Source of the DNA: an uncultured Chitinophagaceae bacterium
GTDB taxonomy: Bacteria; Bacteroidota; Bacteroidia; Chitinophagales; LD1
Length of the DNA: 64,000 nt
Direction: 5' to 3'
Assembly: GCA_964398475.1 (NCBI GenBank)
Contig: CAYNMP010000003.1
Span: forward strand, 137,269 to 201,268
In this document: piece by piece, positions 1-64,000 of the stretch
How the letters are laid out: each line of letters starts with the position of its first letter
How positions within the stretch are numbered: the first letter of the stretch is position 1
Notes under the pieces: model-generated
The model's input: the letters and a program-made list of their open reading frames with translations, nothing else
What the model was told of the DNA's origin: nothing
The model's database searches: none
Program-made: the position numbers and the translations under genes

Positions 1-103
1 TTCAATCTTGGCGCATTTTTTTAATATGAAGCCCCCTCCTTTAATGTTCTTTAACAGAGTTCACAAATGATGATGAATAACCCTATTAATTTAAGGTCAG
101 GGC

Positions 104-130
104 AAAAAAAAGAGACCCACAGGTCTCTTT
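104..130 (-). terminator. Rho-independent terminator after the 149..817 gene
   Basis: Perfect 9-bp stem aaagagacc (109-117) / ggtctcttt (122-130) with a 4-nt loop. On the minus strand the hairpin runs into further T residues (A run 104-108 on +). Confidence 0.8.
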
Positions 131-148
131 CATTACTATATTTTAGGA

Positions 149-817
149 TTAAAGTTGTGCAGTAGCACGAGAGATGTATTTTTCGATATCCCGGCCTTCA
201 TCAGACATTGGATATTTTTCTTTCACTTTAGTGTATTGTTCGATTGCTTCTTTAAATTTCTTCTGCGTTTCCAAATACATACCCAATTTAACTAAGTAAT
301 AAGGTGTGAATTGGTCGTTTTCAGAAAAACCGGCTGCTTTAGCGTAATATTTTTCAGCATCGGCAGATTTATTTTGTTCTGCATAAGCATCGCCAATCGC
401 ATTCAACTTAGCCGCGCCTAATACAGCGTCAGACGTGCTGAATTTATCCAAATAGGTAACCGCATCAGCATATTTACCGGTATTCAAATAACAAATACCG
501 ATGTAGTAATTACAAAGGTTAGCGGCTTTTGTCCAACCGTATTTTTTCTGTACTTCTAAAAATCCTTTGTTTACACCATTTCCATTCAACGCTAAGTTGA
601 AAGAGTCTTTTTGGAAAGCGATTTCGGCCATAAATATTTCGCGTTGCGCTTTAAGATTGCGCTCCGGAAGCCATTTCAAGAAAATGAAAAGAGATGCAGC
701 AATAATCACCACTAAAGCGCCAGCGCCAATAGCCACAGCTTGTTTATTCTCTTCTACGAAATTTTCTACACGCTCCGCGAAATGCTGTACTGCTTGTATT
801 TCTTCTGTCTCTGCCAT
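149..817 (-). CDS. Membrane-anchored TPR-like repeat protein
   Basis: 222-aa ORF. One N-terminal hydrophobic helix (AVAIGAGALVVIIAASLFIFL) is followed by TPR-like helical repeats (NYYIGICYLNTGKYADAVTYLDKF, GDAYAEQNKSADAEKYYAKAA). Family-level call only. Confidence 0.6.
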   Translation of the reverse strand: MAETEEIQAVQHFAERVENFVEENKQAVAIGAGALVVIIAASLFIFLKWLPERNLKAQREIFMAEIAFQKDSFNLALNGNGVNKGFLEVQKKYGWTKAANLCNYYIGICYLNTGKYADAVTYLDKFSTSDAVLGAAKLNAIGDAYAEQNKSADAEKYYAKAAGFSENDQFTPYYLVKLGMYLETQKKFKEAIEQYTKVKEKYPMSDEGRDIEKYISRATAQL

Positions 818-842
818 AATTGTTGTTGTTTTTATTTATCGT

Positions 843-1835
843 TTATTCAGTTAAAAAAGGGTAATCGGCTTCTGCATAAATATCCTTATACAATTCATCA
901 TCGCTAGGGTAAGGCGATTCTTCTGCAAACTTCACGCAATCTTCCACTTGTTGATCAACGCGCTGTTGAATAACTTCAATCTCCGCTTGTGTTGCATACT
1001 TTTTCTTCACTATTGTATCCAAAGTGGTTTCAATGGGGTCGAGTTTCTTGTATTCTTCAACTTCCTCCTTGGTTCTGTACTTTTGTGGGTCCGACATGGA
1101 ATGCCCTTTGTATCGATAGGTGCAAATCTCCAAAAATGTAGGTCCTTCTCCGCTTCTGGCTCTATCGGCCGCTTTGGCAATGGCGTCATGAACGGTTTCG
1201 CACTGCATACCATCTACAGATTCTGAAGGCATATCGTAAGCTTCACCCAATGTTGCAATTTTGGTAACGTTTGAAGAACGCTTTACCGAAGTTCCCATGG
1301 CGTAACCATTGTTTTCGCAAACAAAAATTACCGGTAATTTCCACATCATGGCCATGTTAAATGTTTCGTGCAAAATACCCTGACGAGCAGCTCCATCGCC
1401 AAAAAAGCAAATGGTAACGTTTGATTTATCGAGATATTTATCGGCAAAAGCAATGCCTGCGCCTAAGCCAATTTGTGCTCCTACAATTCCGTGCCCGCCA
1501 AAAAAGTTGTGTTCTTTCGAGAAAAAGTGCATTGAGCCTCCTTTTCCCTTGGTGCAACCGGTTTCCTTTCCATATAACTCAGCCATAGCGGCATTACAGC
1601 TAATTCCTTTGGCAATAGCTAAAGCATGATCGCGATAAGCAGTAATTACCCGATCATCGGATTTTAAAGCCGACATCATTCCTGCAGCAACTGCTTCCTG
1701 ACCTATATATAAGTGACAAAAGCCACGAATTTTCTGTTGACCATAAAGCATACCCGCACGCTCCTCGAACTTGCGAAGAAGAAGCATCAGTTCATACCAA
1801 TAGAGATATGTTTCTTTAGTTAATTTTGTGGCCAT
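843..1835 (-). CDS. pdhA: TPP-dependent 2-oxoacid (pyruvate-type) dehydrogenase E1 alpha subunit
   Basis: 330-aa ORF with TPP-binding region FFGDGAARQG...ENNGYAMGT and the E1-alpha loop YRYKGHSMSDP. Confidence 0.8.
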   Translation of the reverse strand: MATKLTKETYLYWYELMLLLRKFEERAGMLYGQQKIRGFCHLYIGQEAVAAGMMSALKSDDRVITAYRDHALAIAKGISCNAAMAELYGKETGCTKGKGGSMHFFSKEHNFFGGHGIVGAQIGLGAGIAFADKYLDKSNVTICFFGDGAARQGILHETFNMAMMWKLPVIFVCENNGYAMGTSVKRSSNVTKIATLGEAYDMPSESVDGMQCETVHDAIAKAADRARSGEGPTFLEICTYRYKGHSMSDPQKYRTKEEVEEYKKLDPIETTLDTIVKKKYATQAEIEVIQQRVDQQVEDCVKFAEESPYPSDDELYKDIYAEADYPFLTE

Positions 1836-1941
1836 AACTTTTTAATAAAGCGGACAAACCTAAGTATTTTTTTTTATTTTAAGTTTTATCCCCTACAATG
1901 AAAATTTTACATAGGTTTCGGGGCCATAATTCGGGGAATGC

Positions 1942-3066
1942 ATGCCATCCAATGAAAATAGCGTTTTTTTACGAAAATTGACGCTCACCAACTTCAAAAA
2001 TCACACAAAACGTGATTTTCACCTCACCAAAAAGTTCACCGCTTTTGTGGGACAAAATGGTGTGGGCAAAACGAATTTGTTGGATTTAATCTACTTTTTG
2101 AGCCTGACGAAAAGCTTTTTCAACCTCACCGATCAACAACTGATTAAATGGAACGAGGCATTTGCAAGAATAGAGGCTGAAATCGATAAAAACGGTGAAA
2201 CGCTGGAATTAGTGGTTAAAATCCCACTCAACAAGCGTAAAGAGATTAATGTAAATGGTGCGGTTTACCAAAAGGCTGCTGAATATATTGGAACAATACC
2301 TTTGGTGATTATTTCGCCCGAAGACAGCGACATTATTCAAGGTGGCAGTGAGGAACGCAGAAAATTGTTTGATAATATTTTAGCACAAGTAGATGGTGCC
2401 TATTTAGAAGCGCTGATGGACTACAACAAAATTCTTGAACAACGCAATTCATTACTGAAAATCAAAGCAGAAAAACCGGCTACAGATATTAGTATGCTTG
2501 AGTTTTACAATTCGCGGTTAGCACACTCGGGTAGCTATATTTTTGGGAAACGCAAAGATATTTTTCAGCGTTTTGAAGCTGTATTTCAGCAGTTTTACTC
2601 CATCATCAGCGAAGAAAAGGAGCACGTAAAATGGCACTATGCCTCGCAATTATTAACCAAAGATTGGAATACCCTTTTTGAACAGCATTTACAAAAGGAT
2701 TTAGTGTTACAACGCACATCCGCAGGGATTCACCGCGATGATTTCGAGTTCACCATTCACAATGAAAAGATTAAGAAATTTGGCTCTCAAGGCCAGCAAA
2801 AATCGTTCACCATTGCATTAAAACTATCACTTTATCGCTATTTGCATGAAATGAAAGGTGTATTGCCTATTTTATTGATAGATGATTTGTTCGATAAACT
2901 CGACACGAAACGAATGAAGCAATTGATACGTATATTACAGGGAGATGAGTTTGGACAGGTATTTATGTCGGATACCGATATTTTGCGACTGGAGAAAGCT
3001 TTTGATGGAAATAGAGAACAAATTGAGATTTTTACCATAGATTTAGAGTCGAATGATACGGTATAA
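1942..3066 (+). CDS. recF: DNA replication and repair protein RecF
   Basis: 374 aa. N-terminus LRKLTLTNFKNH, Walker A GQNGVGKTNLLD, SMC-type signature GSQGQQKS, Walker B LLIDDLFDKLD. Confidence 0.9.
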   Translation: MPSNENSVFLRKLTLTNFKNHTKRDFHLTKKFTAFVGQNGVGKTNLLDLIYFLSLTKSFFNLTDQQLIKWNEAFARIEAEIDKNGETLELVVKIPLNKRKEINVNGAVYQKAAEYIGTIPLVIISPEDSDIIQGGSEERRKLFDNILAQVDGAYLEALMDYNKILEQRNSLLKIKAEKPATDISMLEFYNSRLAHSGSYIFGKRKDIFQRFEAVFQQFYSIISEEKEHVKWHYASQLLTKDWNTLFEQHLQKDLVLQRTSAGIHRDDFEFTIHNEKIKKFGSQGQQKSFTIALKLSLYRYLHEMKGVLPILLIDDLFDKLDTKRMKQLIRILQGDEFGQVFMSDTDILRLEKAFDGNREQIEIFTIDLESNDTV

Positions 3067-3343
3067 CGACATTAGCTTAGGGGATGCCATAAAAATGTGG
3101 ATTAGAGAAAGTGGTTTAGAAGAATCCATTGCCCAGTCCAAAATAGCATCACTTTGGGACACCCTAATGGGCGGACTGATTTCGAAACACACAAAAACAA
3201 TTGTATTAAAAGACAGAAAACTATTTATAACAGTAGATAATCCGGCTTTGAAAAACGAATTGCATTTTTCTCGTGCTAAAATCAAGGAAATGCTGAATAG
3301 AGAGTTGAAGGATGAGATTATTACGGAAGTTTTTATATATTGA
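3053..3343 (+). CDS. DUF721 (DciA-like) small protein
   Basis: 96 aa. Overlaps the recF 3-prime end by 14 nt, the usual recF-DUF721 arrangement. Segment KIASLWDTLMG...KLFITVDNPALKNELHF is typical of the family. Confidence 0.7.
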   Translation: MIRYNDISLGDAIKMWIRESGLEESIAQSKIASLWDTLMGGLISKHTKTIVLKDRKLFITVDNPALKNELHFSRAKIKEMLNRELKDEIITEVFIY

Positions 3344-3350
3344 GATTTGA

Positions 3351-5831
3351 ATGAAAAGATTTTTACTAGTCCTGTTTTTGATAGTTGGATGCCTCGCCCA
3401 AATATCTGCTCAAAGCGAAAATAAACCCGAAATTCAATATTGGGCGTTTATGGTGCGCAACACTGCGCGTTTGCAAGAAATTGCCTATCGGTTTCAAGTA
3501 ACGGAAGCAGATATCAAAAAAAATAGCGACCTAAAAGGCAAAACTGTATATCCCGGTAAAGTAATTGTGATTCCGGTAAAAGTTCGTCCGGCTACATGGG
3601 ACCCCACTAAATTCAACCCTAATAAGCCCTTTTTGAGTGGAGAAGATGCTCGGCCGCAATTGGATTTTGAATGGGACAATGATGCTCTCGACCCGCTTTT
3701 AAAAGATGATTACATCCTTATTTCTGAAATTAAAGGCGATTCGATTCAAACCGAAAAGATGAATAAACACATCGGTAAAATCGACAAACAAATTGCAGCA
3801 TTAACCCACCAAATAGATTCGATTAAAAACACTGAGTTCTCTTTTCAATATGACGAGAAAGACATGAATGCCGTGTTAAAAAGAATGGAAAAGGCTCGGC
3901 AGCGTTACTATGCGCAAAGTCCACTAGGTAAAGAAGTAGATAGTTTGAATGATGTAAAAACTAAATTGAACGAGGAGATTAATCGCTTACGCAATAAATT
4001 AAGCGAGTACGATTACTTAAACGAGAATGCTTATTACTTCGAAAAAAACAGAGAAGGAGAAGCAGATATGTTAGAACGGATTAACAACCGCCCGGGCGAA
4101 CAACTGATAGCAGAGAGCAATTACGTTAAAAAAGCGGATAACGATTTAAAGAAAGCAAAGCGTAAAAACAGAGTTAAAAAGAAAAAAAATCAGGCACCTG
4201 CACCGGTGGAAACGGAACAGCTTCTTGTAAGAGATATTGTGCCGGTTGACACATCGACATCGAACAAGGCTAGGCCAACGGTAGCTGCAGAAAACCATCC
4301 AAACGACAATACAGAAAAACAAGTTATTGAAACAGAACCGGCTAAAGTGGAACAAAAACCTACACCAACGGTTACTGAAATTAAAAAAGAAGAAACAACA
4401 CCTGTAGCACAAAACAGCAGCACAGAAAAAAAAGCGAATACACCTGTTGAGCAAAAAACAGAAGCACGTGTAGTTACTGAAAAAAACACTACAGAACCTG
4501 CCAAAGACGACAAGCTATTAACTACAAAATTAACGCTGAATTCTAATAACACTGCCGTTATGAAACCTAATGCGCAGCCTGAACCAACACCGGCTGTTGC
4601 GAGTGAAACGGTACAAAATACAAGCCCCTCTCTCCCAATAGAAACAAAGGAACTTCCAAAAGAAGAACCTGCCAAGGTGGTTGATCCCGTTGTAAAAGAA
4701 ACCGCAGCTGTTGCTGAAACTAATTCAACAATTGAAGCTGCACCTCAAACAATACCTGTTAAGGAAGAGCCTAAAGCTGAATCAACTACCGAACCGATTA
4801 AACCACAAGAGACTACACCCGTTGAACAACAGGTAACACAAACAGTTATTACAGAAAAGCCTACGCAAAAAGAGGAACCCGTTCCAACCCCTGCAATCGA
4901 GCAAAAAGTAGAAGAAGTAACACCGGAACGAAACACTACTTCATCCGTTCAAATTCCTCAAGAAAATGCCGTAAAGCCTCTTTCGGAGCGAGATTTATCG
5001 ATGAAAGAAGAAATTAAAAAAGCGATTGCCAATAAAGTTTTGGCTAAAGAAATTGATCCGTTAGATGAATATTCCGATAGTCCTGATTTTGCTTTCAAAG
5101 GGTTGAACTTCCAAAGCATTTCGGTAGGCAAAGGTAAAAACGGGCCAAAATACCTTACTCCGGTTGATCCGATTACTGCACTAAAAGCAAAAATTTGGAT
5201 TGAGAAATTTAAGGAAGAAATGAAAATTAAGGATTTCAAAAAAGCCGAATTGTATCTACGCAAGGCCATTGAAACCAATCCAAACTCAGCCGAATCGTGG
5301 ACCTATCATGCAGAAATGCTTTCAGCAGCAGGTGATGCACAAGAAGCGCAAAAAGAATATTTAATTGCAACTGCGATTGATGCGGCATTTGCCAGACCGT
5401 ATTACAAAATGGCGCTATTGTACGAAAACTCTAACAACGTTGAAAAGGCCTACGAATACTATGCTTTTGCCATTGAATCAGACAGTTCATTCTATAAAGC
5501 CTATCTAAACAGAGCGAATCTATCGTTGCGTCTAGGCGACTTAAAATCTGCAATTGATGATTACTCAACATTATTAGATGTAAACAAGAACTTTTCATTA
5601 GCGCATAAAGAACGTGGTGCATTACGCATGATGGATAGAGATTATGCCGGTGCTGTGGAAGACTTCAATGCTTATATGGAAATGGAAGATCCGTCAGGAG
5701 AAGTTTTGTATAAACGTGGTGTTGCCAAAGTGTATACCGGAAAAATTATAGAAGGTTGTAATGATTTTAATATGGCATTGCAATTAAAATATACGGATGC
5801 CGCTAAGGCCATCAAAAAATACTGCGAATAA
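3351..5831 (+). CDS. Secreted multidomain protein: LysM-like N-terminus, coiled coil, long P/T/E/K-rich linker, C-terminal TPR repeats
   Basis: 826 aa. Signal peptide MKRFLLVLFLIVGCLAQISAQ. LysM-like segment (RLQEIAYRFQVTEADIKKNSDLKGKTVYPGKVIVIP). About 280 aa of low complexity (roughly residues 270-550). TPR-like C-terminus (AELYLRKAIETNPNSAESW..., YYKMALLYENSNNVEKAYEYYAFAIESD...). Confidence 0.55.
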   Translation: MKRFLLVLFLIVGCLAQISAQSENKPEIQYWAFMVRNTARLQEIAYRFQVTEADIKKNSDLKGKTVYPGKVIVIPVKVRPATWDPTKFNPNKPFLSGEDARPQLDFEWDNDALDPLLKDDYILISEIKGDSIQTEKMNKHIGKIDKQIAALTHQIDSIKNTEFSFQYDEKDMNAVLKRMEKARQRYYAQSPLGKEVDSLNDVKTKLNEEINRLRNKLSEYDYLNENAYYFEKNREGEADMLERINNRPGEQLIAESNYVKKADNDLKKAKRKNRVKKKKNQAPAPVETEQLLVRDIVPVDTSTSNKARPTVAAENHPNDNTEKQVIETEPAKVEQKPTPTVTEIKKEETTPVAQNSSTEKKANTPVEQKTEARVVTEKNTTEPAKDDKLLTTKLTLNSNNTAVMKPNAQPEPTPAVASETVQNTSPSLPIETKELPKEEPAKVVDPVVKETAAVAETNSTIEAAPQTIPVKEEPKAESTTEPIKPQETTPVEQQVTQTVITEKPTQKEEPVPTPAIEQKVEEVTPERNTTSSVQIPQENAVKPLSERDLSMKEEIKKAIANKVLAKEIDPLDEYSDSPDFAFKGLNFQSISVGKGKNGPKYLTPVDPITALKAKIWIEKFKEEMKIKDFKKAELYLRKAIETNPNSAESWTYHAEMLSAAGDAQEAQKEYLIATAIDAAFARPYYKMALLYENSNNVEKAYEYYAFAIESDSSFYKAYLNRANLSLRLGDLKSAIDDYSTLLDVNKNFSLAHKERGALRMMDRDYAGAVEDFNAYMEMEDPSGEVLYKRGVAKVYTGKIIEGCNDFNMALQLKYTDAAKAIKKYCE

Positions 5832-5862
5832 TTTTGCCGCTAACCGCTCTTTATCTCTTATA

Positions 5863-7053
5863 ATGAACACACTTCAATTACCTAAAGTTATTATTCATAA
5901 CTCCAAGACAGATGCTATACTTCGCTTTCATCCATGGATTTTTTCCGGTGCAGTAAAAAGCAAAGACGACTCCATTAAAAACGACACCCTTGTAGAGGTA
6001 GTAAACGAGCGTGGTAAGTTTTTAGCCATTGGCTATTTCACACAGAGCAATATTGCTGTTCGTATTCTTTCGTTTTCGCCTATAGAATCGCTGCAGAACC
6101 TCTTTCAGGAAAAGATATGCAATGCATTTGAATCGCGAAAAACCATTGGTCTTACAAGTAATGCGAACACGAACACCTATCGATTAATTCATGCTGAAGG
6201 CGATGGTATTCCCGGGCTCATTATCGATTTTTACGATGGAGTATGTGTAGTTCAAGCGCACAGTGTTTTTATCGCTAAACAAATGGCATTGATTGCTGAA
6301 TGCCTCCAGAAGGTTTATGGAGAACAACTCGTTGCAGTATATAATAAAAGTAATAACACACTGCCCAAACATAACGAATACGGTAAAGATGAATTTGTTT
6401 TCGGCAAAGCAGAAACGCTTACAGTGAAAGAGAATGAAAATCTATTTCGTGTCGATTTTGTTACCGGACAAAAAACCGGTTTTTTTATCGACCAACGCGA
6501 AAACAGAAAATTGTTAGCGACCTATTCCAAAGGCAAAAAAGTATTGAATACCTTTTGTTATACCGGAGGATTTTCGGTGTATGCTGCAAAAGCCAATGCT
6601 CAGAAAGTTGTATCGGTTGATTCATCTGAAAAGGCGATGATTTTAACCGAACAAAACATTGCGATAAACAATTGCGAAACTATTCATGAATCGGTCACCA
6701 GCGATGTTTTCGATTACCTTAAAACGGTAAAGAAAGGCGACTTCGATGTGATTGTACTCGACCCACCGGCCTTTGCGAAGAACGTTGCAGCTCGTCACCA
6801 TGCCATTCAAGCCTATAAACGCATCAATTTAGAAGCCATGCAAAAGTTAGAGCAGGGAGGCATCTTGTTCACCTTCTCTTGCTCACAGGTGGTAAACTAC
6901 GATTTATTCCGTGGAGCAGTTACCGCTGCTGCCATTGAAGCCGGAAAAAACATTCGCATTTTGCATCAGTTGACACAACCACCCGACCATCCCATCAACA
7001 TTTTCCACCCTGAAGGGAACTACCTCAAAGGCTTGGTTTTGTTGGTTAACTAA
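5863..7053 (+). CDS. Class I SAM-dependent RNA methyltransferase, RlmI-like (PUA + methyltransferase)
   Basis: The ORF-track start 5797 overlaps the previous gene, so I trimmed to ATG 5863 (MNTLQLPK...). Motifs GQKTGFFIDQRENR, SAM-binding NTFCYTGGFSVYAA, and LDPPAFAK. Confidence 0.75.
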   Translation: MNTLQLPKVIIHNSKTDAILRFHPWIFSGAVKSKDDSIKNDTLVEVVNERGKFLAIGYFTQSNIAVRILSFSPIESLQNLFQEKICNAFESRKTIGLTSNANTNTYRLIHAEGDGIPGLIIDFYDGVCVVQAHSVFIAKQMALIAECLQKVYGEQLVAVYNKSNNTLPKHNEYGKDEFVFGKAETLTVKENENLFRVDFVTGQKTGFFIDQRENRKLLATYSKGKKVLNTFCYTGGFSVYAAKANAQKVVSVDSSEKAMILTEQNIAINNCETIHESVTSDVFDYLKTVKKGDFDVIVLDPPAFAKNVAARHHAIQAYKRINLEAMQKLEQGGILFTFSCSQVVNYDLFRGAVTAAAIEAGKNIRILHQLTQPPDHPINIFHPEGNYLKGLVLLVN

Positions 7054-7162
7054 TTTTAGCAATCCGTTTTGCAACCTTTTGCACGAAAATTGACGACTAT
7101 TGAATAAGTCCACTATTTTTGGGCAACTTAAATTTGATATAGCAAAAAACTAAAATCCGAAA

Positions 7163-8677
7163 ATGAAAGAAATGAACCGTGGAAGAAACTTAGTAAATCG
7201 TTTTTCGATGTCGTTTTTCTTCGCTACAATGCTCTTGTTATTGTCGGCAAAAACATTTGCCGGTAAAGGAACAGAAATCAAAATCACTGTTAAAGGTCTT
7301 GGCAACACGCAATTAATATTAGCCAATTATTATGGCGACAAACAGTACATCAAGGACACCTTTTTGATAGACAAATCAGACGTTTGTATTATCAAAATGG
7401 ATACCCTTCTTCCTCCGGGAATTTACCTAGCAGTTTTTCCGCAATTGAACAACAAGTACTTTGAATTTGTGGTGAGTGAGCCGAAAATTACTTTAGCTAC
7501 AGATACTTTTGATTTGGCCGGACACATGAAGGTAGAAGGTTCTGCAGAGAACAAAGTATTTTATGACGACATGTTTTTCTTGAGCGAAAAGCGCAAAGCA
7601 TTAGAAAAACAAAATGCCTTGCTTAGAGAAGCGAAAGACGAAAAAACAAAGAGCGAAGCAAAAGCTAATCTTCAAAAAATTGATGATGATGTAAAAGCAA
7701 AGCGATTGAGTGTAGAAAAAGACCATCCTACTACACTTTATGCTAAACTATTACGTTCTATGCGTGAACCGGAACTCAGCAAAGACGGACCGCGGAATTC
7801 GAAAGGCGTGCTTCTAGATTCAGCATGGCAATGGAGAGAATACAAAGCAAAATATTGGGACAATGTAGACCTAACCGATGATCGATTGATTCGAACGCCA
7901 ATTTTCCATAACAAACTTTCGTACTACTATACCAAAGTCATCATTCAAAATCCGGATACATTAATCAAAGATGGAGATGAATTGTTATCGAAGATGAACC
8001 CAAAAAACGACTTATTCCGTTACTCGTTAGTGTATATGCTCAACGAAATGGCAAAATCAAAAATCATGGGTTTTGATGCTGTATATGTCCATATCGTAAA
8101 TAAGTATTATGCCAAAGGATATACGCCTTGGGTTGATTCAACGCAGTTATATAAAATTGTGGAACGCGGTAGAATTTTGGACCCGCTTTTGATTGGCAAA
8201 AAAGCGAGGAATATTGTACTAGCCGATTCTACCTTGAAACAAATGCGTTCACTCTATGATGTGAAAAGCAGATATACCATTTTGGCGTTCTGGGATCCGG
8301 ATTGCGGCCATTGCAAAAAAGAAATTCCGAAATTGGCGGAGATATACCATAAAATGAAATCGGAAAAGATTGATGTAGAAGTTTATTCTCCGGGTATTTT
8401 TGATATTGCTGAAATTAAAAAATGGACAGATTTCATCAAAGAAAATAAGCTCGATTGGATAAATGTAGCTGACCCCTATCACCAAAACAATTTCCGCTTT
8501 GAATGGGATATTCAAAGTACACCGCAATTATTTATTTTGGATAAAGACAAATTGATTAAAGCGAAACGGATTGGCGTAGAGAATATTGAAGATTTTATCA
8601 AGCACGATATTGACCCGAAATATATTCCTAAGAATACTGCTCCTTTGGAAGAGAAAAAAGAAGTTGAAGAACATTAA
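7163..8677 (+). CDS. TlpA/thioredoxin-fold thiol-disulfide oxidoreductase-like protein with a long N-terminal domain
   Basis: 504 aa. N-terminal signal/anchor. C-terminal thioredoxin-like region with redox motif FWDPDCGHCKKEIPKL. Confidence 0.7.
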   Translation: MKEMNRGRNLVNRFSMSFFFATMLLLLSAKTFAGKGTEIKITVKGLGNTQLILANYYGDKQYIKDTFLIDKSDVCIIKMDTLLPPGIYLAVFPQLNNKYFEFVVSEPKITLATDTFDLAGHMKVEGSAENKVFYDDMFFLSEKRKALEKQNALLREAKDEKTKSEAKANLQKIDDDVKAKRLSVEKDHPTTLYAKLLRSMREPELSKDGPRNSKGVLLDSAWQWREYKAKYWDNVDLTDDRLIRTPIFHNKLSYYYTKVIIQNPDTLIKDGDELLSKMNPKNDLFRYSLVYMLNEMAKSKIMGFDAVYVHIVNKYYAKGYTPWVDSTQLYKIVERGRILDPLLIGKKARNIVLADSTLKQMRSLYDVKSRYTILAFWDPDCGHCKKEIPKLAEIYHKMKSEKIDVEVYSPGIFDIAEIKKWTDFIKENKLDWINVADPYHQNNFRFEWDIQSTPQLFILDKDKLIKAKRIGVENIEDFIKHDIDPKYIPKNTAPLEEKKEVEEH

Positions 8678-8716
8678 AAAGCTGCTGGGGGTTAGCTATT
8701 AGCTGCTAGACAAAAA

Positions 8717-8741
8717 CGCAGAAGGTAACTTCTGCGTTTTT
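8717..8741 (+). terminator. Rho-independent terminator
   Basis: Stem cgcagaag (8717-8724) / cttctgcg (8729-8736), loop gtaa, followed by ttttt (8737-8741). Lies 40 nt after the stop at 8677. Confidence 0.8.
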
Positions 8742-8806
8742 GTATTTTGTTCCGATAGTAAATGTTTACTTCGCTTTGAAACGTTTGTTTTTATTTATGT
8801 TCGTGT

Positions 8807-9781
8807 ATGATGCGAAAGCAGGTACGCCAATATTTCATCTTCTCCCCGGGTGAACGCAGAGCCGTTATTGCCTTGGGTACAATTACTATGCTACTAATCA
8901 TTCTCCCTTTCATTTACAGCCTATTGCATAAGGATGAAAATCCAAAAGTGGATACAGCTTTAGAAAGAGAAGTAGCAGCATTTAAAACGGAACTGGAACA
9001 AAAACTTGACACTAACGCTTTTTCGGAAAAATACAACTACTCTTCACCTCGTTATACGTCCTATGCATCCAAAGCAAAAGCAGATACAAAAGCATATCAA
9101 CTCTTTCCATTCGACCCGAATAAGATTAGCATCAACGAATGGATGGACTTAGGCTTGAGCGAAAAACAGGCCACAGTAATTGAACACTATAAAGCGAAAG
9201 GTGGAAAGTTTCGCAAGCCGGAAGACATACTTAAAATCTTTGTGTTGAGCGACCAAAAGAAACAAGAACTTTTACCGTATGTACGAATTGAAACAGATAC
9301 GCATACTATCGCGAATACTACAGAAACCGCAACCACAGTGAAAGAAGATATGCCGAAAGTATTTCCGAAGTTCAGTTACAAACCATTTTTTATTGATGTG
9401 AATAAGGCCGATTCTGCAGGCTTTGAAAAGCTGTATGGCATAGGGCCGAAGTTGGCTGCTCGTATTGTGAGATATAGAGAATGGTTAGGCGGATTTACGC
9501 ATGTAGAACAAGTAAAAGAAGTGTATGGCATTGCCGATTCTACCTTCAACAAATTCAGAGCTAACCTGGTGATGAGTAAAATGGAAGTAAAGAAGATAAA
9601 CATCAACACAGCTACTTATGAAGATTTCAAAGAACATCCCTACACAAGGCCACTGGCGGGTTATATTGTCAAATACAGGAAAAGTAATTCGTTATTTAAA
9701 TCAGTAGAGCAAATAGCGCGTGTGCCAAACATGACTGATAGTATCTACAAAAAATTATTGCCCTATGTGAAAGTGGAGTAA
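8807..9781 (+). CDS. ComEA-like helix-hairpin-helix DNA-binding protein
   Basis: 324 aa. N-terminal TM helix and two HhH-type modules (LYGIGPKLAARIVRYREWLGGF; ININTATYEDFKEHPY...). Confidence 0.6.
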   Translation: MMRKQVRQYFIFSPGERRAVIALGTITMLLIILPFIYSLLHKDENPKVDTALEREVAAFKTELEQKLDTNAFSEKYNYSSPRYTSYASKAKADTKAYQLFPFDPNKISINEWMDLGLSEKQATVIEHYKAKGGKFRKPEDILKIFVLSDQKKQELLPYVRIETDTHTIANTTETATTVKEDMPKVFPKFSYKPFFIDVNKADSAGFEKLYGIGPKLAARIVRYREWLGGFTHVEQVKEVYGIADSTFNKFRANLVMSKMEVKKININTATYEDFKEHPYTRPLAGYIVKYRKSNSLFKSVEQIARVPNMTDSIYKKLLPYVKVE

Positions 9782-9948
9782 TATATATCGGTTGTAGTCG
9801 AGTTTGTTCAAGTAAAACCATCATGCATAACGGCTCTAAGTAATTCTTCAACACCTATAGATGGTGATGTAGTAAATCTAAATCCATTTCTAAAGCCCCA
9901 ATTCAAACGCCTCTCCTTCTTCGCCTTTTTTCTGTAGCTTTGCCAAGT

Positions 9949-11124
9949 ATGAAATTTTATCAAAGACGAAGTCGCATTATTGTTACTTGCAGCAAACGCA
10001 TTGCCCCTTTTTTGGCGCTCGAAATCGAACAATTAGGCTTTGAACCAAAGAAGATATTTGCCACAGGTGTGGAATTGATTGGCTCACTAAATGACTGTAT
10101 CAAACTAAATCTTCATTTGCGTTGCGCCAGTCAGGTGCTGTATACGTTGAAGGAATTTCAATGCACCGACCCGGATGATTTGTACAACAAAGTGTATCAA
10201 CTGCCGTGGGAGAGTTTGATAGAAAAGGATGGATATTTTTCGGTAACAAGCCATGTGGATCACCCGAGCATCACAACACCCCTCTTTGCGAATGTGAAGG
10301 TGAAAGATGCGATTGTAGATCATTTCCGCGATAAATATGGGAAACGTCCGAATTCGGGTTCAGATTATGATAAAGCGGTGATTAATTTATTTTGGAAAAA
10401 TGAGGAAGCAGCTTTGTTTATCGATACTTCAGGAGAAACATTGTCGAAGCACGGCTACCGCAAGATTCCGGGAAAGGCGCCTATGTTGGAATCGTTGGCA
10501 GCAGCTACGATTTTGGCTTCGAAGTGGGACCGACAATCGGCTTTTGTGAATCCCATGTGCGGTTCTGGAACATTGGCCATTGAGGCATTGATGTTGGCTA
10601 CGAAACGTATGCCGGGCTTGTATCGCAACAATTATTCGTTTATGCACTTTATTGGATACGAAGAAAGTGTGTACGAAGCAGAATTGGCGAACATTCAACA
10701 CATGGTGCGCGAGGTGCCGAAGATGCGTGTTATTGCCAGCGACATTAGCGAAGACGCCATCAATGTTTCGAAAATCAATGCGCGCATGGCCGGTGTGGAA
10801 GAGTTGATGGAATTTGAAGTATGCGATTTCCGGGATACTGAAATTCCGGAAGGGGGCGGAACGGTTTTCTTCAACCCCGAGTATGGCGAGCGTTTAGGTG
10901 AAGAAACCGAGTTGGAAGAAATCTATAAAGAGATTGGCGATTTCATGAAAAAATCGTGCAAAGGGTATAAAGGCTATATTTTTACGGGCAACTTGGAACT
11001 CGCCAAAAAAATCGGTTTGAAAACCACACGCAGAATTGAATTCTACAATGGTAAAATTGATTGTAGATTGTTGGAATACGAGTTGTATGATGGAACGAAA
11101 CGCGTACCGAAGATAGAAGATTAA
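9949..11124 (+). CDS. THUMP-domain class I SAM-dependent RNA methyltransferase (RlmL N-terminal-half / COG0116 type)
   Basis: The ORF-track start 9940 is TTG and the first ATG is 9949 (MKFYQ...). SAM motif VNPMCGSGTLAIEAL and catalytic NPPY-like motif FFNPEYGERLG. Confidence 0.8.
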   Translation: MKFYQRRSRIIVTCSKRIAPFLALEIEQLGFEPKKIFATGVELIGSLNDCIKLNLHLRCASQVLYTLKEFQCTDPDDLYNKVYQLPWESLIEKDGYFSVTSHVDHPSITTPLFANVKVKDAIVDHFRDKYGKRPNSGSDYDKAVINLFWKNEEAALFIDTSGETLSKHGYRKIPGKAPMLESLAAATILASKWDRQSAFVNPMCGSGTLAIEALMLATKRMPGLYRNNYSFMHFIGYEESVYEAELANIQHMVREVPKMRVIASDISEDAINVSKINARMAGVEELMEFEVCDFRDTEIPEGGGTVFFNPEYGERLGEETELEEIYKEIGDFMKKSCKGYKGYIFTGNLELAKKIGLKTTRRIEFYNGKIDCRLLEYELYDGTKRVPKIED

Positions 11125-11140
11125 CAAGGGTTTAACCCAT

Positions 11141-11986
11141 TTATTCCCAAGCTTTGTTCGATTTCCCTAAATAATATTTAAGACAGGCATTTTCTTTTAC
11201 CAGAAATTCACCTCTCCAAACAATCGCTCCTCTTCCGAGTGCAATCAGACTATATTGACCGGGACGCAATATTTTGCATAGCATTCCATTATTGAAACAT
11301 TCGGGTTCGCTAATAATTTGCGAAGGAACCTTTCCGATCTTCTTATCCTGAATTTTTACAACAATGTCTTCTGCATTTTTTAAATCGGACCAGAAACAAA
11401 CATACCCGCATTTTTGCGGAGCTTCAACTATTGTTTGTTGTTCAATATCGTTCATGAAATAAACATCAACAGTTGTCAACTGTTGCCGACAAAATTTTTT
11501 AAGTGTAAGTGTATTCTTGGCATTTCTAATTTGCCGAGGAGCATCGAAGTTGACAGGAAAATAATCGTTTACTATAATTCTTTTATCCGTGTTGTTGTGC
11601 ACAAGAATTTTCATTTTGGAACAGAAGTTTGCATTGTCTGTAACTACGGCTAAGTGCCATCCATCAATGATTGTCGATGGGTATTGCGAGTAACTTTGAT
11701 GCTTGATCTTAATACTTGCAAGAGTATCCATTGCTTTATGAATCTCTTCAGCTACTTTATCCGTATGTACTTTATTGGCAATGTCTTCTCCAATTTCTAT
11801 TATTCGCGCACCTATTCCATAGTAATTCAATGAAAATGGCCACCCTGCATCAGCGTCATACCCTAATACATTTTCAGCAACTGGCATCGCATCAGACACA
11901 AAAGTGTAAGTGGTATCCTTTTTTACTTGAGCTAGAATGAATGAAACAGAGAGTGAAAGAATGAATGAAACAATTGTTCTTTTCAT
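11141..11986 (-). CDS. Hypothetical secreted protein
   Basis: Clean ORF. ATG at 11986 gives a signal-peptide-like start MKRTIVSFILSLSVSFILAQ. No family recognised. Confidence 0.5.
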   Translation of the reverse strand: MKRTIVSFILSLSVSFILAQVKKDTTYTFVSDAMPVAENVLGYDADAGWPFSLNYYGIGARIIEIGEDIANKVHTDKVAEEIHKAMDTLASIKIKHQSYSQYPSTIIDGWHLAVVTDNANFCSKMKILVHNNTDKRIIVNDYFPVNFDAPRQIRNAKNTLTLKKFCRQQLTTVDVYFMNDIEQQTIVEAPQKCGYVCFWSDLKNAEDIVVKIQDKKIGKVPSQIISEPECFNNGMLCKILRPGQYSLIALGRGAIVWRGEFLVKENACLKYYLGKSNKAWE

Positions 11987-12023
11987 AAACCCAACCAACA
12001 ATAATTAGACAAATAAATGTGCA

Positions 12024-13811
<1,788 letters not shown>

Positions 13812-13912
13812 TTATCGGTATAAATTGTTAAACATTTTGGAATGAGGACCACACAAGGAAAATCTAAGCTCAAATCGTTAGGTGCGCAAAGCTTCTTTAT
13901 GTATATTGTGAA

Positions 13913-15499
13913 ATGAAATCAATTTTACTGTTTCTGCTTTTTCCGGCTTTCGTAATGGCTCAACAATACCCTTGGGCTATAGGTGAAGGTGGAGTGGGTT
14001 CCGATATTGGGAAAAATATACGCTTCGATAAAGCAGGAAATGTTTTATTGTGTGGCGATATTGCCGGTGATGCCAAGTTCCGAGGAATGTTGCGCAAAGG
14101 CCATGGGTTGTCAGACGGATTTGTGGCAAAATACAATACAAACGGCAGTTTACAGTGGGTACAATTGTTAGGCGGCATAAAAGTGGACAAGGCAAGCGAT
14201 TGTGCGGCTGATAACAACAATGCCGTTTTTGTAACTGGCTATTTTGAAGATTCGATGTCGGTGGGCAATAAAGGGGCTAAAAGCAAAGGCTTAAGCGATA
14301 TTTATGTAGCGAAAATAGATGCAGGAGGAAATCCTGTTTGGCTGAAAACGTTTGGCGGAGCAAAAACCGATCAAGCCTATTCCATTATCACCGATAACAG
14401 TGGAAATGTGTATCTCTGTGGAACCTACACAACTGCAATACAATTGGGAAGTTTTACGCTCAACAGCACCAATGGCTTTCCGGAAAGTTTTATTGTAAAA
14501 CTAGATAATAATGGTTCGGTGATTTGGGCGAAATCGTCAAAAGCAGCGTACACCAATACTGCGAATTCACTGTGCTTATTGAACAATGGAGATATTGCCG
14601 TCACAGGGTACTTCTCGCTCAGCTACACATTCGACACAACAACTGTAAATGCTTCGAGCACAAATTATCAGGTATTCATAGCGCGCTTAGATGAAAACGG
14701 AAATTTGAGATGGCTGAAAAGCGCAGGAGGAGGCTATGATGATGTGGCCAATTCGATATGCACAGATGGAACGAATGTGTTCATTTGCGGATATTCTTCG
14801 GGAAGTGCGAATTTTGGGGCATTTAACATTAGCAACTCAGGGTACAACGATCCGTTTGTGGCTAAGTTCAATGAACAGGGCATTTGCCAATGGGCAAACC
14901 GAGGCGAAGGCACAAAATTAGATATTGGCAATGGCATTTGTTGCGACCAATATGGAAATGTGTATGCCACGGGTTTTTATGAGTACAACATTACTTTTTC
15001 AGGTAGAAGTATTAGCGGCCCCGACCGCAATATTTTTATGGTGAGTTACGACAATAACGGCAACATCCGTTGGTTGCAGAATGCTGGCGAAAGCGGCACC
15101 GACTGTGGATTAGGCATTAATGTGGATGCGCAAGGAAATGTATATAACACCGGTTATTATTTATATCGCTGCATTTTTGGCACCACGCTTTTACCTTTGC
15201 CTGAAGCAGAAGATATTTATCTGGCTAAACTGGATCAAGCTACCGTTGGAATTTCAAACGAAAACACAATTGAATTTTCGATTTATCCCAATCCAACACA
15301 AGGGCAACTTACTTTTCAAGGGGATTTGCCTTACGGTCTGAGTTATAGCGTTTACAATAGTTTGGGCGAATTGGTTACAAGCTCAACCTTACACAACAAA
15401 ACCATCAGCACAAAGGATTGGACTGATGGTTTGTATATTATTTCGTTGATGAAAGAGGAGACAATAGTTGGAAAGAAAACGTTTGTTATTCAACGATAA
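13913..15499 (+). CDS. SBBP-type beta-propeller repeat protein with T9SS C-terminal sorting domain
   Basis: 528 aa with a signal peptide. Many repeats of the pattern D.G..I..D..GNVY..G.F. C-terminus FSIYPNPTQGQLTF...GLYIISLMKEETIVGKKTFVIQR is T9SS CTD-like. Confidence 0.75.
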   Translation: MKSILLFLLFPAFVMAQQYPWAIGEGGVGSDIGKNIRFDKAGNVLLCGDIAGDAKFRGMLRKGHGLSDGFVAKYNTNGSLQWVQLLGGIKVDKASDCAADNNNAVFVTGYFEDSMSVGNKGAKSKGLSDIYVAKIDAGGNPVWLKTFGGAKTDQAYSIITDNSGNVYLCGTYTTAIQLGSFTLNSTNGFPESFIVKLDNNGSVIWAKSSKAAYTNTANSLCLLNNGDIAVTGYFSLSYTFDTTTVNASSTNYQVFIARLDENGNLRWLKSAGGGYDDVANSICTDGTNVFICGYSSGSANFGAFNISNSGYNDPFVAKFNEQGICQWANRGEGTKLDIGNGICCDQYGNVYATGFYEYNITFSGRSISGPDRNIFMVSYDNNGNIRWLQNAGESGTDCGLGINVDAQGNVYNTGYYLYRCIFGTTLLPLPEAEDIYLAKLDQATVGISNENTIEFSIYPNPTQGQLTFQGDLPYGLSYSVYNSLGELVTSSTLHNKTISTKDWTDGLYIISLMKEETIVGKKTFVIQR

Positions 15500-15501
15500 T
15501 T

Positions 15502-17526
15502 TTAATTCAAATTCCCTCTTTTCAATAAAGGTTCAATGCTGGGTTCTGCACCGCGGAAGGCTTTGTACAATTCCATAGGATGCGCTGAACCGCCTGCGGC
15601 CAAAATGTTTTGCTTAAATTTTGTGGCCACTTCTTTGTTGAAAATACCGCGCTCTTTAAAGTATTCAAAAGCATCAGCATCCAACACTTCTGCCCACTTG
15701 TAGCTGTAATAACCGGCACTGTAACCGCCTTGAAAAATATGGGAGAAGGCCGTACTGGTACATACACCGGCTGTTTCAGGGTATAAACTTGTTTTGGCTG
15801 TGAGTTCTGCTTCGTATTCCTTTACCTGCTTCACATGCTCTAAACTTTCTACCGCGTGCCATCCAAAATCAATGGAGGCTAAACCAACTTGGCGCAACAT
15901 CTGCATGCCTGCTTCGAAAGACGCAGCAGCTTTGATTTTTTCTATCAATGCATCGGGAATTATTTCGCCTGTTTCGTAGTGCTTTGCAAAAAGCGATAAG
16001 GCTTCTTTTTCGTAGCACCAGTTCTCGAAAATCTGACTTGGCAATTCCACAAAATCCCAATATACATGAGGTCCTGAAAGGCTCGGGTAAGTAGTATCGG
16101 AAAGCATTCCGTGTAATGCATGTCCGAATTCGTGAAACAGCGTAGTAACTTCACCGAAAGTTAATAACGATGGTTTGGTAGCCGTTGGTTTGGTAAAATT
16201 ACAAGTTACAGATACTTGCGGACGTTCATCAACAACATTCTTTTTGCATTGCGATTTGAACGAACTCATCCATGCCCCTGCGCGTTTGGTGGTGCGTGGA
16301 AAAAAATCGGTGTATACGTAGGCCACCAATTGATTGGTTTGTGATGATGTTACTTTATAAACTGTTACCTCCGGATGATACACTTCCACCTCCGGTGCCT
16401 TAGTGAATTTGATATTATATAACTCACCGGCAATGTCGAACACACCATTCAATACATTTTCCAAAGAAAAATACGGACGTAGTTCTTCTTCATCCAAATT
16501 GAATTTTGATTTTTTCAACTGCTCGGAGTAGTAAGCACCATCCCATCGCTCGAGTTTTCCGATGCCATCTTTTTCCATCGCGAATTGTTCCAATTCTGCA
16601 AATTCTTTATTGGCGAAAGGTGTTGACTTCTCTAACAATTCATTCAAGAAATTTTTAACCGTGCCAGGTGTTTTGGCCATACGCTCTTCCAACACATAAT
16701 CGGCATAGGTTTTATACCCCAATAAATTCGCTTTTTTGATTTTAAGTTTAGCGATAGTCAACAATGTTTCCTCCGTATTATTTTCATTGTCTTGAAAACC
16801 TAATGCATTTTTAGCCAACACCATTTTTTTGCGCAACTCACGATCTTGAATATAGGTCACAAATGGCAAATACACCGGATAGTCGAGTGTGAAAAGCCAC
16901 CCCTCTTTACCTTTAGTCTTAGCCGCTTCTCGTGCTTCAGCAACATTATCTTTGGGCAGACCGACTAAATCGCTTTCATTGTCTATCAGCAGTTCATACG
17001 CATTGGTATCATTTAATACTTTTGCGCCAAACACCAACGAAAGTTGACTCAATTCTTTATCTAATTCGCGTAATTCGTCTTTTTGCAAATCGTTCAATAA
17101 AGCACCGTTTCGCGCAAAATTCTTGTACGTATTTTCTAATAAAGTTTGTTGCTCGGTGGTTAAAGACAAACTGTCTTTTTTCTCATAAACAGCTTTGATG
17201 CGGTGAAATAGTTTTTCGTTTAAATTTACATCGTTTCCGAACTCCGATAACAAAGGAGAAACCTCCATAGCTATTTGTTGAATTTCATCATCGGCATTGG
17301 AAGAATAGATATTGAAAAACAAAACCGACAAGCGACTTAACTGGTTACCCGAATAATCTAAAGCGGCAATCGTATTCTCAAAAGTAGGCTCTTCCTCACT
17401 AATATAGATATCTTCAATCTCATTCTTAGCTTGTTCTATGGCTGCTTTAATGGCAGGTAAATAGTGCTCGTTTTTTATTGCTGAAAATGGCACTAAATCG
17501 AAAGGGGTCAATAATGGGTTAAGCAT
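15502..17526 (-). CDS. dcp: M3-family zinc metallopeptidase (peptidyl-dipeptidase Dcp / oligopeptidase A type)
   Basis: 674 aa. Zinc motif TLFHEFGHALHG (HEXXH). Length and the surrounding sequence fit the M3 family. Confidence 0.8.
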   Translation of the reverse strand: MLNPLLTPFDLVPFSAIKNEHYLPAIKAAIEQAKNEIEDIYISEEEPTFENTIAALDYSGNQLSRLSVLFFNIYSSNADDEIQQIAMEVSPLLSEFGNDVNLNEKLFHRIKAVYEKKDSLSLTTEQQTLLENTYKNFARNGALLNDLQKDELRELDKELSQLSLVFGAKVLNDTNAYELLIDNESDLVGLPKDNVAEAREAAKTKGKEGWLFTLDYPVYLPFVTYIQDRELRKKMVLAKNALGFQDNENNTEETLLTIAKLKIKKANLLGYKTYADYVLEERMAKTPGTVKNFLNELLEKSTPFANKEFAELEQFAMEKDGIGKLERWDGAYYSEQLKKSKFNLDEEELRPYFSLENVLNGVFDIAGELYNIKFTKAPEVEVYHPEVTVYKVTSSQTNQLVAYVYTDFFPRTTKRAGAWMSSFKSQCKKNVVDERPQVSVTCNFTKPTATKPSLLTFGEVTTLFHEFGHALHGMLSDTTYPSLSGPHVYWDFVELPSQIFENWCYEKEALSLFAKHYETGEIIPDALIEKIKAAASFEAGMQMLRQVGLASIDFGWHAVESLEHVKQVKEYEAELTAKTSLYPETAGVCTSTAFSHIFQGGYSAGYYSYKWAEVLDADAFEYFKERGIFNKEVATKFKQNILAAGGSAHPMELYKAFRGAEPSIEPLLKRGNLN

Positions 17527-17611
17527 ATACTAATCTATTAATTTGAATTTTATACCACAAAGATGCCAATATGATTTGGACTAAACTTGTAAAAAACGGA
17601 CAAAATGTATC

Positions 17612-18418
17612 TCACAAAAACTGGAAGCACAATCTGCCGTTCGCCAATTTTTGTATATCGCGAGGTGCACGCTTAGGAGAGAGATTCGTTAAACTTTTGA
17701 ATGTTTTATTAAAATGCGATTGATCAAAATAATGATGTAAATAAGCCACCTCACCGATTTGTGTATCGCTCGACAACAGGTTAGTCAATGCCTTTCGAAA
17801 TTGCACAATTTGCCTATAATGATGCGGTGTAATTTGCAAGTACTTCATGAACTTGCGGTGGAGTGTTTTAGGATGAATGAAATGCGCTTTCGCAAAATCA
17901 GTTAAAGAAACATTTTCTTCAATGGCACTAAAAGCGTCTAACATATTACTGAACTCATCCAACTCAGTATCGCGTGAATAGTGATTTTTCAGGTAAGTAT
18001 CGAGTTGTTGCACCTTTTCATGCTCACCATTCTCGGCAAACAACTTTTCAATGAATGCTCTTTCGAAAATTGTTCCATTTGCGGTAACCGGCTTGAAATA
18101 GTTTTCACCTAAGGGTTTCAACACAATACTTATCTCCTCAAAAGCTCCTTTTATTGAAATCAAATAAGGCTTAATGTCCGGTGTAATGGTAAGGGCGATA
18201 TACCCAGTGCCTTTCGATTCAGTAATGCAGATATCGTTACCATTAATTTTCACTTCACAGTCTTTGAAGATACTAATGGCCGTATAAATATTCGGGAAGC
18301 TTCGAAATTGAATATCTTCAGTGGGGTTGTTCTTTTCTGTAAAATAGTAAAACAACACCTGTTCAGACAGGCTTTCCTCCATTGTTGGATAGGATTCTAT
18401 TGTTAGACCGGATTGCAT
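17612..18418 (-). CDS. AraC-family transcriptional regulator
   Basis: C-terminal AraC HTH (FAKAHFIHPKTLHRKFMKYLQITPHHYRQIVQFRKAL). Start trimmed to ATG 18418 (MQSGLTIE...), because the ORF-track start 18586 overlaps the upstream TPR gene. Confidence 0.7.
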   Translation of the reverse strand: MQSGLTIESYPTMEESLSEQVLFYYFTEKNNPTEDIQFRSFPNIYTAISIFKDCEVKINGNDICITESKGTGYIALTITPDIKPYLISIKGAFEEISIVLKPLGENYFKPVTANGTIFERAFIEKLFAENGEHEKVQQLDTYLKNHYSRDTELDEFSNMLDAFSAIEENVSLTDFAKAHFIHPKTLHRKFMKYLQITPHHYRQIVQFRKALTNLLSSDTQIGEVAYLHHYFDQSHFNKTFKSLTNLSPKRAPRDIQKLANGRLCFQFL

Positions 18419-18476
18419 GTTCAAATGTAATCTTTTATCGCTTTCGTTGACACTAAAGGAAACCGAAAACCAACAC

Positions 18477-19268
18477 CTATTTACGCCTATCCTTTTTGGA
18501 AGAAGATGGAATATTGTTTTCAGCTTTATAACGTTTGCACAATTCAGTGCACCGATAACACAACTGATTGTATGCCCGCTCGTCATACCCCATTTTTACG
18601 GCACGATACAAATCATCGCAGCCTATGGCATTCTGATTTAATGCAATCCGTGCTAATCCGCGCCAGAAATAGACATCCTTATCCGTCATATTCAAAGCAA
18701 TGCATCTATCATAGTCTTGGAGAACAGTGCGGTAATTATTAAGGCGGGTATTAATGTATCCACGTAAAAGATAACTTCTTGCGATAGTAGAATCGGTTGA
18801 GATATGGAGATTTACAGACTCCAAGGCTCTTAAATAATATTCCTTTGTATATTGGCTTTGATCAAGCATATCATAAGCATAGGCTGTCCCCAATAGGGCA
18901 TCAGTATTATACAACGAGTCAGATATGATCCCCGCTAGCACATCAATTGCACTTGTGTAATTTTGAAGATGAATGTATGTTATACCTAACATAAACTTTG
19001 CTCGACTATTGTTCGGATGAATCTTCAAGTATTGCTGGTAAAGGTGTACACTTACAGAATCACTTGCATTCTTAGGCACAAGCCACTCCAAACCAGCCGT
19101 AAAAGAAGTAGAATCCAACTTCGCTTCACTTTCTGACGTTGTGGCTAATACATTTGTCGAAATTTGAGAAGAGTCAATACCTCCTTTGCTACATATTTGC
19201 TGAGCTTTTGTTCGCAGAATTGCAAACAAAAGCAACAGACATAACACGCTCCTGTAAAAAAACCGCAT
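18477..19268 (-). CDS. Secreted TPR-repeat protein
   Basis: 263 aa. Signal peptide MRFFYRSVLCLLLLFAILRTKAQ. TPR-like repeats (AKFMLGITYIHLQNYTSAIDVL, YLLRGYINTRLNNYRTVLQDYDRCIAL, VYFWRGLARIALNQ). Confidence 0.6.
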   Translation of the reverse strand: MRFFYRSVLCLLLLFAILRTKAQQICSKGGIDSSQISTNVLATTSESEAKLDSTSFTAGLEWLVPKNASDSVSVHLYQQYLKIHPNNSRAKFMLGITYIHLQNYTSAIDVLAGIISDSLYNTDALLGTAYAYDMLDQSQYTKEYYLRALESVNLHISTDSTIARSYLLRGYINTRLNNYRTVLQDYDRCIALNMTDKDVYFWRGLARIALNQNAIGCDDLYRAVKMGYDERAYNQLCYRCTELCKRYKAENNIPSSSKKDRRK

Positions 19269-19277
19269 TTGAAAAAG

Positions 19278-21641
19278 TTACATTTTCAGAATCTTAAACT
19301 CTGTTCTTCTGTTTAGTGCTCGTCCTTCAGGGTTATCGGTACCGTCAGGGTTTGTGTTAGGCGCTATGTATTTCGTTTTACCATAACCCATTGGAAACAT
19401 ACGCTTCTTGTCGATTCCCTTCTTAATTAGGTAGGTAACACAACTTTGCGCACGCGCTTGAGATAATTTCATGTTATTCGGTCCGGTACCAACAGAGTCT
19501 GTATGTGAACTCAACTCAATCACAAAGGTTGGGTTCTCAGTCATCAACATATACAATGTATCCAAAACCAATTCCGATGATTTAGTTAAAGTAGCTTTCC
19601 CGAATTCATACAAGATGTTCTGCAACTTATACTCCTTGTTGAGCTCCAATTTCTTCAAGAAAACATCAGCAGTAACAGAATCTAAACCGTTGCCTAAGCC
19701 TTTTGTACTTGCCAATGTTTTTCCGGCAAAGTAACCTTCTTTTCGGGCCATTACTTTATAATCTTTACCGGTAGGTACTTTAATAAAATAATGCGACTCT
19801 GTACTCGGCACGGTCAACTCGCTCATTAATCGTTCTTGCCCTCCGGTAAGAATTTCATACACTAAAATATTAGCTCCGTTGATTTTAGTATCCGGTTTAT
19901 CTAGTTCTGCTACATTACCATGAAGAATATAAGCATCCTTATTAACATTGAAGACCTTTGATAGCGTATCCTCATCCTCCAAACCTTTTGTAGTAACCGA
20001 TTCACTAATAGGAATAAATCCTTCTCGATTTACCTCCACTTCATAATCGGCATCCGGATTGAGTTTGAAGAAATAATTTCCTCCTTTTGATGTAGAATCA
20101 ATTCCTACAAGCACTTTAGTTCCATCCTCCTTTTTCAAATAAAGATTATAACGTGTAGGCACTTTTTGATCCAATTGTGTCACATCGTTTCCTATAACTT
20201 TCATAGTTCCTTCCAACCCATAATTGAAATTCTCCCAACCGAAAACATCATCGCTGGCTGTAGCAATTCCATTTAACGGAATACTGCCTTGGCGATTGGA
20301 AGTAAGATAACCATAAGACAAATCTTTAGATACGGTAAAGAACATATCATCTGCGCCAGAGTTTACTGGTTTTCCAAGGTTTTGTACGGCTGTCCATACT
20401 TTTCTTTCGCCATCGGGTACTTGTGCTGTTTTGAACACATCAAATCCACCAAAACCAGGATGTGCATCGGATGAAAAATAAAGCGTTTGGGAACTATCGG
20501 CAAAGAACGGGGAGATTTCATCGCCCACGGTATTTACGTTTCCTTTTACTAATTGCGGTTCTTCATATTCGCCATCAGCTGTGCGTTTGGTGTACCATAC
20601 ATCCATACCCCCTTTGCCGCCAGGACGGTTACTTGAAAAATAAATATATTCCACTTTTTTGTTATCCGTTGCTCTAACCGCAGGTTCAGTACTGGTATAT
20701 TTTTCTTCGAAATTCACATTGTTCGGTAAACGTTGTGGCTCGCTAAACTTTCCGTTTTTGACATCCGATACAAAGATATTACACAAAGGCCGGTCGTCAT
20801 CACGCTCTAAACATTTTGTAAAATAGAAACGAGACCCATCGCGATTAAATGTTCCATTTGCTGTATTGTAGCGATCTCCGTGATAAGTTCCACCATTGAT
20901 AACCTCTTCTACAAGTTTTGGGCTGTTCCAGTCTCTATTGGATTTGCTTACTTTATATATTGAAGTATATAATTTGTTTTTATACCCTTCAAAAGTTACT
21001 AAAGTATCCGATCCAGTTGATGTGTAATACAATTCTGCTTCAGTAGGAGAAAAAGGAGCAGTTTCAGAATACGCATGATTAATGCCCTTAGGTAAAACTG
21101 TAACTTTAATTTTTGCCTTTTTCAAATACTGGACAGAATCACAAGCTTGCGCGATACGTTTTGCCAATAAAATGGTGTTGGCCTCTTCTTGTGGATCAGT
21201 ACTGTGATAATCGGTGCGAAATTTCCCCAAAGCTGCTTTAGCCTCTTCATATTTTCCGTTGCGGTGTAGGGTCATTCCATAATAAAGATTACCCATTTTA
21301 TATTCGTTCTGATTATCGTACTCCCAGTTCTTTTTTTTGTCTTTTTTGCCGGGCTGCATGGCATAAAAACGGGCAAAAGCATTTTCGGCCTTTTCATAAT
21401 CTTTAGCAAAGTAAAGCGACATGGCTAACCAATAACTGGCATAACGACAGTTTGGCTTTTTTGCTAAATGATTGCGATAATTTTCAGCAGCGGAATAGAA
21501 TAAGGATTCTGCAAAATATCTATCGGCTAATTTCAATCGTGCATGGGTTCCCAATTGGGAGGGGGTATGATTCGAACCATTCGCAAACGAAGTTGAAAAT
21601 GTCAAAATCACCACAAAAAGCCCTACTATTTTCTTCACCAT
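19278..21641 (-). CDS. PorE (PG1058)-like T9SS-associated protein: TPR + TolB-like beta-propeller + CarboxypepD_reg-like + OmpA_C
   Basis: 787 aa. N-terminal TPR. PD40/TolB-type repeats (YIYFSSNRPGGKGGMDVWYT, LYFSSDAHPGFGGFDVFKT). C-terminal OmpA domain (NILYEFGKATL...LSQARAQSCVTYL...NRRTEFKIL). Sits directly downstream of a PorP/SprF gene. The four-domain order matches that published for P. gingivalis PG1058/PorE. Confidence 0.7.
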   Translation of the reverse strand: MVKKIVGLFVVILTFSTSFANGSNHTPSQLGTHARLKLADRYFAESLFYSAAENYRNHLAKKPNCRYASYWLAMSLYFAKDYEKAENAFARFYAMQPGKKDKKKNWEYDNQNEYKMGNLYYGMTLHRNGKYEEAKAALGKFRTDYHSTDPQEEANTILLAKRIAQACDSVQYLKKAKIKVTVLPKGINHAYSETAPFSPTEAELYYTSTGSDTLVTFEGYKNKLYTSIYKVSKSNRDWNSPKLVEEVINGGTYHGDRYNTANGTFNRDGSRFYFTKCLERDDDRPLCNIFVSDVKNGKFSEPQRLPNNVNFEEKYTSTEPAVRATDNKKVEYIYFSSNRPGGKGGMDVWYTKRTADGEYEEPQLVKGNVNTVGDEISPFFADSSQTLYFSSDAHPGFGGFDVFKTAQVPDGERKVWTAVQNLGKPVNSGADDMFFTVSKDLSYGYLTSNRQGSIPLNGIATASDDVFGWENFNYGLEGTMKVIGNDVTQLDQKVPTRYNLYLKKEDGTKVLVGIDSTSKGGNYFFKLNPDADYEVEVNREGFIPISESVTTKGLEDEDTLSKVFNVNKDAYILHGNVAELDKPDTKINGANILVYEILTGGQERLMSELTVPSTESHYFIKVPTGKDYKVMARKEGYFAGKTLASTKGLGNGLDSVTADVFLKKLELNKEYKLQNILYEFGKATLTKSSELVLDTLYMLMTENPTFVIELSSHTDSVGTGPNNMKLSQARAQSCVTYLIKKGIDKKRMFPMGYGKTKYIAPNTNPDGTDNPEGRALNRRTEFKILKM

Positions 21642-21763
21642 AAAATACGGTTTGGTTTGTTTTTCTGTTTTACAAAGTAAAAAACCACTATCATATTGGC
21701 TTGTCTAAATATGAAAGTGGTTTCCTATAATCTGCACTTCGACAAGCTCAGTGCATTGTTCTC

Positions 21764-22816
21764 TTAAAATCTTCTGCTAGGTAATGATTTACTGCCTTTA
21801 AAGTATCGGATACTTTCACCAACATAAGACAACGAAATTTCAAACGCGCCTTGATTTCTTGTAGTTGTTTTCAAAGGAGAAATATTTACATCATATGCAG
21901 CACCTAAGCGAATGTTTCGGAACTCCACCTGAATCATTGGAATAACAGCATCTCCCACACGGTAGCGTACACCTGCATGTATACTATTATTTTTGCGGAA
22001 ACCGGTTTGGAAATAGTAACTGAAGAATAATGCCGGATTAATTTCACGGGCAGGGCCTTGCATTAAAAATACGAACTCAGGGGAGATAGAGATATTTTTC
22101 TTCTTTCCGAAAAATGCCTCTAAATTGAAATCGGCAGTAATTCTTCTGTAATCTAAGCCATTAACAGCTTTCGCTAAATTAGCTTCAGTAATAAAATTTT
22201 CTTTAGGTTCTAATAAATGATATGCTCCAACACCTAATCCTAATCTTACAACATCTTTGAAATTGGATTTCCAATATAAACCTACATTGAGGTCACCATT
22301 GTAAATACCACGTTTCAAATTCTCTTCGGTAGACGTTTTAGGCGTTTGGCTGTGATCTACAAATTGATCGCCAAATAAAGGATCGTCAATTCTTTTTTGG
22401 ATAAACCCGCCTTGGAGTCCAAGAGATAAACGGTGGTTTCCATCTTTCCCGAAACCTTGGTGGTATGCCAATGTAACGGTAGCATTCAAATAGGACAAAC
22501 CGGCCTGACCGCTTCTGTCGTTAAACACGGCTACCCCTGCAGCCAGTTTCGATTTACGAAGATACCCTTCCAAGAAAGAGACATCTACATCAGCTCCTAC
22601 CGTTTGGTAGGCAGATTTCTGCAATGCTTGTGCCCATTGATTTCTATAGGTAACAGCAGCACGAAAGCTACCATCATAATTACCTACTAAACCGGGGTTT
22701 AAGTGCGATGCAAAAGTATAAAATTGAGTAAAATGGGGATCTTGCGCATGGAGAGTAACAACGCTAAGTGCCGCTACAAATGTTCCAATTGCTTTTCGGA
22801 TGGTATAAATTGCCAT
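21764..22816 (-). CDS. PorP/SprF-family type IX secretion system membrane protein
   Basis: 350 aa. Signal peptide, then the family-typical DPHFTQFYTFASHLNPGLVG. Beta-barrel-like alternating pattern to the C-terminus. Confidence 0.8.
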   Translation of the reverse strand: MAIYTIRKAIGTFVAALSVVTLHAQDPHFTQFYTFASHLNPGLVGNYDGSFRAAVTYRNQWAQALQKSAYQTVGADVDVSFLEGYLRKSKLAAGVAVFNDRSGQAGLSYLNATVTLAYHQGFGKDGNHRLSLGLQGGFIQKRIDDPLFGDQFVDHSQTPKTSTEENLKRGIYNGDLNVGLYWKSNFKDVVRLGLGVGAYHLLEPKENFITEANLAKAVNGLDYRRITADFNLEAFFGKKKNISISPEFVFLMQGPAREINPALFFSYYFQTGFRKNNSIHAGVRYRVGDAVIPMIQVEFRNIRLGAAYDVNISPLKTTTRNQGAFEISLSYVGESIRYFKGSKSLPSRRF

Positions 22817-22921
22817 AGGCTTGGATTATAGTTTAGTTAAAGTTAGCAATTATTAGCAATTGTGGAAATTTTCGTAAATATAAATTTTATCCACAGTTGA
22901 ATAACGAAAGGGTAATTCGCC

Positions 22922-24076
22922 TTAAACAGCAGGCTTCTTTATTCTATTGTAGTAAAACCAAGTCCATGCCATACCTAATACCCCAGCTAGCACTAATACA
23001 ATTGAAATTAGTTCTGATTGCTTGAGGCCGATTCCAAAAACATAATACAAACCTCTTCCACTCAAATCTCGAATCTGTTCAATGGTATATCGCTGTATTC
23101 CAATCAGAATAAAGAAAAGGAAGAACAGCATACCCGGAGTAGCGGTCATACGCTTTCTTAAAGCATGTAGTATAAAAAAGATGGCTGTACACATTAAAAA
23201 TTCGTAGATAGGCGTAGGGTAAACCGCCTCTGAAAGTACAAAACAATGTGCCTCTGTACAACCATTCATCATTACCCCCATATCTGCAATATTATGAGCA
23301 TATGTAGATGACCACAGGAATTGTGGAATGAAATCAGGTTTTGTTGCCGTGTTTACAACACCCCAGTCGCCATCGCCCGAAACTTGGCAACCAATTCGCC
23401 CAATGCCATTTGCTAATATGAAACAATACGCTAATGCATCAAATAGGTTAGGTACGTTAATTTTCTTCACATACGAATAAACAAGTAGGGCAATTCCGGC
23501 ACAAATCATTCCTCCGTATACCGACAAACCACTAAAAATAGACCCCACGGGATCTTTCCAGAAGTTTGCATAATCTTCAGGACTTTCCAAAAAGTTAAAA
23601 AAGTTAGAGCCTAATACGCCAAAAATTGCACATATAACAACGAAATCGCCAATCAAATCAGACGGGAAAATACGCACCACTTCTGTATAGGCCTCTTTCT
23701 TTTCCTTTCGCAACTCCATCCACAATTTGGGTAACGCAAAAACAGCAGCAACGGCAAGCCCAATGAACTTCGTATCGATATTCAGGGTTACCATTTCGCC
23801 CCCTTTCCAACCAATAACATAGCCGATGCCGGCATAAAGCAATAAAGACAGATAGTCTACACCCGAATGATGCGTTACTGTTTTCTCGGTATAAGCAAAC
23901 AAACCCAAAGCTTCTCTTCGCTTTAGCTCTTTCCCAATAACATAAGCAGCTGCCATGAAACCTGCAGCAACCCAAAATCCATAACTGAAAATAGGAAGGA
24001 AACGTAAATCGATGGTTTCGTTGGAAACTAAATAAAGCCAATCTGTAATTTTCGGGTAGCAACGATCAAACAACAT
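22922..24076 (-). CDS. lgt: Prolipoprotein diacylglyceryl transferase-like polytopic membrane protein
   Basis: Multi-TM protein with an Lgt-like N-terminus (FSYGFWVAAGFMAAAYVIGKELKRRE) and a GIGRIGCQVSGDGDWG motif. First ATG is at 24076; 24082 is TTG. Longer than the classical Lgt. Confidence 0.6.
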   Translation of the reverse strand: MLFDRCYPKITDWLYLVSNETIDLRFLPIFSYGFWVAAGFMAAAYVIGKELKRREALGLFAYTEKTVTHHSGVDYLSLLLYAGIGYVIGWKGGEMVTLNIDTKFIGLAVAAVFALPKLWMELRKEKKEAYTEVVRIFPSDLIGDFVVICAIFGVLGSNFFNFLESPEDYANFWKDPVGSIFSGLSVYGGMICAGIALLVYSYVKKINVPNLFDALAYCFILANGIGRIGCQVSGDGDWGVVNTATKPDFIPQFLWSSTYAHNIADMGVMMNGCTEAHCFVLSEAVYPTPIYEFLMCTAIFFILHALRKRMTATPGMLFFLFFILIGIQRYTIEQIRDLSGRGLYYVFGIGLKQSELISIVLVLAGVLGMAWTWFYYNRIKKPAV

Positions 24077-24114
24077 AAACAAGGGTTAAATTAAGTTGCT
24101 ATATACAAAAAGCA

Positions 24115-24139
24115 AAGGACGAAACAATATTTCGTCCTT
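24115..24139 (-). terminator. Rho-independent terminator after gcvP
   Basis: Stem aaggacgaaa (24115-24124) / tttcgtcctt (24130-24139). On the minus strand it is followed by tgctttttgt. Confidence 0.7.
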
Positions 24140-24176
24140 GCAATTTCAAGTTTTAAAATCTATTAACGGAAATCGA

Positions 24177-27065
24177 TTATCTGTATTCCTCAACGCTAGG
24201 ACAAGTACATACCAAGTTTCTATCGCCATGTGAGTTGTTCACACGTCCAACACTTGGCCAGAATTTATTGAAACGCGTGAAAGGGAGTGGGAATGCAGCC
24301 ACTTCACGCGAATAGGCATGTTCCCAATTTTCGGCTGTGACAACTTCAACGGTGTGTGGTGCATTCTTTAATGGATTATCAGTGGCATCCATTGTTTTGT
24401 TTTGCACTTGTTTGATTTCATTTTGAATTTGAATCAAGGCATCACAGAAACGATCTAACTCTGCTTTATCTTCACTCTCGGTAGGTTCAATCATCAACGT
24501 TCCCGCCACAGGGAAAGAAACTGTTGGTGCGTGGAAACCATAATCCATCAAACGTTTAGCAATATCTTCAACCTCAATACCAACGGTATGTTTATAGTGA
24601 CGGAAATCTAAAATCAACTCATGCGCTACATTTCCGTTTTCTCCGGTGTATAGCACTTGGAACTCGTTCTCAAATCGAGCACGCATATAATTGGCATTGA
24701 AAATAGCGTATTTAGTAGCATCTGTTAAACCCCTTGCGCCCAACATTTTTATGTAACCATAGGAAATGAGCAAGATACTCGCACTTCCCCAAGGTGCTGA
24801 AGAGATAGCTGAAATCGCTTTTTCGCCACCCGTTTTCGTAATTGGGTTTGAAGGCAAATAAGGCGCTAAATGTTTTGCTACACAAATTGGTCCCATGCCC
24901 GGACCTCCACCTCCGTGAGGGATAGCAAATGTTTTATGTAAGTTGATGTGATTCACATCGGCACCAATAAATCCCGGACCGGTTAAGCCTACTTGTGCAT
25001 TCAAGTTAGCACCATCCATATAAACTTGCCCACCATTCGCGTGAATCAATTGACATACATCTTTAATATTCGTTTCGAATACTCCGTGTGTAGAAGGATA
25101 GGTTACCATCAAGCAGCACAAATCATCTTTGTGTTCTTCTGCTTTTTTCACTAAGTCATCGAATTCAATATTTCCTTTTTCATCTGTATTTACTACAACT
25201 ACATGCAATCCAACCATAACGGCTGTTGCAGGGTTTGTACCATGCGCAGAAGCAGGAATCAACGCCACATTTCTATGTCCTTGTCCGATATCTTTTTGAT
25301 ACGCACGAATAACCTGAATACCGGCATATTCGCCTTGTGCACCTGAGTTTGGTTGCAATGAAGTGGCATGAAAACCAGTGATTTCGGCCAATGCAGCTTC
25401 CAATTCGTTGATAATTTCTAAATAGCCCTCGGCCTGATTCAATGGCACAAAAGGGTGAATATGTGCAAACTCGGCCCAACTTACCGGCTCCAATTCTGCT
25501 GCAGCATTGAGTTTCATAGTACATGAACCCAAAGCAATCATGGATTTGGTTAAGGACAAATCTTTATTTTCTAACGATTTGATGTAACGCATCAACTGAC
25601 TTTCAGTGTGATGTGTGTTGAACACCGGATGCGTTAAATAACTTGAGCTTCGCACCAAAGTACTTGGCAATGCTAGGTTTGAGCCGTTTACTTCTTGCGG
25701 GCAAACAAAAGTTGTTGATTTACCTGCAGCTGAAGCAAAAATACGTACAATAGCTTCTATGTCTTCAGGTAAAGTAGTTTCATCGATTGAAATAGAAATA
25801 AAATTATTGCAACTGTAAAAGAAGTTTACTTCATTTTTTAATGCCGTTTCGTTGATGGTTTCCAACAATTTTTTATCGCCTTTAACATCGATGGTTAGCG
25901 TGTCAAAATAATGGGCATTATGTAATGTATATCCTAAACTTACTAACTCTTTTGCTAAGATATTCGTTAAAGTATGTACGCGAGAAGCTATGTCTTTCAA
26001 GCCTTTCGGACCGTGATACACGCCATACATACCGGCCATAATCGACAATAAGGCTTGCGCAGTACAAATATTTGAAGTAGCTTTTTCTCTTCGAATATGC
26101 TGCTCACGTGTTTGCAATGCCATACGCAAAGCCGGTTTGTTTTGTGCATCGATGGATACACCAATAATTCTACCCGGAATAATACGTTTAAAATCGTCTT
26201 TTGTAGCGAAGAACGCTGCGTGTGGACCTCCAAAACCCATTGGCACCCCAAATCGCTGCGAGTTACCGATGGCGCAATCTGCTCCAAATTCACCCGGAGG
26301 CGTAAGCAAGGTAAGCGATAATAAATCAGTAGCCACTGTTACATAACATTCCACCGTATGGCATTTATTGATAAAGGCTTTGTACTCGTTTACACTTCCG
26401 TCATAAGCAGGATATTGCAACAACGCTCCAAAATAATCGTTAGTAATATCAACAGTGTTGTAATCGCCTACAACCACTTCGATACCTAAAACGGTAGCAC
26501 GTGTTTTCACCACATCTATCGTTTGCGGAAAACACAAATTCGATACAAAAAATTTAGTGTGTTCGAAATGCTTTTTATTTTTCACGCCCAAGAACATGCT
26601 CATGGCCTCAGCCGCAGCGGTTCCTTCATCCAACAACGAGGCATTTGCAATTGGCAAAGCCGTTAAATCCGAAACCATAGTTTGGAAATTCAACAAGGCT
26701 TCCAAACGCCCCTGAGCAATCTCGGCCTGATAGGGCGTGTACTGCGTGTACCAACCCGGATTCTCGAATATATTTCTGCGGATGGCAGCAGGCGTAACAG
26801 TATTGTAATACCCAAGACCAATATAACTTTTGTAAAGTTTGTTTTTCGAAGCTACCGCTTTCAATTTTTGCAAATACTCAAACTCGCTTAGCCCTTCCGG
26901 TAGATTTAATGGACGATCGCGTAAAATGGCTGCAGGTACTGTCTTTTGAATCAGTTCATCTACACTTTTCAAACCCATTACTTTGAGCATTTCCTGCTCG
27001 GCAGTTGCATCAATACCAATATGACGGCTAGTAAAATTATCGGTGGAGCGTAGATTCAAACTCAT
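24177..27065 (-). CDS. gcvP: Glycine dehydrogenase (aminomethyl-transferring), single-chain P protein
   Basis: 962 aa. PLP-lysine region [21 protein letters not shown]. Full-length two-domain P-protein architecture. Confidence 0.95.
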
Positions 27066-27245
27066 ATTCTATTTTTTGTGTGTGCGAAGTTATAAATAAC
27101 TGTTGTTTATGATATAAAGTTTAAAAGATATTGGATGATAATCATCAATGTGTGCAAAGATTGTGGATAGTTGCTGTTGTTAAATCATTCAAAAGGGTTG
27201 AAAAAAATGATTTTTAACCAAAGATTCCGTTTAGATTTGAGAAGT

Positions 27246-27908
27246 ATGAAAGTTAAATTCATTTATCTAGGACTCTTATGTCTGCTTTCCGTGTTTGCTT
27301 ATGCGCAAGACCGTGAACCAAAAGTGGTTCAGTTTTCGGGCTTTGCCATGACCTCCGATTCATTACAGGGAGTGCCTTATGCGCATGTAACAATAAGGAA
27401 TCGAGGACGAGTTGCTACAGCCAGTGCCGAAGGTTATTTTTCTTTTGCAGCTCAAGAAGGAGACACCTTATATTTTACTTGTATAGGTTTTAAACCCTCG
27501 GTATACATTTTACCCAACGTGTTGGATAAGGATAAATACTCGGTGATTCAGTTGATGTCGAGAACCGAATACTACATTGGAGGGGTGATCATTTACCCTT
27601 GGGGCGATAAGGATGGGTTTAAACGTGCTTTTCGCGATTTGAAATTGCCTAAAGACGACCTACAACGTGCCGAAGAGAATATGGATCCGCAAATGTTGGC
27701 GGCCTTAGCGCAACAACTTCAGCCCAGTGGAGCCGAGGCGGCTTCCTATTCATTGCGTTCAGGTTCAGTGCGCAAATCGTATTACGGACAATCTGCACCC
27801 AACAACTTGTTGAACCCCTTTGCTTGGTATTCGTTATACAAAGCGGCAAAAAATGGGGATTTAAAGATTAAAGACAAATCGGATTTACCACCGTTGAAAG
27901 ACGAATAA
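27246..27908 (+). CDS. CarboxypepD_reg-like domain protein (secreted)
   Basis: The ORF-track start 27171 is TTG. ATG 27246 gives signal peptide MKVKFIYLGLLCLLSVFAYAQ. CarboxypepD_reg-like segment VVQFSGFAMTSDSLQGVPYAHVTIRNRGRVATASAEGYFSF. Confidence 0.55.
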   Translation: MKVKFIYLGLLCLLSVFAYAQDREPKVVQFSGFAMTSDSLQGVPYAHVTIRNRGRVATASAEGYFSFAAQEGDTLYFTCIGFKPSVYILPNVLDKDKYSVIQLMSRTEYYIGGVIIYPWGDKDGFKRAFRDLKLPKDDLQRAEENMDPQMLAALAQQLQPSGAEAASYSLRSGSVRKSYYGQSAPNNLLNPFAWYSLYKAAKNGDLKIKDKSDLPPLKDE

Positions 27909-27915
27909 TTTAATT

Positions 27916-28362
27916 ATGCGCTACCTACTTTTTATTGGCATTGTTGTGTTTGGCTCATTGAATTCAGTTGCACAAAAGGCTGTTGACTTCAACTGTATAG
28001 TAAACAATTGGGTGCAAGGCAAAATAGAAGAGGATGGATCCATTGCGCATGCCGATCAAGGTCGCGGAGGCTGGGATAATTTGCAGCTTAATGCCAATCA
28101 CACAGTCACATTCAATACCGGTTTTATGTGTGGTTTTGGCTCTTCTAAATCGGGTAAATGGTGCATCAACAAGAAAAAAGGCACCATTACTTTTCGGTAC
28201 ACACAAAAAAAGGATTTTCAAAAAGGAAATGTTGCGGAGACAATAAACGAAACAAAAACGTATAAAATTGTTCGACTCACCGCTAAGGATATTTTGCTAG
28301 AACCTATACCCAATAAATACCACGACCAAATAGCTTTTGTGGTAGAAGCAAAACATGAATAA
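27916..28362 (+). CDS. Small secreted hypothetical protein
   Basis: 148-aa ORF with a signal peptide (MRYLLFIGIVVFGSLNSVAQ). No family recognised. Confidence 0.5.
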   Translation: MRYLLFIGIVVFGSLNSVAQKAVDFNCIVNNWVQGKIEEDGSIAHADQGRGGWDNLQLNANHTVTFNTGFMCGFGSSKSGKWCINKKKGTITFRYTQKKDFQKGNVAETINETKTYKIVRLTAKDILLEPIPNKYHDQIAFVVEAKHE

Positions 28363-28452
28363 CTGTAACGGAAAACACACGCTTTTTTGAATGCGTGGAT
28401 AACACAAATCGGCATCTAAATAGCTGAATAGAAATTTTATGTAGGTTTGAAC

Positions 28453-30075
28453 ATGAACCTTTTTGTCCGATATAATTTTGGGAATAGTGTATGGGTAGTA
28501 CTGCTTCTATTGGCTTTGCATTCGTGCCACAACGAAATTGTGAGCAGCAGCAACATTTTTCATTACAATCAAGCGAGCGGCATACCCACTTTAGATCCGG
28601 CATTTTCGAAAGACCAGTCGATTATTTGGGCCTGTAACCAATTGTATAATGGCTTAGTGCAATTAGACGATTCGCTCAACATTAAACCATCCATTGCAAA
28701 CACATGGGAGATCACCGATAGTGGCAAAACTTATACGTTTCATTTACGCAATGATGTATCATTCCACAATAATAAGTGCTTCCCGCAAAGCACACGAACA
28801 GTAACCGCTTACGACTTTGTTTATTCTTTACACAGAATCATCGACCCTAAAACGGCATCACCCGGGGCATGGATTTTTAACGGGAAAGTCGACAGCCTGC
28901 AACCTTTTACTGCCTTGGATTCGTTTACATTTCAAATTAAATTGAAGCAACCTTTTCTTCCGCTGATGGGTATTTTAACCATGCCTTATTGTTCAGTAGT
29001 TCCAAAGGAAGCTGTGGCGTTTTACGGATTAGATTTTCGGGCGAATCCGGTGGGTACTGGCCCATTCCAACTCAAAAAATGGAAAGAAGGCGTGGCTTTG
29101 ATTTTAACGAAAAACGAACATTACTTTGAAATGTTGGGTAATGAGCGGTTGCCATTTATGGATGGGATTCGCGTTTCGTTTATAGCCGATAAAAAATCGG
29201 AAATCATGGCCTTTCAGCGCAAGCAACTTGATTTTATGACTGACTTGGATGCGAGTAACATCAAAACTATGCTCGATGAAAAAGGGGCATTACGTGAAGA
29301 GTATACCAAGCAATTTGTATTAAGTAAAACACCTAATTTAAACACGGAATATTTAGGCATCAATCTGAGTGATAGCAATACCGCTAACCCATTGTCTAAT
29401 CCAAAAATACGGCAAGCGATTAACTGCGGTATCGATCGGAAAGAAATTCTACGCTACTTAAGAAATGGTATCGGAAAACCGGCTGAGAATGGGTTTGTAC
29501 CTTATGGACTACCATCGTTCGATGCTAACAACAAAATTTACACTTACAATAGCGATAAAGCTTCGAAACTAATACAGGAAGCAGGCTACAATGCGAATCA
29601 TCCAATGCCCAAGATTACACTTTATACAAATGAAACTTATCGTGAAGTAGGCTTAATGGTGGCGAAACAATTATCAAAAATAGGCATGGAAGTGAAATTG
29701 GAAATTAATCCTTCTTCGATTTTACGCGAATGGATGGTGAAAGGGAAAGCCAATTTCTTTAGAGGATCGTGGATTGCCGATTATCCGGATGCGGAAAGTT
29801 ATTATGCTGTTTTTTATGGAAAAAATACTGCCCCTCCGAACTACACCCGTTTTCGCAATACTGAATTTGATAGAATTTACGAAGCTGCCTTAGCCGAATC
29901 GGAAATCAGTAAACGTTATGAACTTTATCATCAATTAGATAAGCTAATTGAAGTAGCTTCACCTGTTATACCATTGTATTACGATGAGGTGTTACGATTT
30001 TATCATTTTCATGTGCAAGGACTTACGCCCAATGCATTGAATTTGTTGAATTTGAAAACAGTACGACTGCAATAA
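28453..30075 (+). CDS. ABC-transporter substrate-binding protein, family 5 (peptide/nickel, OppA/DppA-like), probable lipoprotein
   Basis: About 540 aa. The first ATG is 28453, while the track start 28447 is TTG. Lipobox-like LLALHSC. Family-5 features (TLDPAFSKDQ, LVQLDDSLNIKPSIANTWE, GTGPFQLKKWKEG). No permease or ATPase gene is adjacent. Confidence 0.75.
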   Translation: MNLFVRYNFGNSVWVVLLLLALHSCHNEIVSSSNIFHYNQASGIPTLDPAFSKDQSIIWACNQLYNGLVQLDDSLNIKPSIANTWEITDSGKTYTFHLRNDVSFHNNKCFPQSTRTVTAYDFVYSLHRIIDPKTASPGAWIFNGKVDSLQPFTALDSFTFQIKLKQPFLPLMGILTMPYCSVVPKEAVAFYGLDFRANPVGTGPFQLKKWKEGVALILTKNEHYFEMLGNERLPFMDGIRVSFIADKKSEIMAFQRKQLDFMTDLDASNIKTMLDEKGALREEYTKQFVLSKTPNLNTEYLGINLSDSNTANPLSNPKIRQAINCGIDRKEILRYLRNGIGKPAENGFVPYGLPSFDANNKIYTYNSDKASKLIQEAGYNANHPMPKITLYTNETYREVGLMVAKQLSKIGMEVKLEINPSSILREWMVKGKANFFRGSWIADYPDAESYYAVFYGKNTAPPNYTRFRNTEFDRIYEAALAESEISKRYELYHQLDKLIEVASPVIPLYYDEVLRFYHFHVQGLTPNALNLLNLKTVRLQ

Positions 30076-30093
30076 TTACACAAATGAAAAATT

Positions 30094-30957
30094 ATGAAAC
30101 TAAAAACAACCGATCTAATCGTAAATGAAGACGGAAGTATTTACCACTTACACTTGAAACCCGAGCAAATTGCTGAAACGATTATTACTGTTGGCGATCA
30201 AGACCGTGTAGCTGATGTGAGTCAACATTTTGACGTGATTGAATATAAAGCTGCACATCGCGAATTTGTTACCCATACCGGGGTGATGAACAACAAACGC
30301 ATCACTGTGATTTCAACCGGAATTGGGACTGACAATATCGATATAGTATTGAATGAACTCGATGCATTAGCGAACATTGATTTCGTTACTAAAGCACCAA
30401 AAACGGAAATCAAATCGTTAGATATAATTCGCGTTGGCACTTCGGGTTGTGTGCAAGCAGATATTCCTATCAATTCTATTTTATTCAGCGAATATGCGAT
30501 TGGCTTGGAAGGCTTGTTAAATCACTATGCGTTTGAAAACACCATTCAAGAAACGAACTTGCGCGATGCTTTTGTTTCGCAAGTGCCATTGAAAAACATT
30601 TATCCGTATTGCTTTGCAGCCGGTGAATCGTTGATTAAAAAATTCGAGCCGCATTTCCGCAAAGGATTAACGATAACTGCCGAAGGGTTTTACGCTCCGC
30701 AAGGAAGGGTATTGCGTTACACCAACAACAATCCCGATTTTATAAAACAGTTAAATGCATTTAAACATCCTCATCATCGCGTCACTAATTTAGAAATGGA
30801 AACAGCCGGCATATACGGTTTAGGGAAAGTGTTGGGACATAGTTGTATTTCTATCAATGCCATTTTAGCGAATCGTATCACCGATGAATTCAGTGCAGAT
30901 CCAAAGAAAATTGTAGACGATATGATTGTTCAAGTGTTGGATATCCTTACAAAATAA
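30094..30957 (+). CDS. Nucleoside phosphorylase (PNP/UDP family, uridine-phosphorylase-like)
   Basis: 287 aa. Motifs IIRVGTSGCVQ and NLEMETAGIYGLG are typical of the PNP_UDP_1 fold. Confidence 0.75.
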   Translation: MKLKTTDLIVNEDGSIYHLHLKPEQIAETIITVGDQDRVADVSQHFDVIEYKAAHREFVTHTGVMNNKRITVISTGIGTDNIDIVLNELDALANIDFVTKAPKTEIKSLDIIRVGTSGCVQADIPINSILFSEYAIGLEGLLNHYAFENTIQETNLRDAFVSQVPLKNIYPYCFAAGESLIKKFEPHFRKGLTITAEGFYAPQGRVLRYTNNNPDFIKQLNAFKHPHHRVTNLEMETAGIYGLGKVLGHSCISINAILANRITDEFSADPKKIVDDMIVQVLDILTK

Positions 30958-30966
30958 TAAAGACCC

Positions 30967-31968
30967 ATGTTGGCATTTTTACGTTTCAAAAATCCACTCT
31001 TTAAACTAGCCAAACCCATCTTGTTCTTTCTGTTCATCATGGGTATTGGAACAGTAGGCTATGTGGCTATAGAAAAGTTCACCTTCCTGGAAGCGCTATA
31101 TATGACTGTAGTTACACTATCCACTGTAGGTTATATGGAGGTGAAACCACTTTCGGATGCAGGTCGCTATTTTACTATTGTAATTATTCTCACTAACCTT
31201 TCGCTGCTTACCTTTTACCTCACCATTCTTACACGTTACTTTACCGATGGAGAGTTTGTAAACGACTTTAAATCATATACCATGCAAAATAAAATTGACA
31301 CCCTCAGCAACCATGTGATTATATGCGGCTTTGGCAGAAATGGATTAGCCGCATCTAATATTTTTAAAGCGAACAATATCCCTTTTGTGATTATAGAATC
31401 AACTAAAGAGCAGATTGAAAAACGCAATGTACATGTTGAACACTTTATGATTGCCGATGCTACCAAAGATGAAACGTTGATTGAAGCAGGCATTCACCGT
31501 GCAAAAGCTATTATCACAACACTTCCTGATGATGCTGCCAATTTATATACGGTACTTACGGCACGTGAACTCAACAAATCGGTTACTATTATTTCACGTG
31601 CATCGAATGACGCTTCTGTAAAAAAGCTAAAGATTGCCGGAGCTAATAATGTGATTATGCCCGATAAAATTGGAGGCATTCACATGGCCACATTGGTGTC
31701 TTCGCCAGACATTAATGAGTTCATCGATATCATAGCAGCAAAATCGAGCAACGACTTTTTATTCCAAGAGTTAGAAATACAACAATCGTTTACATTAAAC
31801 AAAACCGAATTCCTTTCCAAATCAGGCGCTACTATCATTGGTATTAAAAAGGCAGATAACAGTTATATACTAAACCCTGAGGAAAGCATTGGAATAGAAA
31901 AAAACTGGAAATTGATTTTGATGTGTACAAAAGATCAAATGGTGAAAGCAAAAGCATTCTTTGCTTAA
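30967..31968 (+). CDS. Two-TM K+-channel-like protein with cytoplasmic RCK/TrkA-N domain and a non-canonical pore sequence
   Basis: 333 aa. TM1, then pore helix plus filter LYMTVVTLSTVGYMEV, then TM2. Rossmann motif VIICGFGRNGLA of RCK domains. Confidence 0.8.
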   Translation: MLAFLRFKNPLFKLAKPILFFLFIMGIGTVGYVAIEKFTFLEALYMTVVTLSTVGYMEVKPLSDAGRYFTIVIILTNLSLLTFYLTILTRYFTDGEFVNDFKSYTMQNKIDTLSNHVIICGFGRNGLAASNIFKANNIPFVIIESTKEQIEKRNVHVEHFMIADATKDETLIEAGIHRAKAIITTLPDDAANLYTVLTARELNKSVTIISRASNDASVKKLKIAGANNVIMPDKIGGIHMATLVSSPDINEFIDIIAAKSSNDFLFQELEIQQSFTLNKTEFLSKSGATIIGIKKADNSYILNPEESIGIEKNWKLILMCTKDQMVKAKAFFA

Positions 31969-31975
31969 GTCAAAA

Positions 31976-32011
31976 TAAAAAACCTACTCTATGATAACAT
32001 AAAGCAGGTTT
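31976..32011 (-). terminator. Possible terminator after the acyl-CoA dehydrogenase gene
   Basis: aaacct (31980-31985) / aggttt (32006-32011) with an inner tatg/cata pairing. On the minus strand it is followed by a T-rich run. Imperfect, with a long loop. Confidence 0.3.
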
Positions 32012-32031
32012 AGAAAAAATTTCAATTTGAA

Positions 32032-33204
32032 TTAACGCTTCTTGATTTGTTTCGTGTGACTCACTTCGTCAATTACAATTTTACTGATAATTTCGTGCAT
32101 CACTTCTGTGGTTCCTGCACCAACGGTCATCAAGCGAACATCACGCAATGAACGGGCAACACCATAGTCTTCCATATAACCCCATCCTCCGTGAATTTGA
32201 AGTGCTTCGTTCACAACATTGAATGCCTCTTCACACACAAAAGCTTTCGCCATAGAAACAATTTTGTATGCCCCGGGGCCATGCTCAATAAACTCGGCTA
32301 CTGCACGGTAAGCAATACTTCTACAGGCTTCAGTTGTAATGGCCATTTTAGCTAGCTTATGACGTAATACCTGGAATTTCCCAATCGGACGACCAAATGC
32401 CTCACGCTCTTTCATGTATTGTTTTGCCACTTCCATAGCATGTTCAGCTGTAGCTGTTCCGGTGATAGATGCAATTAAACGCTCCTCTTGGAAATTACTC
32501 ATGATATAATAGAACCCGAAATCTTTTTCTCCCAACAAAGCACTCTTCGGCACTTTGCAGTTTTCGAAAAATAGCTGTCCGGTATCAGACGTATGCATAC
32601 CTAATTTATTATGTACCGGTACTGCTGAAAAACCTTCGATTTTAGTGTCGAAAATCAATAAACTTAATTTATGCCCTTCGCCTGTACGTACCACCAATAC
32701 AATGAAGTCGGCCATAGTACCATTGGTAATAAACATTTTCGAACCGTTCACCAAATAGTGATCGCCTTTGTCTTCGGCTGTTGTTTTAATACCGCCTACA
32801 TCACTTCCCGCTCCCGGTTCTGTGATACCTAAGGCAGCAATTTTTTCACCTTTCAAAGCAGGTGTTAGGTATTGTTGTTTTTGTTCTTCTGTCCCCAAAG
32901 CCAATAATACCGGCAATGGTAAGTACGTATGTGCATATAAACTCATGGCTAAACCACCACAGTTTGATTTAGCTAATTCTTCTGCAATAACTACGGCCGA
33001 CCATATATCTAAACCGCTTCCGCCATAAGCTTCAGGAAAGCTAACACCAAAAAAGCCTTGGGCTCCCATCTTTGCGAAAATTTCTTTCTCGCAAATTTTG
33101 TTAGCTTCCCAATGCTCGATGTTAGGTGTAATTTCGGTTTCTACGAATTGGCGGAAACTCTCTCTTAAAAGATTATGATCTTCGGTAAATGGATTACTTG
33201 ACAT
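32032..33204 (-). CDS. Acyl-CoA dehydrogenase (isovaleryl-CoA / long-chain type catalytic-base placement)
   Basis: 390 aa. ACAD fold (GITEPGAGSD, FITNG). The C-terminal segment reads VGAGTTEV where MCAD has YEGT. A Glu is available in FQEERL, as in isovaleryl-CoA dehydrogenase. Confidence 0.8.
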   Translation of the reverse strand: MSSNPFTEDHNLLRESFRQFVETEITPNIEHWEANKICEKEIFAKMGAQGFFGVSFPEAYGGSGLDIWSAVVIAEELAKSNCGGLAMSLYAHTYLPLPVLLALGTEEQKQQYLTPALKGEKIAALGITEPGAGSDVGGIKTTAEDKGDHYLVNGSKMFITNGTMADFIVLVVRTGEGHKLSLLIFDTKIEGFSAVPVHNKLGMHTSDTGQLFFENCKVPKSALLGEKDFGFYYIMSNFQEERLIASITGTATAEHAMEVAKQYMKEREAFGRPIGKFQVLRHKLAKMAITTEACRSIAYRAVAEFIEHGPGAYKIVSMAKAFVCEEAFNVVNEALQIHGGWGYMEDYGVARSLRDVRLMTVGAGTTEVMHEIISKIVIDEVSHTKQIKKR

Positions 33205-33225
33205 GATTTTATTTGGTTTTAAAAT

Positions 33226-34014
33226 TTATAATTTAAAGAAATCGCCCCATAAACGCTGCCCTCCATCAATATAAACAGTTTCACCCGTAATATAGTTCGC
33301 ATACGGACTCGCTAAAAATACCGTTAAGTTCGCCACCTCCTCTGAAGTGCCCATTCTGCGCATCGGAATTGCCTTTTCTACCCCCTCCAAAAATTCGGGC
33401 TGATAGTTTTCTAAGCCACTGGAGGCAATAATCCCCGGAGCAATGGCATTGATTTGAACATTGTATTTACTCCATTCTACCGCCAATGTTTTCGTAAGAT
33501 TATCTACCCCGGCACGCGCTGCACCGGTATGCACCATAGCCGGAAAACCGCGAAACACATTCGCAATAATATTCACTATGCGACCCGACTGATTCGGAAT
33601 AAAAAATTGCTTAGCCATGGTTTGTGTCATATACCATGTACCGTTCAAATTGTTATTGATAACAGCATTCCAGCCTTTGAACGAAATGTCTTCCGCTAAA
33701 GAAGGAAACTGCCCACCGGCATTATTCACTAAAATATCGAGTGTACCTTCTGTGTCTTTGATATTCTTTGCTAATGCTTCTACTTGTTCCGTATCCCGAA
33801 TATCGCAGACTTGATAACGTACTTTCCCGAAAGAATCCTCGGTGCGCAACGCATTGAATTTTTCGATAGCTGCAATCAAACGTTCTTCTTTTCGCGAAGT
33901 GATAATTACATTAGCACCCAACGACAATAATTGCTGGGTAATCGCAAAACCAATACCACTGCCCCCTCCGGTAACAATGGCTACTTTATCTTTAAATGTA
34001 TTAGGCAAAAACAT
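33226..34014 (-). CDS. SDR-family reductase, PECR/DECR-like (enoyl- or dienoyl-CoA reductase type)
   Basis: 262 aa. Cofactor motif VTGGGSGIG. The segment RGFPAMVHTGAARAGVDNLTKTLAVEW...INAIAPG resembles peroxisomal trans-2-enoyl-CoA reductase and 2,4-dienoyl-CoA reductase rather than classical YxxxK dehydrogenases. Confidence 0.7.
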   Translation of the reverse strand: MFLPNTFKDKVAIVTGGGSGIGFAITQQLLSLGANVIITSRKEERLIAAIEKFNALRTEDSFGKVRYQVCDIRDTEQVEALAKNIKDTEGTLDILVNNAGGQFPSLAEDISFKGWNAVINNNLNGTWYMTQTMAKQFFIPNQSGRIVNIIANVFRGFPAMVHTGAARAGVDNLTKTLAVEWSKYNVQINAIAPGIIASSGLENYQPEFLEGVEKAIPMRRMGTSEEVANLTVFLASPYANYITGETVYIDGGQRLWGDFFKL

Positions 34015-34042
34015 ACTTGCTGAATTTAGTTTTGACTAGAAA

Positions 34043-34900
34043 TTATCTTAACGGAATATTCAACATCGCACGTGTCTCTTCAATAGTGGCTACTTCGCGA
34101 CCAATCATGCGTACCATTTTCGCAGCCGCTTCAACTAATTCGCCATTGCTTTTTGCCATTTCGCCCTCCGGCAAGTAGAAGTTATCTTCTAATCCCACAC
34201 GAATGTTTCCATCGATCGTAATTGCCGCAGCAATAGCTTGCCATTGTTTTCGTCCGATGCCAATCACCTGCCAATGCGAACCTTCAGGAACTGATGCCGC
34301 TTGATGCAATAAGTTTTTCGTTGAAATAGGAATACCTCCCAAAACGCCCATCACGAAACTAAACACATAGGGCTTTTGCAACAATCCCATATCAATTAAC
34401 GGCATGGCATTATTGATGTGCCCATTATCGAACACTTCCATTTCCGGCACTGTACCTGCTTCTTTCATTTTCTCTAAATAGAATTGAATGTCTTTGAACG
34501 AATTTTGAAACACAAAATCGTGATAGAATTCTTTCGTCTTTGGGGAATAAATACCATAGTTCATCGAACCCATATTCAACGCAGCCATATCCGGTTTCAA
34601 TGCAGTGATGTGGTGAATACGCTCTTCGCGTGAAAGCCCTATGGCGCCTGTACTGTAGTTAATGATGGCAGTCGGACAAAGTTTTCTTACCTCCTCGCCT
34701 ATTCTTCTGTAGGTTTCAATATCATATGCCGGTGCGCCATCATCCTGACGAGCATGAATATGCAACACACTTGCTCCGGCATCAACAGCACGTTTGCCTT
34801 CTAAGGCAATTTCTTCGGGTGTGTAAGGAATATACGGACATTGTTCTCGTCTTGCTAAAACGCCTGTAAGCGCTGCGGTGATTACAATTTTCTTTGCCAT
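34043..34900 (-). CDS. Beta-keto acid cleavage enzyme family protein (BKACE / DUF849, 3-keto-5-aminohexanoate cleavage enzyme-like)
   Basis: 285 aa. N-terminus KIVITAALTG. Zn ligand motif VLHIHAR (HxH). Later VGLEDN. Length and order match the Kce family. Confidence 0.8.
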   Translation of the reverse strand: MAKKIVITAALTGVLARREQCPYIPYTPEEIALEGKRAVDAGASVLHIHARQDDGAPAYDIETYRRIGEEVRKLCPTAIINYSTGAIGLSREERIHHITALKPDMAALNMGSMNYGIYSPKTKEFYHDFVFQNSFKDIQFYLEKMKEAGTVPEMEVFDNGHINNAMPLIDMGLLQKPYVFSFVMGVLGGIPISTKNLLHQAASVPEGSHWQVIGIGRKQWQAIAAAITIDGNIRVGLEDNFYLPEGEMAKSNGELVEAAAKMVRMIGREVATIEETRAMLNIPLR

Positions 34901-34988
34901 TTTTCGGGTTGTATTTGTTGTTGGTTAATTGTTTTGCGTTTTATAAGCTATTGCCAAGTTATAAATAGTTTGAAAATTCAAAATGTAT

Positions 34989-35813
34989 TTATTTTCCCTT
35001 CCACACCGGTTTGCGTTTTTCAGCGAAAGCAGTAATGCCCTCGGCAGCATCTTCGGTTTGTACCGCCTTACCCAGCATGCTTTTCAAGAAGAGCTGACGA
35101 TCATTCTCCGGCACCGTTTTCAATGCATCGAAAGCCTCTAAACCCAATCGAATAGCCGATGGGGAATACTCCATAATTTCTTCTGCCAATGCTTGTACTT
35201 TGCTGTCGAGTTCTTCTGCTAATACTACTTCCGATACCAAACCCAATCGTAATGCCTCCTGCGCATCAGCAGATTTCGCTCGCATACAAAAATCGAGCAC
35301 CGCCCGCGATGGCATAATGTTCAACATACTCTGCATCACTTGGAAAGGATATAATCCGCGTTTCACTTCCGGCAGACTAAATGTGACATTAGGAGTAGCG
35401 ATCACATGCGTACAACCACACACAATCAAAAAGCCACCCGCCAACACAGGCGCATGTACTTTAGCAATACACGGTTTATGCAATCCCGAAAACACATCTG
35501 CCAACACCACCTCACCAGTCGGTTCAGGAATGGTAGAATTCGTTTCACTGCCACTCGCCAAGAAGGCCTTCAAATCGGCACCCGCACAAAAAATATCACC
35601 ATTGGCTTGAATCACCACCACCCACACTTCGTGGTTGAAATGCGCGTAATGTAAGGCATAGGCAATCTCGCGGAATAACACCGGATTCATCGCATTTTTC
35701 TTCTCCGGTCGATTCAGTGTTATCGTCAACACATGTCCGTTTTGCTCCACCAACAAATGCGCAAAGGTTTGCTGTTCGAGGGCTAAAGCCTGTTCTTTAG
35801 TATACAACTTCAT
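34989..35813 (-). CDS. Crotonase-fold enoyl-CoA hydratase/isomerase family protein
   Basis: 274 aa. Motifs ITLNRPEKKNAM and FCAGADLK. In a by-eye alignment the first catalytic Glu of hydratases is replaced (LAGGFLIVCGC versus GGGxELA). The second Glu is present (LPEVKRGLYP). Confidence 0.75.
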   Translation of the reverse strand: MKLYTKEQALALEQQTFAHLLVEQNGHVLTITLNRPEKKNAMNPVLFREIAYALHYAHFNHEVWVVVIQANGDIFCAGADLKAFLASGSETNSTIPEPTGEVVLADVFSGLHKPCIAKVHAPVLAGGFLIVCGCTHVIATPNVTFSLPEVKRGLYPFQVMQSMLNIMPSRAVLDFCMRAKSADAQEALRLGLVSEVVLAEELDSKVQALAEEIMEYSPSAIRLGLEAFDALKTVPENDRQLFLKSMLGKAVQTEDAAEGITAFAEKRKPVWKGK

Positions 35814-35827
35814 CTTCGATATTTTTC

Positions 35828-37792
35828 TTATTTCATTTTAATCATCACCGTGCCGGCCTCTACAAAGGTTTTTTCCTGCACGAAAACTTCTTCTACTTCG
35901 CCATCGCTATGCGCTTCAATGGTGGTTTCCATTTTCATGGAATTCATCACCAACAAGGCTTTCCCCGATTCAATTTTATCGCCCGCTTTCACCAATACCT
36001 TCACAATTTCGCCCGGCATTGGGGCAATGTAATCGCCTTCTGCCACAGCACTTCCGGGCTCGGTGAAACGCGGTTTTTCCGAAAACTTCAACGTTCCCAC
36101 ACCCTGTTGTTGCACAAACACTTCTCCGTTTTTCGTAGCCATAGCAAAAGCTTTACGATGATTGTTTATCGTAGCCACTACTCCATGTGCATCGGCACTA
36201 TTGAGTTCCACCGCAAAACAGTTTTCACCCACCACCACATCAAAGCAACCATCGCCTTTGTGACGATATTCCACTTTTACTTCAGCGCCATTCCATTGCA
36301 AAATGTAGTGCTGCGATTGATAATAAATATTGCGCCATCCATTCAAAGTGGCACTCACCGGCTCGGTAGATTTTCTACTTTGCCAATCATATAAGAAAGC
36401 CGCAATGGCCATTTCAGCCACATCGGTAGCGCTTACTTGTTTTTGATACGCACTAAAATCGCGCTCAATTAATTTGGTATCGAAGCTGCCATCCACATAT
36501 TCCGGATGGTTCAACAATGCACCCAAGAAATCTTTGTTAGTCGTAATTCCCAATATGGTATAGTGTTGCAAAGCATAATTCATTTTCTGAATCGCCTCTG
36601 TTCGAGTGCTGCCATAAGCAATCACCTTCGCCAACATACTGTCGTAAAACACATCTACTTTCGAACCGGTTTTCACACCACTGTCGTAGCGTAAACCTTT
36701 CAATGCCGGTTCTTTGTACAACAAAATTTCACCTGTGGCCGGAAAGAAATTATTCTCCGCATCTTCCGCACAAATACGGCATTCTATAGCATGACCGGTT
36801 GTTGTTACATCTCCAATATTCAAGGGCAAACCTTGCGCTACTTCTAATTGCAGACGAACCAAATCCAATCCTGTTACTTCTTCTGTAACCGGATGCTCCA
36901 CTTGCAAACGTGTATTCACTTCCAAAAAGTAAAACGAAGCATCAGCCGGGGAATACAAAAACTCCACCGTTCCCGCATTGGTGTATTGCACCGCTCGCGC
37001 AGCCGCCACAGCCGCATCGCCCATTTGTTGGCGAGTTGCAGCGCTGATAGATGGCGATGGTGATTCTTCAATCACTTTCTGATATCGTCTTTGCAACGAA
37101 CACTCGCGCTCAAACAAATGCACATAGTTGCCATGCGTATCGCCAAAAATCTGGAACTCGATGTGCTTTGCTTTCGGGAAATATTTCTCCATCAACAACA
37201 CTCCACTGCCAAAGCCCTTCTCGGCTTCACGGGTTGCCGTATTGAAAGCGGCTTCCAATTCTGCTTCGCTATTTACTATACGCATACCCTTACCACCACC
37301 ACCGGCACTGGCTTTCAGCAAAACCGGATAACCAATCTTAGCCGCTTCTTTTTGAAAGGTTTCAAAATTTTGATCGCTGCCATTATAACCCGGCACCACC
37401 GGTACACCGGCTTTTTGCATCAATTCTTTCGCGCCAATTTTCGGACCTAATTGTTGTATAGCCGCAGCCGAAGGACCCACAAACAGGATACCCTCATCTG
37501 CACAACGCTGCGCAAACGATGCATTCTCCGATAAAAACCCATACCCCGGATGAATCGCATTAGCACCCGTTTGCTTTGCCGCAGCAATAATTTTATCCTG
37601 ATCCAAATAACTCTCGGCCGGATGCGATCCTCCAATACAAATCGCCTCATCTGCCACAGTTACAAACAACGCATCCCGATCCGCTTGCGAATACACCGCC
37701 ACCGTGCTAATACCCATCGTTCGTGCCGTTCGCATCACCCGAATCGCAATCTCCCCCCTATTCGCAATCAATAACTTTGTTATCTTTTTCAT
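35828..37792 (-). CDS. Biotin-dependent acyl-CoA carboxylase alpha subunit (biotin carboxylase + BCCP; methylcrotonyl/geranyl-CoA carboxylase type)
   Basis: Canonical start MKKITKLLIANRGEIA at ATG 37792; the track start 37804 is TTG. ATP-grasp loop GGGGKGMRIV. C-terminal biotinylation motif NSMKME. Confidence 0.85.
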   Translation of the reverse strand: MKKITKLLIANRGEIAIRVMRTARTMGISTVAVYSQADRDALFVTVADEAICIGGSHPAESYLDQDKIIAAAKQTGANAIHPGYGFLSENASFAQRCADEGILFVGPSAAAIQQLGPKIGAKELMQKAGVPVVPGYNGSDQNFETFQKEAAKIGYPVLLKASAGGGGKGMRIVNSEAELEAAFNTATREAEKGFGSGVLLMEKYFPKAKHIEFQIFGDTHGNYVHLFERECSLQRRYQKVIEESPSPSISAATRQQMGDAAVAAARAVQYTNAGTVEFLYSPADASFYFLEVNTRLQVEHPVTEEVTGLDLVRLQLEVAQGLPLNIGDVTTTGHAIECRICAEDAENNFFPATGEILLYKEPALKGLRYDSGVKTGSKVDVFYDSMLAKVIAYGSTRTEAIQKMNYALQHYTILGITTNKDFLGALLNHPEYVDGSFDTKLIERDFSAYQKQVSATDVAEMAIAAFLYDWQSRKSTEPVSATLNGWRNIYYQSQHYILQWNGAEVKVEYRHKGDGCFDVVVGENCFAVELNSADAHGVVATINNHRKAFAMATKNGEVFVQQQGVGTLKFSEKPRFTEPGSAVAEGDYIAPMPGEIVKVLVKAGDKIESGKALLVMNSMKMETTIEAHSDGEVEEVFVQEKTFVEAGTVMIKMK

Positions 37793-37804
37793 ATCCAAAA
37801 TCAA

Positions 37805-37991
37805 TTTTCAATTCCCAAATTCTTAATCCTTAAACCCTCCATCATCAAATTCCCACTCAATTGCTAAATCATTTCATTCCTAAATTCACACATTAGCATT
37901 TTATCACATTCTCCTCATCATCAAATTCCTTCCCCCATTGTTAAATCCTTTCATTGCTACATTAGCACATTAACGCATTAGCACATTATTT
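37805..37991 (-). repeat. Tandemly duplicated 76-77-bp intergenic repeat, C-depleted on the gene-sense strand
   Basis: Fills the whole spacer between the two carboxylase genes. The unit at about 37837-37910 matches the unit at about 37911-37987. catcatcaaattcc is exact at 37840-37853 and 37916-37929. The longest aligned block shows 40/51 identity. Only 7 G in 187 nt on the + strand. Confidence 0.8.
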
Positions 37992-39587
37992 CTACATCCT
38001 AAACACCCCATACCCCTCAGCGCCTTTCACCTCCGTGTTATGAATCACCTCCATGCAGAACTTCAAGTAATTGCGCGTTTCCCGCGGATCAATTACACCA
38101 TCATCCCACAACTGACCACTTGCATACCAGGCATTACTTTGCTTATCGGCTTCCATCACCATAAACTTAGCCACTTGCGCGCCTTGCTCCTCATCGTATG
38201 CAATGCCCGATTTCTCAGCCGCTTGTCGGCCAATAATTTGCATCACCCCCGCCAACTGATCAGGTCCCATTACCGCAATTTTCGAATTCGGATAGCTGAA
38301 CAAAAAGCGCGGTTTATACGCCCTCCCGCACATCGCGTAATTGCCGGCACCGTAACTCGCACCGGTAATAATAGTAATAGCCGGCACCGTAGAATTACTC
38401 ACCGCATTAATCAACTTCGCACCGTTTTTAATAATGCCCTCTTCTTCATATTTGCGACCCACCATAAAGCCCGTAATGTTTTGCAAAAACAACAACGGAA
38501 TATCTTTTTGATTACACAACTGAATAAACTGCGCCCCTTTGTTGGCAGCCTCCGAAAACAACACTCCGTTGTTCGCTAAAATACCAATCGAATAGCCATT
38601 CACTTTCGCAAAGCCTGTAATTAAGGTACTTCCGTACAACGGTTTAAACTCCGAAAACTCCGACCCATCTACAAAGCGCGCTATCAGCTCGCGTTGGTCG
38701 AACGGAATTTTAATATCAGCCGAAACAATGCCTAAAATTTCTTCAGCCGCATACTTCGGTTCTTCAATCTTTTCTTTGGCGTAATTCGCATTGCCCGGAA
38801 ATAAATTCGACATAATCTCGCGCGCCAATCGTATGCCATCTTCTTGGTCTTCCGCCAAATAATCCGACACGCCCGACACCGCACTGTGCATTTTCGCACC
38901 GCCCAAACTCTCCTCGTCTGTTACCTCGTTGGTGGCCATTTTCACCAAAGGCGGACCGGCCAAAAACACCTTCGCCTCGTCTTTCACCATAATGGTGTAA
39001 TCGCTCATGCCCGGAATGTAAGCCCCACCGGCCGTACTGTTGCCAAACACAATCGAAATGGTAGGGAACCGCGCCTTACTGCGCTGAATAATATCGCGAA
39101 AATTTGCGCCACCGTAATTAAAAATTTTCGCCTGATCCGGCAAATTCGCACCTGCACTTTCCACCATCACAATGGTTGGCAAACCGTTCTCCATCGCAAT
39201 TTCGCCCATGCGCAAGCCCTTCTGCAACGTAGCATAATCAATCGCTCCGCCCTTTATAGTGCCCACGTTCGAATTAATCATACACAGCGTGCCGCTCACA
39301 AAACCAATACCGCACACAATAGTACCGCCAGTGCCAAAGCCATCCATGCCCCAGCCGGCAAACGGACATAATTCCATAAAAGGCGAATCGCGGTCGAGCA
39401 GCAACTCAATGCGCTCGCGCGCCAGCAACTTCCCCGCAGCCTTCGTGCGTTTCAGGTATTTATCCTCGCCCTGAAACAAAGCCTCCTTCACCTTCCCGTC
39501 CAACTCCAAAATTTTCTCTTGCATCAACGCGTAGTTGCGTTTGTAGCTCTCCGAATTCGCGTTTACCTTCGATCGAAATACCGACAT
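37992..39587 (-). CDS. Acyl-CoA carboxylase beta (carboxyltransferase) subunit, methylcrotonyl-CoA carboxylase type
   Basis: 531 aa. Carboxyltransferase architecture with GKLLARERIELLLD..SPFMEL, VGTIKGGA and GNSTAGGAYIPGMSD, co-linear with MCC beta subunits. Confidence 0.85.
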   Translation of the reverse strand: MSVFRSKVNANSESYKRNYALMQEKILELDGKVKEALFQGEDKYLKRTKAAGKLLARERIELLLDRDSPFMELCPFAGWGMDGFGTGGTIVCGIGFVSGTLCMINSNVGTIKGGAIDYATLQKGLRMGEIAMENGLPTIVMVESAGANLPDQAKIFNYGGANFRDIIQRSKARFPTISIVFGNSTAGGAYIPGMSDYTIMVKDEAKVFLAGPPLVKMATNEVTDEESLGGAKMHSAVSGVSDYLAEDQEDGIRLAREIMSNLFPGNANYAKEKIEEPKYAAEEILGIVSADIKIPFDQRELIARFVDGSEFSEFKPLYGSTLITGFAKVNGYSIGILANNGVLFSEAANKGAQFIQLCNQKDIPLLFLQNITGFMVGRKYEEEGIIKNGAKLINAVSNSTVPAITIITGASYGAGNYAMCGRAYKPRFLFSYPNSKIAVMGPDQLAGVMQIIGRQAAEKSGIAYDEEQGAQVAKFMVMEADKQSNAWYASGQLWDDGVIDPRETRNYLKFCMEVIHNTEVKGAEGYGVFRM

Positions 39588-39599
39588 GTTTATCGTGTT

Positions 39600-39780
39600 T
39601 TAATAGAATCCCAATGTAGAAGTAAAATCCATAAAATGCAAACCCCGAACCTAAATCCTTGATTCTTAAATCAAACAGTTAAAATCTCTCCATACGCCTA
39701 AAATTCCATTATCCTCAATCCTATAATTCATTATCTTCCAACTCTTAAATCAAAAAAATTTAAATCAAAAAATAGTTTGG
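39600..39780 (-). repeat. Diverged member of the same C-depleted word-repeat family, directly upstream of the carboxylase beta gene
   Basis: The minus-strand reading is rich in gatttaa / ggaatt / gataatg / aaggatt words shared with 37805-37991 and 57325-57510. About 8 G in about 165 nt on the + strand. The similarity is compositional and word-level, not a clean alignment. Confidence 0.5.
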
Positions 39781-39857
39781 GCGTGTTAACGCGCTATCCA
39801 CTGCAATCTTTGCCTCGAAGCATCGGCAAAGGATTTCCGTTCCTATCGCTCACGCTG
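39779..39857. repeat. REP-like imperfect palindromic element
   Basis: Outer pairing gcgtg (39781-39785) / cacgc (39851-39855). Inner stem ctttgcc (39808-39814) / ggcaaag (39825-39831) with a 10-nt loop. The layout resembles short palindromic intergenic elements I recall from Bacteroidota genomes (from memory, not verified). Confidence 0.4.
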
Positions 39858-40045
39858 CATTGTAGTACCATCAAAATTTATCTTCAGAACGTCATTCCCG
39901 GAGAGGCAATAATCTTATGAAATTGCTCCACATCCTCACATCTGTCTTTAGGGCAAATGCTAGGGGATATGGAGCGACTAAGAACAGTGGAGTTTGTGTT
40001 GGTGGAAACCTCCGATTTGAAGCAAAAACCTAGAGCACTACTTGA

Positions 40046-40456
40046 CTATTTTTGGAGTAGGAATTTACGAATCAAAAATGTTTTTTCAGAATAAATTCGC
40101 ATGTAATAAAAACCCGGTGAAAGCGAGTGTATATCAAAGGTATAATCATGCTTAGAAGGATCGAAATCTATGGCCTTATGCAAAAATTCAGTACCCTCCT
40201 CATTCACAATCGAAATTTCAAAATGTTCGGGTGTTTTATGACTAAGACCAAGCATTAACAAGTGGTGAGGCACATCTACTTTAGCCGAAATTGATTCCGA
40301 TTTAAATAGCTTCGAATGCTTAATGAGCGAATCTTGTATACTCTCTAATCGTTTTAATGAAACAGCTTTTTTAGCAGCAATCTCATGCAAATACGTTTCT
40401 TGCGAAAAGCCTAATGCGCTCCACAAACACAATACAAAAAGTGCAACCGTTTTCAT
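40046..40456 (-). CDS. Mini-protein: signal peptide + short region + T9SS C-terminal-domain-like segment
   Basis: 136 aa. Signal peptide MKTVALFVLCLWSALGFSQ. C-terminal part FEISIVNEEGTEFLHKAIDF...LSPGFYYMRIYSEKTFLIRKFLLQK resembles a T9SS type-A sorting domain. Confidence 0.5.
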   Translation of the reverse strand: MKTVALFVLCLWSALGFSQETYLHEIAAKKAVSLKRLESIQDSLIKHSKLFKSESISAKVDVPHHLLMLGLSHKTPEHFEISIVNEEGTEFLHKAIDFDPSKHDYTFDIHSLSPGFYYMRIYSEKTFLIRKFLLQK

Positions 40457-40609
40457 AGCTATTATTTTACGTGTAATTTAAGGAATTGGAATTTACAGTG
40501 CTACATTTTAGGATAGTTTAAGTATTTCTAAGTGTATTGCATTCCCGAGATTCAAATATCCACTTCTCCCTTAGTTCGAGTCTCCTAGAACTGCCTCAAT
40601 TGAATACAT

Positions 40610-41428
40610 TTAGCTCTCCTTTATGTGTTCTACCCATTCAAAATAATTCGTTGTGCGCTTATGTTCTGCTCCGGCACAAACACTCTCTAAATCGGCATCG
40701 CAAATCACCCTACACGTCAATTCAGTATCCTTATTTATTGTATTGGCTGCTTTACGAGATAGCGTAGCCAAAGTAACCCCTACCGCCAAATCTGCAGTAA
40801 ATGAACCGCTCAGCGTCTTCAGTTGCCGTAATGTTTCTTCATCGCAGCCTCCAACATAAGCCAGTGCTATGCCTACTCCTCGCCATAAATCCTGTTTTCG
40901 TTCTTCAGAAAATGGCGTTATTACGTTAGTCAAGGTTTCAGGTTCTGCTTTAGCGGTGTACCACATCGAACGCCCTAAGCCTTGGTCGTACCCCCTGTGA
41001 AAGTTGCCGTTCAGCCATTCCGGTGTTTTCATTTCCTTCACAGCTATACGTTGCTTAAAGGTGCCTTCACAATAACCTACTCCATCTAATACACGCGGTA
41101 CTTGTTGTAGTTCAACAACCACTTCCACTTGCTCAATAGCAATCTTGCGTTTTGCTATCGCCCAGCCCAAGCCAATATGAATTTGTGTACTATGCTCCGG
41201 AGCCTGTTGCAAAAAGGCTTGCCAGTGCGGTAATGCGAAAGCATTCGCATTAAAATCAAGAAGCGCACGCTCCATGGCAGACGCTTCATACGCTATCGAA
41301 ATAAATGTTTTATCGTTTTGCTCCAATAATGCTATTAAAGTCGCGTCATCCGTTGTTTCGCTGGCGGTTATAGCCGATGCCTGAAACAACTGCTGAATAA
41401 GCGCCATATTCGCAACCGCCTTTTGCAT
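40610..41428 (-). CDS. DUF1702-like protein (unknown function)
   Basis: 272 aa. Segments IAYEASAMERALLD, IHIGLGWAIAKR, LDGVGYCEG, YDQGLGRSMWY and DLWRGVGIALAYVGG match my recollection of the DUF1702 pattern. The start shares one base with the halogenase stop (TAATG, 41426-41430). Confidence 0.5.
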   Translation of the reverse strand: MQKAVANMALIQQLFQASAITASETTDDATLIALLEQNDKTFISIAYEASAMERALLDFNANAFALPHWQAFLQQAPEHSTQIHIGLGWAIAKRKIAIEQVEVVVELQQVPRVLDGVGYCEGTFKQRIAVKEMKTPEWLNGNFHRGYDQGLGRSMWYTAKAEPETLTNVITPFSEERKQDLWRGVGIALAYVGGCDEETLRQLKTLSGSFTADLAVGVTLATLSRKAANTINKDTELTCRVICDADLESVCAGAEHKRTTNYFEWVEHIKES

Positions 41429-43113
41429 TAGGCCATTTCTTTCACTTCATAAAACCACAGCAAACTCACATCATCCACTACATTTTGAGCAGGTGTTACC
41501 GCACCAGTGGGTATGATATTTGGATTTACACTCTCCAAATCAAATGTGTATGGGTTGATTGCCATATCTACCGGAGTGTCTTTCGCTTGCGAACTCACTA
41601 ACCTGAAAATGCAAGTAGCCATTTGTTCCAATATTCCCATATTTTCGTTCAATTGGACTTCTAACAATTGGTCGGTTTCATGTACTTTTTCCAAACCTAA
41701 TTGGAATGCACGCATAAAGCGAATGTCAAACGGGTCGATGTATCTATTCTCAAAAACCTCTGTCTGATAGGGTTTCCAAGCTACAAACATATTTTGCATA
41801 CGCATGTTCAGCGTAGCCAATTTATCGCCCAATCCATTTTCAGTTCCAAATAAGCGCTTCAATAATTTCAAATTCACAAAGCCATTGTTGGTAAACATCA
41901 ACGAGTGAATCGACCAATACACCGCCCAATCCCAGAAGATTTTAATCACCATAATCTGCGAATTCTCCAACAACTGATATTTGTTGTGATAAATCGGCAC
42001 CCAATTCTCAACCTGACGTAGAAACGCCTGTTCATAAACCTTTGCACGTACCGAAATATCTTCGCCTTGCACATCACGTAAAATTAAATCAGATAACCAT
42101 GTATTGGCTAAGGCAATAAAATCGCTTCCCGGTGAATACAACGGATCAAGGAATGCGCCCGATTCACCGGTTAATCCCCAACGTTCTTCAGCACTGTACA
42201 TGCGGGTGGTGTTGTGCGCAAAATGTTTTAATTGCATGAAGTCGAGTACGTTCGGAGTTTCCGGTTCTAGTTTGCTGTACACCTGTGGTTCATTCACTTT
42301 CAACCACTCCATTGCTTTTTCATAAGTGTTGTAGCTGGTAAGCGGATGAATATCCTGATCGGCTACAATACCAATACTCGTGCAGCCTGTACCTAAAGGA
42401 ATAATCCAAACCCAGTAGCCTTTATCCATAAAGTGAACGGTGCTCAAATAACGTAACTTTGGCTCAAGTTTGCTTTTCCATACTTCGTTATCTGTCCACG
42501 TATCAACATCCACAACGCTTTTCACTCGCCACCACACCGAGTTGATGTTATGGTCTAACTCTTTCTGAAACCCTAATTTTCGCTTTATAAGCGATGCTCT
42601 AGAAGCGGCATCTACCACCCATTTGCCGGAAATAGTATATTCCTCTCCATTCAATTTATACGTAACTGTATTTCCTTCTTTCGTTAAATTGAAATCCTTT
42701 ACAATAGCACCACTGATAAACTTTACGCCTAAAGCTTGTACATGTTTTATCATGTAATTTTCAAAAGTTCCTCTATCGATTTGGTGACTTGGCACAACTA
42801 ATTTTCTACGTGGACCTAATTCCACACGTGTAGTAATATCATTTTTGTTGTTCGATTTGAAAAAGGCACGCAGTCCGTGTTTGGGCAATTCATGTGTTTC
42901 CAAATACTCTTTCATGCCCAACACATTTCTAAAGTAATGGCTTGCCAACTCTACGGTTGACTCTCCCACTTTATGTGCTGCCATTGGCGCATCGCCTTCG
43001 CGTTTTTCCAATATCAGAATGGATATATCTGGGTTCGAACGTTTGAGTTGAATGGATAAGGTGAGCGCAGCAAGACCGCCCCCCAAAACGATAACATCAT
43101 ATTGTTTTTCCAT
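41428..43113 (-). CDS. Flavin-dependent halogenase
   Basis: 561 aa. FAD-binding YDVIVLGGGLAALTL. HKVGES segment. The halogenase-diagnostic WxWxIP motif is present (GYWVWIIPLG). Confidence 0.7.
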   Translation of the reverse strand: MEKQYDVIVLGGGLAALTLSIQLKRSNPDISILILEKREGDAPMAAHKVGESTVELASHYFRNVLGMKEYLETHELPKHGLRAFFKSNNKNDITTRVELGPRRKLVVPSHQIDRGTFENYMIKHVQALGVKFISGAIVKDFNLTKEGNTVTYKLNGEEYTISGKWVVDAASRASLIKRKLGFQKELDHNINSVWWRVKSVVDVDTWTDNEVWKSKLEPKLRYLSTVHFMDKGYWVWIIPLGTGCTSIGIVADQDIHPLTSYNTYEKAMEWLKVNEPQVYSKLEPETPNVLDFMQLKHFAHNTTRMYSAEERWGLTGESGAFLDPLYSPGSDFIALANTWLSDLILRDVQGEDISVRAKVYEQAFLRQVENWVPIYHNKYQLLENSQIMVIKIFWDWAVYWSIHSLMFTNNGFVNLKLLKRLFGTENGLGDKLATLNMRMQNMFVAWKPYQTEVFENRYIDPFDIRFMRAFQLGLEKVHETDQLLEVQLNENMGILEQMATCIFRLVSSQAKDTPVDMAINPYTFDLESVNPNIIPTGAVTPAQNVVDDVSLLWFYEVKEMA

Positions 43114-43243
43114 AAGGTGAATTTAGTAGTATAAAAGTAGGTTAAATTCTGATTTTGTATATAAAAAATAGTGGCTGATTGTTGTCATGAAACAACACTA
43201 TAACTGAATTGTTCACCACTCGATAAAAAAGAGGAATTGCTTT

Positions 43244-44323
43244 TTAAGCCTGCTGCAATAAAATCAAACTGTAGCGTTTTCCCCAGAAATGATTAAGCAT
43301 TAACACGTTTTTGATAGACGAAAGTGGAGCCGTTTGGTTTACTTTAGTAATCTCCGGAATTGCTTGGTGACGAAGGATTTTGCAACCCAACCACATGCCA
43401 AACGATGCAGCAGTGCAATAATCGCCACATAGGTGTTTGAAGGCTAGAAATTGCTTTCCGTCAAATACATTATTTAAAGCAATATTGCTCATGGTATCAA
43501 GTTGAGTATCACCACCGGCACCGTTTATAACAACATCAATAGCATTGGCATCGAGATTGTTTTCGGTTAGAAGGGTGTGAATTTGTGCTTGTAATTCGCC
43601 CGCATCTTCCGGACGGTAAATCGTTTTCACGCCCAATAATTTGGCATAAGCATTTGACGTTTTTTCTGTTCCTAAAGTAAAGAACGCTGCGCCTTCGCCT
43701 TCAATGGTGCCTTGTCCGTCTGATTGAAACAACGTTAAATTATTGATATTTTTGCGTTTGTGTAAGCCATCGAATTGTTTAATGGCATGCTGTTCTTTGT
43801 TAGTTTCATCGAAAGCTCCCAATAATATTCGTTTTGAAGGAGTATCGGTCATTTGCATCAACGCATCTTGCAATGCATTTTCAAACGAAAAACCACGATG
43901 CGCATAGGTAGTGTTATAGTTATTACACTTCATGTTCATGGCAATAGCTCCCGAAATAGTGTTGTAGGTGCTTTGCATGAAGAATGTAGGCGTAAGTTGC
44001 TTTTCTCCGTTGTTTAAAATTTCCCAAAGAAAATTGCTGGTATCCCCAATCGCACCATATCCTGAAGCCGTGATAATGGCATCGGGCATGTCGAGTTGAG
44101 CATCTTGCGCACAAATTTTGGCAGCCGATAAGCCAATGCGCAGCAAGCGACTCATTCTGCGCAAAGCAACAGGATGAATATAGTTTTTGAATTCCGGCAA
44201 AACACAAGGCAATACATTGTCGTTGTATTCGCTGATTTCGTTGAGGAATTCGCTGTTATCGAATGTTTTCTGCGGGGAAATATTTCCCAAACCCTGTACA
44301 TAAAAAGTGGTTGTGTTTTCCAT
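43244..44323 (-). CDS. Beta-ketoacyl synthase paralogue lacking the catalytic triad (chain-length-factor-like)
   Basis: Start trimmed to ATG 44323 (MENTTTFYVQGLG...), 10 nt after the KS stop. Aligned by eye to the adjacent KS: the Cys position reads STYNTISG, the first His region reads INGAGGD, and the second reads CGDYCTAA. Confidence 0.7.
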   Translation of the reverse strand: MENTTTFYVQGLGNISPQKTFDNSEFLNEISEYNDNVLPCVLPEFKNYIHPVALRRMSRLLRIGLSAAKICAQDAQLDMPDAIITASGYGAIGDTSNFLWEILNNGEKQLTPTFFMQSTYNTISGAIAMNMKCNNYNTTYAHRGFSFENALQDALMQMTDTPSKRILLGAFDETNKEQHAIKQFDGLHKRKNINNLTLFQSDGQGTIEGEGAAFFTLGTEKTSNAYAKLLGVKTIYRPEDAGELQAQIHTLLTENNLDANAIDVVINGAGGDTQLDTMSNIALNNVFDGKQFLAFKHLCGDYCTAASFGMWLGCKILRHQAIPEITKVNQTAPLSSIKNVLMLNHFWGKRYSLILLQQA

Positions 44324-44333
44324 GCTTTTGTAA

Positions 44334-45542
44334 TCAGACTTTAGAAAATAATAGAGAGGTGTTACTGCCGCCAAAACCGAAAGAATTCGACAGCACATGA
44401 TTCACTTCCACGTTTTGCATTAACTCCTTCAATGGTGAAATACTAATTTCCGGCATTTGGTTTTCGAAATTCAAATTCGGAAACAATACATTATTTTGAA
44501 TGCTTAAAATCGAGAATACAGCTTCTACACTACCCGCTGCGGCTAAAGTGTGGCCGGTATAAGGTTTGGTAGAACTGAAAAAAGGCACGTGCTCTTGAAA
44601 CAATTTTTGAATAGCTAAGGCTTCTGATAAGTCGTTGTTTTCAGTACCCGTTCCATGGCAATTGATATAGTCTACTGCTTTCAGTTCAACGCCTGCCATG
44701 GCTATAGCGCGCGACATTGAAAGCAATGCTCCATCGCCATCCGGTGAAGATGCTGTTTGATGAAAAGCATCATTTGAATTGCTGTAACCGGTTAATTCAA
44801 CAAGTGGTTTTTTATTGAATTTGGCAACCATTTCTTCCGATTCCAAAACAACGAAAGCCGCGCCTTCACCTAGGTTAACGCCACCGCGCTGGGCATCAAA
44901 AGGATGCATCGCACGTTTATCTAAAATCATCAACGAATTGAATCCATTGAGGGTGAACTTTGAAAGCACATCACTTCCCCCACAAACTACTCGGTCTAGA
45001 ACCCCGTGTTTAATGAGCTCTGCGCCTAATATTATAGCATTAGATGCAGAAGAACAGGCCGTACTTGTAGTGCTCACATAATCTTTAAACCCAAATAAAT
45101 CAGCTACTCGCTCGGTGTGTTCACCGGCATCAGTAACGTGAGCGTAGTTTCTGAAATCTCCGTCTTTAGAGAGGTCGGTTAAGTCGGTTAATATATTTTC
45201 GAATTCACGCATACCGCCAACGGTGGTAGATGATATCAATCCGGTACGAGCTTCTTTTATGTTTTCAATATTGGCCGATGCTAATGCCTCCCGACAAGCA
45301 ATAAGGGCAATTAATGCTGTTCTTGTGAAGCCACTATTAGGTTGTACTCCTGCAATCGAACATAATTCTTCATCGGTCAGTTTTATTTCACCAACCGGAA
45401 TCGTTTCGCTGTGAATGGAGGGAAATAGTTCTAGTTTGCCAATGCCGGAACGCTTATGGAGCAATGCGTCCAGGTGTTCATTCGTGTTTTTACCAATGGA
45501 CGTAATTATCCCTGTTCCGGTAATAAACACTTTGCGGCTCAT
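44334..45542 (-). CDS. Beta-ketoacyl-ACP synthase (FabF/FabB-like KS)
   Basis: 402 aa. Active-site Cys in TTSTACSSASNAI. His motifs NCHGTGT and TGHTLAAAG. C-terminal SFGFGGSN. Confidence 0.85.
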   Translation of the reverse strand: MSRKVFITGTGIITSIGKNTNEHLDALLHKRSGIGKLELFPSIHSETIPVGEIKLTDEELCSIAGVQPNSGFTRTALIALIACREALASANIENIKEARTGLISSTTVGGMREFENILTDLTDLSKDGDFRNYAHVTDAGEHTERVADLFGFKDYVSTTSTACSSASNAIILGAELIKHGVLDRVVCGGSDVLSKFTLNGFNSLMILDKRAMHPFDAQRGGVNLGEGAAFVVLESEEMVAKFNKKPLVELTGYSNSNDAFHQTASSPDGDGALLSMSRAIAMAGVELKAVDYINCHGTGTENNDLSEALAIQKLFQEHVPFFSSTKPYTGHTLAAAGSVEAVFSILSIQNNVLFPNLNFENQMPEISISPLKELMQNVEVNHVLSNSFGFGGSNTSLLFSKV

Positions 45543-45805
45543 GCAGTTTTCGAAGCTTGTTGTTCACGGATGAATTCAGCCATGGTTGTCACGGTTTGAA
45601 ATGCCTGACGTCCCACTTTCGGATCTTCAATTTTAATGCCGTAGTTTTTCTCTAACATCACAATTAACTCCAACGAGTCTATAGAGTCCAATCCAAAATC
45701 AGGTCCAAACAAAGGGGTGTTTTCATCAAACTCCTCAGGCGTCATGCCTTCTAGGTTCAAACGACTAATGATTTCTTTCTTTAAGTTGTATATCAATTCA
45801 TCCAT
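45539..45805 (-). CDS. Acyl carrier protein
   Basis: 88 aa. Phosphopantetheine attachment motif GLDSIDSLELIVMLE. The stop overlaps the KS start (ATGA). Confidence 0.85.
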   Translation of the reverse strand: MDELIYNLKKEIISRLNLEGMTPEEFDENTPLFGPDFGLDSIDSLELIVMLEKNYGIKIEDPKVGRQAFQTVTTMAEFIREQQASKTA

Positions 45806-45870
45806 GGTGCAAATATAATAAAGAATGGTAATTTCCTTTTTGGGTTAATTCCTTAAACACAAATTAGCGA

Positions 45871-47154
45871 TTATCCTTTGTTCATCCGCGATTTGTAAAT
45901 CCAAAAACTCAAAACAAGTAACGCCACACCAAACAAAACCAAGCGGAAAATGTTCGGCAAAATAGCGGCAGTGTTTGCATTTCTCAAAAACAAATCGTTA
46001 CAAGCTTCTAAGCCCCAGCTCATTGGCGAAAAATGGCTAATGGCCTGTAAGGTTGGCGGCATTACGTATGTTGGAACCCATACGCCTCCGAGGGCTGCAA
46101 GCAATACCACTGAAACCGATCCGAATGCTAATGCCTGATGGTGCGTTTTAAAGAACACGGCAACTAATAATCCATAAGCTGTAGCCGCTATTCCTACGGC
46201 CATAGCGGTGAGAACAACACCTTCATAATTGGTTCCCAGTGAAAGACGTGCTAGCCCTAGTTTCGGCAGAAGGTAAATACCTATCGCCATCATTAATGCG
46301 AACTGCAACAAGCAAATCATGAAATAGAACAAATACTTTCCTGCAATCACCGGAAACGAAGAGCCGGAGATCAATCGCAAACGCAACATACTTCCCTCTT
46401 CGCGCTCTTTAATGAAATTACCGGCTAATGGAAACAAAATCAAAAACATGGCAAACATGGTCCATGCCGGTACGTTATGTTGCACCGAATTGGTGGTGGC
46501 GATTGCGGTTGAAGGCTGTTCGGTTTCTTTCACTACCAACGAATTGCTGAAATCAATTACCTGTTTTTTCTGTTCCGAACCCAATGCAGCCATTTGTGTT
46601 TTCAGGTTTTCGATAATCAGTTTCGATTGTGCATTGGCTGCAATTTTTTCAATGGCATTGCTAATGGCTAATTTGAAATTGACTTTTGTTACCGGATCAA
46701 ACACAAGCTCTATCGCTATTTCACGGTTGTCAACGGTATCTTTTACTTCATCGCCAAATCCAAAATTTGCCATCAGTTGCGCTACCGAATGTTTTACTTT
46801 CTTGTTTAAGGTCTTCGAAGCGTTTTGTGGTAGAATAATGGCTGCCTTGTATTTGCCGCTATGCACCCATTCGCTAGCTTGTACTTTAGTAATGGGCTGT
46901 CCGTTAACGCTGGTTACCAATTCCAAATTCTTGGCTTCTCGAAGTGAATGTTCAAATACTTCGCCCAACGAATCTTTATCGTTGTTTACATATAACACTT
47001 GAAATTTCAAATCTTGATAATCTCTGAACGGTGCATCTTGTACCAAAGCCATTACAGTTACCAAAATTAGCGGCATCAAAAAAATCATAGCTAAGCCTCC
47101 CATGTCGCGAAGCAACAACAGCAATTCTTTTCGTATGGTGGCTAATATTTTCAT
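45871..47154 (-). CDS. ABC-2-type transporter permease
   Basis: 427 aa. N-terminal TM helix, a large extracytoplasmic loop, then about five C-terminal TM helices. Lies 17 nt downstream of an ABC ATPase gene. Confidence 0.75.
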   Translation of the reverse strand: MKILATIRKELLLLLRDMGGLAMIFLMPLILVTVMALVQDAPFRDYQDLKFQVLYVNNDKDSLGEVFEHSLREAKNLELVTSVNGQPITKVQASEWVHSGKYKAAIILPQNASKTLNKKVKHSVAQLMANFGFGDEVKDTVDNREIAIELVFDPVTKVNFKLAISNAIEKIAANAQSKLIIENLKTQMAALGSEQKKQVIDFSNSLVVKETEQPSTAIATTNSVQHNVPAWTMFAMFLILFPLAGNFIKEREEGSMLRLRLISGSSFPVIAGKYLFYFMICLLQFALMMAIGIYLLPKLGLARLSLGTNYEGVVLTAMAVGIAATAYGLLVAVFFKTHHQALAFGSVSVVLLAALGGVWVPTYVMPPTLQAISHFSPMSWGLEACNDLFLRNANTAAILPNIFRLVLFGVALLVLSFWIYKSRMNKG

Positions 47155-47171
47155 TAGTTCAATTCACGCCA

Positions 47172-47918
47172 TTAATCGCGCATGCTTTTTCCGGTTAAAT
47201 GCAGAAATAATTCTTCTATGTCTTTGCAATTCGTGTTTTGTTGCAAAAGCTCTTCACGTGTGCCTTCTGCGATTAATTTTCCTTCGTCCATAATACCAAA
47301 GCGAGTACATAATTTTTCGGCTTCTTCCATCAAGTGCGAAGAATACAAAATCGTCATGCCCTTATGGTTTAAGCCTTTCAGGATGTCGATGATTAAATTG
47401 CGCGAGTGTACATCTACGCCTGCCGTTGGTTCATCGATGATGAGTAACTTCGGTTCATGTAATAATGCCGCAATGAGGTTTAATCTTCTTTTCATTCCCC
47501 CTGAGAATGAAGCTACCTGTTCGTTTAATTTTGATGTGAGTCCGAATGCTTCTACATAATGCGCAATGGTTTCACGCAATTTTTTTCCGCGCAAACCATA
47601 CATGTTTCCAAAGTATGTCAAGTTTTCTGCAGCAGTAAGGGTTGGAAAAAGGGCGATTTCTTGAGGCGCAACACCAATTAAAGAACGAATGGTAGCGCTT
47701 TTGCTTTTTGCATCGAAACCCAAAACGTTGATTTCTCCTGAGCTGTAGGGAGTAAGTCCGCAAATCATCATCACTGAAGTAGATTTTCCGGCACCATTAG
47801 GTCCGAGCAAACCATAGATTTCACCTTCGTTTACTTGCAAAGAAAGTCCTTGTACCGCGGGCTGTTTAGCTCCGGTGTAGGTTTTTACAACTTTGTTCAA
47901 TGCAATGGCTATGCTCAT
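47172..47918 (-). CDS. ABC transporter ATP-binding protein
   Basis: Walker A GLLGPNGAGKST, signature FSGGMKRRL, Walker B LLIIDEPTAGVD. ATG 47918 overlaps the upstream stop (ATGA). Confidence 0.9.
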   Translation of the reverse strand: MSIAIALNKVVKTYTGAKQPAVQGLSLQVNEGEIYGLLGPNGAGKSTSVMMICGLTPYSSGEINVLGFDAKSKSATIRSLIGVAPQEIALFPTLTAAENLTYFGNMYGLRGKKLRETIAHYVEAFGLTSKLNEQVASFSGGMKRRLNLIAALLHEPKLLIIDEPTAGVDVHSRNLIIDILKGLNHKGMTILYSSHLMEEAEKLCTRFGIMDEGKLIAEGTREELLQQNTNCKDIEELFLHLTGKSMRD

Positions 47919-48925
47919 AATCTGGCTTTCGCCCAAAGGAATAGTTTATCAAAAAGTACTTGTTCTTTTTTGCCGATTTCATAAAGCATATCAGCGAGTT
48001 GGTCGAAGGTAACCGTATCCGATTTTCTGTTCTTACAAACGCGACTAGCTTCGTAGGCAAAAGCTCGCCATAGATCGCCAATAGCCGTCAATTCTTTCGA
48101 CATATTGAACAGTTCTTCGTCTTTTAATATAACACTTGCTTTATCCAAGAAAGCCGCATAAATAAAGCGAAATCCGGCTCCACCGGTGCCAATTTCTTCT
48201 TGCATGCGCACTACATTGCCTAACCATAAAACCGATTTTCTCGGACCTAGTTTCTTTGGCCAGTTGCGCATTCGATTCGCTAAATATTTTATGCCATTCG
48301 CACCCAAAATAGGCATAGGTGTTTTCGCCATAAAGAAGGCCACATGTTTAATGGCTTTAATCATAGCTTTATTTAAATCATACGATTTTGGGAACACCAC
48401 CGGATAGTATAATTTTCCTTTTGGTTCTGGTATGCCTTTCGCGAAACGCGCACGCTGTAAGTCTTCCGGCAAAATTTCAGTAACACCTTCCAATGTGGGG
48501 TCGCTCACTAAATACTTGCCATTCTCTTTACCGTATACAATAATGTTATGCGCATTAAAATGAAATCGATAGGCATCGGGTAAGTACGTTAAATAGAAAA
48601 CAGAAGTAAGCATACCCACCGGAATTCCTTGTTCTAGCAGGGCATCCAGCGCTTCCATTCCTTTTTGTTCGTTGCTAAAGGTTTGGCTTTTTACTTTAAT
48701 GCCTAGACTATTTGCGAAGCGTTTGAAAATATAGCTAGGCATAGTTCGGAACGATGTAACCGGAATGCCGCCCATTTTCAAAAAAGGGAAATAAGAAAAA
48801 AATAATCCTGCACCAATCCCAAATACCATAGGTTCATCAAATTCCATTCCGTGGAAACGCAATAGGTTTGACACTACTCCGTTCTCACAATGTGCTGACT
48901 GTCTATGTTCAAAGGGAATTCTCAT
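47915..48925 (-). CDS. BtrH N-terminal-domain-like protein (papain/C39-like fold, possible ACP-dependent acyltransferase)
   Basis: 336 aa. N-terminus FEHRQSAHCENGVVSNLLRFHGMEFDEPMVFGIGAGLFFSYF matches my recollection of the BtrH_N pattern, including the conserved Cys. Confidence 0.6.
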   Translation of the reverse strand: MRIPFEHRQSAHCENGVVSNLLRFHGMEFDEPMVFGIGAGLFFSYFPFLKMGGIPVTSFRTMPSYIFKRFANSLGIKVKSQTFSNEQKGMEALDALLEQGIPVGMLTSVFYLTYLPDAYRFHFNAHNIIVYGKENGKYLVSDPTLEGVTEILPEDLQRARFAKGIPEPKGKLYYPVVFPKSYDLNKAMIKAIKHVAFFMAKTPMPILGANGIKYLANRMRNWPKKLGPRKSVLWLGNVVRMQEEIGTGGAGFRFIYAAFLDKASVILKDEELFNMSKELTAIGDLWRAFAYEASRVCKNRKSDTVTFDQLADMLYEIGKKEQVLFDKLFLWAKARL

Positions 48926-49365
48926 GCGTTATTATTTTCAGTAGCACCCGTTCTCGGATCTTTGAATTTGGTGATATCCATTAATTCCTCACGCGTGATG
49001 CGAAATGCAAAAGCGTATTTATCTAGTGTTTTTGAACTCAATCGGTTGAAGAAAAAAGGTTTGGTGTGTAGCCAAACAATAAAACTCAATGTGCCCACAT
49101 AACCTGCTATAATCTCGTAGGTCATGATGTTTTGTTCTTTGTAAAACAAAACCGGACTAGCATCGCCATTCAACACTTTTTCTCGTGCGTCTTCAATATT
49201 TTCGTGTACTACATCCCAAGCTTGGCGCATCACCACGGTTTCTGCCTCCCAGCCAATGCTGTTCAGCTTTTCGTAGTGCCCTTTTTCATCGGTGGCATAA
49301 TAGAGTTTGGCTAATTTTCCTTCGTTGAGGTTATCGGTGTCTTGCGGTACTTCTTCTTTTTTCAT
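48922..49365 (-). CDS. Hypothetical protein with one predicted TM helix
   Basis: 147-aa ORF. Its stop overlaps the start of the downstream BtrH-like gene (ATGA). Hydrophobic segment EIIAGYVGTLSFIVWL. No family recognised. Confidence 0.5.
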   Translation of the reverse strand: MKKEEVPQDTDNLNEGKLAKLYYATDEKGHYEKLNSIGWEAETVVMRQAWDVVHENIEDAREKVLNGDASPVLFYKEQNIMTYEIIAGYVGTLSFIVWLHTKPFFFNRLSSKTLDKYAFAFRITREELMDITKFKDPRTGATENNNA

Positions 49366-49411
49366 GGTAGGATATACATTTGATTCCTCTCAAGGAATGC
49401 AGAAGTTATAG

Positions 49412-50551
49412 TTAGACTACAGTATAAAGAATATAAGCAAAATTGAATCGGGCACTTTCCGGTACCATCATCAAAATTTTATCTCCGGCTTTCAATCGCC
49501 CTGAGCCCATTAATTCTTCCAACATCACAAATGGTGCTGCAACGCCTATGTTTCCTACTTTTGATAGGTTAGTGAACCATTTTTCGGCAGGAATGGCTAA
49601 GCCAATTTCACGCAACTCTTCCTCAATTTTAGGAGCGAAGAAATACGAAGAAAGGTGAGGTAAGAAATAATTTACAGACGAAACATCGAAATTGCGTTTC
49701 GCCACAATATCCTTCAACAATTTACCGCCAAACTTCACAATGTTATTGCCCAACAGGCGAGTATCTTGTTTGATAGCGAATACAGAATCGGAAGCCCAAC
49801 GATGTTGATCGATAGACGCCCAACCTGTGATGGTATGATCGGGATTTTGTAATGCTCCGGCAAACATACAGGTTGGCAATTCGTTGGCGTAAGAACGTTG
49901 GTCAATCCATTCGATTCTTAATGATAGTCCGTTTTTATTGGGTTCTGATTCCAATAATGCAGCCCCTGCGCCATCCGATAACATGAAACGCAAGAAATCT
50001 TTTTCAAAGGCCAATATCGGTTCAGTTTCTAAACGGTCGATTTTTTCGGCCTCTTCTTGGAAATATTTCGATACCATCCAGTGCGACATGCGTTCAGAGC
50101 CCACGCAAACAGCATTATCGGTGAAACCGCCTTGAATCGACATGAAGCTGTATTTCAACGATTGAATGATGTTGCAACAAGCTCCTGACGTAGCCACAAT
50201 CTCGGTTGGAGCGGCTTTTAGTTCGCCTTGTACCATTGAAGTGTGTGAAGGTAAAATCTGATCCGGTGAAGATGTTCCGCAAGCTAAAAGCTGAATATCT
50301 TCTGCTTTGAAACGCTCATCAGTAAGATTTAAAATGGCTTCTTTTGCCAATTGTGCATTAGTATGTGTTGAATTTCCTTGTCTATCGATAGCGTAGTAAC
50401 GCGTTTTGATTTGATTGCTGCGCAAAATAATTGACTTTGCACGCGATGCTTTCCCATTGATTTTACCCAATACATCCTCGATCTCTTCGTTGGCTATAGG
50501 CTCATTCGGAAGAAATTTAGCTAATCTGGTAATATATACACTTCGGCTCAT
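49412..50551 (-). CDS. FabH-type ketosynthase III, DarB-like
   Basis: 379 aa. Catalytic Cys in TSGACCNIIQS, His in YFLPHLSS, Asn in KVGNIGVAAP. The N-terminus SVYITRLAKFLPNEPIANEEIE and the C-terminus resemble the dialkylresorcinol-type KSIII (from memory). Confidence 0.75.
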   Translation of the reverse strand: MSRSVYITRLAKFLPNEPIANEEIEDVLGKINGKASRAKSIILRSNQIKTRYYAIDRQGNSTHTNAQLAKEAILNLTDERFKAEDIQLLACGTSSPDQILPSHTSMVQGELKAAPTEIVATSGACCNIIQSLKYSFMSIQGGFTDNAVCVGSERMSHWMVSKYFQEEAEKIDRLETEPILAFEKDFLRFMLSDGAGAALLESEPNKNGLSLRIEWIDQRSYANELPTCMFAGALQNPDHTITGWASIDQHRWASDSVFAIKQDTRLLGNNIVKFGGKLLKDIVAKRNFDVSSVNYFLPHLSSYFFAPKIEEELREIGLAIPAEKWFTNLSKVGNIGVAAPFVMLEELMGSGRLKAGDKILMMVPESARFNFAYILYTVV

Positions 50552-50745
50552 GTTTACTCTGTAGTTTTCAAAGGTGGTGCAAAGAAATAAAAAAATGTCA
50601 TAATAATTGCGTCTTAACTCCTCACACGCTCGCGGAAAGAAACAACCGATTTTATAAAATGTTCTGTTTCTGATAATTTAGCATTTATCGTGGAAATTAA
50701 TTCCGAACATTGTTTTGAAGTATAGTTCTATCTATTCGGAAAAAT

Positions 50746-51654
50746 ATGTATATGAAGAAGCTCTTATTGCTGTTTTTTTGCCCTTTTTTCATTCCGGCAT
50801 TCGGACAAGAAACCTTTACTGCAGGATATCGCTCCGACTCCATTATAATTGATGGAAAAGCCGATGAATGGCCCATTCCGTTTCGGTTTAGCGATTATAA
50901 CAGCCGAATCGTTTACAATATCAAAAACGATGAATCGTATCTGTATTTTTGTTTTAAAACCGATAATCGAATGACGGTAATGAAGATGCTTCGTTTAGGT
51001 TTTGATATTTCAATAGATACCACCGGTAAAAAGAAAAGGGACTGGCATTTGCAGTTTCCCATGCGCAATGCTCCCGAACACAAACCCGAGGAAGCTCGTA
51101 ATGAACTGCTTGCTGGCGATTTCCGACAAATGCAATTGCGCATGAAATCGGAGGTGAACGCTATGTTAGCCGAAGGATTTATTGGTCTACCGAATCAGGT
51201 TTTATCTTTGGCAAATACTAATGGAATTAAAGCGGCCGTTGATTTCGATAAGGAAAATGCATTTATAGTGGAGCTGGCTATTCCTTTGAATTATATACAA
51301 GTGGGTTATGCTTCTTCAAAAAAGCCTTGGACAATTACACTGAAAATGAATGCACCTCCTGCGCCTATATCAACACTTGGAGGAAATGGGGGTATGGGTA
51401 ACACCGATCGCAAGGGTGGTCTTAACCCGAATTCCATAAATGGTATGAATAACGGAATGAGCGGTGGAATGGGTAATGCCGGTATGAATAATGGTTCCGG
51501 AGCGGGCGCAATGCAAACTCAGGATATGCAACAAGCAGGCTCCAATGGCAATAACGAGTTTGATGAGCAAGAGGCGCAGCTTCAAGGTATTCGAGATGCT
51601 TCATTTTATGAAAGTTCTGAGTGGCGCTTCAAATTGTTATTAGGTTCGAGGTAG
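50746..51654 (+). CDS. Secreted protein with a Gly/Asn/Met-rich low-complexity tail
   Basis: 302 aa with a signal peptide. The IIIDGKADEWP segment is weakly reminiscent of CBM9/DOMON-type modules. Residues about 210-275 are G/N/M-rich (GGNGGMGNTDRKGG...GMNNGMSGGMGNAGMNNGSGAGA). Confidence 0.55.
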   Translation: MYMKKLLLLFFCPFFIPAFGQETFTAGYRSDSIIIDGKADEWPIPFRFSDYNSRIVYNIKNDESYLYFCFKTDNRMTVMKMLRLGFDISIDTTGKKKRDWHLQFPMRNAPEHKPEEARNELLAGDFRQMQLRMKSEVNAMLAEGFIGLPNQVLSLANTNGIKAAVDFDKENAFIVELAIPLNYIQVGYASSKKPWTITLKMNAPPAPISTLGGNGGMGNTDRKGGLNPNSINGMNNGMSGGMGNAGMNNGSGAGAMQTQDMQQAGSNGNNEFDEQEAQLQGIRDASFYESSEWRFKLLLGSR

Positions 51655-51747
51655 AAAAAGTTGGATGTAGATGAAAGGTGTATAAGTTCTAAGTGGTAAT
51701 TCCCGCGTTTTTTTCAACGAAAAGTATATTTACAAAAAATCAGTCCA

Positions 51748-52656
51748 TTGGAAATCAAAAAATTCGCTGCTATTGACATTGGGTCCAACTCTATTCGTTT
51801 GCTGATTGAGCACGTAATGGAAACGGATAAAGAAGTAATGTTCAAAAAGAACTCCTTGATTCGAGTACCTGTTCGTTTGGGCGAAGATGCGTTTGGCGAA
51901 CATAAAATTCCGGAGAAAACTGTTAAACGTTTAGTAGATGCCATGCACGGCTTTCGCTATTTGATGAAAGTAAATGATGTATTGCATTATAAAGGTGGTG
52001 CTACTTCTGCCATGCGTGAAGCCAAGAATGGAGATGCCATTGTTAAGCGTATTGAAAAGGAAACAGGAGTTAAAATTCAAGTGATATCAGGCTCAAATGA
52101 AGCGCGAATGATTTTTGCCAGTCAGCAGATTTTTGCCTCAAAACTGAAAGACAATTGTTTGTTTGTTGATGTTGGCGGAGGAAGCACCGAAATTACCGTT
52201 TTCTCAAAAGGGGAAGTGGTAACGGCTAAGTCGTTCGATATAGGAACATTGCGTATTCTCAACGATCTGGTAACCAAAGATGCGTGGAAAGAAATGCGCG
52301 ATTGGCTGAAAAAGAGCATCGGGAAATTCCCCCATTTTTCGGTTGTAGGATCGGGTGGAAACATTAATCGAATTGCAAAGTTAGCGCAATTGAAACAAGG
52401 GAAAGCCATGCCTGTAGAGACTTTAGCTGAAATTATTGCGCAAATCAAGCCATACTCGTTGGAAGATCGAATGAAGATATTTGATTTAAATCCCGATCGT
52501 GCGGATGTAATTGTACCGGCCGGAGATATATTTCTTACCATTATGAAATTATGCGGAGCAACTAAAATTTTTATTCCTAAAATCGGATTATCTGATGGTA
52601 TGGTGCGGGAAGTGTATGCCGAATATAAATTAGGCATGCGATCTACCTTTGAATAA
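51748..52656 (+). CDS. Ppx/GppA-family phosphatase (exopolyphosphatase-like)
   Basis: 302 aa. N-terminal KFAAIDIGSNSIRLLI and second phosphate motif FVDVGGGSTE. Apparent TTG start at 51748, with no in-frame ATG before the conserved motif. Confidence 0.8.
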   Translation: MEIKKFAAIDIGSNSIRLLIEHVMETDKEVMFKKNSLIRVPVRLGEDAFGEHKIPEKTVKRLVDAMHGFRYLMKVNDVLHYKGGATSAMREAKNGDAIVKRIEKETGVKIQVISGSNEARMIFASQQIFASKLKDNCLFVDVGGGSTEITVFSKGEVVTAKSFDIGTLRILNDLVTKDAWKEMRDWLKKSIGKFPHFSVVGSGGNINRIAKLAQLKQGKAMPVETLAEIIAQIKPYSLEDRMKIFDLNPDRADVIVPAGDIFLTIMKLCGATKIFIPKIGLSDGMVREVYAEYKLGMRSTFE

Positions 52657-52690
52657 GCTAAAATAAGATGAGCCTTTGGCTCCAAGGTCT

Positions 52691-53566
52691 ATGAAAGTTA
52701 CAGGGTTTACCTTTATTCGAAATGCGATAAAATTCGACTATCCGGTAGTGGAGGCCATTACTTCTATTTTACCCATTTGTGACGATTTTGTTGTAGCCGT
52801 GGGGAATTCAGACGATGGAACATTAGCCCTGATTCAATCTATCCATCCCTCCAAAATCCGCATTGTGGAAACTATTTGGGATGATTCCAAACGCGAAGGG
52901 GGGCGTGTGTTGGCACTGGAAACCGACAAAGCCTTTCAAGCTATTGGAAGCGATACAGATTGGTGTTTTTACGTCCAAGGCGATGAAGTGGTGCATGAAA
53001 AAGATTATGCGGCTATTCTAGCGGCTATGCAGCAATATAAAGATGACCCTAAAGTAGATGGATTACTCTTTAATTTTCTTTCGTTTTATGGTTCTTATGA
53101 TTTTGTTGCTGACTCGTATGATTGGGTTCGAAGAGAAGTACGGATACTAAAAAACAACAAAGCATTTTATTCTTATGGAGATGCACTAGGATTTAGAAAA
53201 TATAACAATGAAAAGCTTCGCGCCAAACCAATAAACGCTACTATATACCATTACGGATGGGTTCGTCCGCCTAAAACCATGCAAGAAAAATTGGTGAATT
53301 TCCACAAACTTTGGCATGACGATCAATGGATTGAAGAAAAAATTACGGTAAAAGAATCGGAGTTCGACTATGGTGAAATTGAATGGTTAAGTGCTTTTAG
53401 CGGTTCTCATCCGGCAGTAATGCAAACACGAATGGGAAAGATTAACTGGACTTTTGATTTTGATTTATCGAAGCGAAAAACAAAATTCAAATATCGGGTG
53501 AAGCGTATAATTGAAAAACTCACCGGATTGGTAATCGGTGAGTTTCGCAATTATAAGGTTGTATGA
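52691..53566 (+). CDS. Putative glycosyltransferase (GT2-like)
   Basis: ATG at 52691; the track start 52676 is TTG. N-terminus MKVTGFTFIRNAIKFDYPVVEAI...VAVGNSDDGT and an acidic QGDEV motif. Weak family-level call. Confidence 0.45.
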   Translation: MKVTGFTFIRNAIKFDYPVVEAITSILPICDDFVVAVGNSDDGTLALIQSIHPSKIRIVETIWDDSKREGGRVLALETDKAFQAIGSDTDWCFYVQGDEVVHEKDYAAILAAMQQYKDDPKVDGLLFNFLSFYGSYDFVADSYDWVRREVRILKNNKAFYSYGDALGFRKYNNEKLRAKPINATIYHYGWVRPPKTMQEKLVNFHKLWHDDQWIEEKITVKESEFDYGEIEWLSAFSGSHPAVMQTRMGKINWTFDFDLSKRKTKFKYRVKRIIEKLTGLVIGEFRNYKVV

Positions 53567-53575
53567 ATTTTTAGT

Positions 53576-54295
53576 TTATTCTTTTGAGAACTTTTTAGTG
53601 GCAATCAATTTATTGTTGCTGAATAATTTCACGAAGTAAACACCTTGGTCAAGTGTTTCTGTATTGAGTTCTGCTTCATCGGCACTAGAAAACTCAAGCG
53701 TTTTTGTCATTAGCTTACTGCCAATTACATTGTATAGTTCTATTCTAGCATTTTTCGTATCGGTAAGTCCCATTATCTTCAATTGATCTTTTACCGGATT
53801 AGGATAAAAACGTAAATTTTCAGTTTTGAAATCGTTAATAGCTGTATTAACACAATTAGCAGATGCCGTTATGTCAAAGAGAAAAGTAATGTATTGCAAC
53901 GTATTAGCGCTATCTGCCGTTTCCCATGTTTTAAGCCTAACTTTTCCACTTCCCGGTACACAATACGTATTTAAGTCTATTTTGAAAATTCCGGTAGCAT
54001 TTGCGCCTAGTGTATAGCTATGTGGTGTAGTAAAAGCATCACTTCCCCAACAATGGCCTGGGTCACATACTTGAAAATTACCCCACTCTTTAGGAATCGT
54101 TAACTCTGATTTAGTCCATTTCAAACTTTTTGACATATTAGTGGTATTTTCAGCGGAAAGAAACACTTCTACCACATCGCTTCCGTTTGTAATCGTTTGC
54201 GTAACAGAAGCTGAGTCATTAGGCGTAAACGATATCAATTGTGCGTTCATGGATAGAGAACACAAAGTGGCTAATCCGAGTAGTAGTTTTTTCAT
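53576..54295 (-). CDS. Secreted protein with T9SS C-terminal sorting domain
   Basis: ATG 54295 gives signal peptide MKKLLLGLATLCSLSMNAQ. C-terminus RFYPNPVKDQLKIMGL...GVYFVKLFSNNKLIATKKFSKE. Confidence 0.65.
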   Translation of the reverse strand: MKKLLLGLATLCSLSMNAQLISFTPNDSASVTQTITNGSDVVEVFLSAENTTNMSKSLKWTKSELTIPKEWGNFQVCDPGHCWGSDAFTTPHSYTLGANATGIFKIDLNTYCVPGSGKVRLKTWETADSANTLQYITFLFDITASANCVNTAINDFKTENLRFYPNPVKDQLKIMGLTDTKNARIELYNVIGSKLMTKTLEFSSADEAELNTETLDQGVYFVKLFSNNKLIATKKFSKE

Positions 54296-54379
54296 ATGCT
54301 TAAAATTCAATACAATGTAACTAAAAAAATTCCTACAAAAGAAATGGAATTTGTATTAAGTTTACGAAAAAATTACAAA

Positions 54380-56410
54380 ATGGTTAAATATTCAACACTT
54401 ATTTTGTTGCTCTTAGCAAATTTTATAGCCAAGGCACAAACCTATTATTCGCAAAACTTTAATGCAAGCACAGCCTTACCTGCTGGATATATTCAGTGGA
54501 ATGTTGATGGAAAAACAGTGAGCCCTACCATCGCATCAGATTATAACATAACCTTTGGAACAAACGCATGGAAAATATTTAACGGAGGCGCCAACAAGTT
54601 TGCCATTAGTACTTCTTACTATGCACCGGCAGCTCAGGCAGACGATTGGTTGGTTACACCAAAAATTTCGATTCCTTCCGGTTCTCAAAATGTGGTACTT
54701 TCTTTTTTCTCATTTTGTACCGATGGTAATTATCCAGACGAATTAGAGGTAAGAGTTTCATTAACAGATTCACTTCCTTCTGCTTTTCCTGATTCATTGT
54801 TGGTCTATTCTTCAGTAGGTTCGGGAGAAAGTACTTCAGGAACTACACACGCCATTGACATGACTAAATTTGCAGGTAAATCAGTACGTCTTGCATTTAG
54901 AAATGTAACATACGATGGTGTAATTTTAGGAATTGATGATATCAAATTGTATTCAACAGTAAACTATGATATCGCTGCAACGGACATGTATTTGAGTGAA
55001 CACAATGAATTGGGAGCAACTTTGCCAATTAAAGCAGAGTTCCAAAATCTTGGCGCTAAATATATTGACTCGTTGGCTTTCAATTATAGCGTGAATGGTG
55101 GTCCTGTTGTATCCACTAAAATGAAACCGGCTAATTTTAGCAGTTATATTTTCTCCAATGATTTTCCTTTAAAATCGTTCACGAGTGCAACACCATTTAC
55201 GACATCAACAACCGGAAGCTATGAGATTAAAGTATGGTGCTCAGATTTGAATGGTAATAATATTGATGCAAACCCTGCTAACGATACCCTTTCTCAATTG
55301 GTATTTTTCTATAATGCAAATGCCAATAAGAAAGTATTGATGGAAGAGTTTACCGGAGCATGGTGTGGCTTTTGTCCTGAAGGACACCATTTAATGGATC
55401 AAGCTTTGATTAGCCAGCCAAAATTAATCGGTATTTCTATTCACGATAATCAAGGAAGTGCTAATGCTGATAAAATGCAGGTGCCTGAAGGTCTTGATGT
55501 TTCAAATGCATTTGGTTCAGGTTTCCCATCAGCAACGTTTAACAGACGTTACAGCGAAGTTGATGGATTCTCTACAGGTATTGGAGGTTCACCCCCTTCT
55601 TCTGGATGGGAAAGCGAAACAACAGCTGAGTTGGCTCGTTTGACACCTGTTAATGTTAGTTTTGCCAACAAATTATACGATACAATTACTCGTCAACTTT
55701 CCGTTGATGTTAATGCATCATTCTTAGCTTCATTAAAAGGCGATTTCAGAACCAATTTGTACATAGTAGAAGATTCAGTAATTGGCTCAGGAGCCGGTTA
55801 TGATCAAAAAAATTATTGGTGTGCAGGTTGCGGAAATCCGGAGCCTACAGCGCATTCTTATAGCTTACTGGCCTCAAATCCGGGATATGCACACCAACAC
55901 GTACTTCGCCAAGGATTGGGAGGTGCTTGGGGTACTACAGGTGTTATACCGGCATCAGCCGTTGCCGGAAATAGCTATACTAAAACGTATACAGCAACTT
56001 TACCTGCAGCTTGGAAAGAAAAAAATATTTATTTAGTAGCAACTGTTCAAGAGTACAGTACTGATGAACGTTTCAGATTAATTTTGAATGCTGAAGAGGC
56101 GTCATTACTTGGCGAATTACCTAATGGAATTGCTAAAATCTCGAATGACGATTTTAATAACATGGTAGTATATCCAAATCCTAGTAGTTCTATTTCTAGA
56201 ATTCAATTTGATTTAAAAGCCGATGCGGTTGTGAAAGCATCAGTTGAAAACATTATGGGACAAGAAATTGCCGTTTTACAAAACGAGCAAATGAATGCAG
56301 GAATACACACTATTAATTTTGTTACGGAAAGCCTTTCAAATGGTATCTATTTCGTGAAATTGACCACCAATGGAAATTCGATTACACAAAAGGTAGTTGT
56401 TTCGAGATAA
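54380..56410 (+). CDS. T9SS cargo: choice-of-anchor-J-like N-terminal domain + Omp28-related/thioredoxin-like region + T9SS CTD
   Basis: ATG 54380 gives MVKYSTLILLLLANFIAKAQ. N-terminal YYSQNFNAS...DDWLVTPKISIP. Central EEFTGAWCGFCPEGH (CxxC). C-terminus VVYPNPSSSISRIQF...GIYFVKLTTNGNSITQKVVVSR. Confidence 0.7.
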   Translation: MVKYSTLILLLLANFIAKAQTYYSQNFNASTALPAGYIQWNVDGKTVSPTIASDYNITFGTNAWKIFNGGANKFAISTSYYAPAAQADDWLVTPKISIPSGSQNVVLSFFSFCTDGNYPDELEVRVSLTDSLPSAFPDSLLVYSSVGSGESTSGTTHAIDMTKFAGKSVRLAFRNVTYDGVILGIDDIKLYSTVNYDIAATDMYLSEHNELGATLPIKAEFQNLGAKYIDSLAFNYSVNGGPVVSTKMKPANFSSYIFSNDFPLKSFTSATPFTTSTTGSYEIKVWCSDLNGNNIDANPANDTLSQLVFFYNANANKKVLMEEFTGAWCGFCPEGHHLMDQALISQPKLIGISIHDNQGSANADKMQVPEGLDVSNAFGSGFPSATFNRRYSEVDGFSTGIGGSPPSSGWESETTAELARLTPVNVSFANKLYDTITRQLSVDVNASFLASLKGDFRTNLYIVEDSVIGSGAGYDQKNYWCAGCGNPEPTAHSYSLLASNPGYAHQHVLRQGLGGAWGTTGVIPASAVAGNSYTKTYTATLPAAWKEKNIYLVATVQEYSTDERFRLILNAEEASLLGELPNGIAKISNDDFNNMVVYPNPSSSISRIQFDLKADAVVKASVENIMGQEIAVLQNEQMNAGIHTINFVTESLSNGIYFVKLTTNGNSITQKVVVSR

Positions 56411-56429
56411 TTACTTTCTCAATAAATAG

Positions 56430-56459
56430 AAAACGGCATCCAATTTTGGATGCCGTTTT
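56430..56459. terminator. Bidirectional Rho-independent terminator between convergent genes
   Basis: 12-bp stem aaaacggcatcc (56430-56441) / ggatgccgtttt (56448-56459) with a 6-nt loop. A/T runs at both ends. Confidence 0.8.
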
Positions 56460-56476
56460 CTATTTAAGTTTGCTGC

Positions 56477-57313
56477 TTACTTTTTCAACAAAAACTTCCG
56501 TATCACATTTGTGTCTTGATGCTCTCTTTTAATCTTCAACGATTTTTGCAATAGCTTAAGTAATTCCAATTCCACTTTGGCTTTCATAATTTGTTGAATG
56601 GCTGCATCTTCGAATTGCTCTTTGTATTTTTTAGTAGAAATACGTTTGCCGAAATTGAAATATAATTTTTCCGGTCGCGGAATAATGGTATTGCCAATGC
56701 CTTTCACTAAAGGAGGCACGAAATCTCCACCGCGTAAAAGGGTGTCCATCAGTCCTGTTTTCTCCAGAATTTTACCAAAGAAATTATCGTGGAAGAAATC
56801 GTTCGCATCTTTTACCACCGTGAAGGCTTCTTCTGCTCCTACTGCGGCCACCGGAATAATATCGTAACCGTGCTTCATGGCCATACGCACAAAACCCGTG
56901 CGATCGTTCCATTTCAAGGTGTATTCTTCGCCTTTCTTTTTAAAGGTTTCTCGCGCTCCACCGGGGAAAACAATAATGCTCTCTTTGTTGCGCATCAGTT
57001 CCTCACAATTTTCGCGCGAGGCTTCCACAATGCCCAGTTTTTCCGAAATCATATCACGCCAATAGGGCATTTTAAAATGCATGCGATCGGCTAGGGTTCG
57101 GAGTACAATCCCTTTGCGAATGTATAGTTCAATGGCGAAGGGATAGCCGTCTAAAACGCCCATTACGGAGTGGTTGGTCACATACAATGCGGGTCTGCTT
57201 ACATTCAATTCATCTATACCAATGAACTGCGGATCAAAGTAGAGTTTAAACGGTTTGATGAAATTTTTCGCAAACGTTTTCGATGGTGGTGTAAAATCAA
57301 ATTTCTTTTCCAT
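56477..57313 (-). CDS. Acyltransferase of the LPLAT superfamily (PlsC/MGAT-like)
   Basis: 278 aa. Motifs YVTNHSVMGVLDG and IVFPGGARE resemble acyltransferase motifs I and III. The spacing of motif I is non-canonical. Confidence 0.55.
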   Translation of the reverse strand: MEKKFDFTPPSKTFAKNFIKPFKLYFDPQFIGIDELNVSRPALYVTNHSVMGVLDGYPFAIELYIRKGIVLRTLADRMHFKMPYWRDMISEKLGIVEASRENCEELMRNKESIIVFPGGARETFKKKGEEYTLKWNDRTGFVRMAMKHGYDIIPVAAVGAEEAFTVVKDANDFFHDNFFGKILEKTGLMDTLLRGGDFVPPLVKGIGNTIIPRPEKLYFNFGKRISTKKYKEQFEDAAIQQIMKAKVELELLKLLQKSLKIKREHQDTNVIRKFLLKK

Positions 57314-57324
57314 GGCTCAATATA

Positions 57325-57510
57325 AGGAATTTAGAATTTGATAATGTGATAATGTAGAAATGAAACGATTTAACAATGTGGGAATTTGAAAATTAAGATT
57401 TGACATTTTGCCAATGTGTTGATTTGATGATGGAAGAATTGGAAATTGAGATTTGGCGATTGGAAATTTATTGGTAGGAGAATTTGATAATTGAGATTTG
57501 AAAATTGGTT
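57325..57510 (+). repeat. Inverted-orientation copy of the C-depleted intergenic repeat, upstream of priA
   Basis: 57343-57377 matches the reverse complement of 37937-37971 at 32/35 positions. tttgatgatgga (57423-57434) matches the reverse complement of 37838-37849. Only 6 C in about 186 nt on the + strand. Confidence 0.8.
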
Positions 57511-57561
57511 ATTCAAAACCATGTCTTCCTTTCTATGGAAGAAATACTAATTTAGAAGCTT

Positions 57562-60015
57562 ATGTCTTCCGTAGTTACGTATTGCGATGTGCTTTTACCG
57601 CTGGCCTTGCCACAGCGCTATAGCTATGCCATTCCATTTGATTTGGTGGAGTTTGTGCGCATAGGGCAGCGGGTAATTGTGCAGTTCGGGAAGAACAAGT
57701 ATTACTCGGCTATTGTTTGCGACATCCATCACCGCAAACCGGCATTCGATGCCAAACTCATCGATTCCATTGCCGATGAATTTCCGATTGTCACCACAAC
57801 GCAACTGCAGTTTTGGAAATGGATGTCGGATTACTACATGAGCACCGAAGGCGAAGTGATGAGCGCTGCGCTCCCTGAAGGGTTGAAACTGAACAGCGAA
57901 ACAAAAATCGTGTTCAACGAACAATACAATGGCGATTACGATAGTCTTTCTGGCGATGAATTTCTGATTGTGCAAATGCTAAAAGCACAGCGCGAAATTA
58001 CCATCACTCAAATTCAAAAAGCGCTGGCGAAGAAACATGTATATCGTTTGCTCAAGCCTATTTTCAATTTAGGTATTGCCTTTACAGCCGAAGAATTTGT
58101 TCCGAAGTACAAAACCAAAACGGAGAATTATATTCGGTTAGCTACAGTATACGAGGACGCTAAAAAGCTCGAAGACTTATTCGGAGAACTGAATCGAGCA
58201 CCAAAACAGTGCGATTTGTTGTTGTCGTTTTTGCAAATTTCCAAACAAACGCGATTTGTGCGTAGGGCTGAACTGCTTGCCAAGAGCGGAGCTTCGGCCA
58301 CCATACTCAATGGTTTGTTGGAAAAGAAAGTATTCGAACAAGTGCGTGTGGAAGTTTCTCGTCTGGGTACTTTCTACGAAGATAGTGGTGTTGAAATCAA
58401 TTTATCCGAAGCGCAGCAAACCGCTATGAATGCTATTGAGCAGCAATTTGAATCGAAGCAAACGGTGCTCTTGCATGGCGTTACCGGAAGTGGGAAAACA
58501 GAAATTTATATTCAACTCATTAAAAAGCAATTGGAAGCCGGCAAACAGATTTTGTATTTGTTACCCGAAATTGCATTAACGGCACAAATTATCAACCGAC
58601 TGAAAAATTATTTTGGTTCGGTATTAGGCGTGTATCACTCGAAATTCAATTTGCACGAACGGGTAGAGATTTGGCATAAAGTATTGAGTGGCGAATACAA
58701 AATTATTGTTGCCGCTCGTTCCGGTATTTTTCTTCCGTTCCAACAATTAGGTTTGTTGATTGTGGATGAAGAACACGACTCTTCCTACAAGCAAACCGAT
58801 CCATCGCCTCGTTATCATGCACGCGATGCAGGTATTGTTTTGGCGAACCTTCATCAAGCTAAAGTGTTGCTGGGTTCTGCCACGCCATCGCTGGAAACCC
58901 TTTACAATTGCGAGAAACAGAAGTTTGGCTTAGTGCGTTTGGAAGAACGTTTTGCTGCCATGGAAATGCCGGAGGTGAAGCTCGAGAACATGAAATTCAT
59001 TTTGAAGAAAGGCGAAACACCTAAAGTGTTTTCCGACTATTTATTGAATGAAATTCAAGCGCAACTGAATGAGAAAAAACAAGTTATTTTGTTTCACAAT
59101 CGAAGAGGTTTTTCATCGTATCAGATGTGCAAAACCTGTCAGCATATTTATAAATGCAAGTACTGCGATGTGAGTTTAACCTATCACAAATTTCAGCATA
59201 AATTAGTTTGTCATTACTGTGGCTATCAAGAGAAAATAGAACAACATTGTGTAGCTTGTGGTGCGCCCGATTTGGACATTATAGGCAATGGAACCGAGAA
59301 AATTGAGGAAGAAATTGCAGCACAATTTCCGAAAGCGAAAGTGGGTCGATTAGATTTGGATTCGGTGCGTGGAAAGCATGCACATGAGCATATCATCTCC
59401 TCTTTCGAAAATCATGAAATTGATATTTTGGTGGGTACACAAATGGTGTCGAAGGGCCTAGATTTTGATGACGTGGGATTAGTGGGTGTGATACAAGCCG
59501 ATATGTTATTGAATTATCCCGGATTTCGTTCGCATGAAAAAGCATTTCAGCTACTCACCCAAGTGAGTGGTAGAGCCGGACGGAAAAACAAACGCGGTAA
59601 AGTAATTATTCAAACCAATTCGCCCGATAACTATGTGTTACATGCTGTTGTAGCGCACGATTTCAATGCAGTGAAAGCCATGGAAATGCAAAACCGACAA
59701 CAGTTTCATTATCCGCCATTTTGTAGAATGATACAATTGCGTGTGCAAGAAAAGAATGTAATCAAAGCCGATAAGGCCGTATTGTATTTGGCGAATGCCA
59801 TTCGTAAACTCAATCAGAGTGAGGTGTTGGGGCCTTCAGCGCCATTAGTGAGTAAAGTGAATAATTATTATTTGCGCGATGTGATGGTGAAAACGAATGG
59901 AAAAACGAAAGACTTAAGCTCTTTGAAAATAGCTATTCGCGGTATTTTAGACGATATGAAAAGCAATGCCGAATTGAAAAGTATTCGGGTGTTGGTGGAT
60001 GTAGATCCGGCATAA
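57562..60015 (+). CDS. priA: Primosomal protein N-prime (replication restart helicase PriA)
   Basis: 817 aa. Walker A LHGVTGSGKTE, DEEHD box, and the Cys-rich zinc-binding insert CKTCQHIYKCKYCDVSLTYHKFQHKLVCHYCGYQEKIEQHCVACG. Confidence 0.95.
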   Translation: MSSVVTYCDVLLPLALPQRYSYAIPFDLVEFVRIGQRVIVQFGKNKYYSAIVCDIHHRKPAFDAKLIDSIADEFPIVTTTQLQFWKWMSDYYMSTEGEVMSAALPEGLKLNSETKIVFNEQYNGDYDSLSGDEFLIVQMLKAQREITITQIQKALAKKHVYRLLKPIFNLGIAFTAEEFVPKYKTKTENYIRLATVYEDAKKLEDLFGELNRAPKQCDLLLSFLQISKQTRFVRRAELLAKSGASATILNGLLEKKVFEQVRVEVSRLGTFYEDSGVEINLSEAQQTAMNAIEQQFESKQTVLLHGVTGSGKTEIYIQLIKKQLEAGKQILYLLPEIALTAQIINRLKNYFGSVLGVYHSKFNLHERVEIWHKVLSGEYKIIVAARSGIFLPFQQLGLLIVDEEHDSSYKQTDPSPRYHARDAGIVLANLHQAKVLLGSATPSLETLYNCEKQKFGLVRLEERFAAMEMPEVKLENMKFILKKGETPKVFSDYLLNEIQAQLNEKKQVILFHNRRGFSSYQMCKTCQHIYKCKYCDVSLTYHKFQHKLVCHYCGYQEKIEQHCVACGAPDLDIIGNGTEKIEEEIAAQFPKAKVGRLDLDSVRGKHAHEHIISSFENHEIDILVGTQMVSKGLDFDDVGLVGVIQADMLLNYPGFRSHEKAFQLLTQVSGRAGRKNKRGKVIIQTNSPDNYVLHAVVAHDFNAVKAMEMQNRQQFHYPPFCRMIQLRVQEKNVIKADKAVLYLANAIRKLNQSEVLGPSAPLVSKVNNYYLRDVMVKTNGKTKDLSSLKIAIRGILDDMKSNAELKSIRVLVDVDPA

Positions 60016-60130
60016 AATTCGAATATTGAAGTTGTTTTGATTTACTACTTCTTAATGGCTCATCTTCAATGCAAGGAAATTGGAATAGACAAGAGAAATT
60101 TCGCTAATTTCGCTTAAACTCTTTTGTACT

Positions 60131-62566
60131 ATGTCTGTATTTACCTCCCCTAAAGGTTACATTTTATACTTACTACTGTTTTCCTATTTATCGTTAGAAG
60201 CCCAATGGAAGAGAGTTTTAAATCCTAGCAATCTTAATGGAAGCTCTGTTGCTAATAATACTGTTTTTGATGCCGATAAAAATCTATTTGTTCTTTTAGG
60301 AAATTTTGACACTAACTCAATGAATGTATTCATTTCAACTGATAGTGGTAAAACTCAAAGTAGTTCAGCTCAGCTATTAAATATAATTAATGATGTTGCT
60401 GTAATGGGACATAAAATTATTTTTGCTACCGATAGCGGTGTACAGGCAAGTGTCGATACAGGTAAAACATGGTTCCGTTCAAATGTGGGTTTACCTGCGG
60501 ACAAACCCATAGTATGTTTTCATAAAAATGGATCTGCTTTGTATGCTTCAGTTGAGGGAAAGATTTTTAAATCAATAGATTCAAGTGCTTCTTGGACACT
60601 TGCTGCTCCAGCAACAGCTATGGCTTATTTGAATTTCTTATCGGTTGTAGACAGTTCTATTTATACTGGCAACTCAATTGGTTTATATAAATCGGTGAAT
60701 GGGGGCAATTGGATAGATTTGACAAATAGTTTAGGACTTCCATCTACTGATATTACTGCTGCAAAAATTGATGCCAATAAAATAGTTTTAGGGACACGTA
60801 AACAAGGGGTATTTATATCTACCGATGGAGGAATAAACTGGGTTAACAGAAGTAATCAGTTACCTACCTACACTATAAGTGCCGGAACATTTTATTATCA
60901 AGTTAAGCATATTGAATGTATTGGAGCTATTATTTTAATGGCAATTGAAGCTCCAGTATTTCAAAATGGGTTATTCAGATCTGACGATAATGGATTAAGT
61001 TGGCAAAATGTTCAAACAGAACATATGCAGTTTACGCCAACATTTGAAACGTTCAAGCTAATTAATAACACGTTATACGGCTATGAAAAGTATAATGGAG
61101 GTCCACAAACTACTTTAGGTTTAGTAGCGTCTCCTGATACTGCTGTTCATTGGTATTGTATTAATTTCGATTGGAAAATCACTAAAGCAATAGGTAATAT
61201 TTATAACAATAAAAGTTTATTGTTTTGTTCAGAGTTTGCCTCCAATGATAATGGTGAAACTTGGTTCGTTACTGCTCCATTCGCTTCAGAAGTAATTCCA
61301 TATAACGATAGTATTGTCCTGTCCGTTACGAGCTCCAATCCGCAAGATGATACCATCCATATATCGTATGATAATGCTGCCACATGGCAGAATTACAAGA
61401 CGAAAACACCTGCACCATTTTACGACATGTGGAAAGCACTAAACGGTAAAATTTATGAGACTGGTAGTTCATATTATGTGTCGACAGATATCGGGAAAAC
61501 ATGGAATAGCGTTTCGTTTATACCTTTTTCGTCCTCAGCTAACCTCTCTTGTGTTAATGACTTAACTCGATTAAAGGTTTCGCATGATGAAGGCCTTACA
61601 TATAGTAATGTTATTTTCCCGCTAAGATCTGGAGATAATATTTGGAGTTATGATGCCTTAGGCGATAGACTAATAGTAGGCGCTAGAGAAAGTGGTTTGT
61701 TTTTTTCAAAGTTTGATGGTATACAATGGAGTGCCCCAATCTACATGGGTCTTTTGTATGACCCTATAGTTTCCGTTAAACTATTCGGGCGGTATATATT
61801 TGTGGGGATGGACGGATATATAAGATATGTTCATGAAGATGTGCCAACCAACTATTGGCCAATTACAGGTTCATTTTCTGATATCAATACAGGAGCATCT
61901 GGTTATGTCAATTCGATTTCAATCATCGATGGCAATATATTCGCTTCCACCAACAATGGCCTTTGGAAAAATTCTTTACTCGATATTATTCATTGTGACG
62001 CCTACTACACTACAACGTATGATTCAGTTTATAATACCTTTTATTTAGATATTGATCCTATGACACTCACTTTAGCGTCTTCCTATTATTGGGATTTTGG
62101 TGATGGGAGTACCTCAACGTTGAAAACGCCAACACATACTTATACAAAAGACAGTGTATATATTGTTTGTATGAAGGTCTATACTAAAAATGGAGATTCC
62201 TGTCAATACTGTCGTATAATTGGGAAAGATGCACAAGGAAATATTGTACGCAACACAGGTTTTAGTATTAATGTAAGAAATGGAAGCCCTACTAAAACGG
62301 ATGAAGTTAAAGAATTCTCATCTTACGACTTTGCACAAGTCTTTCCTAATCCCTTTTCTGAATCCATTACCATTCTCTTTGAAAATGAACATCAATCACA
62401 TGTAGTGAAAATTTTTGATGTGCTTGGTAAAGAAGTAAAGTCGGCTGTGTTTTCAGGAAGAGAGCTAACATTACCTGGTTTGGATATAAATAGCGGTGTA
62501 TACAATTTAGTTATAATAGACGAGAAAGGAAATAGTATAAAACGAAGAATCGTTGCTAATAACTAG
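60131..62566 (+). CDS. BNR/Asp-box (sortilin/VPS10-like) repeat protein with PKD domain and T9SS CTD
   Basis: 811 aa. About ten SxDxGxTW-type Asp-boxes (STDSGKTQ, SVDTGKTW, STDGGINW, SDDNGLSW, SNDNGETW, STDIGKTW ...). PKD segment WDFGDGSTSTLKTPTHTYTKDSVY. C-terminus VFPNPFSESITILFE...GVYNLVIIDEKGNSIKRRIVANN. Confidence 0.75.
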   Translation: MSVFTSPKGYILYLLLFSYLSLEAQWKRVLNPSNLNGSSVANNTVFDADKNLFVLLGNFDTNSMNVFISTDSGKTQSSSAQLLNIINDVAVMGHKIIFATDSGVQASVDTGKTWFRSNVGLPADKPIVCFHKNGSALYASVEGKIFKSIDSSASWTLAAPATAMAYLNFLSVVDSSIYTGNSIGLYKSVNGGNWIDLTNSLGLPSTDITAAKIDANKIVLGTRKQGVFISTDGGINWVNRSNQLPTYTISAGTFYYQVKHIECIGAIILMAIEAPVFQNGLFRSDDNGLSWQNVQTEHMQFTPTFETFKLINNTLYGYEKYNGGPQTTLGLVASPDTAVHWYCINFDWKITKAIGNIYNNKSLLFCSEFASNDNGETWFVTAPFASEVIPYNDSIVLSVTSSNPQDDTIHISYDNAATWQNYKTKTPAPFYDMWKALNGKIYETGSSYYVSTDIGKTWNSVSFIPFSSSANLSCVNDLTRLKVSHDEGLTYSNVIFPLRSGDNIWSYDALGDRLIVGARESGLFFSKFDGIQWSAPIYMGLLYDPIVSVKLFGRYIFVGMDGYIRYVHEDVPTNYWPITGSFSDINTGASGYVNSISIIDGNIFASTNNGLWKNSLLDIIHCDAYYTTTYDSVYNTFYLDIDPMTLTLASSYYWDFGDGSTSTLKTPTHTYTKDSVYIVCMKVYTKNGDSCQYCRIIGKDAQGNIVRNTGFSINVRNGSPTKTDEVKEFSSYDFAQVFPNPFSESITILFENEHQSHVVKIFDVLGKEVKSAVFSGRELTLPGLDINSGVYNLVIIDEKGNSIKRRIVANN

Positions 62567-62581
62567 CGATGTTTGTTTTAA

Positions 62582-63496
62582 CTAAGCAATAGTTGCCTTT
62601 TCGATTAACCCAACCTTATCAATATTCATAATCAATTTTCCGTTTTCGTCTACATGAAACGGGCGAACGAATTTAGCGCCCCACACAAACTCTTTCGCCA
62701 CAAAAGAATGGCGGCTGTAGATGGTTTGTGAAAAGGTTTCATCAAAGCCTTTGAGCAACACAAAAATTTCCACTTCTTTTTCAAGAATTGCTTTTAAATC
62801 GAAATTTTTCAACGGACTTTCATCGTTGATGATGTGGTTAACCGTCCAACTGGTGGGCATCATCGCTACTTTCGTAATTTGAAGCTCGAGTTGCGCAAAT
62901 GTTCTCACGTTATTTTCCACCCAGCTCAAATTTACGGTGGCTTCCATTTCCATCAAGTTCGAACTACGTTTGTTCGCCACCATAAATTGCAAAGCGCGTT
63001 TATCTTCGAACGGAGTGATGATTACATTCTCGCTGTATTTTATTTTTGCGTTCGGACGCGAAAATCTACCGTAGAGTGTACCGGTGGCCAATGCAAAACT
63101 CATTAAGCCAATGAATGCTTCAAATGAGGCTACAAGATTCGAACTCATATTTGTTGGGTGTATGCCGCCATAACCCACAGTGGTAAAGGTTTGTACCGAA
63201 AAGAAAAAACACTGTTCAATGTTTTTGATTAAACCCTCATCGGTTATACCCGAGAAATGTTCAACTCCAATAAACAGATAACAGATAGCAAAAAGTGCAT
63301 TCATCACGCCATAAAACAAAACCACTGTAAGCCAGTAATGCGACCAACGCGTGTTGATCAACCAGTGGTAAATTTCAAATGGCGAAGCATCTTCACCAAT
63401 GCGTTTGATGTTATAGGTGCCATCGAGGTTGATAGTACGCTGACGACCTTTTTGTGCACCGCGGTCGAGTCCTAAATCGTCTTTTGTTTTCGCCAT
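62582..63496 (-). CDS. Inward-rectifier-type (KirBac-like) potassium channel
   Basis: Start trimmed to ATG 63496 (MAKTKDDLGL...). Canonical filter QTFTTVGYGG between two TM helices. Beta-rich C-terminal cytoplasmic domain. Confidence 0.85.
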   Translation of the reverse strand: MAKTKDDLGLDRGAQKGRQRTINLDGTYNIKRIGEDASPFEIYHWLINTRWSHYWLTVVLFYGVMNALFAICYLFIGVEHFSGITDEGLIKNIEQCFFFSVQTFTTVGYGGIHPTNMSSNLVASFEAFIGLMSFALATGTLYGRFSRPNAKIKYSENVIITPFEDKRALQFMVANKRSSNLMEMEATVNLSWVENNVRTFAQLELQITKVAMMPTSWTVNHIINDESPLKNFDLKAILEKEVEIFVLLKGFDETFSQTIYSRHSFVAKEFVWGAKFVRPFHVDENGKLIMNIDKVGLIEKATIA

Positions 63497-63550
63497 AGCA
63501 TGTATTGGAATTGAGTTGTAAAGTAATGCTTTTAAAGGAAATTTAATGGA

Positions 63551-63583
63551 CCTCACCCCGACCCTCTCCAAAGGAGAGGGGGG
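63551..63583. repeat. Short GC-rich palindromic (REP-like) element
   Basis: ccctctcc (63562-63569) aaa ggagaggg (63573-63580), flanked by cctcaccccga and ggg. It produces the spurious PPSPLERVGV N-terminal extension of the channel ORF. I recall this sequence type as common in Bacteroidota intergenic DNA. Confidence 0.55.
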
Positions 63584-63614
63584 AAGATCGATAAGCTTGA
63601 ACTTTGAGTCGAAC

Positions 63615-63644
63615 AAAAAATCCCGGACCGAAAACCGGCCGGGA
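63615..63644 (-). terminator. Rho-independent terminator after the partial T9SS-cargo gene
   Basis: GC-rich stem tcccgg (63621-63626) / ccggga (63639-63644) with extra pairs. On the minus strand it is followed by tttttt (A run 63615-63620 on +). Lies 27 nt after the stop at 63671. Confidence 0.7.
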
Positions 63645-63670
63645 GTAAAAGGGGATTTGGCTTTTGGTGT

Positions 63671-64000
63671 TTATTCGATCACTAACTTCTGTGTTTGTTG
63701 TTTTGTTTTCACAAGATACATTCCTGCTGAAAGATGGCGAACATCTAATTTGTTTTCGCCTTTTTGCAAATCGCTTTCCAACATCACCTTACCGGAAATA
63801 TCCATTACCAAAATAGGTTGTATCTCATTCGACTCAACGGTCAAAATACCTGTAGTGAGTGGATTTGGATAAATGCTCAATGTAGATTCATTCGCAACAT
63901 TATCGATAGCCACTGTTCCGGCAATACACTTGTATTCATAACGCGTTCTATATCGATAATACGAGCCTGCCGGAAGCCAATTTCTATATTCTTCTTGTGC
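63671..64000 (-). CDS. C-terminal fragment of a larger T9SS-secreted protein (5-prime end outside the window)
   Basis: The frame stays open from 63913 to the window edge (my own translation: ...AQEEYRNWLPAGSYYRYRTRYEYKCIAGTV-AIDNV...). C-terminus LSIYPNPLTTGILTVES...GMYLVKTKQQTQKLVIE is a T9SS CTD. Confidence 0.65.
   Translation of the reverse strand, partial: AQEEYRNWLPAGSYYRYRTRYEYKCIAGTVAIDNVANESTLSIYPNPLTTGILTVESNEIQPILVMDISGKVMLESDLQKGENKLDVRHLSAGMYLVKTKQQTQKLVIE

Follow-up and report, generated by a model that had tools for sequence, protein, structure and literature searches.

A nearly C-free, hierarchically repeated intergenic element between two carboxylase subunit genes and upstream of priA in an uncultured Bacteroidota lineage

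The STRR heptamers of cyanobacteria are strand-asymmetric short tandem repeats of intergenic regions, which are lineage-specific, form near-perfect runs and in some cases are located inside operons. MIRUs (mycobacterial interspersed repetitive units, MIRU-VNTR) are built from tandem units of 40-100 bp that are dispersed over intergenic regions, operon spacers included; they are oriented with the flanking genes, transcribed as part of the polycistronic mRNA and variable in number between strains, and their small internal ORFs can end on the downstream start codon at a -4 spacing (PMC3184786; PMC12548453). The BOX elements of Streptococcus pneumoniae are modular intergenic repeats, in which the modules at the ends are constant and those between them vary in number; they are transcribed and can affect the expression of their neighbours (PMC3184786). 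In the present work, we describe an intergenic element found in a 64-kb stretch of DNA (referred to as the window), where it occupies the spacer between two carboxylase subunit genes. The element is dispersed (at least two loci), consistent in orientation, hierarchically repeated, variable between strains, unstructured and lineage-specific, and it is neither an Rfam RNA nor a MITE nor a REP. To our knowledge, MIRU-like, orientation-locked minisatellites have no report in operons of Bacteroidota, and a limited literature search found none.

The spacer and the two genes that border it are the following:

37992-39587, minus strand: carboxyltransferase (beta) subunit gene, 531 aa, taken from the ORF list (Pfam Carboxyl_trans, 4.9e-132)
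37793-37991, minus strand: whole beta-alpha spacer, 199 nt, with a sense-strand composition of A72 T63 G57 C7
35828-37792, minus strand: alpha subunit gene (biotin carboxylase, BT and BCCP), 654 aa, of the MCC-alpha type according to Pfam

The beta gene ends with a TAG stop codon at 37994-37992, and the alpha gene most likely starts with the ATG at 37792 rather than with the TTG at 37804, a choice with which the homologues agree. As the alpha ATG lies at 37792, the spacer comprises 37793-37991, i.e., 199 nt. An earlier, sequence-only reading of this DNA had rightly singled out the beta-alpha gap, but had given its length as 187 nt (37805-37991); the limits are corrected here. Both genes are on the minus strand. 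On the 3' side of alpha, genes for an enoyl-CoA hydratase, a BKACE enzyme, a short-chain dehydrogenase and an acyl-CoA dehydrogenase are found. Judging from the Pfam families, including BT_MCC_alpha (matched in alpha at 35.3 bits, against a cut-off of 31), the gene set fits a methylcrotonyl-CoA-carboxylase-type operon for leucine/isovalerate catabolism. Since T9SS sorting domains are encoded nearby, and the closest genomes are Chitinophagales and Bacteroidia MAGs (with beta identity of at most 85%), the window can be assigned to an uncultured Bacteroidota lineage. In the protein database, the nearest alpha homologue beyond this lineage shows 69% identity, and there are no intermediate relatives there.

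We then focused on the composition and anatomy of the spacer. The C share of its sense strand is 3.5%, and the earlier count of seven G on the plus strand of 37805-37991 proved exact. At the usual intergenic G frequency, the probability of finding at most seven G on the plus strand in 199 nt is approximately 2e-8, and the spacer is by far the most G/C-skewed of the window's intergenic regions. Two related units take up about three quarters of its length (~150 of 199 nt), and a tail completes it:

37912-37988, minus strand: repeat unit 1, 77 nt, identified by TRF; it adjoins beta and reads, in order, 8-mer run, core B-module and GGAATTTGATGATG
37957-37988, minus strand: run of four 8-nt sub-repeats, TAATGTGC TAATGCGT TAATGTGC TAATGTAG, identified by TRF and by 8-nt autocorrelation
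37932-37955, minus strand: core B-module, copy 1, AATGAAAGGATTTAACAATGGGGG
37836-37911, minus strand: repeat unit 2, 76 nt, homologous to unit 1 but diverged from it
37856-37878, minus strand: core B-module, copy 2, AATGAAATGATTTAGCAATTGAG
37793-37835, minus strand: tail adjoining alpha, 43 nt, related to the units; it ends in AAGAATTTGGGAATTGAAAATTGATTTTGGAT, followed by the ATG

The tandem duplication that the sequence-only reading had proposed is well supported. TRF detected a period of 77 with 1.9 copies and 77% matches at 37840-37987, together with a period-8 microrepeat at 37959-37988, and the local alignment of unit 1 with unit 2 scored 38, compared to 9.9 +/- 1.7 for dinucleotide shuffles (z = 16.6). 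Its details could be reproduced as well: the 14-mer CATCATCAAATTCC is exact at both 37840-37853 and 37916-37929, the 13-mer CATTAGCACATTA is exact at both 37960-37972 and 37976-37988, the 51-nt block has 40/51 identical positions (78%), and stop codons occur in every one of the six frames of 37805-37991. The two units had also been thought to fill the whole gap; they are both present, but they leave the 43 nt of the tail, itself related to them. Although the units have diverged from each other by 23%, they persist in all strains.

Read along the sense strand, the element has a fixed order, from the 8-mer run to the core module AATGAAAnGATTTAACAATG, the GGAATTTGATGATG-type words and the GAAAATTGRTT tail. 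An 8-nt periodicity pervades all copies and alleles, with autocorrelation peaks at 8, 16, 24 and 77 +/- 8, and the build is hierarchical: degenerate octamers (of the xxxxAATG or xGAATTTG type) make up ~77-nt units, which in turn make up the array. Copy 1 of the core B-module is the best conserved block across the spacer alleles, the copy upstream of priA and the flanks of the PF05635 cassettes, both of which are described below. Moreover, the last ~20 nt of the tail (GAAAATTGATTTTGGAT) are present in every allele with one- or two-base changes, and the priA copy carries a similar tail; this stretch is presumed to be the initiation region of alpha.

The same earlier reading had taken the spacer for a structured insert and, as one option, for a regulatory RNA element, and neither view is supported by the tests that follow. 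Inverted repeats are absent from 37700-38100. Over 221 nt, the sense RNA reaches a minimum free energy of -20.8 kcal/mol (z = +1.13), a stability that 177 of 200 shuffles also attain, and the other strand showed no meaningful structure either. Because the sense strand has only 7 C, it offers few self-complementary options, and pairs would be almost solely A-U and G-U. At gathering score, the Rfam search of the whole window returned nothing in the spacer, its sole match being Flavo-1, elsewhere; at E <= 10, two C/D-box snoRNA-like matches to the spacer (E 3.9 and 7.3) were dismissed as chance. A scan for terminator-like sites stayed at chance level and found none in the spacer. A CsrA/RsmA-type GGA sponge or leader was likewise rejected, as GGA occurs 9 times against 7.05 expected (P = 0.21) and no hairpins are available to present it, and the ATG count in the spacer shows no enrichment over dinucleotide shuffles.

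Small proteins encoded in the spacer were also considered and rejected, since the mini-ORFs differ between alleles (e.g., a change from AAAGG to AAATG creates a stop), and in no allele does a mini-ORF run past the alpha ATG. The last ORF of L091 and L211 overlaps the alpha start codon through ATGA, whereas that of the window allele terminates 8 nt ahead of the ATG, and the beta stop is not overlapped. Such a pattern would be compatible with termination-reinitiation; only 25% of the shuffles "land" on the alpha start in the same way, but this statistic is weak, since the alleles have a common tail and do not count as independent cases.

To look beyond the spacer, the window was scanned for similarly skewed tracts and searched by low-stringency BLAST, which located one further copy:

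57335-57510, plus strand: second copy of the composite repeat, bordered by an acyltransferase gene (minus strand) and by priA (plus strand), C-poor on the priA sense strand

This copy lies ~20 kb from the carboxylase spacer, at genes unrelated to the carboxylase. Low-stringency blastn aligned it to positions 13-193 of the spacer sense strand with 67% identity over 184 nt (E 1.3e-13), and its alignment score of 50 compares to 15 +/- 2.4 for composition-preserving shuffles (z = 14.4). Unit 1, unit 2 and the tail follow one another in the same order in the priA copy, which also opens with an 8-nt microrepeat of its own; it is therefore the whole ~180-nt composite, and not a single unit, that exists twice. 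In both copies (n = 2), the C-poor strand is the sense strand of the downstream gene, and the element ends 0-50 nt from a start codon; the carboxylase copy is placed between co-directional subunit genes, and the priA copy in a divergent intergenic region.

The known loci are these two. Further copies were found neither in 12.5 kb of extra flank nor in other strains, an nhmmer search with a unit profile detected no additional loci in 1.7 Mb of sequence, and strain contigs covering the part of the window around positions 18-38 kb showed no new insertions. The region upstream of beta, which is also C-poor, was evaluated as a third copy and discarded, its similarity to the spacer being non-significant (z = 1.5). 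A small non-autonomous mobile element had been another option of the sequence-only reading. The part of it that stands is membership of a repeat family, which the second copy suggests may be mobile; a classical MITE was rejected, as were REP and ERIC elements, since the repeat has no terminal inverted repeats or palindromic core. Searches for an empty site, a target duplication or another hint of a movement mechanism found none, and inspection of the flanks by eye revealed no clear direct repeat, with a loose resemblance between TTTAGGATGTAG (before the spacer) and TTTTGGATATGA (at the alpha start).

Strain alleles were collected from contigs of more than 30 metagenome assemblies, in which the beta protein was identical or alpha at least 97% identical to that of the window. 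Spacer alleles of 187, 191, 199, 208, 213 and 244 nt were observed, with one to three units or B-modules. The alleles L212-L218 contain three ~77-nt units, strains L084 and L089 lack one 8-mer of the run at 37957-37988, and "type II" alleles (L091, L211) keep one core module and have a different 5' part, rich in TTTGATAATTTGATGATG. The C count is 1-10 in all spacer alleles, which are thus near C-free throughout. Alleles of the priA locus measure 179-249 nt, and the priA copy of strain L228 shows two deletions, each bounded by direct repeats (AATGT and AATTGAGATTTG), which is the signature of slippage or recombination between direct repeats. In addition, the priA-locus allele of L224 scores 55 against the type II carboxylase spacer and 48 against its own allelic counterpart; therefore, module sets have been exchanged, or co-vary, between the two loci, and type I and type II sets both appear at both of them.

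In contrast to their length, the repeats change little by substitution, and substitutions are rarer in them than in the flanking coding DNA. Two differences separate L214 from the window over the first 128 nt of the spacer, while 21% (beta) and 29% (alpha) of the four-fold sites differ, and 128-nt coding windows have a mean of 8.2 differences, with only 0.1% of them showing two or fewer. For L228, the count is 3 over 179 nt of the priA copy, compared to 12.8 per coding window and to 16.7% in the convergent intergenic region next to it; elsewhere, intergenic regions of these strain pairs differ by 3.5-14%. These values suggest either purifying selection, and with it a specific function, or the recent recombinational spread of one haplotype. 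Because the tract of low divergence also takes in the last ~80-100 nt of beta, the second possibility is as good as the first.

Orthologous spacers of other genera lack the repeat. In 17 related genomes, the beta-alpha spacer is 9-122 nt long and dissimilar to the unit, or contains an inserted gene, and no comparable skewed tracts were found in 143 kb of DNA from related genomes. Retention in orthologous spacers, on which the sequence-only reading had made its case depend, is thus seen in every conspecific strain sampled, with varying copy number, but not in other genera, which are without the repeat. That reading had also named what would reduce the duplication to a local product without function, namely a unit unique to this spot and not retained in relatives; given that the window holds a second copy upstream of priA, and that all conspecific strains sampled keep the repeat, the spacer is not a one-off slippage product.

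Further collections were searched as well. Among the matches listed by a metagenome scan seeded with the core module (AATGAAANGATTTARCAAT), most were chance, e.g., the starts of MKRFNN proteins, and the informative ones were L091 (the orthologous type II spacer), L093/L192 and L117. A viral scan gave two matches, apparently by chance, and BLAST against plasmids and phages gave no match. L093 has a 126-aa PF05635 gene inserted between sdhA and sdhB, with a copy of the module on each side, the two being inverted relative to each other; PF05635 is the four-helix-bundle family, or "23S rRNA intervening sequence protein". Orthologous cassettes in other Bacteroidota genomes, L245 and L246, have the same inverted pair around a PF05635 gene between sdhA and sdhB, the upstream copy running into the start codon, and in L250 a more distant PF05635 gene, located between two acyl-CoA dehydrogenase genes, is bracketed by the related pair GTAATGAAATAA / TTATTTCATTAC. 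The upstream flank of L093 and the window repeats have GATTTAACAATGGGG and the surrounding 8-mer pattern in common, with the same TAATG 8-mer phasing and AATTTGA-ATGATG word. The nhmmer E value for the L093 copy (1.9e-9) is inflated, as this copy is among the seven sequences that build the profile; blastn of the priA copy against L093, which is independent of the profile, gave 80% identity over 50 nt. By this resemblance, the window repeats look related to the 5' flank of the PF05635 cassettes.

Our best explanation for these observations, to which we assign a probability of about 0.5, is that the spacer is a locus of a lineage-specific, dispersed, slippage-prone and orientation-locked intergenic minisatellite, MIRU-like in kind, which is co-transcribed as an unstructured linker. 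Expansion, contraction and rearrangement between the element's own direct repeats generate the one to three units seen among strains, and the repeat would be transcribed together with the carboxylase genes. Its tolerance within the operon may be explained by the near C-free sense RNA, which is expected to form neither stable hairpins nor a terminator, and which would present no C-rich site for Rho loading. Rho loads on C-rich, G-poor RNA, and for this reason the element is probably without a Rho entry site. All frames are closed, and the conserved 3' tail, as the putative initiation region, would leave the alpha start codon open; Bacteroidota largely dispense with Shine-Dalgarno pairing. The core module is akin to the repeat or leader that flanks the genes of the PF05635 cassettes, from which it may have originated. 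The low substitution divergence is not what a purely passive element predicts, which suggests a weakness of this explanation. Together with the sharing of modules, the low substitution rate keeps a real function open, the candidates being a ribosome- or protein-binding leader and a DNA-level site.

The first of these candidates survives best among the alternatives, even if we consider it unlikely. It would make the repeat a functional single-stranded RNA leader, i.e., a portable ribosome-loading or standby region, or a platform for an RNA-binding protein, that secures independent translation of the downstream gene and serves as the leader of the PF05635 genes too. The sense orientation of both copies at 0-50 nt from a start codon, the C depletion that keeps the RNA open, and repeats more conserved in substitutions than both coding DNA and other intergenic regions are all in line with it. 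The same can be said of the B-module, which in L245 and L093 includes the start codon of a real gene or lies directly next to it, and of the module sets, which co-occur at the two loci across strains. However, a leader of this kind is difficult to reconcile with an array whose middle is freely rearranged, duplicated and deleted between strains, with close genera that get by with spacers of 9-120 nt, and with ATG and GGA counts at shuffle level. Moreover, an inverted module is also found downstream of the PF05635 gene, which is a better fit to a structural or terminal repeat.

More doubtful is the possibility that the repeat is a scar, or an ORF-less derivative, of an inverted-repeat-bounded PF05635 cassette, which would formerly have occupied the beta-alpha gap and the site ahead of priA, and whose surviving 5' repeat or leader was amplified by slippage. 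In its favour, the B-module forms the inverted pair around the PF05635 genes at sdhA/sdhB in L093, L245 and L246, with a related pair in L250, and in L093 the upstream flank has the 8-nt TAATG periodicity and the AATTTGA-ATGATG word in common with the window repeats, besides its 80% identity to the priA copy over 50 nt. The beta-alpha and ECH-BKACE spacers of the clade also take in inserted small genes, although the flanks of one of these insertions, a PDDEXK_3 gene in L211, are unrelated to the repeat. Against a scar of this origin, tblastn searches of the window and of all strain alleles with the L093 protein recovered neither a PF05635 gene nor a piece of one, and no inverted partner of the module was found at the window loci, where all copies are direct and in the sense orientation. 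Furthermore, the similarity is confined to ~35-60 nt, and L093 itself came from a scan seeded with the module, among the matches listed.

A bolder and still less probable proposal is that the C-free, 8-nt-phased array is a portable, structure-free expression module suited to Bacteroidota, whose translation does not depend on Shine-Dalgarno pairing. As a mobile leader, it would bring in ribosomes, or else a protein that binds single-stranded RNA, would be invisible to Rho, and would be common to the PF05635 cassettes and to host genes such as alpha and priA, co-evolving across the loci of a strain. If so, the number of units would tune the alpha:beta subunit ratio between strains.

We consider a DNA-level element, be it an array to which a DNA-binding protein attaches or a portable promoter acting on the downstream gene, to be more improbable again. 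At least one promoter must lie in the divergent intergenic region that the priA copy occupies, and the 8-bp phased TAATG words, the TTTG-rich words and the high sequence conservation could suit binding sites. Nevertheless, a sigma-70 promoter scan stayed at chance level, and neither copy contains the Bacteroidota -7 box in its canonical form (TAnnTTTG), a motif that is not enriched upstream of the window's genes and is thus uninformative here. The 8-bp phase does not match the helical repeat of DNA, and so strict an asymmetry between the strands suggests that the constraint acts on the transcript or on replication rather than on a duplex site. Finally, a unique and functionless local slippage duplication is barely credible, for although the between-strain indels bear the signature of slippage between direct repeats, it is contradicted by the homologous, co-linear copy at 57335-57510, next to an unrelated gene 20 kb away, by units that are 23% diverged and yet retained in all strains, and by a substitution divergence below that of the surrounding DNA.

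The extreme and maintained absence of C on the transcript strand represents a natural test of what untranslated intercistronic RNA must avoid, such as hairpins or Rho loading, and in metagenomes the length polymorphism can serve directly as a VNTR marker of this uncultured, Chitinophagales-like lineage. The link to PF05635, if confirmed, would give insight into how abundant, enigmatic small genes settle between the subunit genes of operons. If none of these readings holds, the element would be an ordinary repeat of this lineage, without relevance to what the carboxylase does.

Regarding known systems, the element resembles REP/BIME, ERIC and MITE sequences in being dispersed, short, non-coding and often within transcription units, but these are defined by palindromes or terminal inverted repeats, which it does not have. 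With the PF05635 cassettes, it shares the core module AATGAAAnGATTTAACAATG and a position between two subunit genes of one operon; however, the cassettes hold a ~120-aa gene and an inverted module pair, whereas the window loci have direct copies and no gene. Like the cyanobacterial STRR heptamers, it is a strand-asymmetric, intergenic and lineage-specific short tandem repeat, with the difference that its 8-mers are degenerate and arranged in ~77-nt higher-order units of fixed module order. It also recalls BOX as a modular intergenic repeat with fixed ends and a variable number of internal modules, but BOX folds stably through its complementary end modules and is thought to be mobilised by an IS transposase, while the present element has no complementarity. 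The likeness to MIRUs extends to the ~77-nt units, one to three in number, and the sense orientation; the presence at two loci and the ATGA overlap in L091 and L211 may be further points in common, although an ORF overlap with both flanking genes is not general here. MIRUs have a high G+C content, inverted repeats inside them and tetranucleotide duplications at their flanks, and occupy ~40-50 loci, whereas this element is near C-free on one strand, has no inverted repeats, shows an 8-nt sub-periodicity and is known from two loci in the 64-kb window and 12.5 kb of flank. The two come from different phyla, between which sequence homology is not expected, and the likeness to MIRUs is meant as one of functional class, and not of sequence family.

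The spacer between the carboxyltransferase (beta) and biotin carboxylase (alpha) genes, and another operon spacer of the same lineage, carry whole inserted genes in other genomes:

Strain locus L211, 5204-6112: 137-aa PD-(D/E)XK (PF13366) gene, in the enoyl-CoA hydratase-BKACE spacer
Related genome L010, 5547-6614: 355-aa ORF, in the beta-alpha spacer
Related genome L016, 3262-3969: 235-aa lipoprotein-like ORF, in the beta-alpha spacer

As two related genomes have a gene inserted between beta and alpha, this intercistronic site seems to be tolerant of insertions throughout the clade. By eye, the 355-aa ORF resembles a nuclease of the PD-(D/E)XK / DUF1016 type, and it is a candidate for this class. 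L211 belongs to a strain whose alpha is 98% identical; in the window, the enoyl-CoA hydratase and BKACE genes are separated by just 88 nt. Upstream of the L211 PF13366 gene lies a tandem duplication of approximately 115 nt in two copies (aacgcagaggatt...gtttcat), unrelated to the carboxylase repeat, the strain-variable tandem repeat of the beta-alpha spacer.

The coding strand of the whole operon (window 35000-41000) has a strong excess of G over C, with a + strand GC skew of -0.1 to -0.45 in 200-nt windows, which the carboxylase repeat pushes further, to -0.79. Upstream of the beta gene, Rfam placed one RNA motif:

Window 39783-39860, - strand: Flavo-1 RNA motif (RF01705), 49.8 bits against a gathering score of 42

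The beta gene starts about 195 nt downstream of this motif, which is directly followed by a C-poor tract (39639-39782). According to the literature, Flavo-1 is common in Bacteroidetes, can lie in either orientation and has no known function (PMC9723704). What lies upstream of the operon varies among strains of the lineage: before beta, strain L218 (1-1160) has a gene for a TonB_C-domain protein plus a 60-aa ORF, and the window (39588-41428) has genes for a Por_Secre_tail protein and for DUF1702.

Immediately 3' of the repeat copy upstream of priA, ATGTCTTCC, the first 9 nt of priA, occurs twice, 41 nt apart (window 57521-57529 and 57562-57570, + strand), and may represent a local duplication of the priA start region. 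The segment separating the two holds a small hairpin (TCTTCC...GGAAGA). In metagenome contig L117, an intergenic element (330-405) contains two inverted copies of the GATTTAACAATG module, which together make a hairpin that is nearly perfect (TTAACAATGAGAGTACCCTCATTGTTAA).

Four further loci carry a gene for a PF05635 four-helix-bundle protein ('23S rRNA intervening sequence protein'):

L093, 2290-2772
L245, 1460-1925
L246, 1480-1950
L250, 670-1105

In each case the neighbours on either side are subunits or paralogues from a single operon, namely sdhA-sdhB or two acyl-CoA dehydrogenases, and a short inverted repeat containing AATGAAAT (in L250, a related form) flanks the gene. Gene and inverted repeats together resemble a cassette with ends that could pair within the polycistronic mRNA, in the manner of 23S rRNA intervening sequences, whose ends pair.

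Follow-up and report, generated by a model that had tools for sequence, protein, structure and literature searches.

What does a flavin-dependent halogenase do when its gene shares a base with that of a DUF1702 protein, and both stand behind a set of ketosynthase genes? The pair lies in a 64-kb window (the whole stretch of DNA analysed) from an uncultured Chitinophagaceae bacterium, at the end of an operon whose genes are all carried on the minus strand. The halogenase gene (41428..43113; 561 aa, ATG start), taken from the list of open reading frames and matching Pfam FAD_binding_3 and Trp_halogenase, is followed by the gene of a 272-aa protein of the DUF1702/enediyne-E3 family (40610..41428; ATG start; Pfam PF08012), which closes the operon. 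The TAA stop of the former and the ATG of the latter overlap by base 41428 within TAATG (41426..41430, minus strand; CATTA in forward-strand letters), and the common base reported by the first-pass annotation is thus borne out. The best explanation appears to be that the two genes at the operon's end constitute a mobile tailoring module.

The pair had at first been judged not assignable to a described pathway, a view refuted by the genes that precede it. By its gene content the operon belongs to the flexirubin type of dar (dialkylresorcinol) cluster: DarB, DarG and DarH are matched by NCBIfam models, and its backbone is that of the dar set in Azoarcus sp. BH72 (darB-D-E-F-I-C-J-K; PMC3949708). 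It opens with DarB (49412..50551; Pfam ACP_syn_III_C), a KAS-III-like dialkylresorcinol/cyclohexanedione-forming ketosynthase that scores 544.6 bits against the NCBIfam StlD/DarB family (cut-off 450) and 547.5 bits, slightly under the cut-off of 550, against the narrower resorcinol_DarB model. There follow a small DarG-family protein of 147 aa (48922..49365), with 134.6 bits against NCBIfam DarG_fam (cut-off 70) and 151.4 bits, under the cut-off of 170, against flexirubin_DarG; DarH, a BtrH-related acyltransferase (47915..48925; NCBIfam DarH_acyl, 458 bits, cut-off 300; Pfam BtrH_N and DUF4872); an ABC transporter ATPase (47172..47936; Pfam ABC_tran, E=1.5e-33) and an ABC-2 permease (45871..47154; Pfam ABC2_membrane_3, E=6.9e-33); an acyl carrier protein (ACP) with the motif GLDSIDS (45539..45805; Pfam PP-binding, E=1.9e-9); a ketosynthase (KS) with the TACSS cysteine and two histidine motifs (44334..45542; Pfam ketoacyl-synt and Ketoacyl-synt_C; 303.7 bits against the NCBIfam beta-ketoacyl-ACP synthase); and a chain-length-factor-like KS partner (CLF) that lacks the active-site cysteine (43244..44323; Pfam Ketoacyl-synt_2, E=7.2e-11). 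The CLF start at 44323 is that of the gene callers (359 aa, also the gene call in L001), and the reading frame can be extended to 44398. The dar accessory set (BtrH-like protein, small conserved protein, ABC exporter, ACP, KS and KS-like partner) is complete, and the gene order agrees with Table 1 of PMC3949708.

The dar clusters of flexirubin and arcuflavin producers (Chitinophaga pinensis, Azoarcus sp. BH72; PMC3949708, PMC3992019) have this backbone and order, but their published tables list neither a halogenase nor DUF1702, which are here appended after the CLF gene. The window also differs from them in lacking the F2 family (DarA position) before DarB, the polyene-initiation TAL and the ligase. 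F2, which has no match in Pfam or NCBIfam, fills the DarA position next to DarB in 23 related loci and is absent from the 64-kb window. A divergent 302-aa reading frame at 50746-51651 was considered as an inverted DarA and rejected, as it has neither similarity to F2 nor a Pfam or NCBIfam match. Searching the 64-kb window by tblastn with family representatives yielded no TAL, CoA/AMP ligase, FlxB-type ketoreductase or dehydratase, and the sole match for flexirubin polyene genes was an unrelated SDR at 33259-33984; at other loci TAL, CoA/AMP ligase, FlxB-type ketoreductase, dehydratase, ACP, KS and CLF genes accompany the pair. Since the window lacks TAL, ligase, ketoreductase and dehydratase, the substrate could be an aryl-polyene, a plain acyl chain or a resorcinol.

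A halogenase beside KS/CLF genes has a precedent in xanthomonadin clusters, where a halogenase gene flanks an unusual type II KS/CLF pair and occurs in some producers only, paralleling halogenated versus non-halogenated pigments (PMC3691225). Ring chlorination varies among flexirubins as well (PMC3992019). The aryl-polyene halogenases of xanthomonadin (PMC3691225) and arcuflavin (arcA, PMC3949708) adjoin KS/CLF as the window enzyme does, but they are proteobacterial and have no reported DUF1702 partner, the comparison being one of gene position.

By its motifs and modelled fold, the 561-aa protein is a genuine flavin-dependent halogenase. It carries an FAD-binding motif of the GxGxxG type (G11-G-G-L-A-A16), the WxWxIP motif W234-V-W-I-I-P239, which aligns with TWVWQIP of PltA, and the segment F321-L-D-P-L-Y-S-P-G329. 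K78 (LPKHG) aligns with FPKKF of PltA and FPDKPG of Bmp2, whose lysines we take to be the catalytic residues that direct hypohalous acid. G11-G13, K78, W234, W236, I238 and P239 are invariant in 45 orthologous halogenases. The best sequence matches in the PDB are PltA (1.6e-21), Mpy16 and Bmp2, and neither a tryptophan halogenase nor a monooxygenase occurs among the 15 matches at E<=0.01. The AlphaFold model (pLDDT 88.3) retrieves flavin-dependent halogenases at all of Foldseek PDB ranks 1-45 (CtcP, PltA, PltM, CmlS, Bmp2, ChlB4, Mpy16, RadH and CndH), the earliest monooxygenase being found at rank 46. A flavin monooxygenase, with the pair oxidising the pigment, would agree with the names of orthologues in databases (“FAD-dependent monooxygenase” or “flavin-dependent dehydrogenase”) and with Pfam FAD_binding_3 scoring slightly above Trp_halogenase; against the invariant WxWxIP, the aligned lysine and nearest neighbours that are all halogenases in both sequence and structure, we consider it most improbable. 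The original grouping of the enzyme with halogenases rather than monooxygenases therefore stands.

The sequence and structural matches differ as to the class of substrate. PltA, Mpy16 and Bmp2 (PDB 5dbj, 5buk, 5bva), the best matches by sequence in the comparison of carrier-protein with free-substrate enzymes, have the FAD fold, the catalytic lysine, WxWxIP and FxDPxxSxG as in the window enzyme, but are only about 20% identical to it and have no DUF1702-like partner. Among the best structural matches, by contrast, are CtcP and PltM, which act on free substrates and which the window enzyme resembles more in having an additional helical domain of about 180 aa at its C terminus. The ACP gene is the third one upstream of the halogenase gene.

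The functional pair first proposed from the junction is supported by related loci in three ways. The halogenase gene lies directly upstream of DUF1702 in 70 of the 79 evaluable DUF1702-seeded Bacteroidota loci, and this adjacency persists at only 35-40% DUF1702 identity and across at least seven cluster architectures, with the other neighbours all changing. The TAATG overlap evidently exceeds chance, as 48 of the 102 junctions between halogenase and DUF1702 genes examined in related loci are overlaps, 27 of them by the one base of T[AG]ATG; a further 26 have a gap of 0-20 nt. Single-ORF fusions of the two proteins occur at L074, P0390 and P0464, in three separate 50%-identity clusters, and their N-to-C order is the gene order, halogenase then DUF1702. 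It is distinctly unlikely, in our assessment, that the two are mere neighbours tailoring one pigment, with a DUF1702 step unrelated to halogenation either physically or mechanistically. Four loci with the order DarB-DUF1702-DarG-DarH and no halogenase within 10 kb, and the presence of the halogenase without DUF1702 in about half of the clusters, would be expected of such neighbours; the three separate fusions, the adjacency kept despite the turnover of every other neighbour, and the pairs found by themselves at a distance from pigment genes (L008, L039, L052, L079 and L170) would not. Among cultured strains, the pair was found only in Paraflavisolibacter caeni LB-8 (L048).

The coupling is not obligatory: DUF1702 follows 33 of 72 orthologous halogenases and is missing after the other 39, and the halogenase tree implies at least 13 DUF1702 gain/loss events. 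Downstream of halogenases without DUF1702, a decayed remnant was found only in L167; in L087 DUF1702 is a split copy. No halogenase residue gave a clear signal of tracking the presence of DUF1702 (best column difference 0.49), and DUF1702 diverges faster than the halogenase. In Flavobacteriales, one to three genes intervene between the two.

We regard as evenly balanced the proposal that the halogenase acts on a pigment precursor and that DUF1702 associates with it physically, as an accessory that it can do without. The halogenase would turn FADH2, O2 and halide into hypohalous acid, which Lys78 would steer to an electron-rich carbon of the precursor; the likeliest place for that carbon is an acyl/aryl-polyene chain tethered to ACP, or else the resorcinol ring. 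Synthesis of DUF1702 would be kept in step with that of the halogenase by termination-reinitiation at TAATG; the protein would be a dispensable accessory subunit, bound to the halogenase and most likely aiding that enzyme in engaging a lipophilic, carrier-bound substrate. What we infer in this scheme is that the two proteins bind each other, which substrate and which halide are used, and that DUF1702 serves as an adaptor. That DUF1702 would be accessory and not essential follows from its presence after 33 of 72 halogenases, the repeated gains and losses, the lack of a tracking column and its faster divergence. The four halogenase-less DUF1702 loci and the separation in Flavobacteriales count against the accessory-subunit reading, as do the lack of TAL, ligase, ketoreductase and dehydratase genes in the window and of a flavin reductase gene near the pair. 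A role of DUF1702 as flavin reductase of the halogenase was considered and rejected, as its model is all-alpha and the nucleotide-binding motif is absent.

The DUF1702 assignment was confirmed by an HMM search, in which the 272-aa protein matched PF08012 over profile positions 47-290 of 319 (E=1.2e-43, 149.7 bits, cut-off 25). The family had been presented as one without known function: its biochemistry is indeed unassigned, but it is no orphan, being protein E3/UnbL of the enediyne cassette. E3, E4 and E5 are conserved enediyne genes whose function has been unknown since the cassette was defined (PMC9992847, PMC10760148). E3/UnbL of S. clavuligerus pSCL4 (WP_003957090.1) belongs to the same Pfam family and is 27% identical to the window protein over 266 aa; the two have the motifs YE(G/A), GxGW, DGxG(Y/F), QGxGRxxW and LWxGxGxAxxYxGG in common, and both adjoin polyketide machinery for conjugated chains. 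Enediyne E3, however, is about 320 aa long with an additional N-terminal segment, and always occurs with E4 (VCBS/FG-GAP), E5 (UnbU), PKSE and a thioesterase (TE), whereas the window protein is paired with a flavin-dependent halogenase. The reference enediyne cassette is present in pSCL4, and an E3-E4 pair in L169; E4, E5, the enediyne type I PKS and its thioesterase were found neither in the window nor in 160+ Bacteroidota loci. The link between DUF1702 and halogenases appears to be previously undescribed, and what appears to be new here is the tie of E3 to halogenation, the dar operon and a halogenase beside KS/CLF being already known. Independent genomic evidence for this tie comes from more than 100 loci of Bacteroidota, three gene fusions included, in which an E3 relative goes with a flavin-dependent halogenase.

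The AlphaFold model of the DUF1702 protein is confident (pLDDT 96.4) and all-alpha. Foldseek gave no match better than E=0.2 (TM below 0.35), and searching the PDB by sequence and by profile returned no relative. E48, D115 and R153, together with Q149 and R225, are invariant or nearly so family-wide and common to enediyne E3; conserved aromatic residues likewise span the Bacteroidota clade and the E3-like proteins, and Arg, Gln, Trp and Tyr are among the residues conserved in DUF1702. These invariant polar residues count against a passive adaptor and are more suggestive of a site for catalysis or ligand binding.

A catalytic site would suit an enzyme with the halogenated intermediate as its substrate, a role that we consider unlikely for DUF1702. 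Besides the near-invariant polar and aromatic residues, the position of DUF1702, which always comes after the halogenase, both as a gene and within the fusions, would agree with it, as would the absence from the window of the F2 gene that precedes DarB elsewhere and the membership of E3 in the cassette DUF1702-VCBS(E4)-UnbU(E5)-PKSE-TE, together with a reported diiodotetrayne route. Gui et al. reportedly described in 2024, under a title to that effect, enediyne biosynthesis via a diiodotetrayne, which is said to be the product of the E3/E4/E5/PKSE/TE cassette. One option for such an enzyme would be to eliminate HX from an intermediate of the vinyl or alpha-halo kind, leaving an alkyne or an aromatised ring. 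In that case halogenation would be partly cryptic, with enediyne E3 performing the same chemistry on iodinated polyenes. However, we know of no alkyne-bearing or cryptically halogenated flexirubin-type compound, F2 is retained in most pair-bearing loci, and DUF1702 has no recognisable catalytic fold, cofactor motif or solved relative. The frequent loss of DUF1702 with the halogenase kept fits an optional helper and an optional extra step equally.

A ligand site could instead serve halide handling, DUF1702 binding Cl-, Br- or I- and supplying halogenating enzymes, which would be useful in halide-poor freshwater or soil; we hold this to be quite unlikely. The enediyne cassette is reportedly tied to iodinated intermediates, and halide would be the common substrate of three independent contexts of the family: halogenase, methyltransferase and enediyne cassette. 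The methyltransferase that is fused or adjacent to DUF1702 has halide/thiol methyltransferases as its best PDB matches (8ajp, 3.4e-16; 3lcc, 5.6e-14), compared with about 1e-4 for thiopurine methyltransferases. The conserved Arg, Gln, Trp and Tyr and the dispensability expected of an environment-dependent helper would also fit. The methyltransferase link, however, is limited to one lineage (L011-L014, L168), and the enzyme could methylate the pigment ring instead, methionine being the source of the flexirubin ring methyl (PMC3992019). The invariant acidic E48 and D115 are unexpected for an anion site. Moreover, no halogenase is known to us to require a halide carrier.

A broader and rather unlikely possibility is that DUF1702/E3 constitutes an unrecognised halogenation-coupled enzyme family working on or with halogenated conjugated chains. 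Examples would be the removal of HX from a vinyl halide to give a triple bond, or halide delivery. If such a family exists, the Bacteroidota pair would be a minimal, soluble two-protein counterpart of enediyne E3/E4/E5 and its iodide chemistry. The pair in any case offers a tractable test system for the E3 family, consisting of two soluble proteins without a giant PKS or membrane partner. For annotation, “FAD-dependent monooxygenase + DUF1702” gives way to a specific testable role, and halogenated flexirubin-type or resorcinol lipids are predicted in many Chitinophagales.

The pair is separated from the KS genes by an intergenic gap of 130 nt (43114..43243, minus strand), 5' of the halogenase, which is a candidate regulatory or initiation region and might hold the internal promoter first suggested. 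The gap is real as originally described, being bounded by the stop codon of the CLF gene (43244-43246) and the ATG of the halogenase gene (43111-43113), and its 3' half is kept in L007. A scan for sigma-70-like sites, with a model that does not cover Bacteroidota promoters, found none inside 43114-43243. The -7 promoter element of Bacteroidetes has the consensus TAnnTTTG, and the only near match to it seen by eye in the gap is TACTTTTA.

In the window, the 561-aa halogenase ORF (41428-43113) and the 272-aa DUF1702 ORF (40610-41428) lie on the minus strand with all relevant genes of the pigment operon, and CATTA on the plus strand at 41426-41430 reads TAATG on the coding strand, with one base common to stop and start, as the first-pass annotation had noticed. 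Upstream of the pair, also on the minus strand, are DarB (StlD/DarB family, 544.6 bits; cut-off 450), a DarG-family protein, the BtrH-related acyltransferase DarH (458 bits; cut-off 300), an ABC ATPase, an ABC-2 permease, an ACP, a KS with Cys/His/His and a chain-length-factor-like partner (CLF) lacking the Cys. These scores, and a gene order that agrees with darB-darD-darE(BtrH-like)-darF-darI-darC-darJ-darK of Azoarcus (PMC3949708), identify the operon as a dar (dialkylresorcinol) cluster; the pathway, which the first-pass annotation could not match to a described one, is thus assigned. Flexirubins, in which dialkylresorcinols supply the alcohol half, are known in variants with different ring chlorination (PMC3992019), and in xanthomonadin clusters a halogenase gene adjoins the KS/CLF pair, its presence or absence matching bromination (PMC3691225). 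The window derives from an uncultured Chitinophagales bacterium; metagenome contigs and MAGs of Chitinophagales carry this operon too, with DUF1702 proteins that are identical to the one in the window or share 86-87% identity with it.

The 561-aa enzyme carries the motifs GGGLAA (residues 11-16), WVWIIP (234-239) and FLDPLYSPG (321-329), and its Lys78 aligns to the lysines of PltA (FPKKF) and Bmp2 (FPDKPG) that we take to be catalytic. Across 45 orthologues there is no variation at K78, W234 or W236 or in the DP..SPG block. PltA is the best PDB sequence match (1.6e-21), followed by Mpy16, Bmp2, ChlB4, 3nix of Cytophaga hutchinsonii, CtcP, CmlS, RadH, CndH and PltM; all matches are halogenase-type flavoproteins, apart from one stretch-less match to an antifreeze-protein repeat. 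Foldseek neighbours of the AlphaFold model (pLDDT 88.3) are halogenases at ranks 1-45, with monooxygenases only from rank 46. Because both sequence and structure neighbours are halogenases, the enzyme does not group with non-halogenating monooxygenases and the earlier identification stands; a non-halogenating flavoenzyme is very improbable. The substrate may be carrier-bound or free: the top sequence matches are carrier-dependent enzymes, but the helical C-terminal domain resembles those of the free-substrate enzymes CtcP and PltM.

The DUF1702 assignment was confirmed by the Pfam profile PF08012 (E=1.2e-43, 149.7 bits). The family, which comprises 1223 representatives when clustered at 50%, is that of enediyne E3/UnbL. 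The JGI name of its relatives is 'enediyne biosynthesis protein E3', and a paper on Phytohabitans treats DUF1702 and E3 as the same. Annotation of pSCL4 of S. clavuligerus gives, in order, a DUF1702 family protein, a VCBS-repeat protein, the enediyne biosynthesis protein UnbU, a type I PKS and a thioesterase; the window protein is 27% identical to this E3 over 266 residues, with invariant motifs in common as well as E48, D115, R153, W156 and W182. The AlphaFold model is very confident (pLDDT 96.4, pTM 0.93) and has 15 helices, with the glycine-rich motifs within long helices. In the PDB, neither sequence nor profile searching returned a match, Foldseek produced none that surpassed E=0.2 and TM 0.35, and the protein is without a nucleotide-binding or metal-cluster signature. 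A 2024 paper by Gui et al. links, in its title, the enediyne pathway to a diiodotetrayne. The position of E3 within a cassette associated with iodinated polyynes, together with the family-wide invariant E/D/R residues, would suit DUF1702 as an enzyme whose substrate is the halogenated intermediate, a role that we nevertheless consider unlikely. E3-E5 are still described as conserved genes of unknown function (PMC9992847, PMC10760148). In locus L169 (2461-4889), the reading frame of a 401-aa E3-like DUF1702 protein runs into the beginning of that of an FG-GAP (E4-like) protein; this may be an enediyne cassette fragment on a mobile element, since the contig is bordered by transposases (IS66 and DDE) and a resolvase.

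A DUF1702-seeded scan with one genome per species yielded 80 loci, all from Bacteroidota, whose ORFs were searched with the window proteins. The halogenase is immediately upstream of DUF1702 on the same strand in 70 of the 79 evaluable loci and within 1-3 genes in another 5/79, and adjacency persists at just 35-40% DUF1702 identity. All else around the pair varies: it follows the CLF, as in the window, or an AMP-ligase, or the acyltransferase of a full TAL-KR-KS-ACP flexirubin cluster (TAL, tyrosine ammonia-lyase), precedes DarB or an FlxB-KR/DH/ACP/KS/CLF polyene module (including the isolate Paraflavisolibacter caeni), lies between DarB and DarG, diverges from DarB, or stands alone, away from pigment genes. 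No halogenase occurs within 10 kb of DUF1702 in 4/79 loci, with the order DarB-DUF1702-DarG-DarH; in these four (L033, L042, L044 and L071, about 8800-12260 each), where a trigger factor gene precedes DarB, DUF1702 is tied to resorcinol genes, not to a halogenase.

Halogenase/DUF1702 junctions overlap in 48/102 cases, 27 of them by one base in T[AG]ATG, and a further 26/102 have a gap of 0-20 nt. Three single-ORF fusions have the order halogenase-DUF1702: L074 (243-2771, 842 aa), P0390 (L170 8001-10547, 848 aa) and P0464 (849 aa). Because of these fusions, the coupling and the invariant gene order, the two products would almost certainly work together physically; the functional pair proposed at first sight holds at the genomic level, and mere co-tailoring without interaction is quite unlikely. 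P0390 is solitary, with no pigment genes within 8 kb, and adjoins a divergent Peptidase_S8/FG-GAP protein. Two tandem halogenase copies ahead of DUF1702 (L016 6491-9980), a DUF1702 gene broken into two ORFs (L087 9656-10557) and a lone N-terminal DUF1702 remnant of ~100 aa after the halogenase (L167 8672-8968) look like snapshots of module duplication and decay.

The association is not symmetrical. Among 83 loci sampled with the halogenase as seed, 72 orthologues were evaluable; DUF1702 follows the halogenase in 33/72 and is cleanly absent after 39/72, one N-terminal remnant excepted. Halogenase orthologues show 57-64% identity. Clusters with and without DUF1702 are otherwise isomorphic, a neighbour-joining halogenase tree requires at least 13 state changes for DUF1702 presence, and none of the halogenase alignment columns tracks it. 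At the level of gene content, the halogenase does not require its partner. A two-gene module whose halogenase can go without its partner argues for the reading, to which we give about an even chance, that the 561-aa enzyme halogenates a flexirubin-type or resorcinol pigment and that DUF1702 is a dispensable accessory subunit, which would most likely help it to engage a lipophilic, ACP-tethered substrate. Alternatively, DUF1702 might handle halide. In one Bacteroidota lineage a methyltransferase (L168 1995-3401, P0035; L012 1967-3226; L011 11268-11903; L013 4695-5369; L014 11265-11855) either forms a fusion with DUF1702 or comes after it, and its best PDB matches are the halide/thiol methyltransferases 8ajp, 3lcc and 9h0g, not thiopurine methyltransferases; halide would then be shared by three contexts of the family, although we judge this role quite unlikely.

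The 130-nt gap upstream of the halogenase (43114-43243), evident from ORF coordinates and sequence, had been suggested as a possible place for an internal promoter. A sigma-70 scan, which does not cover Bacteroidota promoters, found no sigma-70-like site in it. Its 3' half (43114-43180, minus strand) is common to the window and L007 (8250-8316), whose DUF1702 is only 67% identical, and reads TTTTTTAT..AATC..AATTTA..TTACTTTTA..TAAATT..TTATG; the 5' half contains the imperfect hairpin TGTTGT-ttcatg-ACAACA. Other loci of the same arrangement have 60-310 nt before the halogenase. These gaps and the conserved 3' half fit, without proving a promoter, a module that carries its upstream sequence along with it.

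A dar-type cluster is a known kind, and so is one that includes a halogenase; what appears undescribed is the partner from the E3 family, together with its coupling and fusions. A full-text literature search for DUF1702 gave no paper on Bacteroidota or halogenases, and 'Flexirubin' with 'halogenase' gave none describing this enzyme or its partner.

Several neighbouring features were also noted. In 23 related loci DarB is preceded by a gene of a family designated F2 (~306 aa, 2928 homologues), which has no Pfam or NCBIfam match and may be DarA. It is missing from the whole 64-kb window; in its place (region 50552-51651; compare L007, L009, L029 and L073) is a divergent 302-aa ORF (50746-51651, plus strand), unrelated to F2, with a Gly/Asn/Met/Gln-rich tail. 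After the pair, a 136-aa ORF (40046-40456, minus strand), whose match to a type IX secretion C-terminal sorting domain is weak and under the Pfam cut-off, is kept only in the closest relatives (L001-L006, L088, L089). Directly downstream, on the strand of the pigment operon, an unrelated catabolic block (32032-39587, minus strand) encodes a carboxyltransferase, a biotin carboxylase with a BT_MCC_alpha domain, an enoyl-CoA hydratase, BKACE, an SDR and an acyl-CoA dehydrogenase, and looks like leucine/3-methylcrotonyl-CoA-type degradation.

Follow-up and report, generated by a model that had tools for sequence, protein, structure and literature searches.

Dialkylresorcinols (DARs) make up the lipid half of flexirubin pigments and are also antioxidants and bacterial signalling molecules. 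In Chitinophaga pinensis, the dar genes are arranged in the order darA-darB-darG-darH-darI-darJ-darC-darD-darE (Schoener et al., 2014, PMC3992019, Table S4). Those of Azoarcus sp. BH72 comprise darA, B, D, E, F, I, C, J, and K, with darC/darJ/darK as the module considered here, and the polyene part of the pathway is assigned to separate xanthomonadin-type (arc) clusters, which ties the trio to the DAR half (PMC3949708). DarB uses a beta-ketoacyl and an alpha,beta-unsaturated acyl thioester as substrates (reviewed in PMC6836626). E. coli expressing only darAB produces the DAR, and the trio is thus not essential for ring formation. C. pinensis has a second, paralogous trio, FlxM/N/O, in its polyene cluster (Cpin_1865-1867), so the dar-linked copy likely has a job of its own. 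The single trio of F. johnsoniae lies between dar and polyene genes. Literature searches on an experimental role for the ketosynthase (KS) pair of dar clusters yielded gene tables only.

We have analysed a corresponding locus from a Chitinophagales bacterium within a 64 kb stretch of DNA, referred to as the window. Pfam and NCBIfam searches show that the ACP, KS, and dead KS genes are not free-standing but belong to the 3´ end of a ten-gene operon on the minus strand (Table 1, in 5´ to 3´ order). The succession darB-darG-darH-ATPase-permease-ACP-KS-“hypothetical protein with N-terminal KS domain” is identical to that leading to DarC/DarD/DarE in C. pinensis (Cpin_6845/6844/6843), and we are confident that the trio is the DarC/DarD/DarE module in the 3´ part of a dialkylresorcinol-type operon. 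Compared to the C. pinensis and Azoarcus clusters, the window is without darA (aromatase) and darF (methyltransferase) and has a flavin-dependent halogenase gene and a DUF1702 gene after the dead KS. An initial annotation had correctly placed the three genes and noted the ATGA overlap of the ACP stop and KS start codons, but had described them as a minimal system with no release enzymes. That description came from reading three genes out of ten, in an operon that begins with DarB and ends with the halogenase and DUF1702 genes. To say that no release enzyme is present is misleading, since both DarB (a cyclising ketosynthase that consumes thioesters) and DarH (a BtrH-like acyltransferase) use acyl-thioesters. 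The further statement that KR, DH, ER, AT, and TE are missing holds for all ten genes in the Pfam and NCBIfam searches.

Table 1. Genes of the dar-type operon, with positions in the window.
Feature	Coordinates	Strand	Evidence
DarB, StlD/DarB-family KAS III-like cyclising ketosynthase, first gene of the operon	49412..50551	-	NCBIfam
DarG, small conserved protein	48922..49365	-	NCBIfam DarG_fam
DarH, BtrH-like acyltransferase (BtrH_N + DUF4872)	47915..48925	-	Pfam, NCBIfam DarH_acyl
ABC transporter ATPase, equivalent of C. pinensis darI	47172..47936	-	Pfam ABC_tran 1.5e-33
ABC-2 permease, equivalent of C. pinensis darJ	45871..47154	-	Pfam ABC2_membrane_3 6.9e-33
Dedicated ACP (DarC), 88 aa	45539..45805	-	PF00550 1.9e-09
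Active FabF-like KS (DarD; darJ in Azoarcus), 402 aa	44334..45542	-	Full-length FabF alignment
Dead KS-like partner (DarE; darK in Azoarcus; CLF-like), 359 aa	43244..44323	-	Pfam Ketoacyl-synt_2 7.2e-11
Flavin-dependent halogenase, 561 aa	41428..43113	-	Sequence motifs, solved relatives
DUF1702 protein	40610..41428	-	Pfam DUF1702 1.2e-43

The genes are closely spaced. The darG and darH genes overlap by 4 bp, the permease and ACP genes are 65 bp apart, only 10 bp separate the KS from the dead KS, and the halogenase follows the dead KS after 130 bp, its stop codon overlapping the DUF1702 start in TAATG. The dead KS begins at the ATG at 44323, in agreement with the N-termini of its homologues, which a longer ORF from 44398 does not fit. 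A scan for promoters and terminators from 39.5 to 51.8 kb returned fewer consensus sites than shuffled sequence.

The assignment of the upstream genes is supported by family models. DarB scores 544.6 bits against NCBIfam NF005293 (StlD/DarB family; cut-off 450) and 547.5 bits against the DarB-specific NF053539, marginally under the cut-off of 550. DarH matches Pfam BtrH_N (5.7e-50) and DUF4872 (2e-53) and reaches 458 bits with DarH_acyl (cut-off 300), and the ACP carries the serine motif LDSIDSL. DarG, the counterpart of C. pinensis darG (Cpin_6849), is without a Pfam match and scores 134.6 bits against DarG_fam (cut-off 70). Its AF2 model (pLDDT 71, N-terminal 48 residues unmodelled) is mostly helical with weak XRE-HTH-like matches. 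DarG was considered as a hidden dehydratase or thioesterase and rejected on this helical model, which has no hotdog fold, at a pLDDT of only 71. A tblastn search with an Ohtaekwangia DarA (UniRef name “Dialkylrecorsinol condensing enzyme”) found no match in the window or in loci L001-L008, and matches at 37 other loci. A divergent 302-aa ORF at 50746-51654, with a signal-peptide-like N-terminus and a Gly/Asn-rich region, was discarded as a diverged DarA (BLASTP against DarA, E = 26).

The module is very widespread and is represented by over 2,400 protein clusters (90% identity), which come from Bacteroidota and from MAGs of the Deltaproteobacteria type (Syntrophales, Desulfobacterales). Gene neighbourhoods were counted over the 56 genome loci that extend 7.5 kb or more upstream of the dead KS. 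Where present, the genes keep the same order, and KS is found upstream in 55, ACP in 53, DarH and the ABC genes in 48 each, DarG in 47, DarB in 42, and DarA in 35 loci. Co-occurrence of the trio is thus tighter with DarH/ABC than with DarB. The 14 loci with no DarB within 10 kb are from Bacteroidales and some Deltaproteobacteria/Pseudomonadota MAGs, where the trio is found beside DarG/DarH/ABC or beside polyene genes. The same operon also occurs in an uncultured Chitinophaga MAG (L020), whose dead KS shares 45% identity with that of the window.

The two ketosynthase-like proteins differ sharply in their catalytic residues. The KS has the motifs TACSSAS, CHGTGT, and GHTLAAAG, as initially annotated, and these align, in a full-length alignment, to the Cys/His/His and Lys of FabF; C163, H296, K326, and H331 are conserved in 70/70 orthologues. 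The adjacent paralogue had been read as lacking Cys, His, and His, with STYNTISG, INGAGGD, and CGDYCTAA at the equivalent positions. All three motifs are present and the loss of all three residues is borne out, but the first motif had been misaligned. Both phmmer against FabF and profile-profile alignment in hhalign (77 paralogues against 70 KSs, probability 96.5%) place the Cys equivalent at Gly144 in HRGFSFEN, approximately 20 residues downstream of STYNTISG. The two His positions are Gly268 (INGAGGD) and Asp301 (CGDYC), the latter being mostly Glu among homologues. The catalytic Lys is kept as K296. Across the family, the triad positions read G/G/(D,E) in all 77 sequences, and G144, G268, K296, and H297 are invariant; the profile-profile alignment recovers no catalytic Cys/His/His in the paralogue. 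Full-length alignment of the KS to FabF structures (2.8e-57) could suggest that both proteins are duplicated housekeeping FabF/FabB enzymes. This is extremely unlikely, as the KS scores 288 bits with the FabF equivalog TIGR03150, under its cut-off of 493.75, and 181.6 bits with FabB NF005935, under its cut-off of 630, the partner has no catalytic triad residue, and both genes are constant members of a secondary-metabolite operon in at least two phyla. Judged from their sequences, neither protein is a housekeeping FabF.

The AF2 model of the paralogue (pLDDT 88) has a complete two-lobed thiolase fold, and its best Foldseek matches are the ishigamide KS/CLF, the actinorhodin CLF (1tqy_B), and FabFs (TM ~0.77-0.81). 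Among solved structures, the best sequence match is chain 7f28_A, co-solved with a KS (7f28_B); this chain of 204 residues aligns to residues 52-174 of the paralogue only. We take 7f28 to be the aryl-polyene ApeO-ApeC pair and 6qsp, likewise, to be a structure from an aryl-polyene system. The proposed likeness to chain-length factors is sound with respect to the fold without the triad and to the adjacent KS, and fails with respect to the Cys-position residue of aromatic-type CLFs and to the size of the ApeC-type CLF (~200 aa). From the conserved adjacency (55/56 loci), we infer that the KS and the dead paralogue form a heterodimer. A minimal aromatic-type type II PKS that builds an unreduced poly-beta-keto chain, as suggested in the initial annotation, would have the same architecture of KS, inactive partner, and ACP without a KR, and the actinorhodin CLF ranks high among the structural matches. 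Chain-length factors of aromatic PKSs, however, have a Gln at the Cys position for decarboxylative priming, and the partner has Gly in 77/77 sequences. The window has no aromatic-type cyclase, aromatase, or KR, and the family is embedded in dar/flexirubin clusters in the loci with enough flank. We consider an aromatic-type chain very unlikely.

The mechanism we prefer, put forward tentatively from gene context, is that the KS/dead-KS pair supplies DarB with an unreduced 3-oxoacyl-ACP. Like a chain-length factor, the paralogue would be the other half of the dimer and contribute to the acyl tunnel, and the pair would condense a fatty-acyl primer with malonyl-ACP in a single round of elongation. 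The malonyl group would be loaded onto the dedicated ACP by the housekeeping FabD. Since the operon encodes no KR, DH, or ER, the product would most likely stay as 3-oxoacyl-ACP, and a single unreduced beta-keto product would fit the chemistry of DarB. DarB would join the 3-oxoacyl thioester head-to-head with a 2-enoyl thioester to form a carboxy-cyclohexanedione. As DarB consumes the 3-oxoacyl thioester as a substrate, this cyclisation may itself be the release step. DarH would then acylate the lipid for export by the ABC-2 transporter, and the appended halogenase probably acts on the ACP-bound beta-keto intermediate or on the ring. Borrowing of FabD, and perhaps of FabG and FabZ, is plausible, with precedents in the aryl-polyene and stilbene pathways.

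Alternatively, the trio may be an iterative elongation module like its paralogue FlxM/N/O, in which the KS/dead-KS pair carries out several rounds on the ACP with a KR and a DH encoded elsewhere (in a polyene cluster, or FabG/FabZ). Its enoyl- or polyenoyl-ACP product would serve either as the Michael acceptor for DarB or as the donor from which DarH transfers the acyl group to the resorcinol, or to a different acceptor, ahead of export by the ABC transporter. Several observations are in line with such a role. The trio travels most tightly with DarG/DarH/ABC (47-48/56) and persists without DarB; in Bacteroidales and Chryseobacterium, it is found between the TE-KS-CLF and deacetylase-LolA polyene genes; and C. 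pinensis DarD/DarE and FlxN/FlxO match the same F. johnsoniae proteins with similar identity. The Pfam family name marks BtrH as a butirosin biosynthesis protein, and BtrH uses an acyl-ACP donor. The DarB-type stilbene pathway cross-talks with FAS II, whose enzymes extend, reduce, and dehydrate its ACP-bound Michael acceptor. Ohtaekwangia, which carries the operon from DarA to the dead KS, is flexirubin-positive, an observation that does not discriminate between a role on the DAR side and one on the polyene side. On the other hand, the operon encodes no KR or DH, no flx-type polyene gene was found within the 64 kb window, the Chitinophaga polyene cluster has its separate FlxM/N/O trio, and the polyene part in Azoarcus has its separate xanthomonadin-type clusters. 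We regard iterative elongation as possible, if somewhat doubtful.

The locus is unusual in two respects: it has no aromatase DarA, and it carries an appended halogenase and DUF1702 pair. The halogenase has the motifs GxGxxA, HKVGES (with the Lys), WVWIIP, and FLDPLYSPG, and among solved structures its closest relatives are PltA, CmlS, and the chains 5buk and 5bva, whose annotation says no more than flavin-dependent halogenase. It is found downstream of the trio in 12/56 loci and is followed by DUF1702 in 10/56; in L017 and L018, a homologue is located between DarA and DarB. The DUF1702 protein has no NCBIfam match and no solved-structure relative, and the literature holds next to nothing on its function. 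ACP, KS, dead KS, halogenase, and DUF1702 could form a separate five-gene unit for a halogenated beta-keto or derived lipid, merely juxtaposed to DarB-DarG-DarH-ABC. This would agree with L011 (ACP-KS-deadKS-Hal-DUF1702) and L012 (KS-deadKS-Hal-DUF1702), which have no dar gene within ~9 kb upstream, although DarB may lie elsewhere in these genomes. The strain variants L004 and L007 carry a 3 kb gene on the opposite strand between the permease and the ACP, with both halves left intact, and a neighbour-joining tree sets the clade of the window apart from the main dar-linked clade, the tree carrying no support values. The halogenase is closest to PltA, which acts on a carrier-protein-bound substrate. 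By contrast, the genes from DarB to the permease are contiguous and co-directional with the trio, halogenase, and DUF1702 genes in the window, L001-L002, L008, and L009, with only the short gap before the ACP, and L010 and L045 join DarH directly to the trio. A separate unit is unlikely on this evidence.

A more speculative and rather improbable idea is that the halogenase, with its solved relatives PltA and CmlS, halogenates the enolisable C2 of the 3-oxoacyl-ACP made by the KS/dead-KS pair, and that loss of halide and CO2 after DarB aromatises the ring without DarA. If true, cryptic halogenation would replace the DarA aromatase, and the trio would act in concert with the halogenase and DUF1702 pair in this Chitinophagales lineage. 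It would jointly account for the lack of KR/DH, the lack of DarA, and the fixed KS-deadKS-Hal-DUF1702 unit.

As a whole, we give the dar identity combined with supply of a beta-ketoacyl-ACP to DarB about even chances. Counted against it are the reliance of the mechanism on gene context, the trio without DarB in 14/56 loci, and the single trio in F. johnsoniae, in addition to KS and dead KS beside only halogenase/DUF1702 in L011 and L012 and the absence of DarA from the window. The finding is real but largely ordinary, the module having been catalogued since 2014 in dar/flexirubin clusters. If it were shown to feed DarB with unreduced beta-ketoacyl-ACP, or DarH with an acyl donor, a gap in the flexirubin/DAR pathway would be filled.

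Homologues of the trio are also found in polyene loci. FlxM/FlxN/FlxO and Fjoh_1089/1088/1087 of F. johnsoniae comprise ACP, active KS, and inactive “condensing enzyme” in the same order as in the window, and Flx-type dead KSs from Bacteroidales are 39-42% identical to ours. The Flx trio is flanked by thioesterase-KS-small CLF upstream and polysaccharide deacetylase-LolA-LolB2 downstream, in a cluster with a DH and a KR, none of which are present in the window. Aryl-polyene systems work with KS-CLF heterodimers and a borrowed FabD (PMC12624758). The ApeO-ApeC pair resembles the present one in combining an active FabF-like KS with an inactive Ketoacyl-synt_2-type partner; the partner here is longer and has the full fold, and the aryl-polyene clusters encode their own KR and DH. 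The actinorhodin and ishigamide KS/CLF (1tqy, 6kxd) share the adjacent, coupled KS and inactive partner and are top structural matches (TM ~0.77) at only 17-18% sequence identity, with no counterpart here to the tailoring genes of aromatic PKSs. In the Photorhabdus stilbene pathway (StlD cyclase, StlE ACP, StlC aromatase), the condensing enzymes are those of housekeeping FAS II, and there is no KS/dead-KS pair, BtrH-like gene, or ABC transporter. There too, however, a DarB-type cyclase receives ACP-bound precursors from other condensing enzymes and FAS II, and this feeding of precursors offers a functional analogy for a precursor-supply role of the trio.

The ACP, KS and KS-like paralogue (the trio DarC, DarD and DarE) are genuine genes, as described in the initial annotation, and lie co-directionally on the minus strand. 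The ACP stop overlaps the KS start as ATGA, confirming the coupling reported there, and 10 bp separate the KS stop from the start of the paralogue. A longer paralogue ORF beginning at 44398 was discarded, since the N-termini of homologues do not support that start. The view of the trio as a free-standing minimal PKS, however, is wrong. The trio makes up genes 6–8 in a run of ten genes in which no gap exceeds 130 bp. This is an operon of the dialkylresorcinol (DAR) type, or dar operon, DAR being the lipid half of flexirubin. The operon is bordered upstream by a divergent gene and downstream by a gene for a small T9SS-tail protein, followed by a cluster that looks catabolic, for leucine or branched-chain acyl-CoA (carboxyltransferase, biotin carboxylase/BCCP, enoyl-CoA hydratase, BKACE beta-keto acid cleavage enzyme, SDR and acyl-CoA dehydrogenase). 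The GC content of this cluster is 0.44–0.465, against ~0.39 in the rest of the window, and its GC skew is strongly negative; it may lie beside the dar operon by chance.

Features of the dar operon and its surroundings, with window positions
Feature	Position	Strand	Remarks
Place of DarA, taken by divergent gene	50552-51654		
DarB (StlD/DarB-family KAS III)	49412-50551	minus	544.6 bits (cut-off 450)
DarG	48922-49365	minus	NCBIfam DarG_fam
DarH (BtrH_N + DUF4872)	47915-48925	minus	"BtrH-related acyltransferase DarH", 458 bits (cut-off 300)
ABC ATPase	47172-47936	minus	Pfam ABC_tran
ABC-2 permease	45871-47154	minus	Pfam ABC2_membrane_3
Permease–ACP gap, 65 bp	45806-45870		
Trio (ACP, KS, dead KS)	43244-45805	minus	
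ACP, 88 aa	45539-45805	minus	PF00550 match; serine motif LDSIDSL
KS, 402 aa	44334-45542	minus	End-to-end FabF-structure alignment, 2.8e-57
Dead KS paralogue, 359 aa	43244-44323	minus	KS-like, triad lost
Flavin-dependent halogenase, 561 aa	41428-43113	minus	All signature motifs; nearest solved relatives PltA, 5buk, 5bva, CmlS
DUF1702 protein	40610-41428	minus	Start overlaps halogenase stop
Catabolism-like cluster	32032-39587	minus	

The KS has an intact active site, as first noted: Cys163, His296, Lys326 and His331 are present and invariant in 70 orthologues. That it is the housekeeping FabF is very unlikely given its score of 288 bits against a FabF cut-off of 493.75. The paralogue was aligned with FabF by phmmer, and a profile of 77 paralogues with one of 70 KSs by hhalign (probability 96.5%). 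Both methods place Gly144 of HRGFSFEN at the catalytic Cys position. The first catalytic His corresponds to Gly268 (INGAGGD) and the second to Asp301, which is Glu in most homologues. The reported loss of Cys, His and His thus stands, but the motif taken for the Cys position, STYNTISG, lies ~20 residues upstream of Gly144. K296 is the retained active-site Lys and directly precedes an invariant His297; G144, G268, K296 and H297 occur in 77/77 sequences. The AlphaFold2 model (pLDDT 88.3, pTM 0.89) has a complete thiolase fold, and its best structural matches are the ishigamide KS/CLF, the actinorhodin chain-length factor (CLF; 1tqy_B) and many FabFs (TM ~0.77–0.81). Because the triad is lost and the modelled fold is complete, the paralogue is predicted to be a KS-like protein that has kept its structure but lost catalysis, and its interpretation as a CLF-like partner was right. 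In the CLFs of aromatic PKSs, the Cys position is occupied by Gln rather than Gly. This difference, together with the absence of cyclases, makes aromatic-type poly-beta-keto synthesis very unlikely, and with it the unreduced poly-beta-keto chain initially offered as an alternative. Beyond the lost triad, Q117, T119 and N121 (FMQSTYN) as well as K296–H297 are strictly invariant in the dead-KS family (77/77), and E148 is kept in 75/77. This pattern of sequence conservation suggests a site distinct from the canonical KS active site.

No KR, DH, ER, AT or TE family matched any of the ten operon proteins in Pfam or NCBIfam, in agreement with the initial annotation. DarG is the sole operon protein lacking a Pfam match, and its model is helical and weakly HTH-like with no hotdog fold. 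DarG is 62–70% identical across orders; its modelled N-terminus is unstructured or a beta-hairpin and leads into a helical domain that weakly resembles an XRE-type HTH, and it contains the hydrophobic stretch IIAGYVGTLSFIVWLH. The further claim that a release enzyme is missing does not hold, as DarB uses up a pair of acyl thioesters in a cyclisation and the family of DarH transfers acyl groups. DarB forms a carboxy-cyclohexanedione from one beta-ketoacyl thioester and one alpha,beta-unsaturated acyl thioester, and DarA then aromatises this product (PMC6836626). In the absence of a reductase, a KS that has its own ACP would give a stable pool of 3-oxoacyl-ACP, which would be the beta-ketoacyl substrate for DarB; FabD would be borrowed, by analogy with aryl-polyene systems. 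We tentatively propose such a supply of 3-oxoacyl-ACP for DarB chemistry as the role of the trio. Two findings link the trio with the DAR side of the pathway. First, it remains with darB where dar and polyene genes separate, i.e. in Chitinophaga, Cytophagales, Syntrophales and Azoarcus, the polyene part in Azoarcus being assigned to separate xanthomonadin-type (arc) clusters (PMC3949708). Second, Chitinophaga has a separate trio, FlxM/N/O. The flexirubin-polyene genes for thioesterase, small CLF, FabZ-like DH, deacetylase, LolA, LolB2, AMP-ligase and AAT are absent from the 64 kb window.

A genome scan yielded 80 related loci from Chitinophagales, Cytophagales (Ohtaekwangia, Chryseolinea, Cyclobacteriaceae), Bacteroidales and Syntrophales/Desulfobacterales. 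Of these, 56 reach 7.5 kb or more beyond the dead KS on its upstream side, and the genes present there keep the same order; KS is found in 55, ACP in 53, DarH and the ABC genes in 48 each, DarG in 47, DarB in 42 and DarA in 35. The trio thus keeps closer company with DarH/ABC than with DarB, and Bacteroidales as well as some Deltaproteobacteria/Pseudomonadota MAG loci retain it where DarB is missing. These patterns, and the precedent of FAS II cross-talk in the stilbene pathway, speak for the main alternative, in which the KS/dead-KS pair iterates with KR and DH acting in trans and its product, still on the ACP, serves DarB as Michael acceptor or DarH as donor. We regard this as possible but rather doubtful. 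Some of the Bacteroidales and Deltaproteobacteria/Pseudomonadota MAG loci (L069–L071, L036, L041 and L047) read DarG-DarH-ABC-ABC-(TE-KS-CLF)-ACP-KS-deadKS with neither DarA nor DarB, and this variant cannot locally make a DarB-type resorcinol. A B12-radical-SAM gene precedes the module in L069, L070 and L047, as does a FabZ-like gene in L069 and L070. A Syntrophus MAG encodes an acyl-activating (AMP-binding) enzyme directly before darA-darB (L026:1284-2648); this enzyme might load the primer for the module.

Two otherwise nearly identical strains, L004 and L007 (MAG JAEUUZ01, 97% identical to the window), carry an opposite-strand gene of ~3 kb in the permease–ACP gap (L004:5416-8211 and the same position in L007), which splits the operon there into two units. 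It encodes 931 aa with a T9SS sorting tail and a faint Reg_prop match. This separation from the permease, and the occurrence of the unit in L011 and L012 without dar genes, would fit ACP-KS-deadKS-Hal-DUF1702 as an independent unit, which we consider improbable.

Two features of the window operon are unusual: DarA is missing, and a halogenase/DUF1702 pair is appended. Neither the window nor its 95–100% relatives (L001–L008) contain DarA, and its place is taken by the divergent gene, whose 302-aa product is Gly/Asn-rich and begins with a signal-peptide-like N-terminus. DarA adjoins darB in 37 related loci, including an 84% relative (L009:2776-3690) and L022:2708-3631. Unless another part of the genome encodes DarA, the operon may yield a cyclohexanedione instead of a resorcinol. 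The halogenase has a C-terminal extension in addition to full signature motifs; among its nearest solved relatives, the 5buk and 5bva chains are annotated merely as flavin-dependent halogenases. The pair is found behind the dead KS in Chitinophagales relatives only (L001–L012), two of which (L011, L012) have it together with KS and dead KS alone; in L017 and L018, a homologous halogenase separates DarA from DarB. DUF1702 has no relative among solved structures and almost nothing in the literature. One speculative and quite improbable idea is that cryptic halogenation of a beta-keto intermediate replaces the aromatase DarA; against it, L009 carries DarA and the halogenase together.

The module has been catalogued before. 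For C. pinensis, Schoener et al. tabulated it as darC, darD and darE (PMC3992019). In Azoarcus BH72, the equivalent gene set is tabulated as darC, darJ and darK (PMC3949708). F. johnsoniae has a single trio (Fjoh_1089/1088/1087) placed between dar and polyene genes. C. pinensis carries a second trio, the paralogues FlxM/FlxN/FlxO, among its polyene genes; both C. pinensis trios match the single one of F. johnsoniae. A literature search for an experimental role of the trio found no paper testing its function. In conclusion, the window module is a further case of a known, annotated kind, for which we propose a function by inference.

Follow-up and report, generated by a model that had tools for sequence, protein, structure and literature searches.

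The window, the whole stretch of 64,000 nt that was analysed, comes from an uncultured Chitinophagales bacterium that is present in several MAGs and many metagenomes. Pfam searches place an acyltransferase gene on its minus strand (56477-57313, with the start at 57313) and, transcribed divergently on the plus strand, the gene that encodes PriA (57562-60015). The spacer between the acyltransferase start and priA contains an array of short repeats, designated array A (57325-57515, plus strand), with 7 C in 191 nt, and the C-poverty originally reported for 57325-57510 is confirmed by a count of 6 C in 186 nt (67 A, 46 G and 67 T). Array B (37793-37991, minus strand) occupies the entire gap between the stop codon of a carboxyltransferase beta gene (37992-39587, minus strand) and the ATG of a biotin-carboxylase alpha gene of the methylcrotonyl-CoA-carboxylase type (35828-37792, minus strand, true ATG at 37792), both also assigned by Pfam, and has 7 C in the 199 nt of its sense strand. 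Upstream of the beta gene, array C (39640-39782, minus strand, 8 C in 142 nt) lies between a conserved ~55 nt that precede the beta ATG and a Flavo-1 RNA motif (RF01705; 39783-39860, minus strand), which scores 49.8 bits (gathering score 42) and adjoins array C as a separate element.

Two further arrays, D and E, are seen in the sister lineages designated L008, L067, L077 and L078. In the window, array D is a short remnant (63497-63549, plus strand) that abuts the start of an ion-channel gene, to which its C-poor strand is antisense; the full version, of ~156 nt, is present in L008, L067 and L077. Array D is located directly after an intrinsic terminator with a 12-bp stem, and array E adjoins the start of a thioesterase gene, on the upstream side. 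These five loci are known from the ~80 kb examined plus the sister alleles, and the 9 kb that adjoin the window on its left contain no arrays. All arrays are positioned 0-60 nt from a start codon and one of the five, array B, is intercistronic.

Repeat units and homology of the arrays

The arrays consist of degenerate 8-nt words, of the types NAATGNNN and RATTTGAT, with one strand nearly C-free, and can be read as successive octamers, TAATGTGC TAATGCGT TAATGTGC TAATGTAG CAATGAAA GGATTTAA CAATGGGG and so on, in which (A/G)AT holds a fixed position and the remaining positions vary. Autocorrelation at a lag of 8 is evident in array A (z=6.6), in array B (z=4.0) and in two sister alleles of array B (z=4.7 and 6.0), with array C having only a weak period of 7 (z=3.1). 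The 8-nt words make up higher-order units of ~65-77 nt. Array A has one clear unit (~57332-57396, plus strand; nhmmer unit profile E=2e-14), which contains a 35-nt core (57343-57377), and a second, degenerate unit (~57409-57494, plus strand; E=1.1). A near-perfect 8-nt tandem repeat, AATGTGAT / TGATAATG, extends from 57335 to 57358 on the plus strand and is reported by TRF as period 8 at 57335-57355. Array B carries, in the window, two tandem copies of a unit (TRF period 77, 1.9 copies), each of ~77 nt, at 37913-37989 and 37837-37912 on the minus strand (E=2e-20 and 3.4e-19), and these are followed by a conserved tail (37793-37836, minus strand). The unit profile found no matches in the window beyond the units of arrays A and B. 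Alignment of nine core units from five lineages has 27 invariant columns and the consensus TGnTAATGTGnTAATGTAGnAATGAAATGATTTAACAATGGGGGAAGGAATTTGATGATG, with the block AATGAAA-N-GATTTA-N-CAAT invariant across all nine.

The original prediction that an inverted copy of the carboxylase spacer lies upstream of priA is borne out by the sequence. The reverse complement of 37937-37971 matches 57343-57377 at 32 of 35 positions, that of 37838-37849 matches 57423-57434 at 12 of 12, and the repeat finder extends the ungapped inverted arm beyond 35 nt, to 50 nt at 86% identity. When the whole spacers are compared along their C-poor strands, arrays A and B have a gapped local alignment of ~165 nt with a score of 85; dinucleotide-preserving shuffles of both spacers score 24.4 +/- 3.6 (z=17), with 0 of 500 as high, and outside the 35-nt core the score is still 41 versus 20.7 +/- 3.5 in shuffles. 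The z of 17 and the significance outside the core establish that the two spacers are homologous over ~165 nt, a similarity not explained by composition. Two sites in the window match the 35-nt pattern exactly, where 0.00 are expected by chance, and a third, at 37860-37894, matches it with 3 mismatches. The kinship also claimed for a third site, array C upstream of the beta gene, is not detected within the window, where its similarity to arrays A and B (z=1.8 and 1.3 versus shuffles) is not above that given by composition, and array C is tied to the family solely via alleles in sister lineages. This last result is what would favour chance similarity arising from the skewed local composition; for arrays A and B, however, that reading is already refuted by the shuffles and by the expectation for the 35-nt pattern, and overall its probability is close to nil. 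The same units are found again in independent assemblies and lineages, and modules with the same C-poor polarity are common to unlinked spacers, so that random AT-rich spacer DNA is ruled out, as originally argued.

In the window, array A is linked to array B by the core. The L067 allele of array A is linked to the L048 and L018 alleles of array B by a TGATTTGATAATTTG.TGATGGA module (score 71, z=12-16), the L046 allele of array C matches the L018 allele of array B at 22 of 22 positions (z=12), and the L075 allele of array C matches array D (score 48) and array E (score 45), with z about 9 and 0 of 300 shuffles as high. Read along their C-poor strands, no locus matches the reverse complement of another and all significant matches share the C-poor polarity. 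The claim that the C-poor strand is the sense strand of the gene immediately downstream does not hold across the five loci. It is the sense strand at arrays B and C, and is antisense at arrays D and E to the gene whose start codon each abuts. Array A is uninformative because the flanking genes are divergent (acyltransferase on the minus strand, priA on the plus strand), and either orientation is sense to one of them. Of the informative loci, the two with strong links to the core family, B and C, are both sense, and the antisense arrays, D and E, are linked by weaker scores. Replication direction was also considered as what sets the orientation; there is no DnaA-box cluster or replication origin in the window, and GC skew in the window follows the gene strand.

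Lineage restriction and turnover of the arrays

The repeat family is restricted to one uncultured Chitinophagales lineage and its sisters. A search for the core pattern in 185,579 species genomes, which do not include the source genome, returned 4 single, chance-like matches in unrelated taxa. Metagenome contigs, again without the source genome, gave 30 matches, of which only those on 2 sister-lineage contigs are real and extended. Two scans of viral contigs did not find the core pattern, and phage and plasmid records have no similarity to the arrays.

The sister lineages compared are 87-96% identical in nucleotide sequence in coding DNA, and the arrays differ extensively between them. At site B, the spacer has 187 nt and one core in L048; 209 nt, with one core plus three copies of TGATTTGATAATTTGATGATGGAGG, in L018 and L046; 199 nt and two cores in the window and in L049-L054; and 244 nt and three cores in L078. 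Collinearity between these alleles is confined to a few bases at the start and ~40 nt at the end. At site A, the 248-nt spacer of the window lineage, with the core, is replaced in L008 and L013 by a 256-nt allele that has one extra 8-nt unit of the tandem repeat at 57335-57358, a copy-number difference within the population, and in L067 and L077 by a 177-nt allele that lacks the 35-nt core. Nearly unchanged at this site are ~27 nt beside the acyltransferase gene and ~78 nt beside priA. Site C varies as well, with ~55 nt in L078, ~130 nt in the window and L046, and ~190 nt in L075. Array spacers are only 57-65% identical between lineages versus 93-100% for ordinary short spacers of the same lineages, which served as controls and are equal in length. 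Structural change is concentrated in the arrays, and, to judge from the L067 and L077 alleles, the 35-nt core is dispensable upstream of priA.

More distant relatives extend this comparison. In L068, in which the alpha protein is 69% identical, the order of the operon is the same, with a 1-nt overlap between the beta and alpha genes, from which it follows that array B is a lineage-specific insertion or expansion inside the operon. In L015 and L016 (PriA 70% and 68% identical, respectively), priA has other neighbours and a spacer of 66-87 nt with a terminator hairpin and no array. A conserved priA leader was considered and is ruled out by these array-free spacers.

Within the population, array A has one SNP and one indel among 11 sequences, a low diversity that might suggest purifying selection, but adjoining coding stretches of similar length are invariant too. 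The 11 near-identical assemblies have mosaic diversity around this site, with ~370-nt stretches (57190-57561 and 57934-58305) that have at most one variable site adjoining others in which 124 nt contain up to 35 variable sites. Such a mosaic suggests frequent recombination between co-occurring strains.

Interpretation of the array family

Promoters in Bacteroidota have a -7 box with the consensus TAnnTTTG and a -33 TTTG, at about 19-21 bp (PMC9723704), and the arrays were originally described as leader or promoter-associated elements. If promoter-associated, they would provide the downstream gene with promoters, with an upstream activating or curved-DNA module, or with a site for a nucleoid protein. 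Their proximity to start codons is consistent with this, as are the several one-mismatch -7 boxes in array A and a sequence count in which TTTG, which forms the -33 element and also occurs in the -7 box, is ~4-fold enriched on the C-poor strand. However, there is no exact TAnnTTTG in arrays A, B and C, whereas the other spacers of the window have 10, mostly 25-50 nt before start codons; all the one-mismatch boxes in array A are without the conserved TA, and the single one in array B is 3 nt before the ATG. No canonical Bacteroidota or sigma-70 promoters were found inside the arrays, and between beta and alpha there is neither a terminator-like site nor an exact -7 box. Array B is, furthermore, part of an operon in which relatives have overlapping genes, the 8-bp period is out of step with the helical repeat, and at site A conservation resides in the ~78 nt beside priA and not in the array interior or the 35-nt core. 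We consider a promoter-associated DNA element distinctly unlikely. That part of the original prediction is set aside on these grounds and by the absence of the core upstream of priA in L067 and L077, the array-free priA spacers of distant relatives and an orientation that is antisense at arrays D and E and uninformative at array A; the arrays are neither a conserved priA leader nor a canonical promoter. What survives of it is that the arrays form a genuine dispersed family. A non-autonomous mobile element (a MITE, a REP or an IS derivative) that transposes into spacers would account for dispersed copies, for a core that is present or absent depending on the lineage and for the location of one copy between formerly overlapping genes. 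Against such an element, there are no inverted pairs in array B, none at the ends of array A and no terminal inverted repeats, nor are hairpins possible, since a C-free strand cannot self-pair; no target-site duplication was seen at the arrays, and the phage and plasmid records already mentioned hold nothing similar. The alleles differ by internal modules within conserved spacer edges, with no discrete element ends, and not by gain or loss of a whole element, and transposition is, in our view, very unlikely as their origin.

The arrays might instead act as RNA. A C-less leader or spacer RNA with AAUG every 8 nt could, by analogy with TRAP and HutP, be a platform for a multimeric RNA-binding protein, or for S1, that promotes or regulates how the downstream gene is translated, in a phylum without Shine-Dalgarno pairing. 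The fixed octamer position of (A/G)AT among otherwise variable positions would fit such a role, as would the core block that is invariant in nine units, the exact termination of array B at the alpha ATG and its conserved tail, and the finding that array RNA is less stably folded than shuffles (z=+0.6 and +0.9). Fixed register would, however, also result from a decaying tandem repeat, and a platform is difficult to reconcile with one to three units at one site, with a core that is dispensable upstream of priA in L067 and L077, with the antisense orientation of related arrays and with the arrangement of the same genes in relatives without any spacer; we regard it as unlikely. Overlapping UAAUG words, each joining a stop to a start codon, could, alternatively, relay terminating ribosomes through mini-ORFs from the beta stop to the alpha start, restoring the coupling broken by the insertion. 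Chains of six to seven tiny ORFs, with gaps of no more than 18 nt, are present in all three array B alleles tested, but ~50% of dinucleotide-preserving shuffles also reach the alpha AUG and the gap statistic is not significant (p=0.12-0.18). The chain thus follows from composition, and a relay is extremely unlikely.

Several other assignments were considered. The arrays contain no credible small ORFs, Rfam matches in arrays A and B are limited to chance snoRNA-type hits (E at least 0.4), and the Rfam gathering threshold is reached only by the Flavo-1 motif at 39783-39860. A structured RNA was rejected because neither Rfam nor folding gave a signal. Readings as Fur boxes, IHF sites or DGR-like elements were dropped, as every word has the same orientation and such sites would need C/G on the depleted strand.

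The explanation that we prefer, and to which we give an even chance, is a lineage-restricted, dispersed and non-coding family of STRR-like repeats that changes by slippage and unequal recombination within loci and by exchange between loci, with arrays inside operons limited in orientation. Arrays would grow, shrink and rearrange within a locus by slipped-strand mispairing and unequal recombination, as indicated by the 8-nt copy-number polymorphism and by the one, two or three core units at one site. Modules are probably also traded or seeded anew from one spacer to another, with ectopic recombination or gene conversion as the presumed route, given that different modules are common to different loci in different lineages. 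For array B, inside an operon, the orientation seen may be the only one that is tolerated. Its sense RNA, being C-less, unstructured and rich in stop codons, would provide neither Rho binding nor a terminator, allowing the downstream genes still to be transcribed, and the alpha gene would then start translation independently after the array. Arrays of the opposite orientation would be found outside operons, as D and E are.

The invariant nine-unit block and the conserved spacer edges and tails could reflect function instead of recent copying.

Rho rut sites are unstructured RNA with a C>G skew and YC dinucleotides (PMC6144790). With 7 C versus 57 G in 199 nt, the sense RNA of array B is almost C-less and, as a rut site needs C>G, should not be recognized by Rho; inverted, array B would form one continuous C>G stretch. 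This Rho component is deduced purely from base composition and deserves less confidence than the overall explanation. It could be taken further, with the arrays as orientation-dependent transcription insulators built from composition alone. In the C-less orientation Rho could not load, and a ~200-nt untranslated insert could split formerly overlapping genes without polarity, as at array B; in the other orientation, the C-rich, G-poor and unstructured RNA would be a near-ideal rut site and might serve, at arrays D and E, as a Rho-dependent back-up terminator downstream of genes. By fast slippage and inter-locus exchange, the lineage could then adjust spacer length as well as polarity. We consider insulation of this kind, too, a distinctly long shot.

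Among known systems, the STRR of heterocyst-forming cyanobacteria are strand-asymmetric, lineage-restricted and can form hairpins. They are 7-bp tandem repeats scattered over spacers, among them the intercistronic spacer of hupS-hupL (PMC2670836). STRR are the closest known kind, although their defining period of 7 and their phylum are not those of the present arrays. Both consist of short-unit tandem arrays in non-coding spacers, for the present family at five loci in the ~80 kb examined, one of them intercistronic, and both have strand asymmetry and a narrow lineage; they differ in that the present words have 8 nt, are degenerate and are arranged in ~65-77-nt units, and in that the present arrays are nearly C-free, unstructured and from Chitinophagales. 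As in VNTRs and minisatellites, copy number varies between close relatives (one to three units of ~70 nt, plus or minus one 8-nt unit), and in this respect the arrays behave as VNTRs. Like contingency loci, they adjoin gene starts and vary in a way that is consistent with slippage; contingency loci are, however, usually perfect repeats at a single gene that switch its expression, whereas the present arrays are degenerate and have sequence in common at unlinked loci. REP, BIME, ERIC and MITE elements are also small, dispersed, non-coding, intergenic and sometimes cotranscribed, but are defined by palindromes or terminal inverted repeats and the arrays have neither. Flavo-1 is likewise an element dispersed in Bacteroidota spacers, and adjoins arrays C and E, but is a structured motif of ~76 nt, and the arrays are unstructured and do not match it. 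The binding arrays of TRAP and HutP, which have periodic GAG/UAG triplets, resemble the present arrays in having a regularly spaced short conserved word in an unstructured leader RNA, and these leaders are likewise C-poor. They differ in their periods (5-6 nt for TRAP and 7 nt for HutP, versus 8 nt here), a known protein partner and a conserved position, whereas the present arrays vary in copy number and presence, and what they show of such a system is the periodic (A/G)AT word.

If this description holds, the arrays add a Bacteroidota example to the few dispersed short-tandem-repeat families, so far mainly cyanobacterial, and one that is unusual for its strict strand asymmetry and its documented turnover between sister lineages. 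Array B, where ~200 nt of untranslated sequence separate genes that in relatives overlap, would be a natural test case for how transcription and translation continue across such an insertion without Shine-Dalgarno pairing. The arrays would also serve as strain-resolving markers for the lineage and are likely break points in metagenome assemblies. For priA the finding is mostly negative, with control apparently assigned to the ~78 nt beside the gene, which share only the last ~30 nt of the array.

The priA-proximal segment and neighbouring observations

The ~78 nt that precede the priA ATG (57484-57561, plus strand) begin in the end of array A (57484-57515) and have only 1-2 mismatches to L067 and L077, sister lineages in which coding DNA is only 87-90% identical. 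This segment is likely to be the true priA control region. Between 57484 and 57600, two small hairpins can be drawn, GGUUAUUCAAAACC and UCUUCC-N7-GGAAGA, with a folding z of -2.56, and a 9-codon uORF (57522-57551) opens with the 9 nt with which priA, too, begins. A possible alternative partner for GGAAGA is UCUUCC in codons 2-3 of priA. These predicted hairpins and the uORF may provide translational control of priA.

Copies of Flavo-1 are present in the window (39783-39860, minus strand), in L005 (19904-19983), in L008 (19998-20077) and in L046 (245-325), each with the end of a gene on its upstream side and, on the other, an array followed by the start of the next gene. Between the copy that precedes the beta gene and that of L046 there is 1 mismatch, despite divergence of the neighbouring array. 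At window positions 34901-34988, sister lineages have an insertion of ~820 nt (L018 4260-5168; L048 5204-6112) that includes an ORF encoding a 137-aa PDDEXK_3 protein (PF13366), preceded by two ~110-nt direct repeats with 'cacatagacacatag' words. Similar words are present in L077 (16380-16640), and these repeats are another repeat family. Elsewhere, a gene encoding a 96-aa DciA protein (PF05258; 3053-3343, plus strand) overlaps the end of recF (1942-3066), and the stretch that it occupies is thus coding and not spacer.

Downstream of priA, a gene for an 811-aa type IX secretion substrate (60131-62566) is absent from L067 and L077, where the ion-channel gene directly follows priA, and the secreted-protein genes that neighbour it are the most polymorphic stretches in the population. 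Further downstream, at 63550-63660, a perfect 8-bp hairpin (ccctctcc-aaa-ggagaggg) is followed by a terminator-like hairpin, and these hairpins stand in place of most of the array D that is present in L008, L067 and L077.
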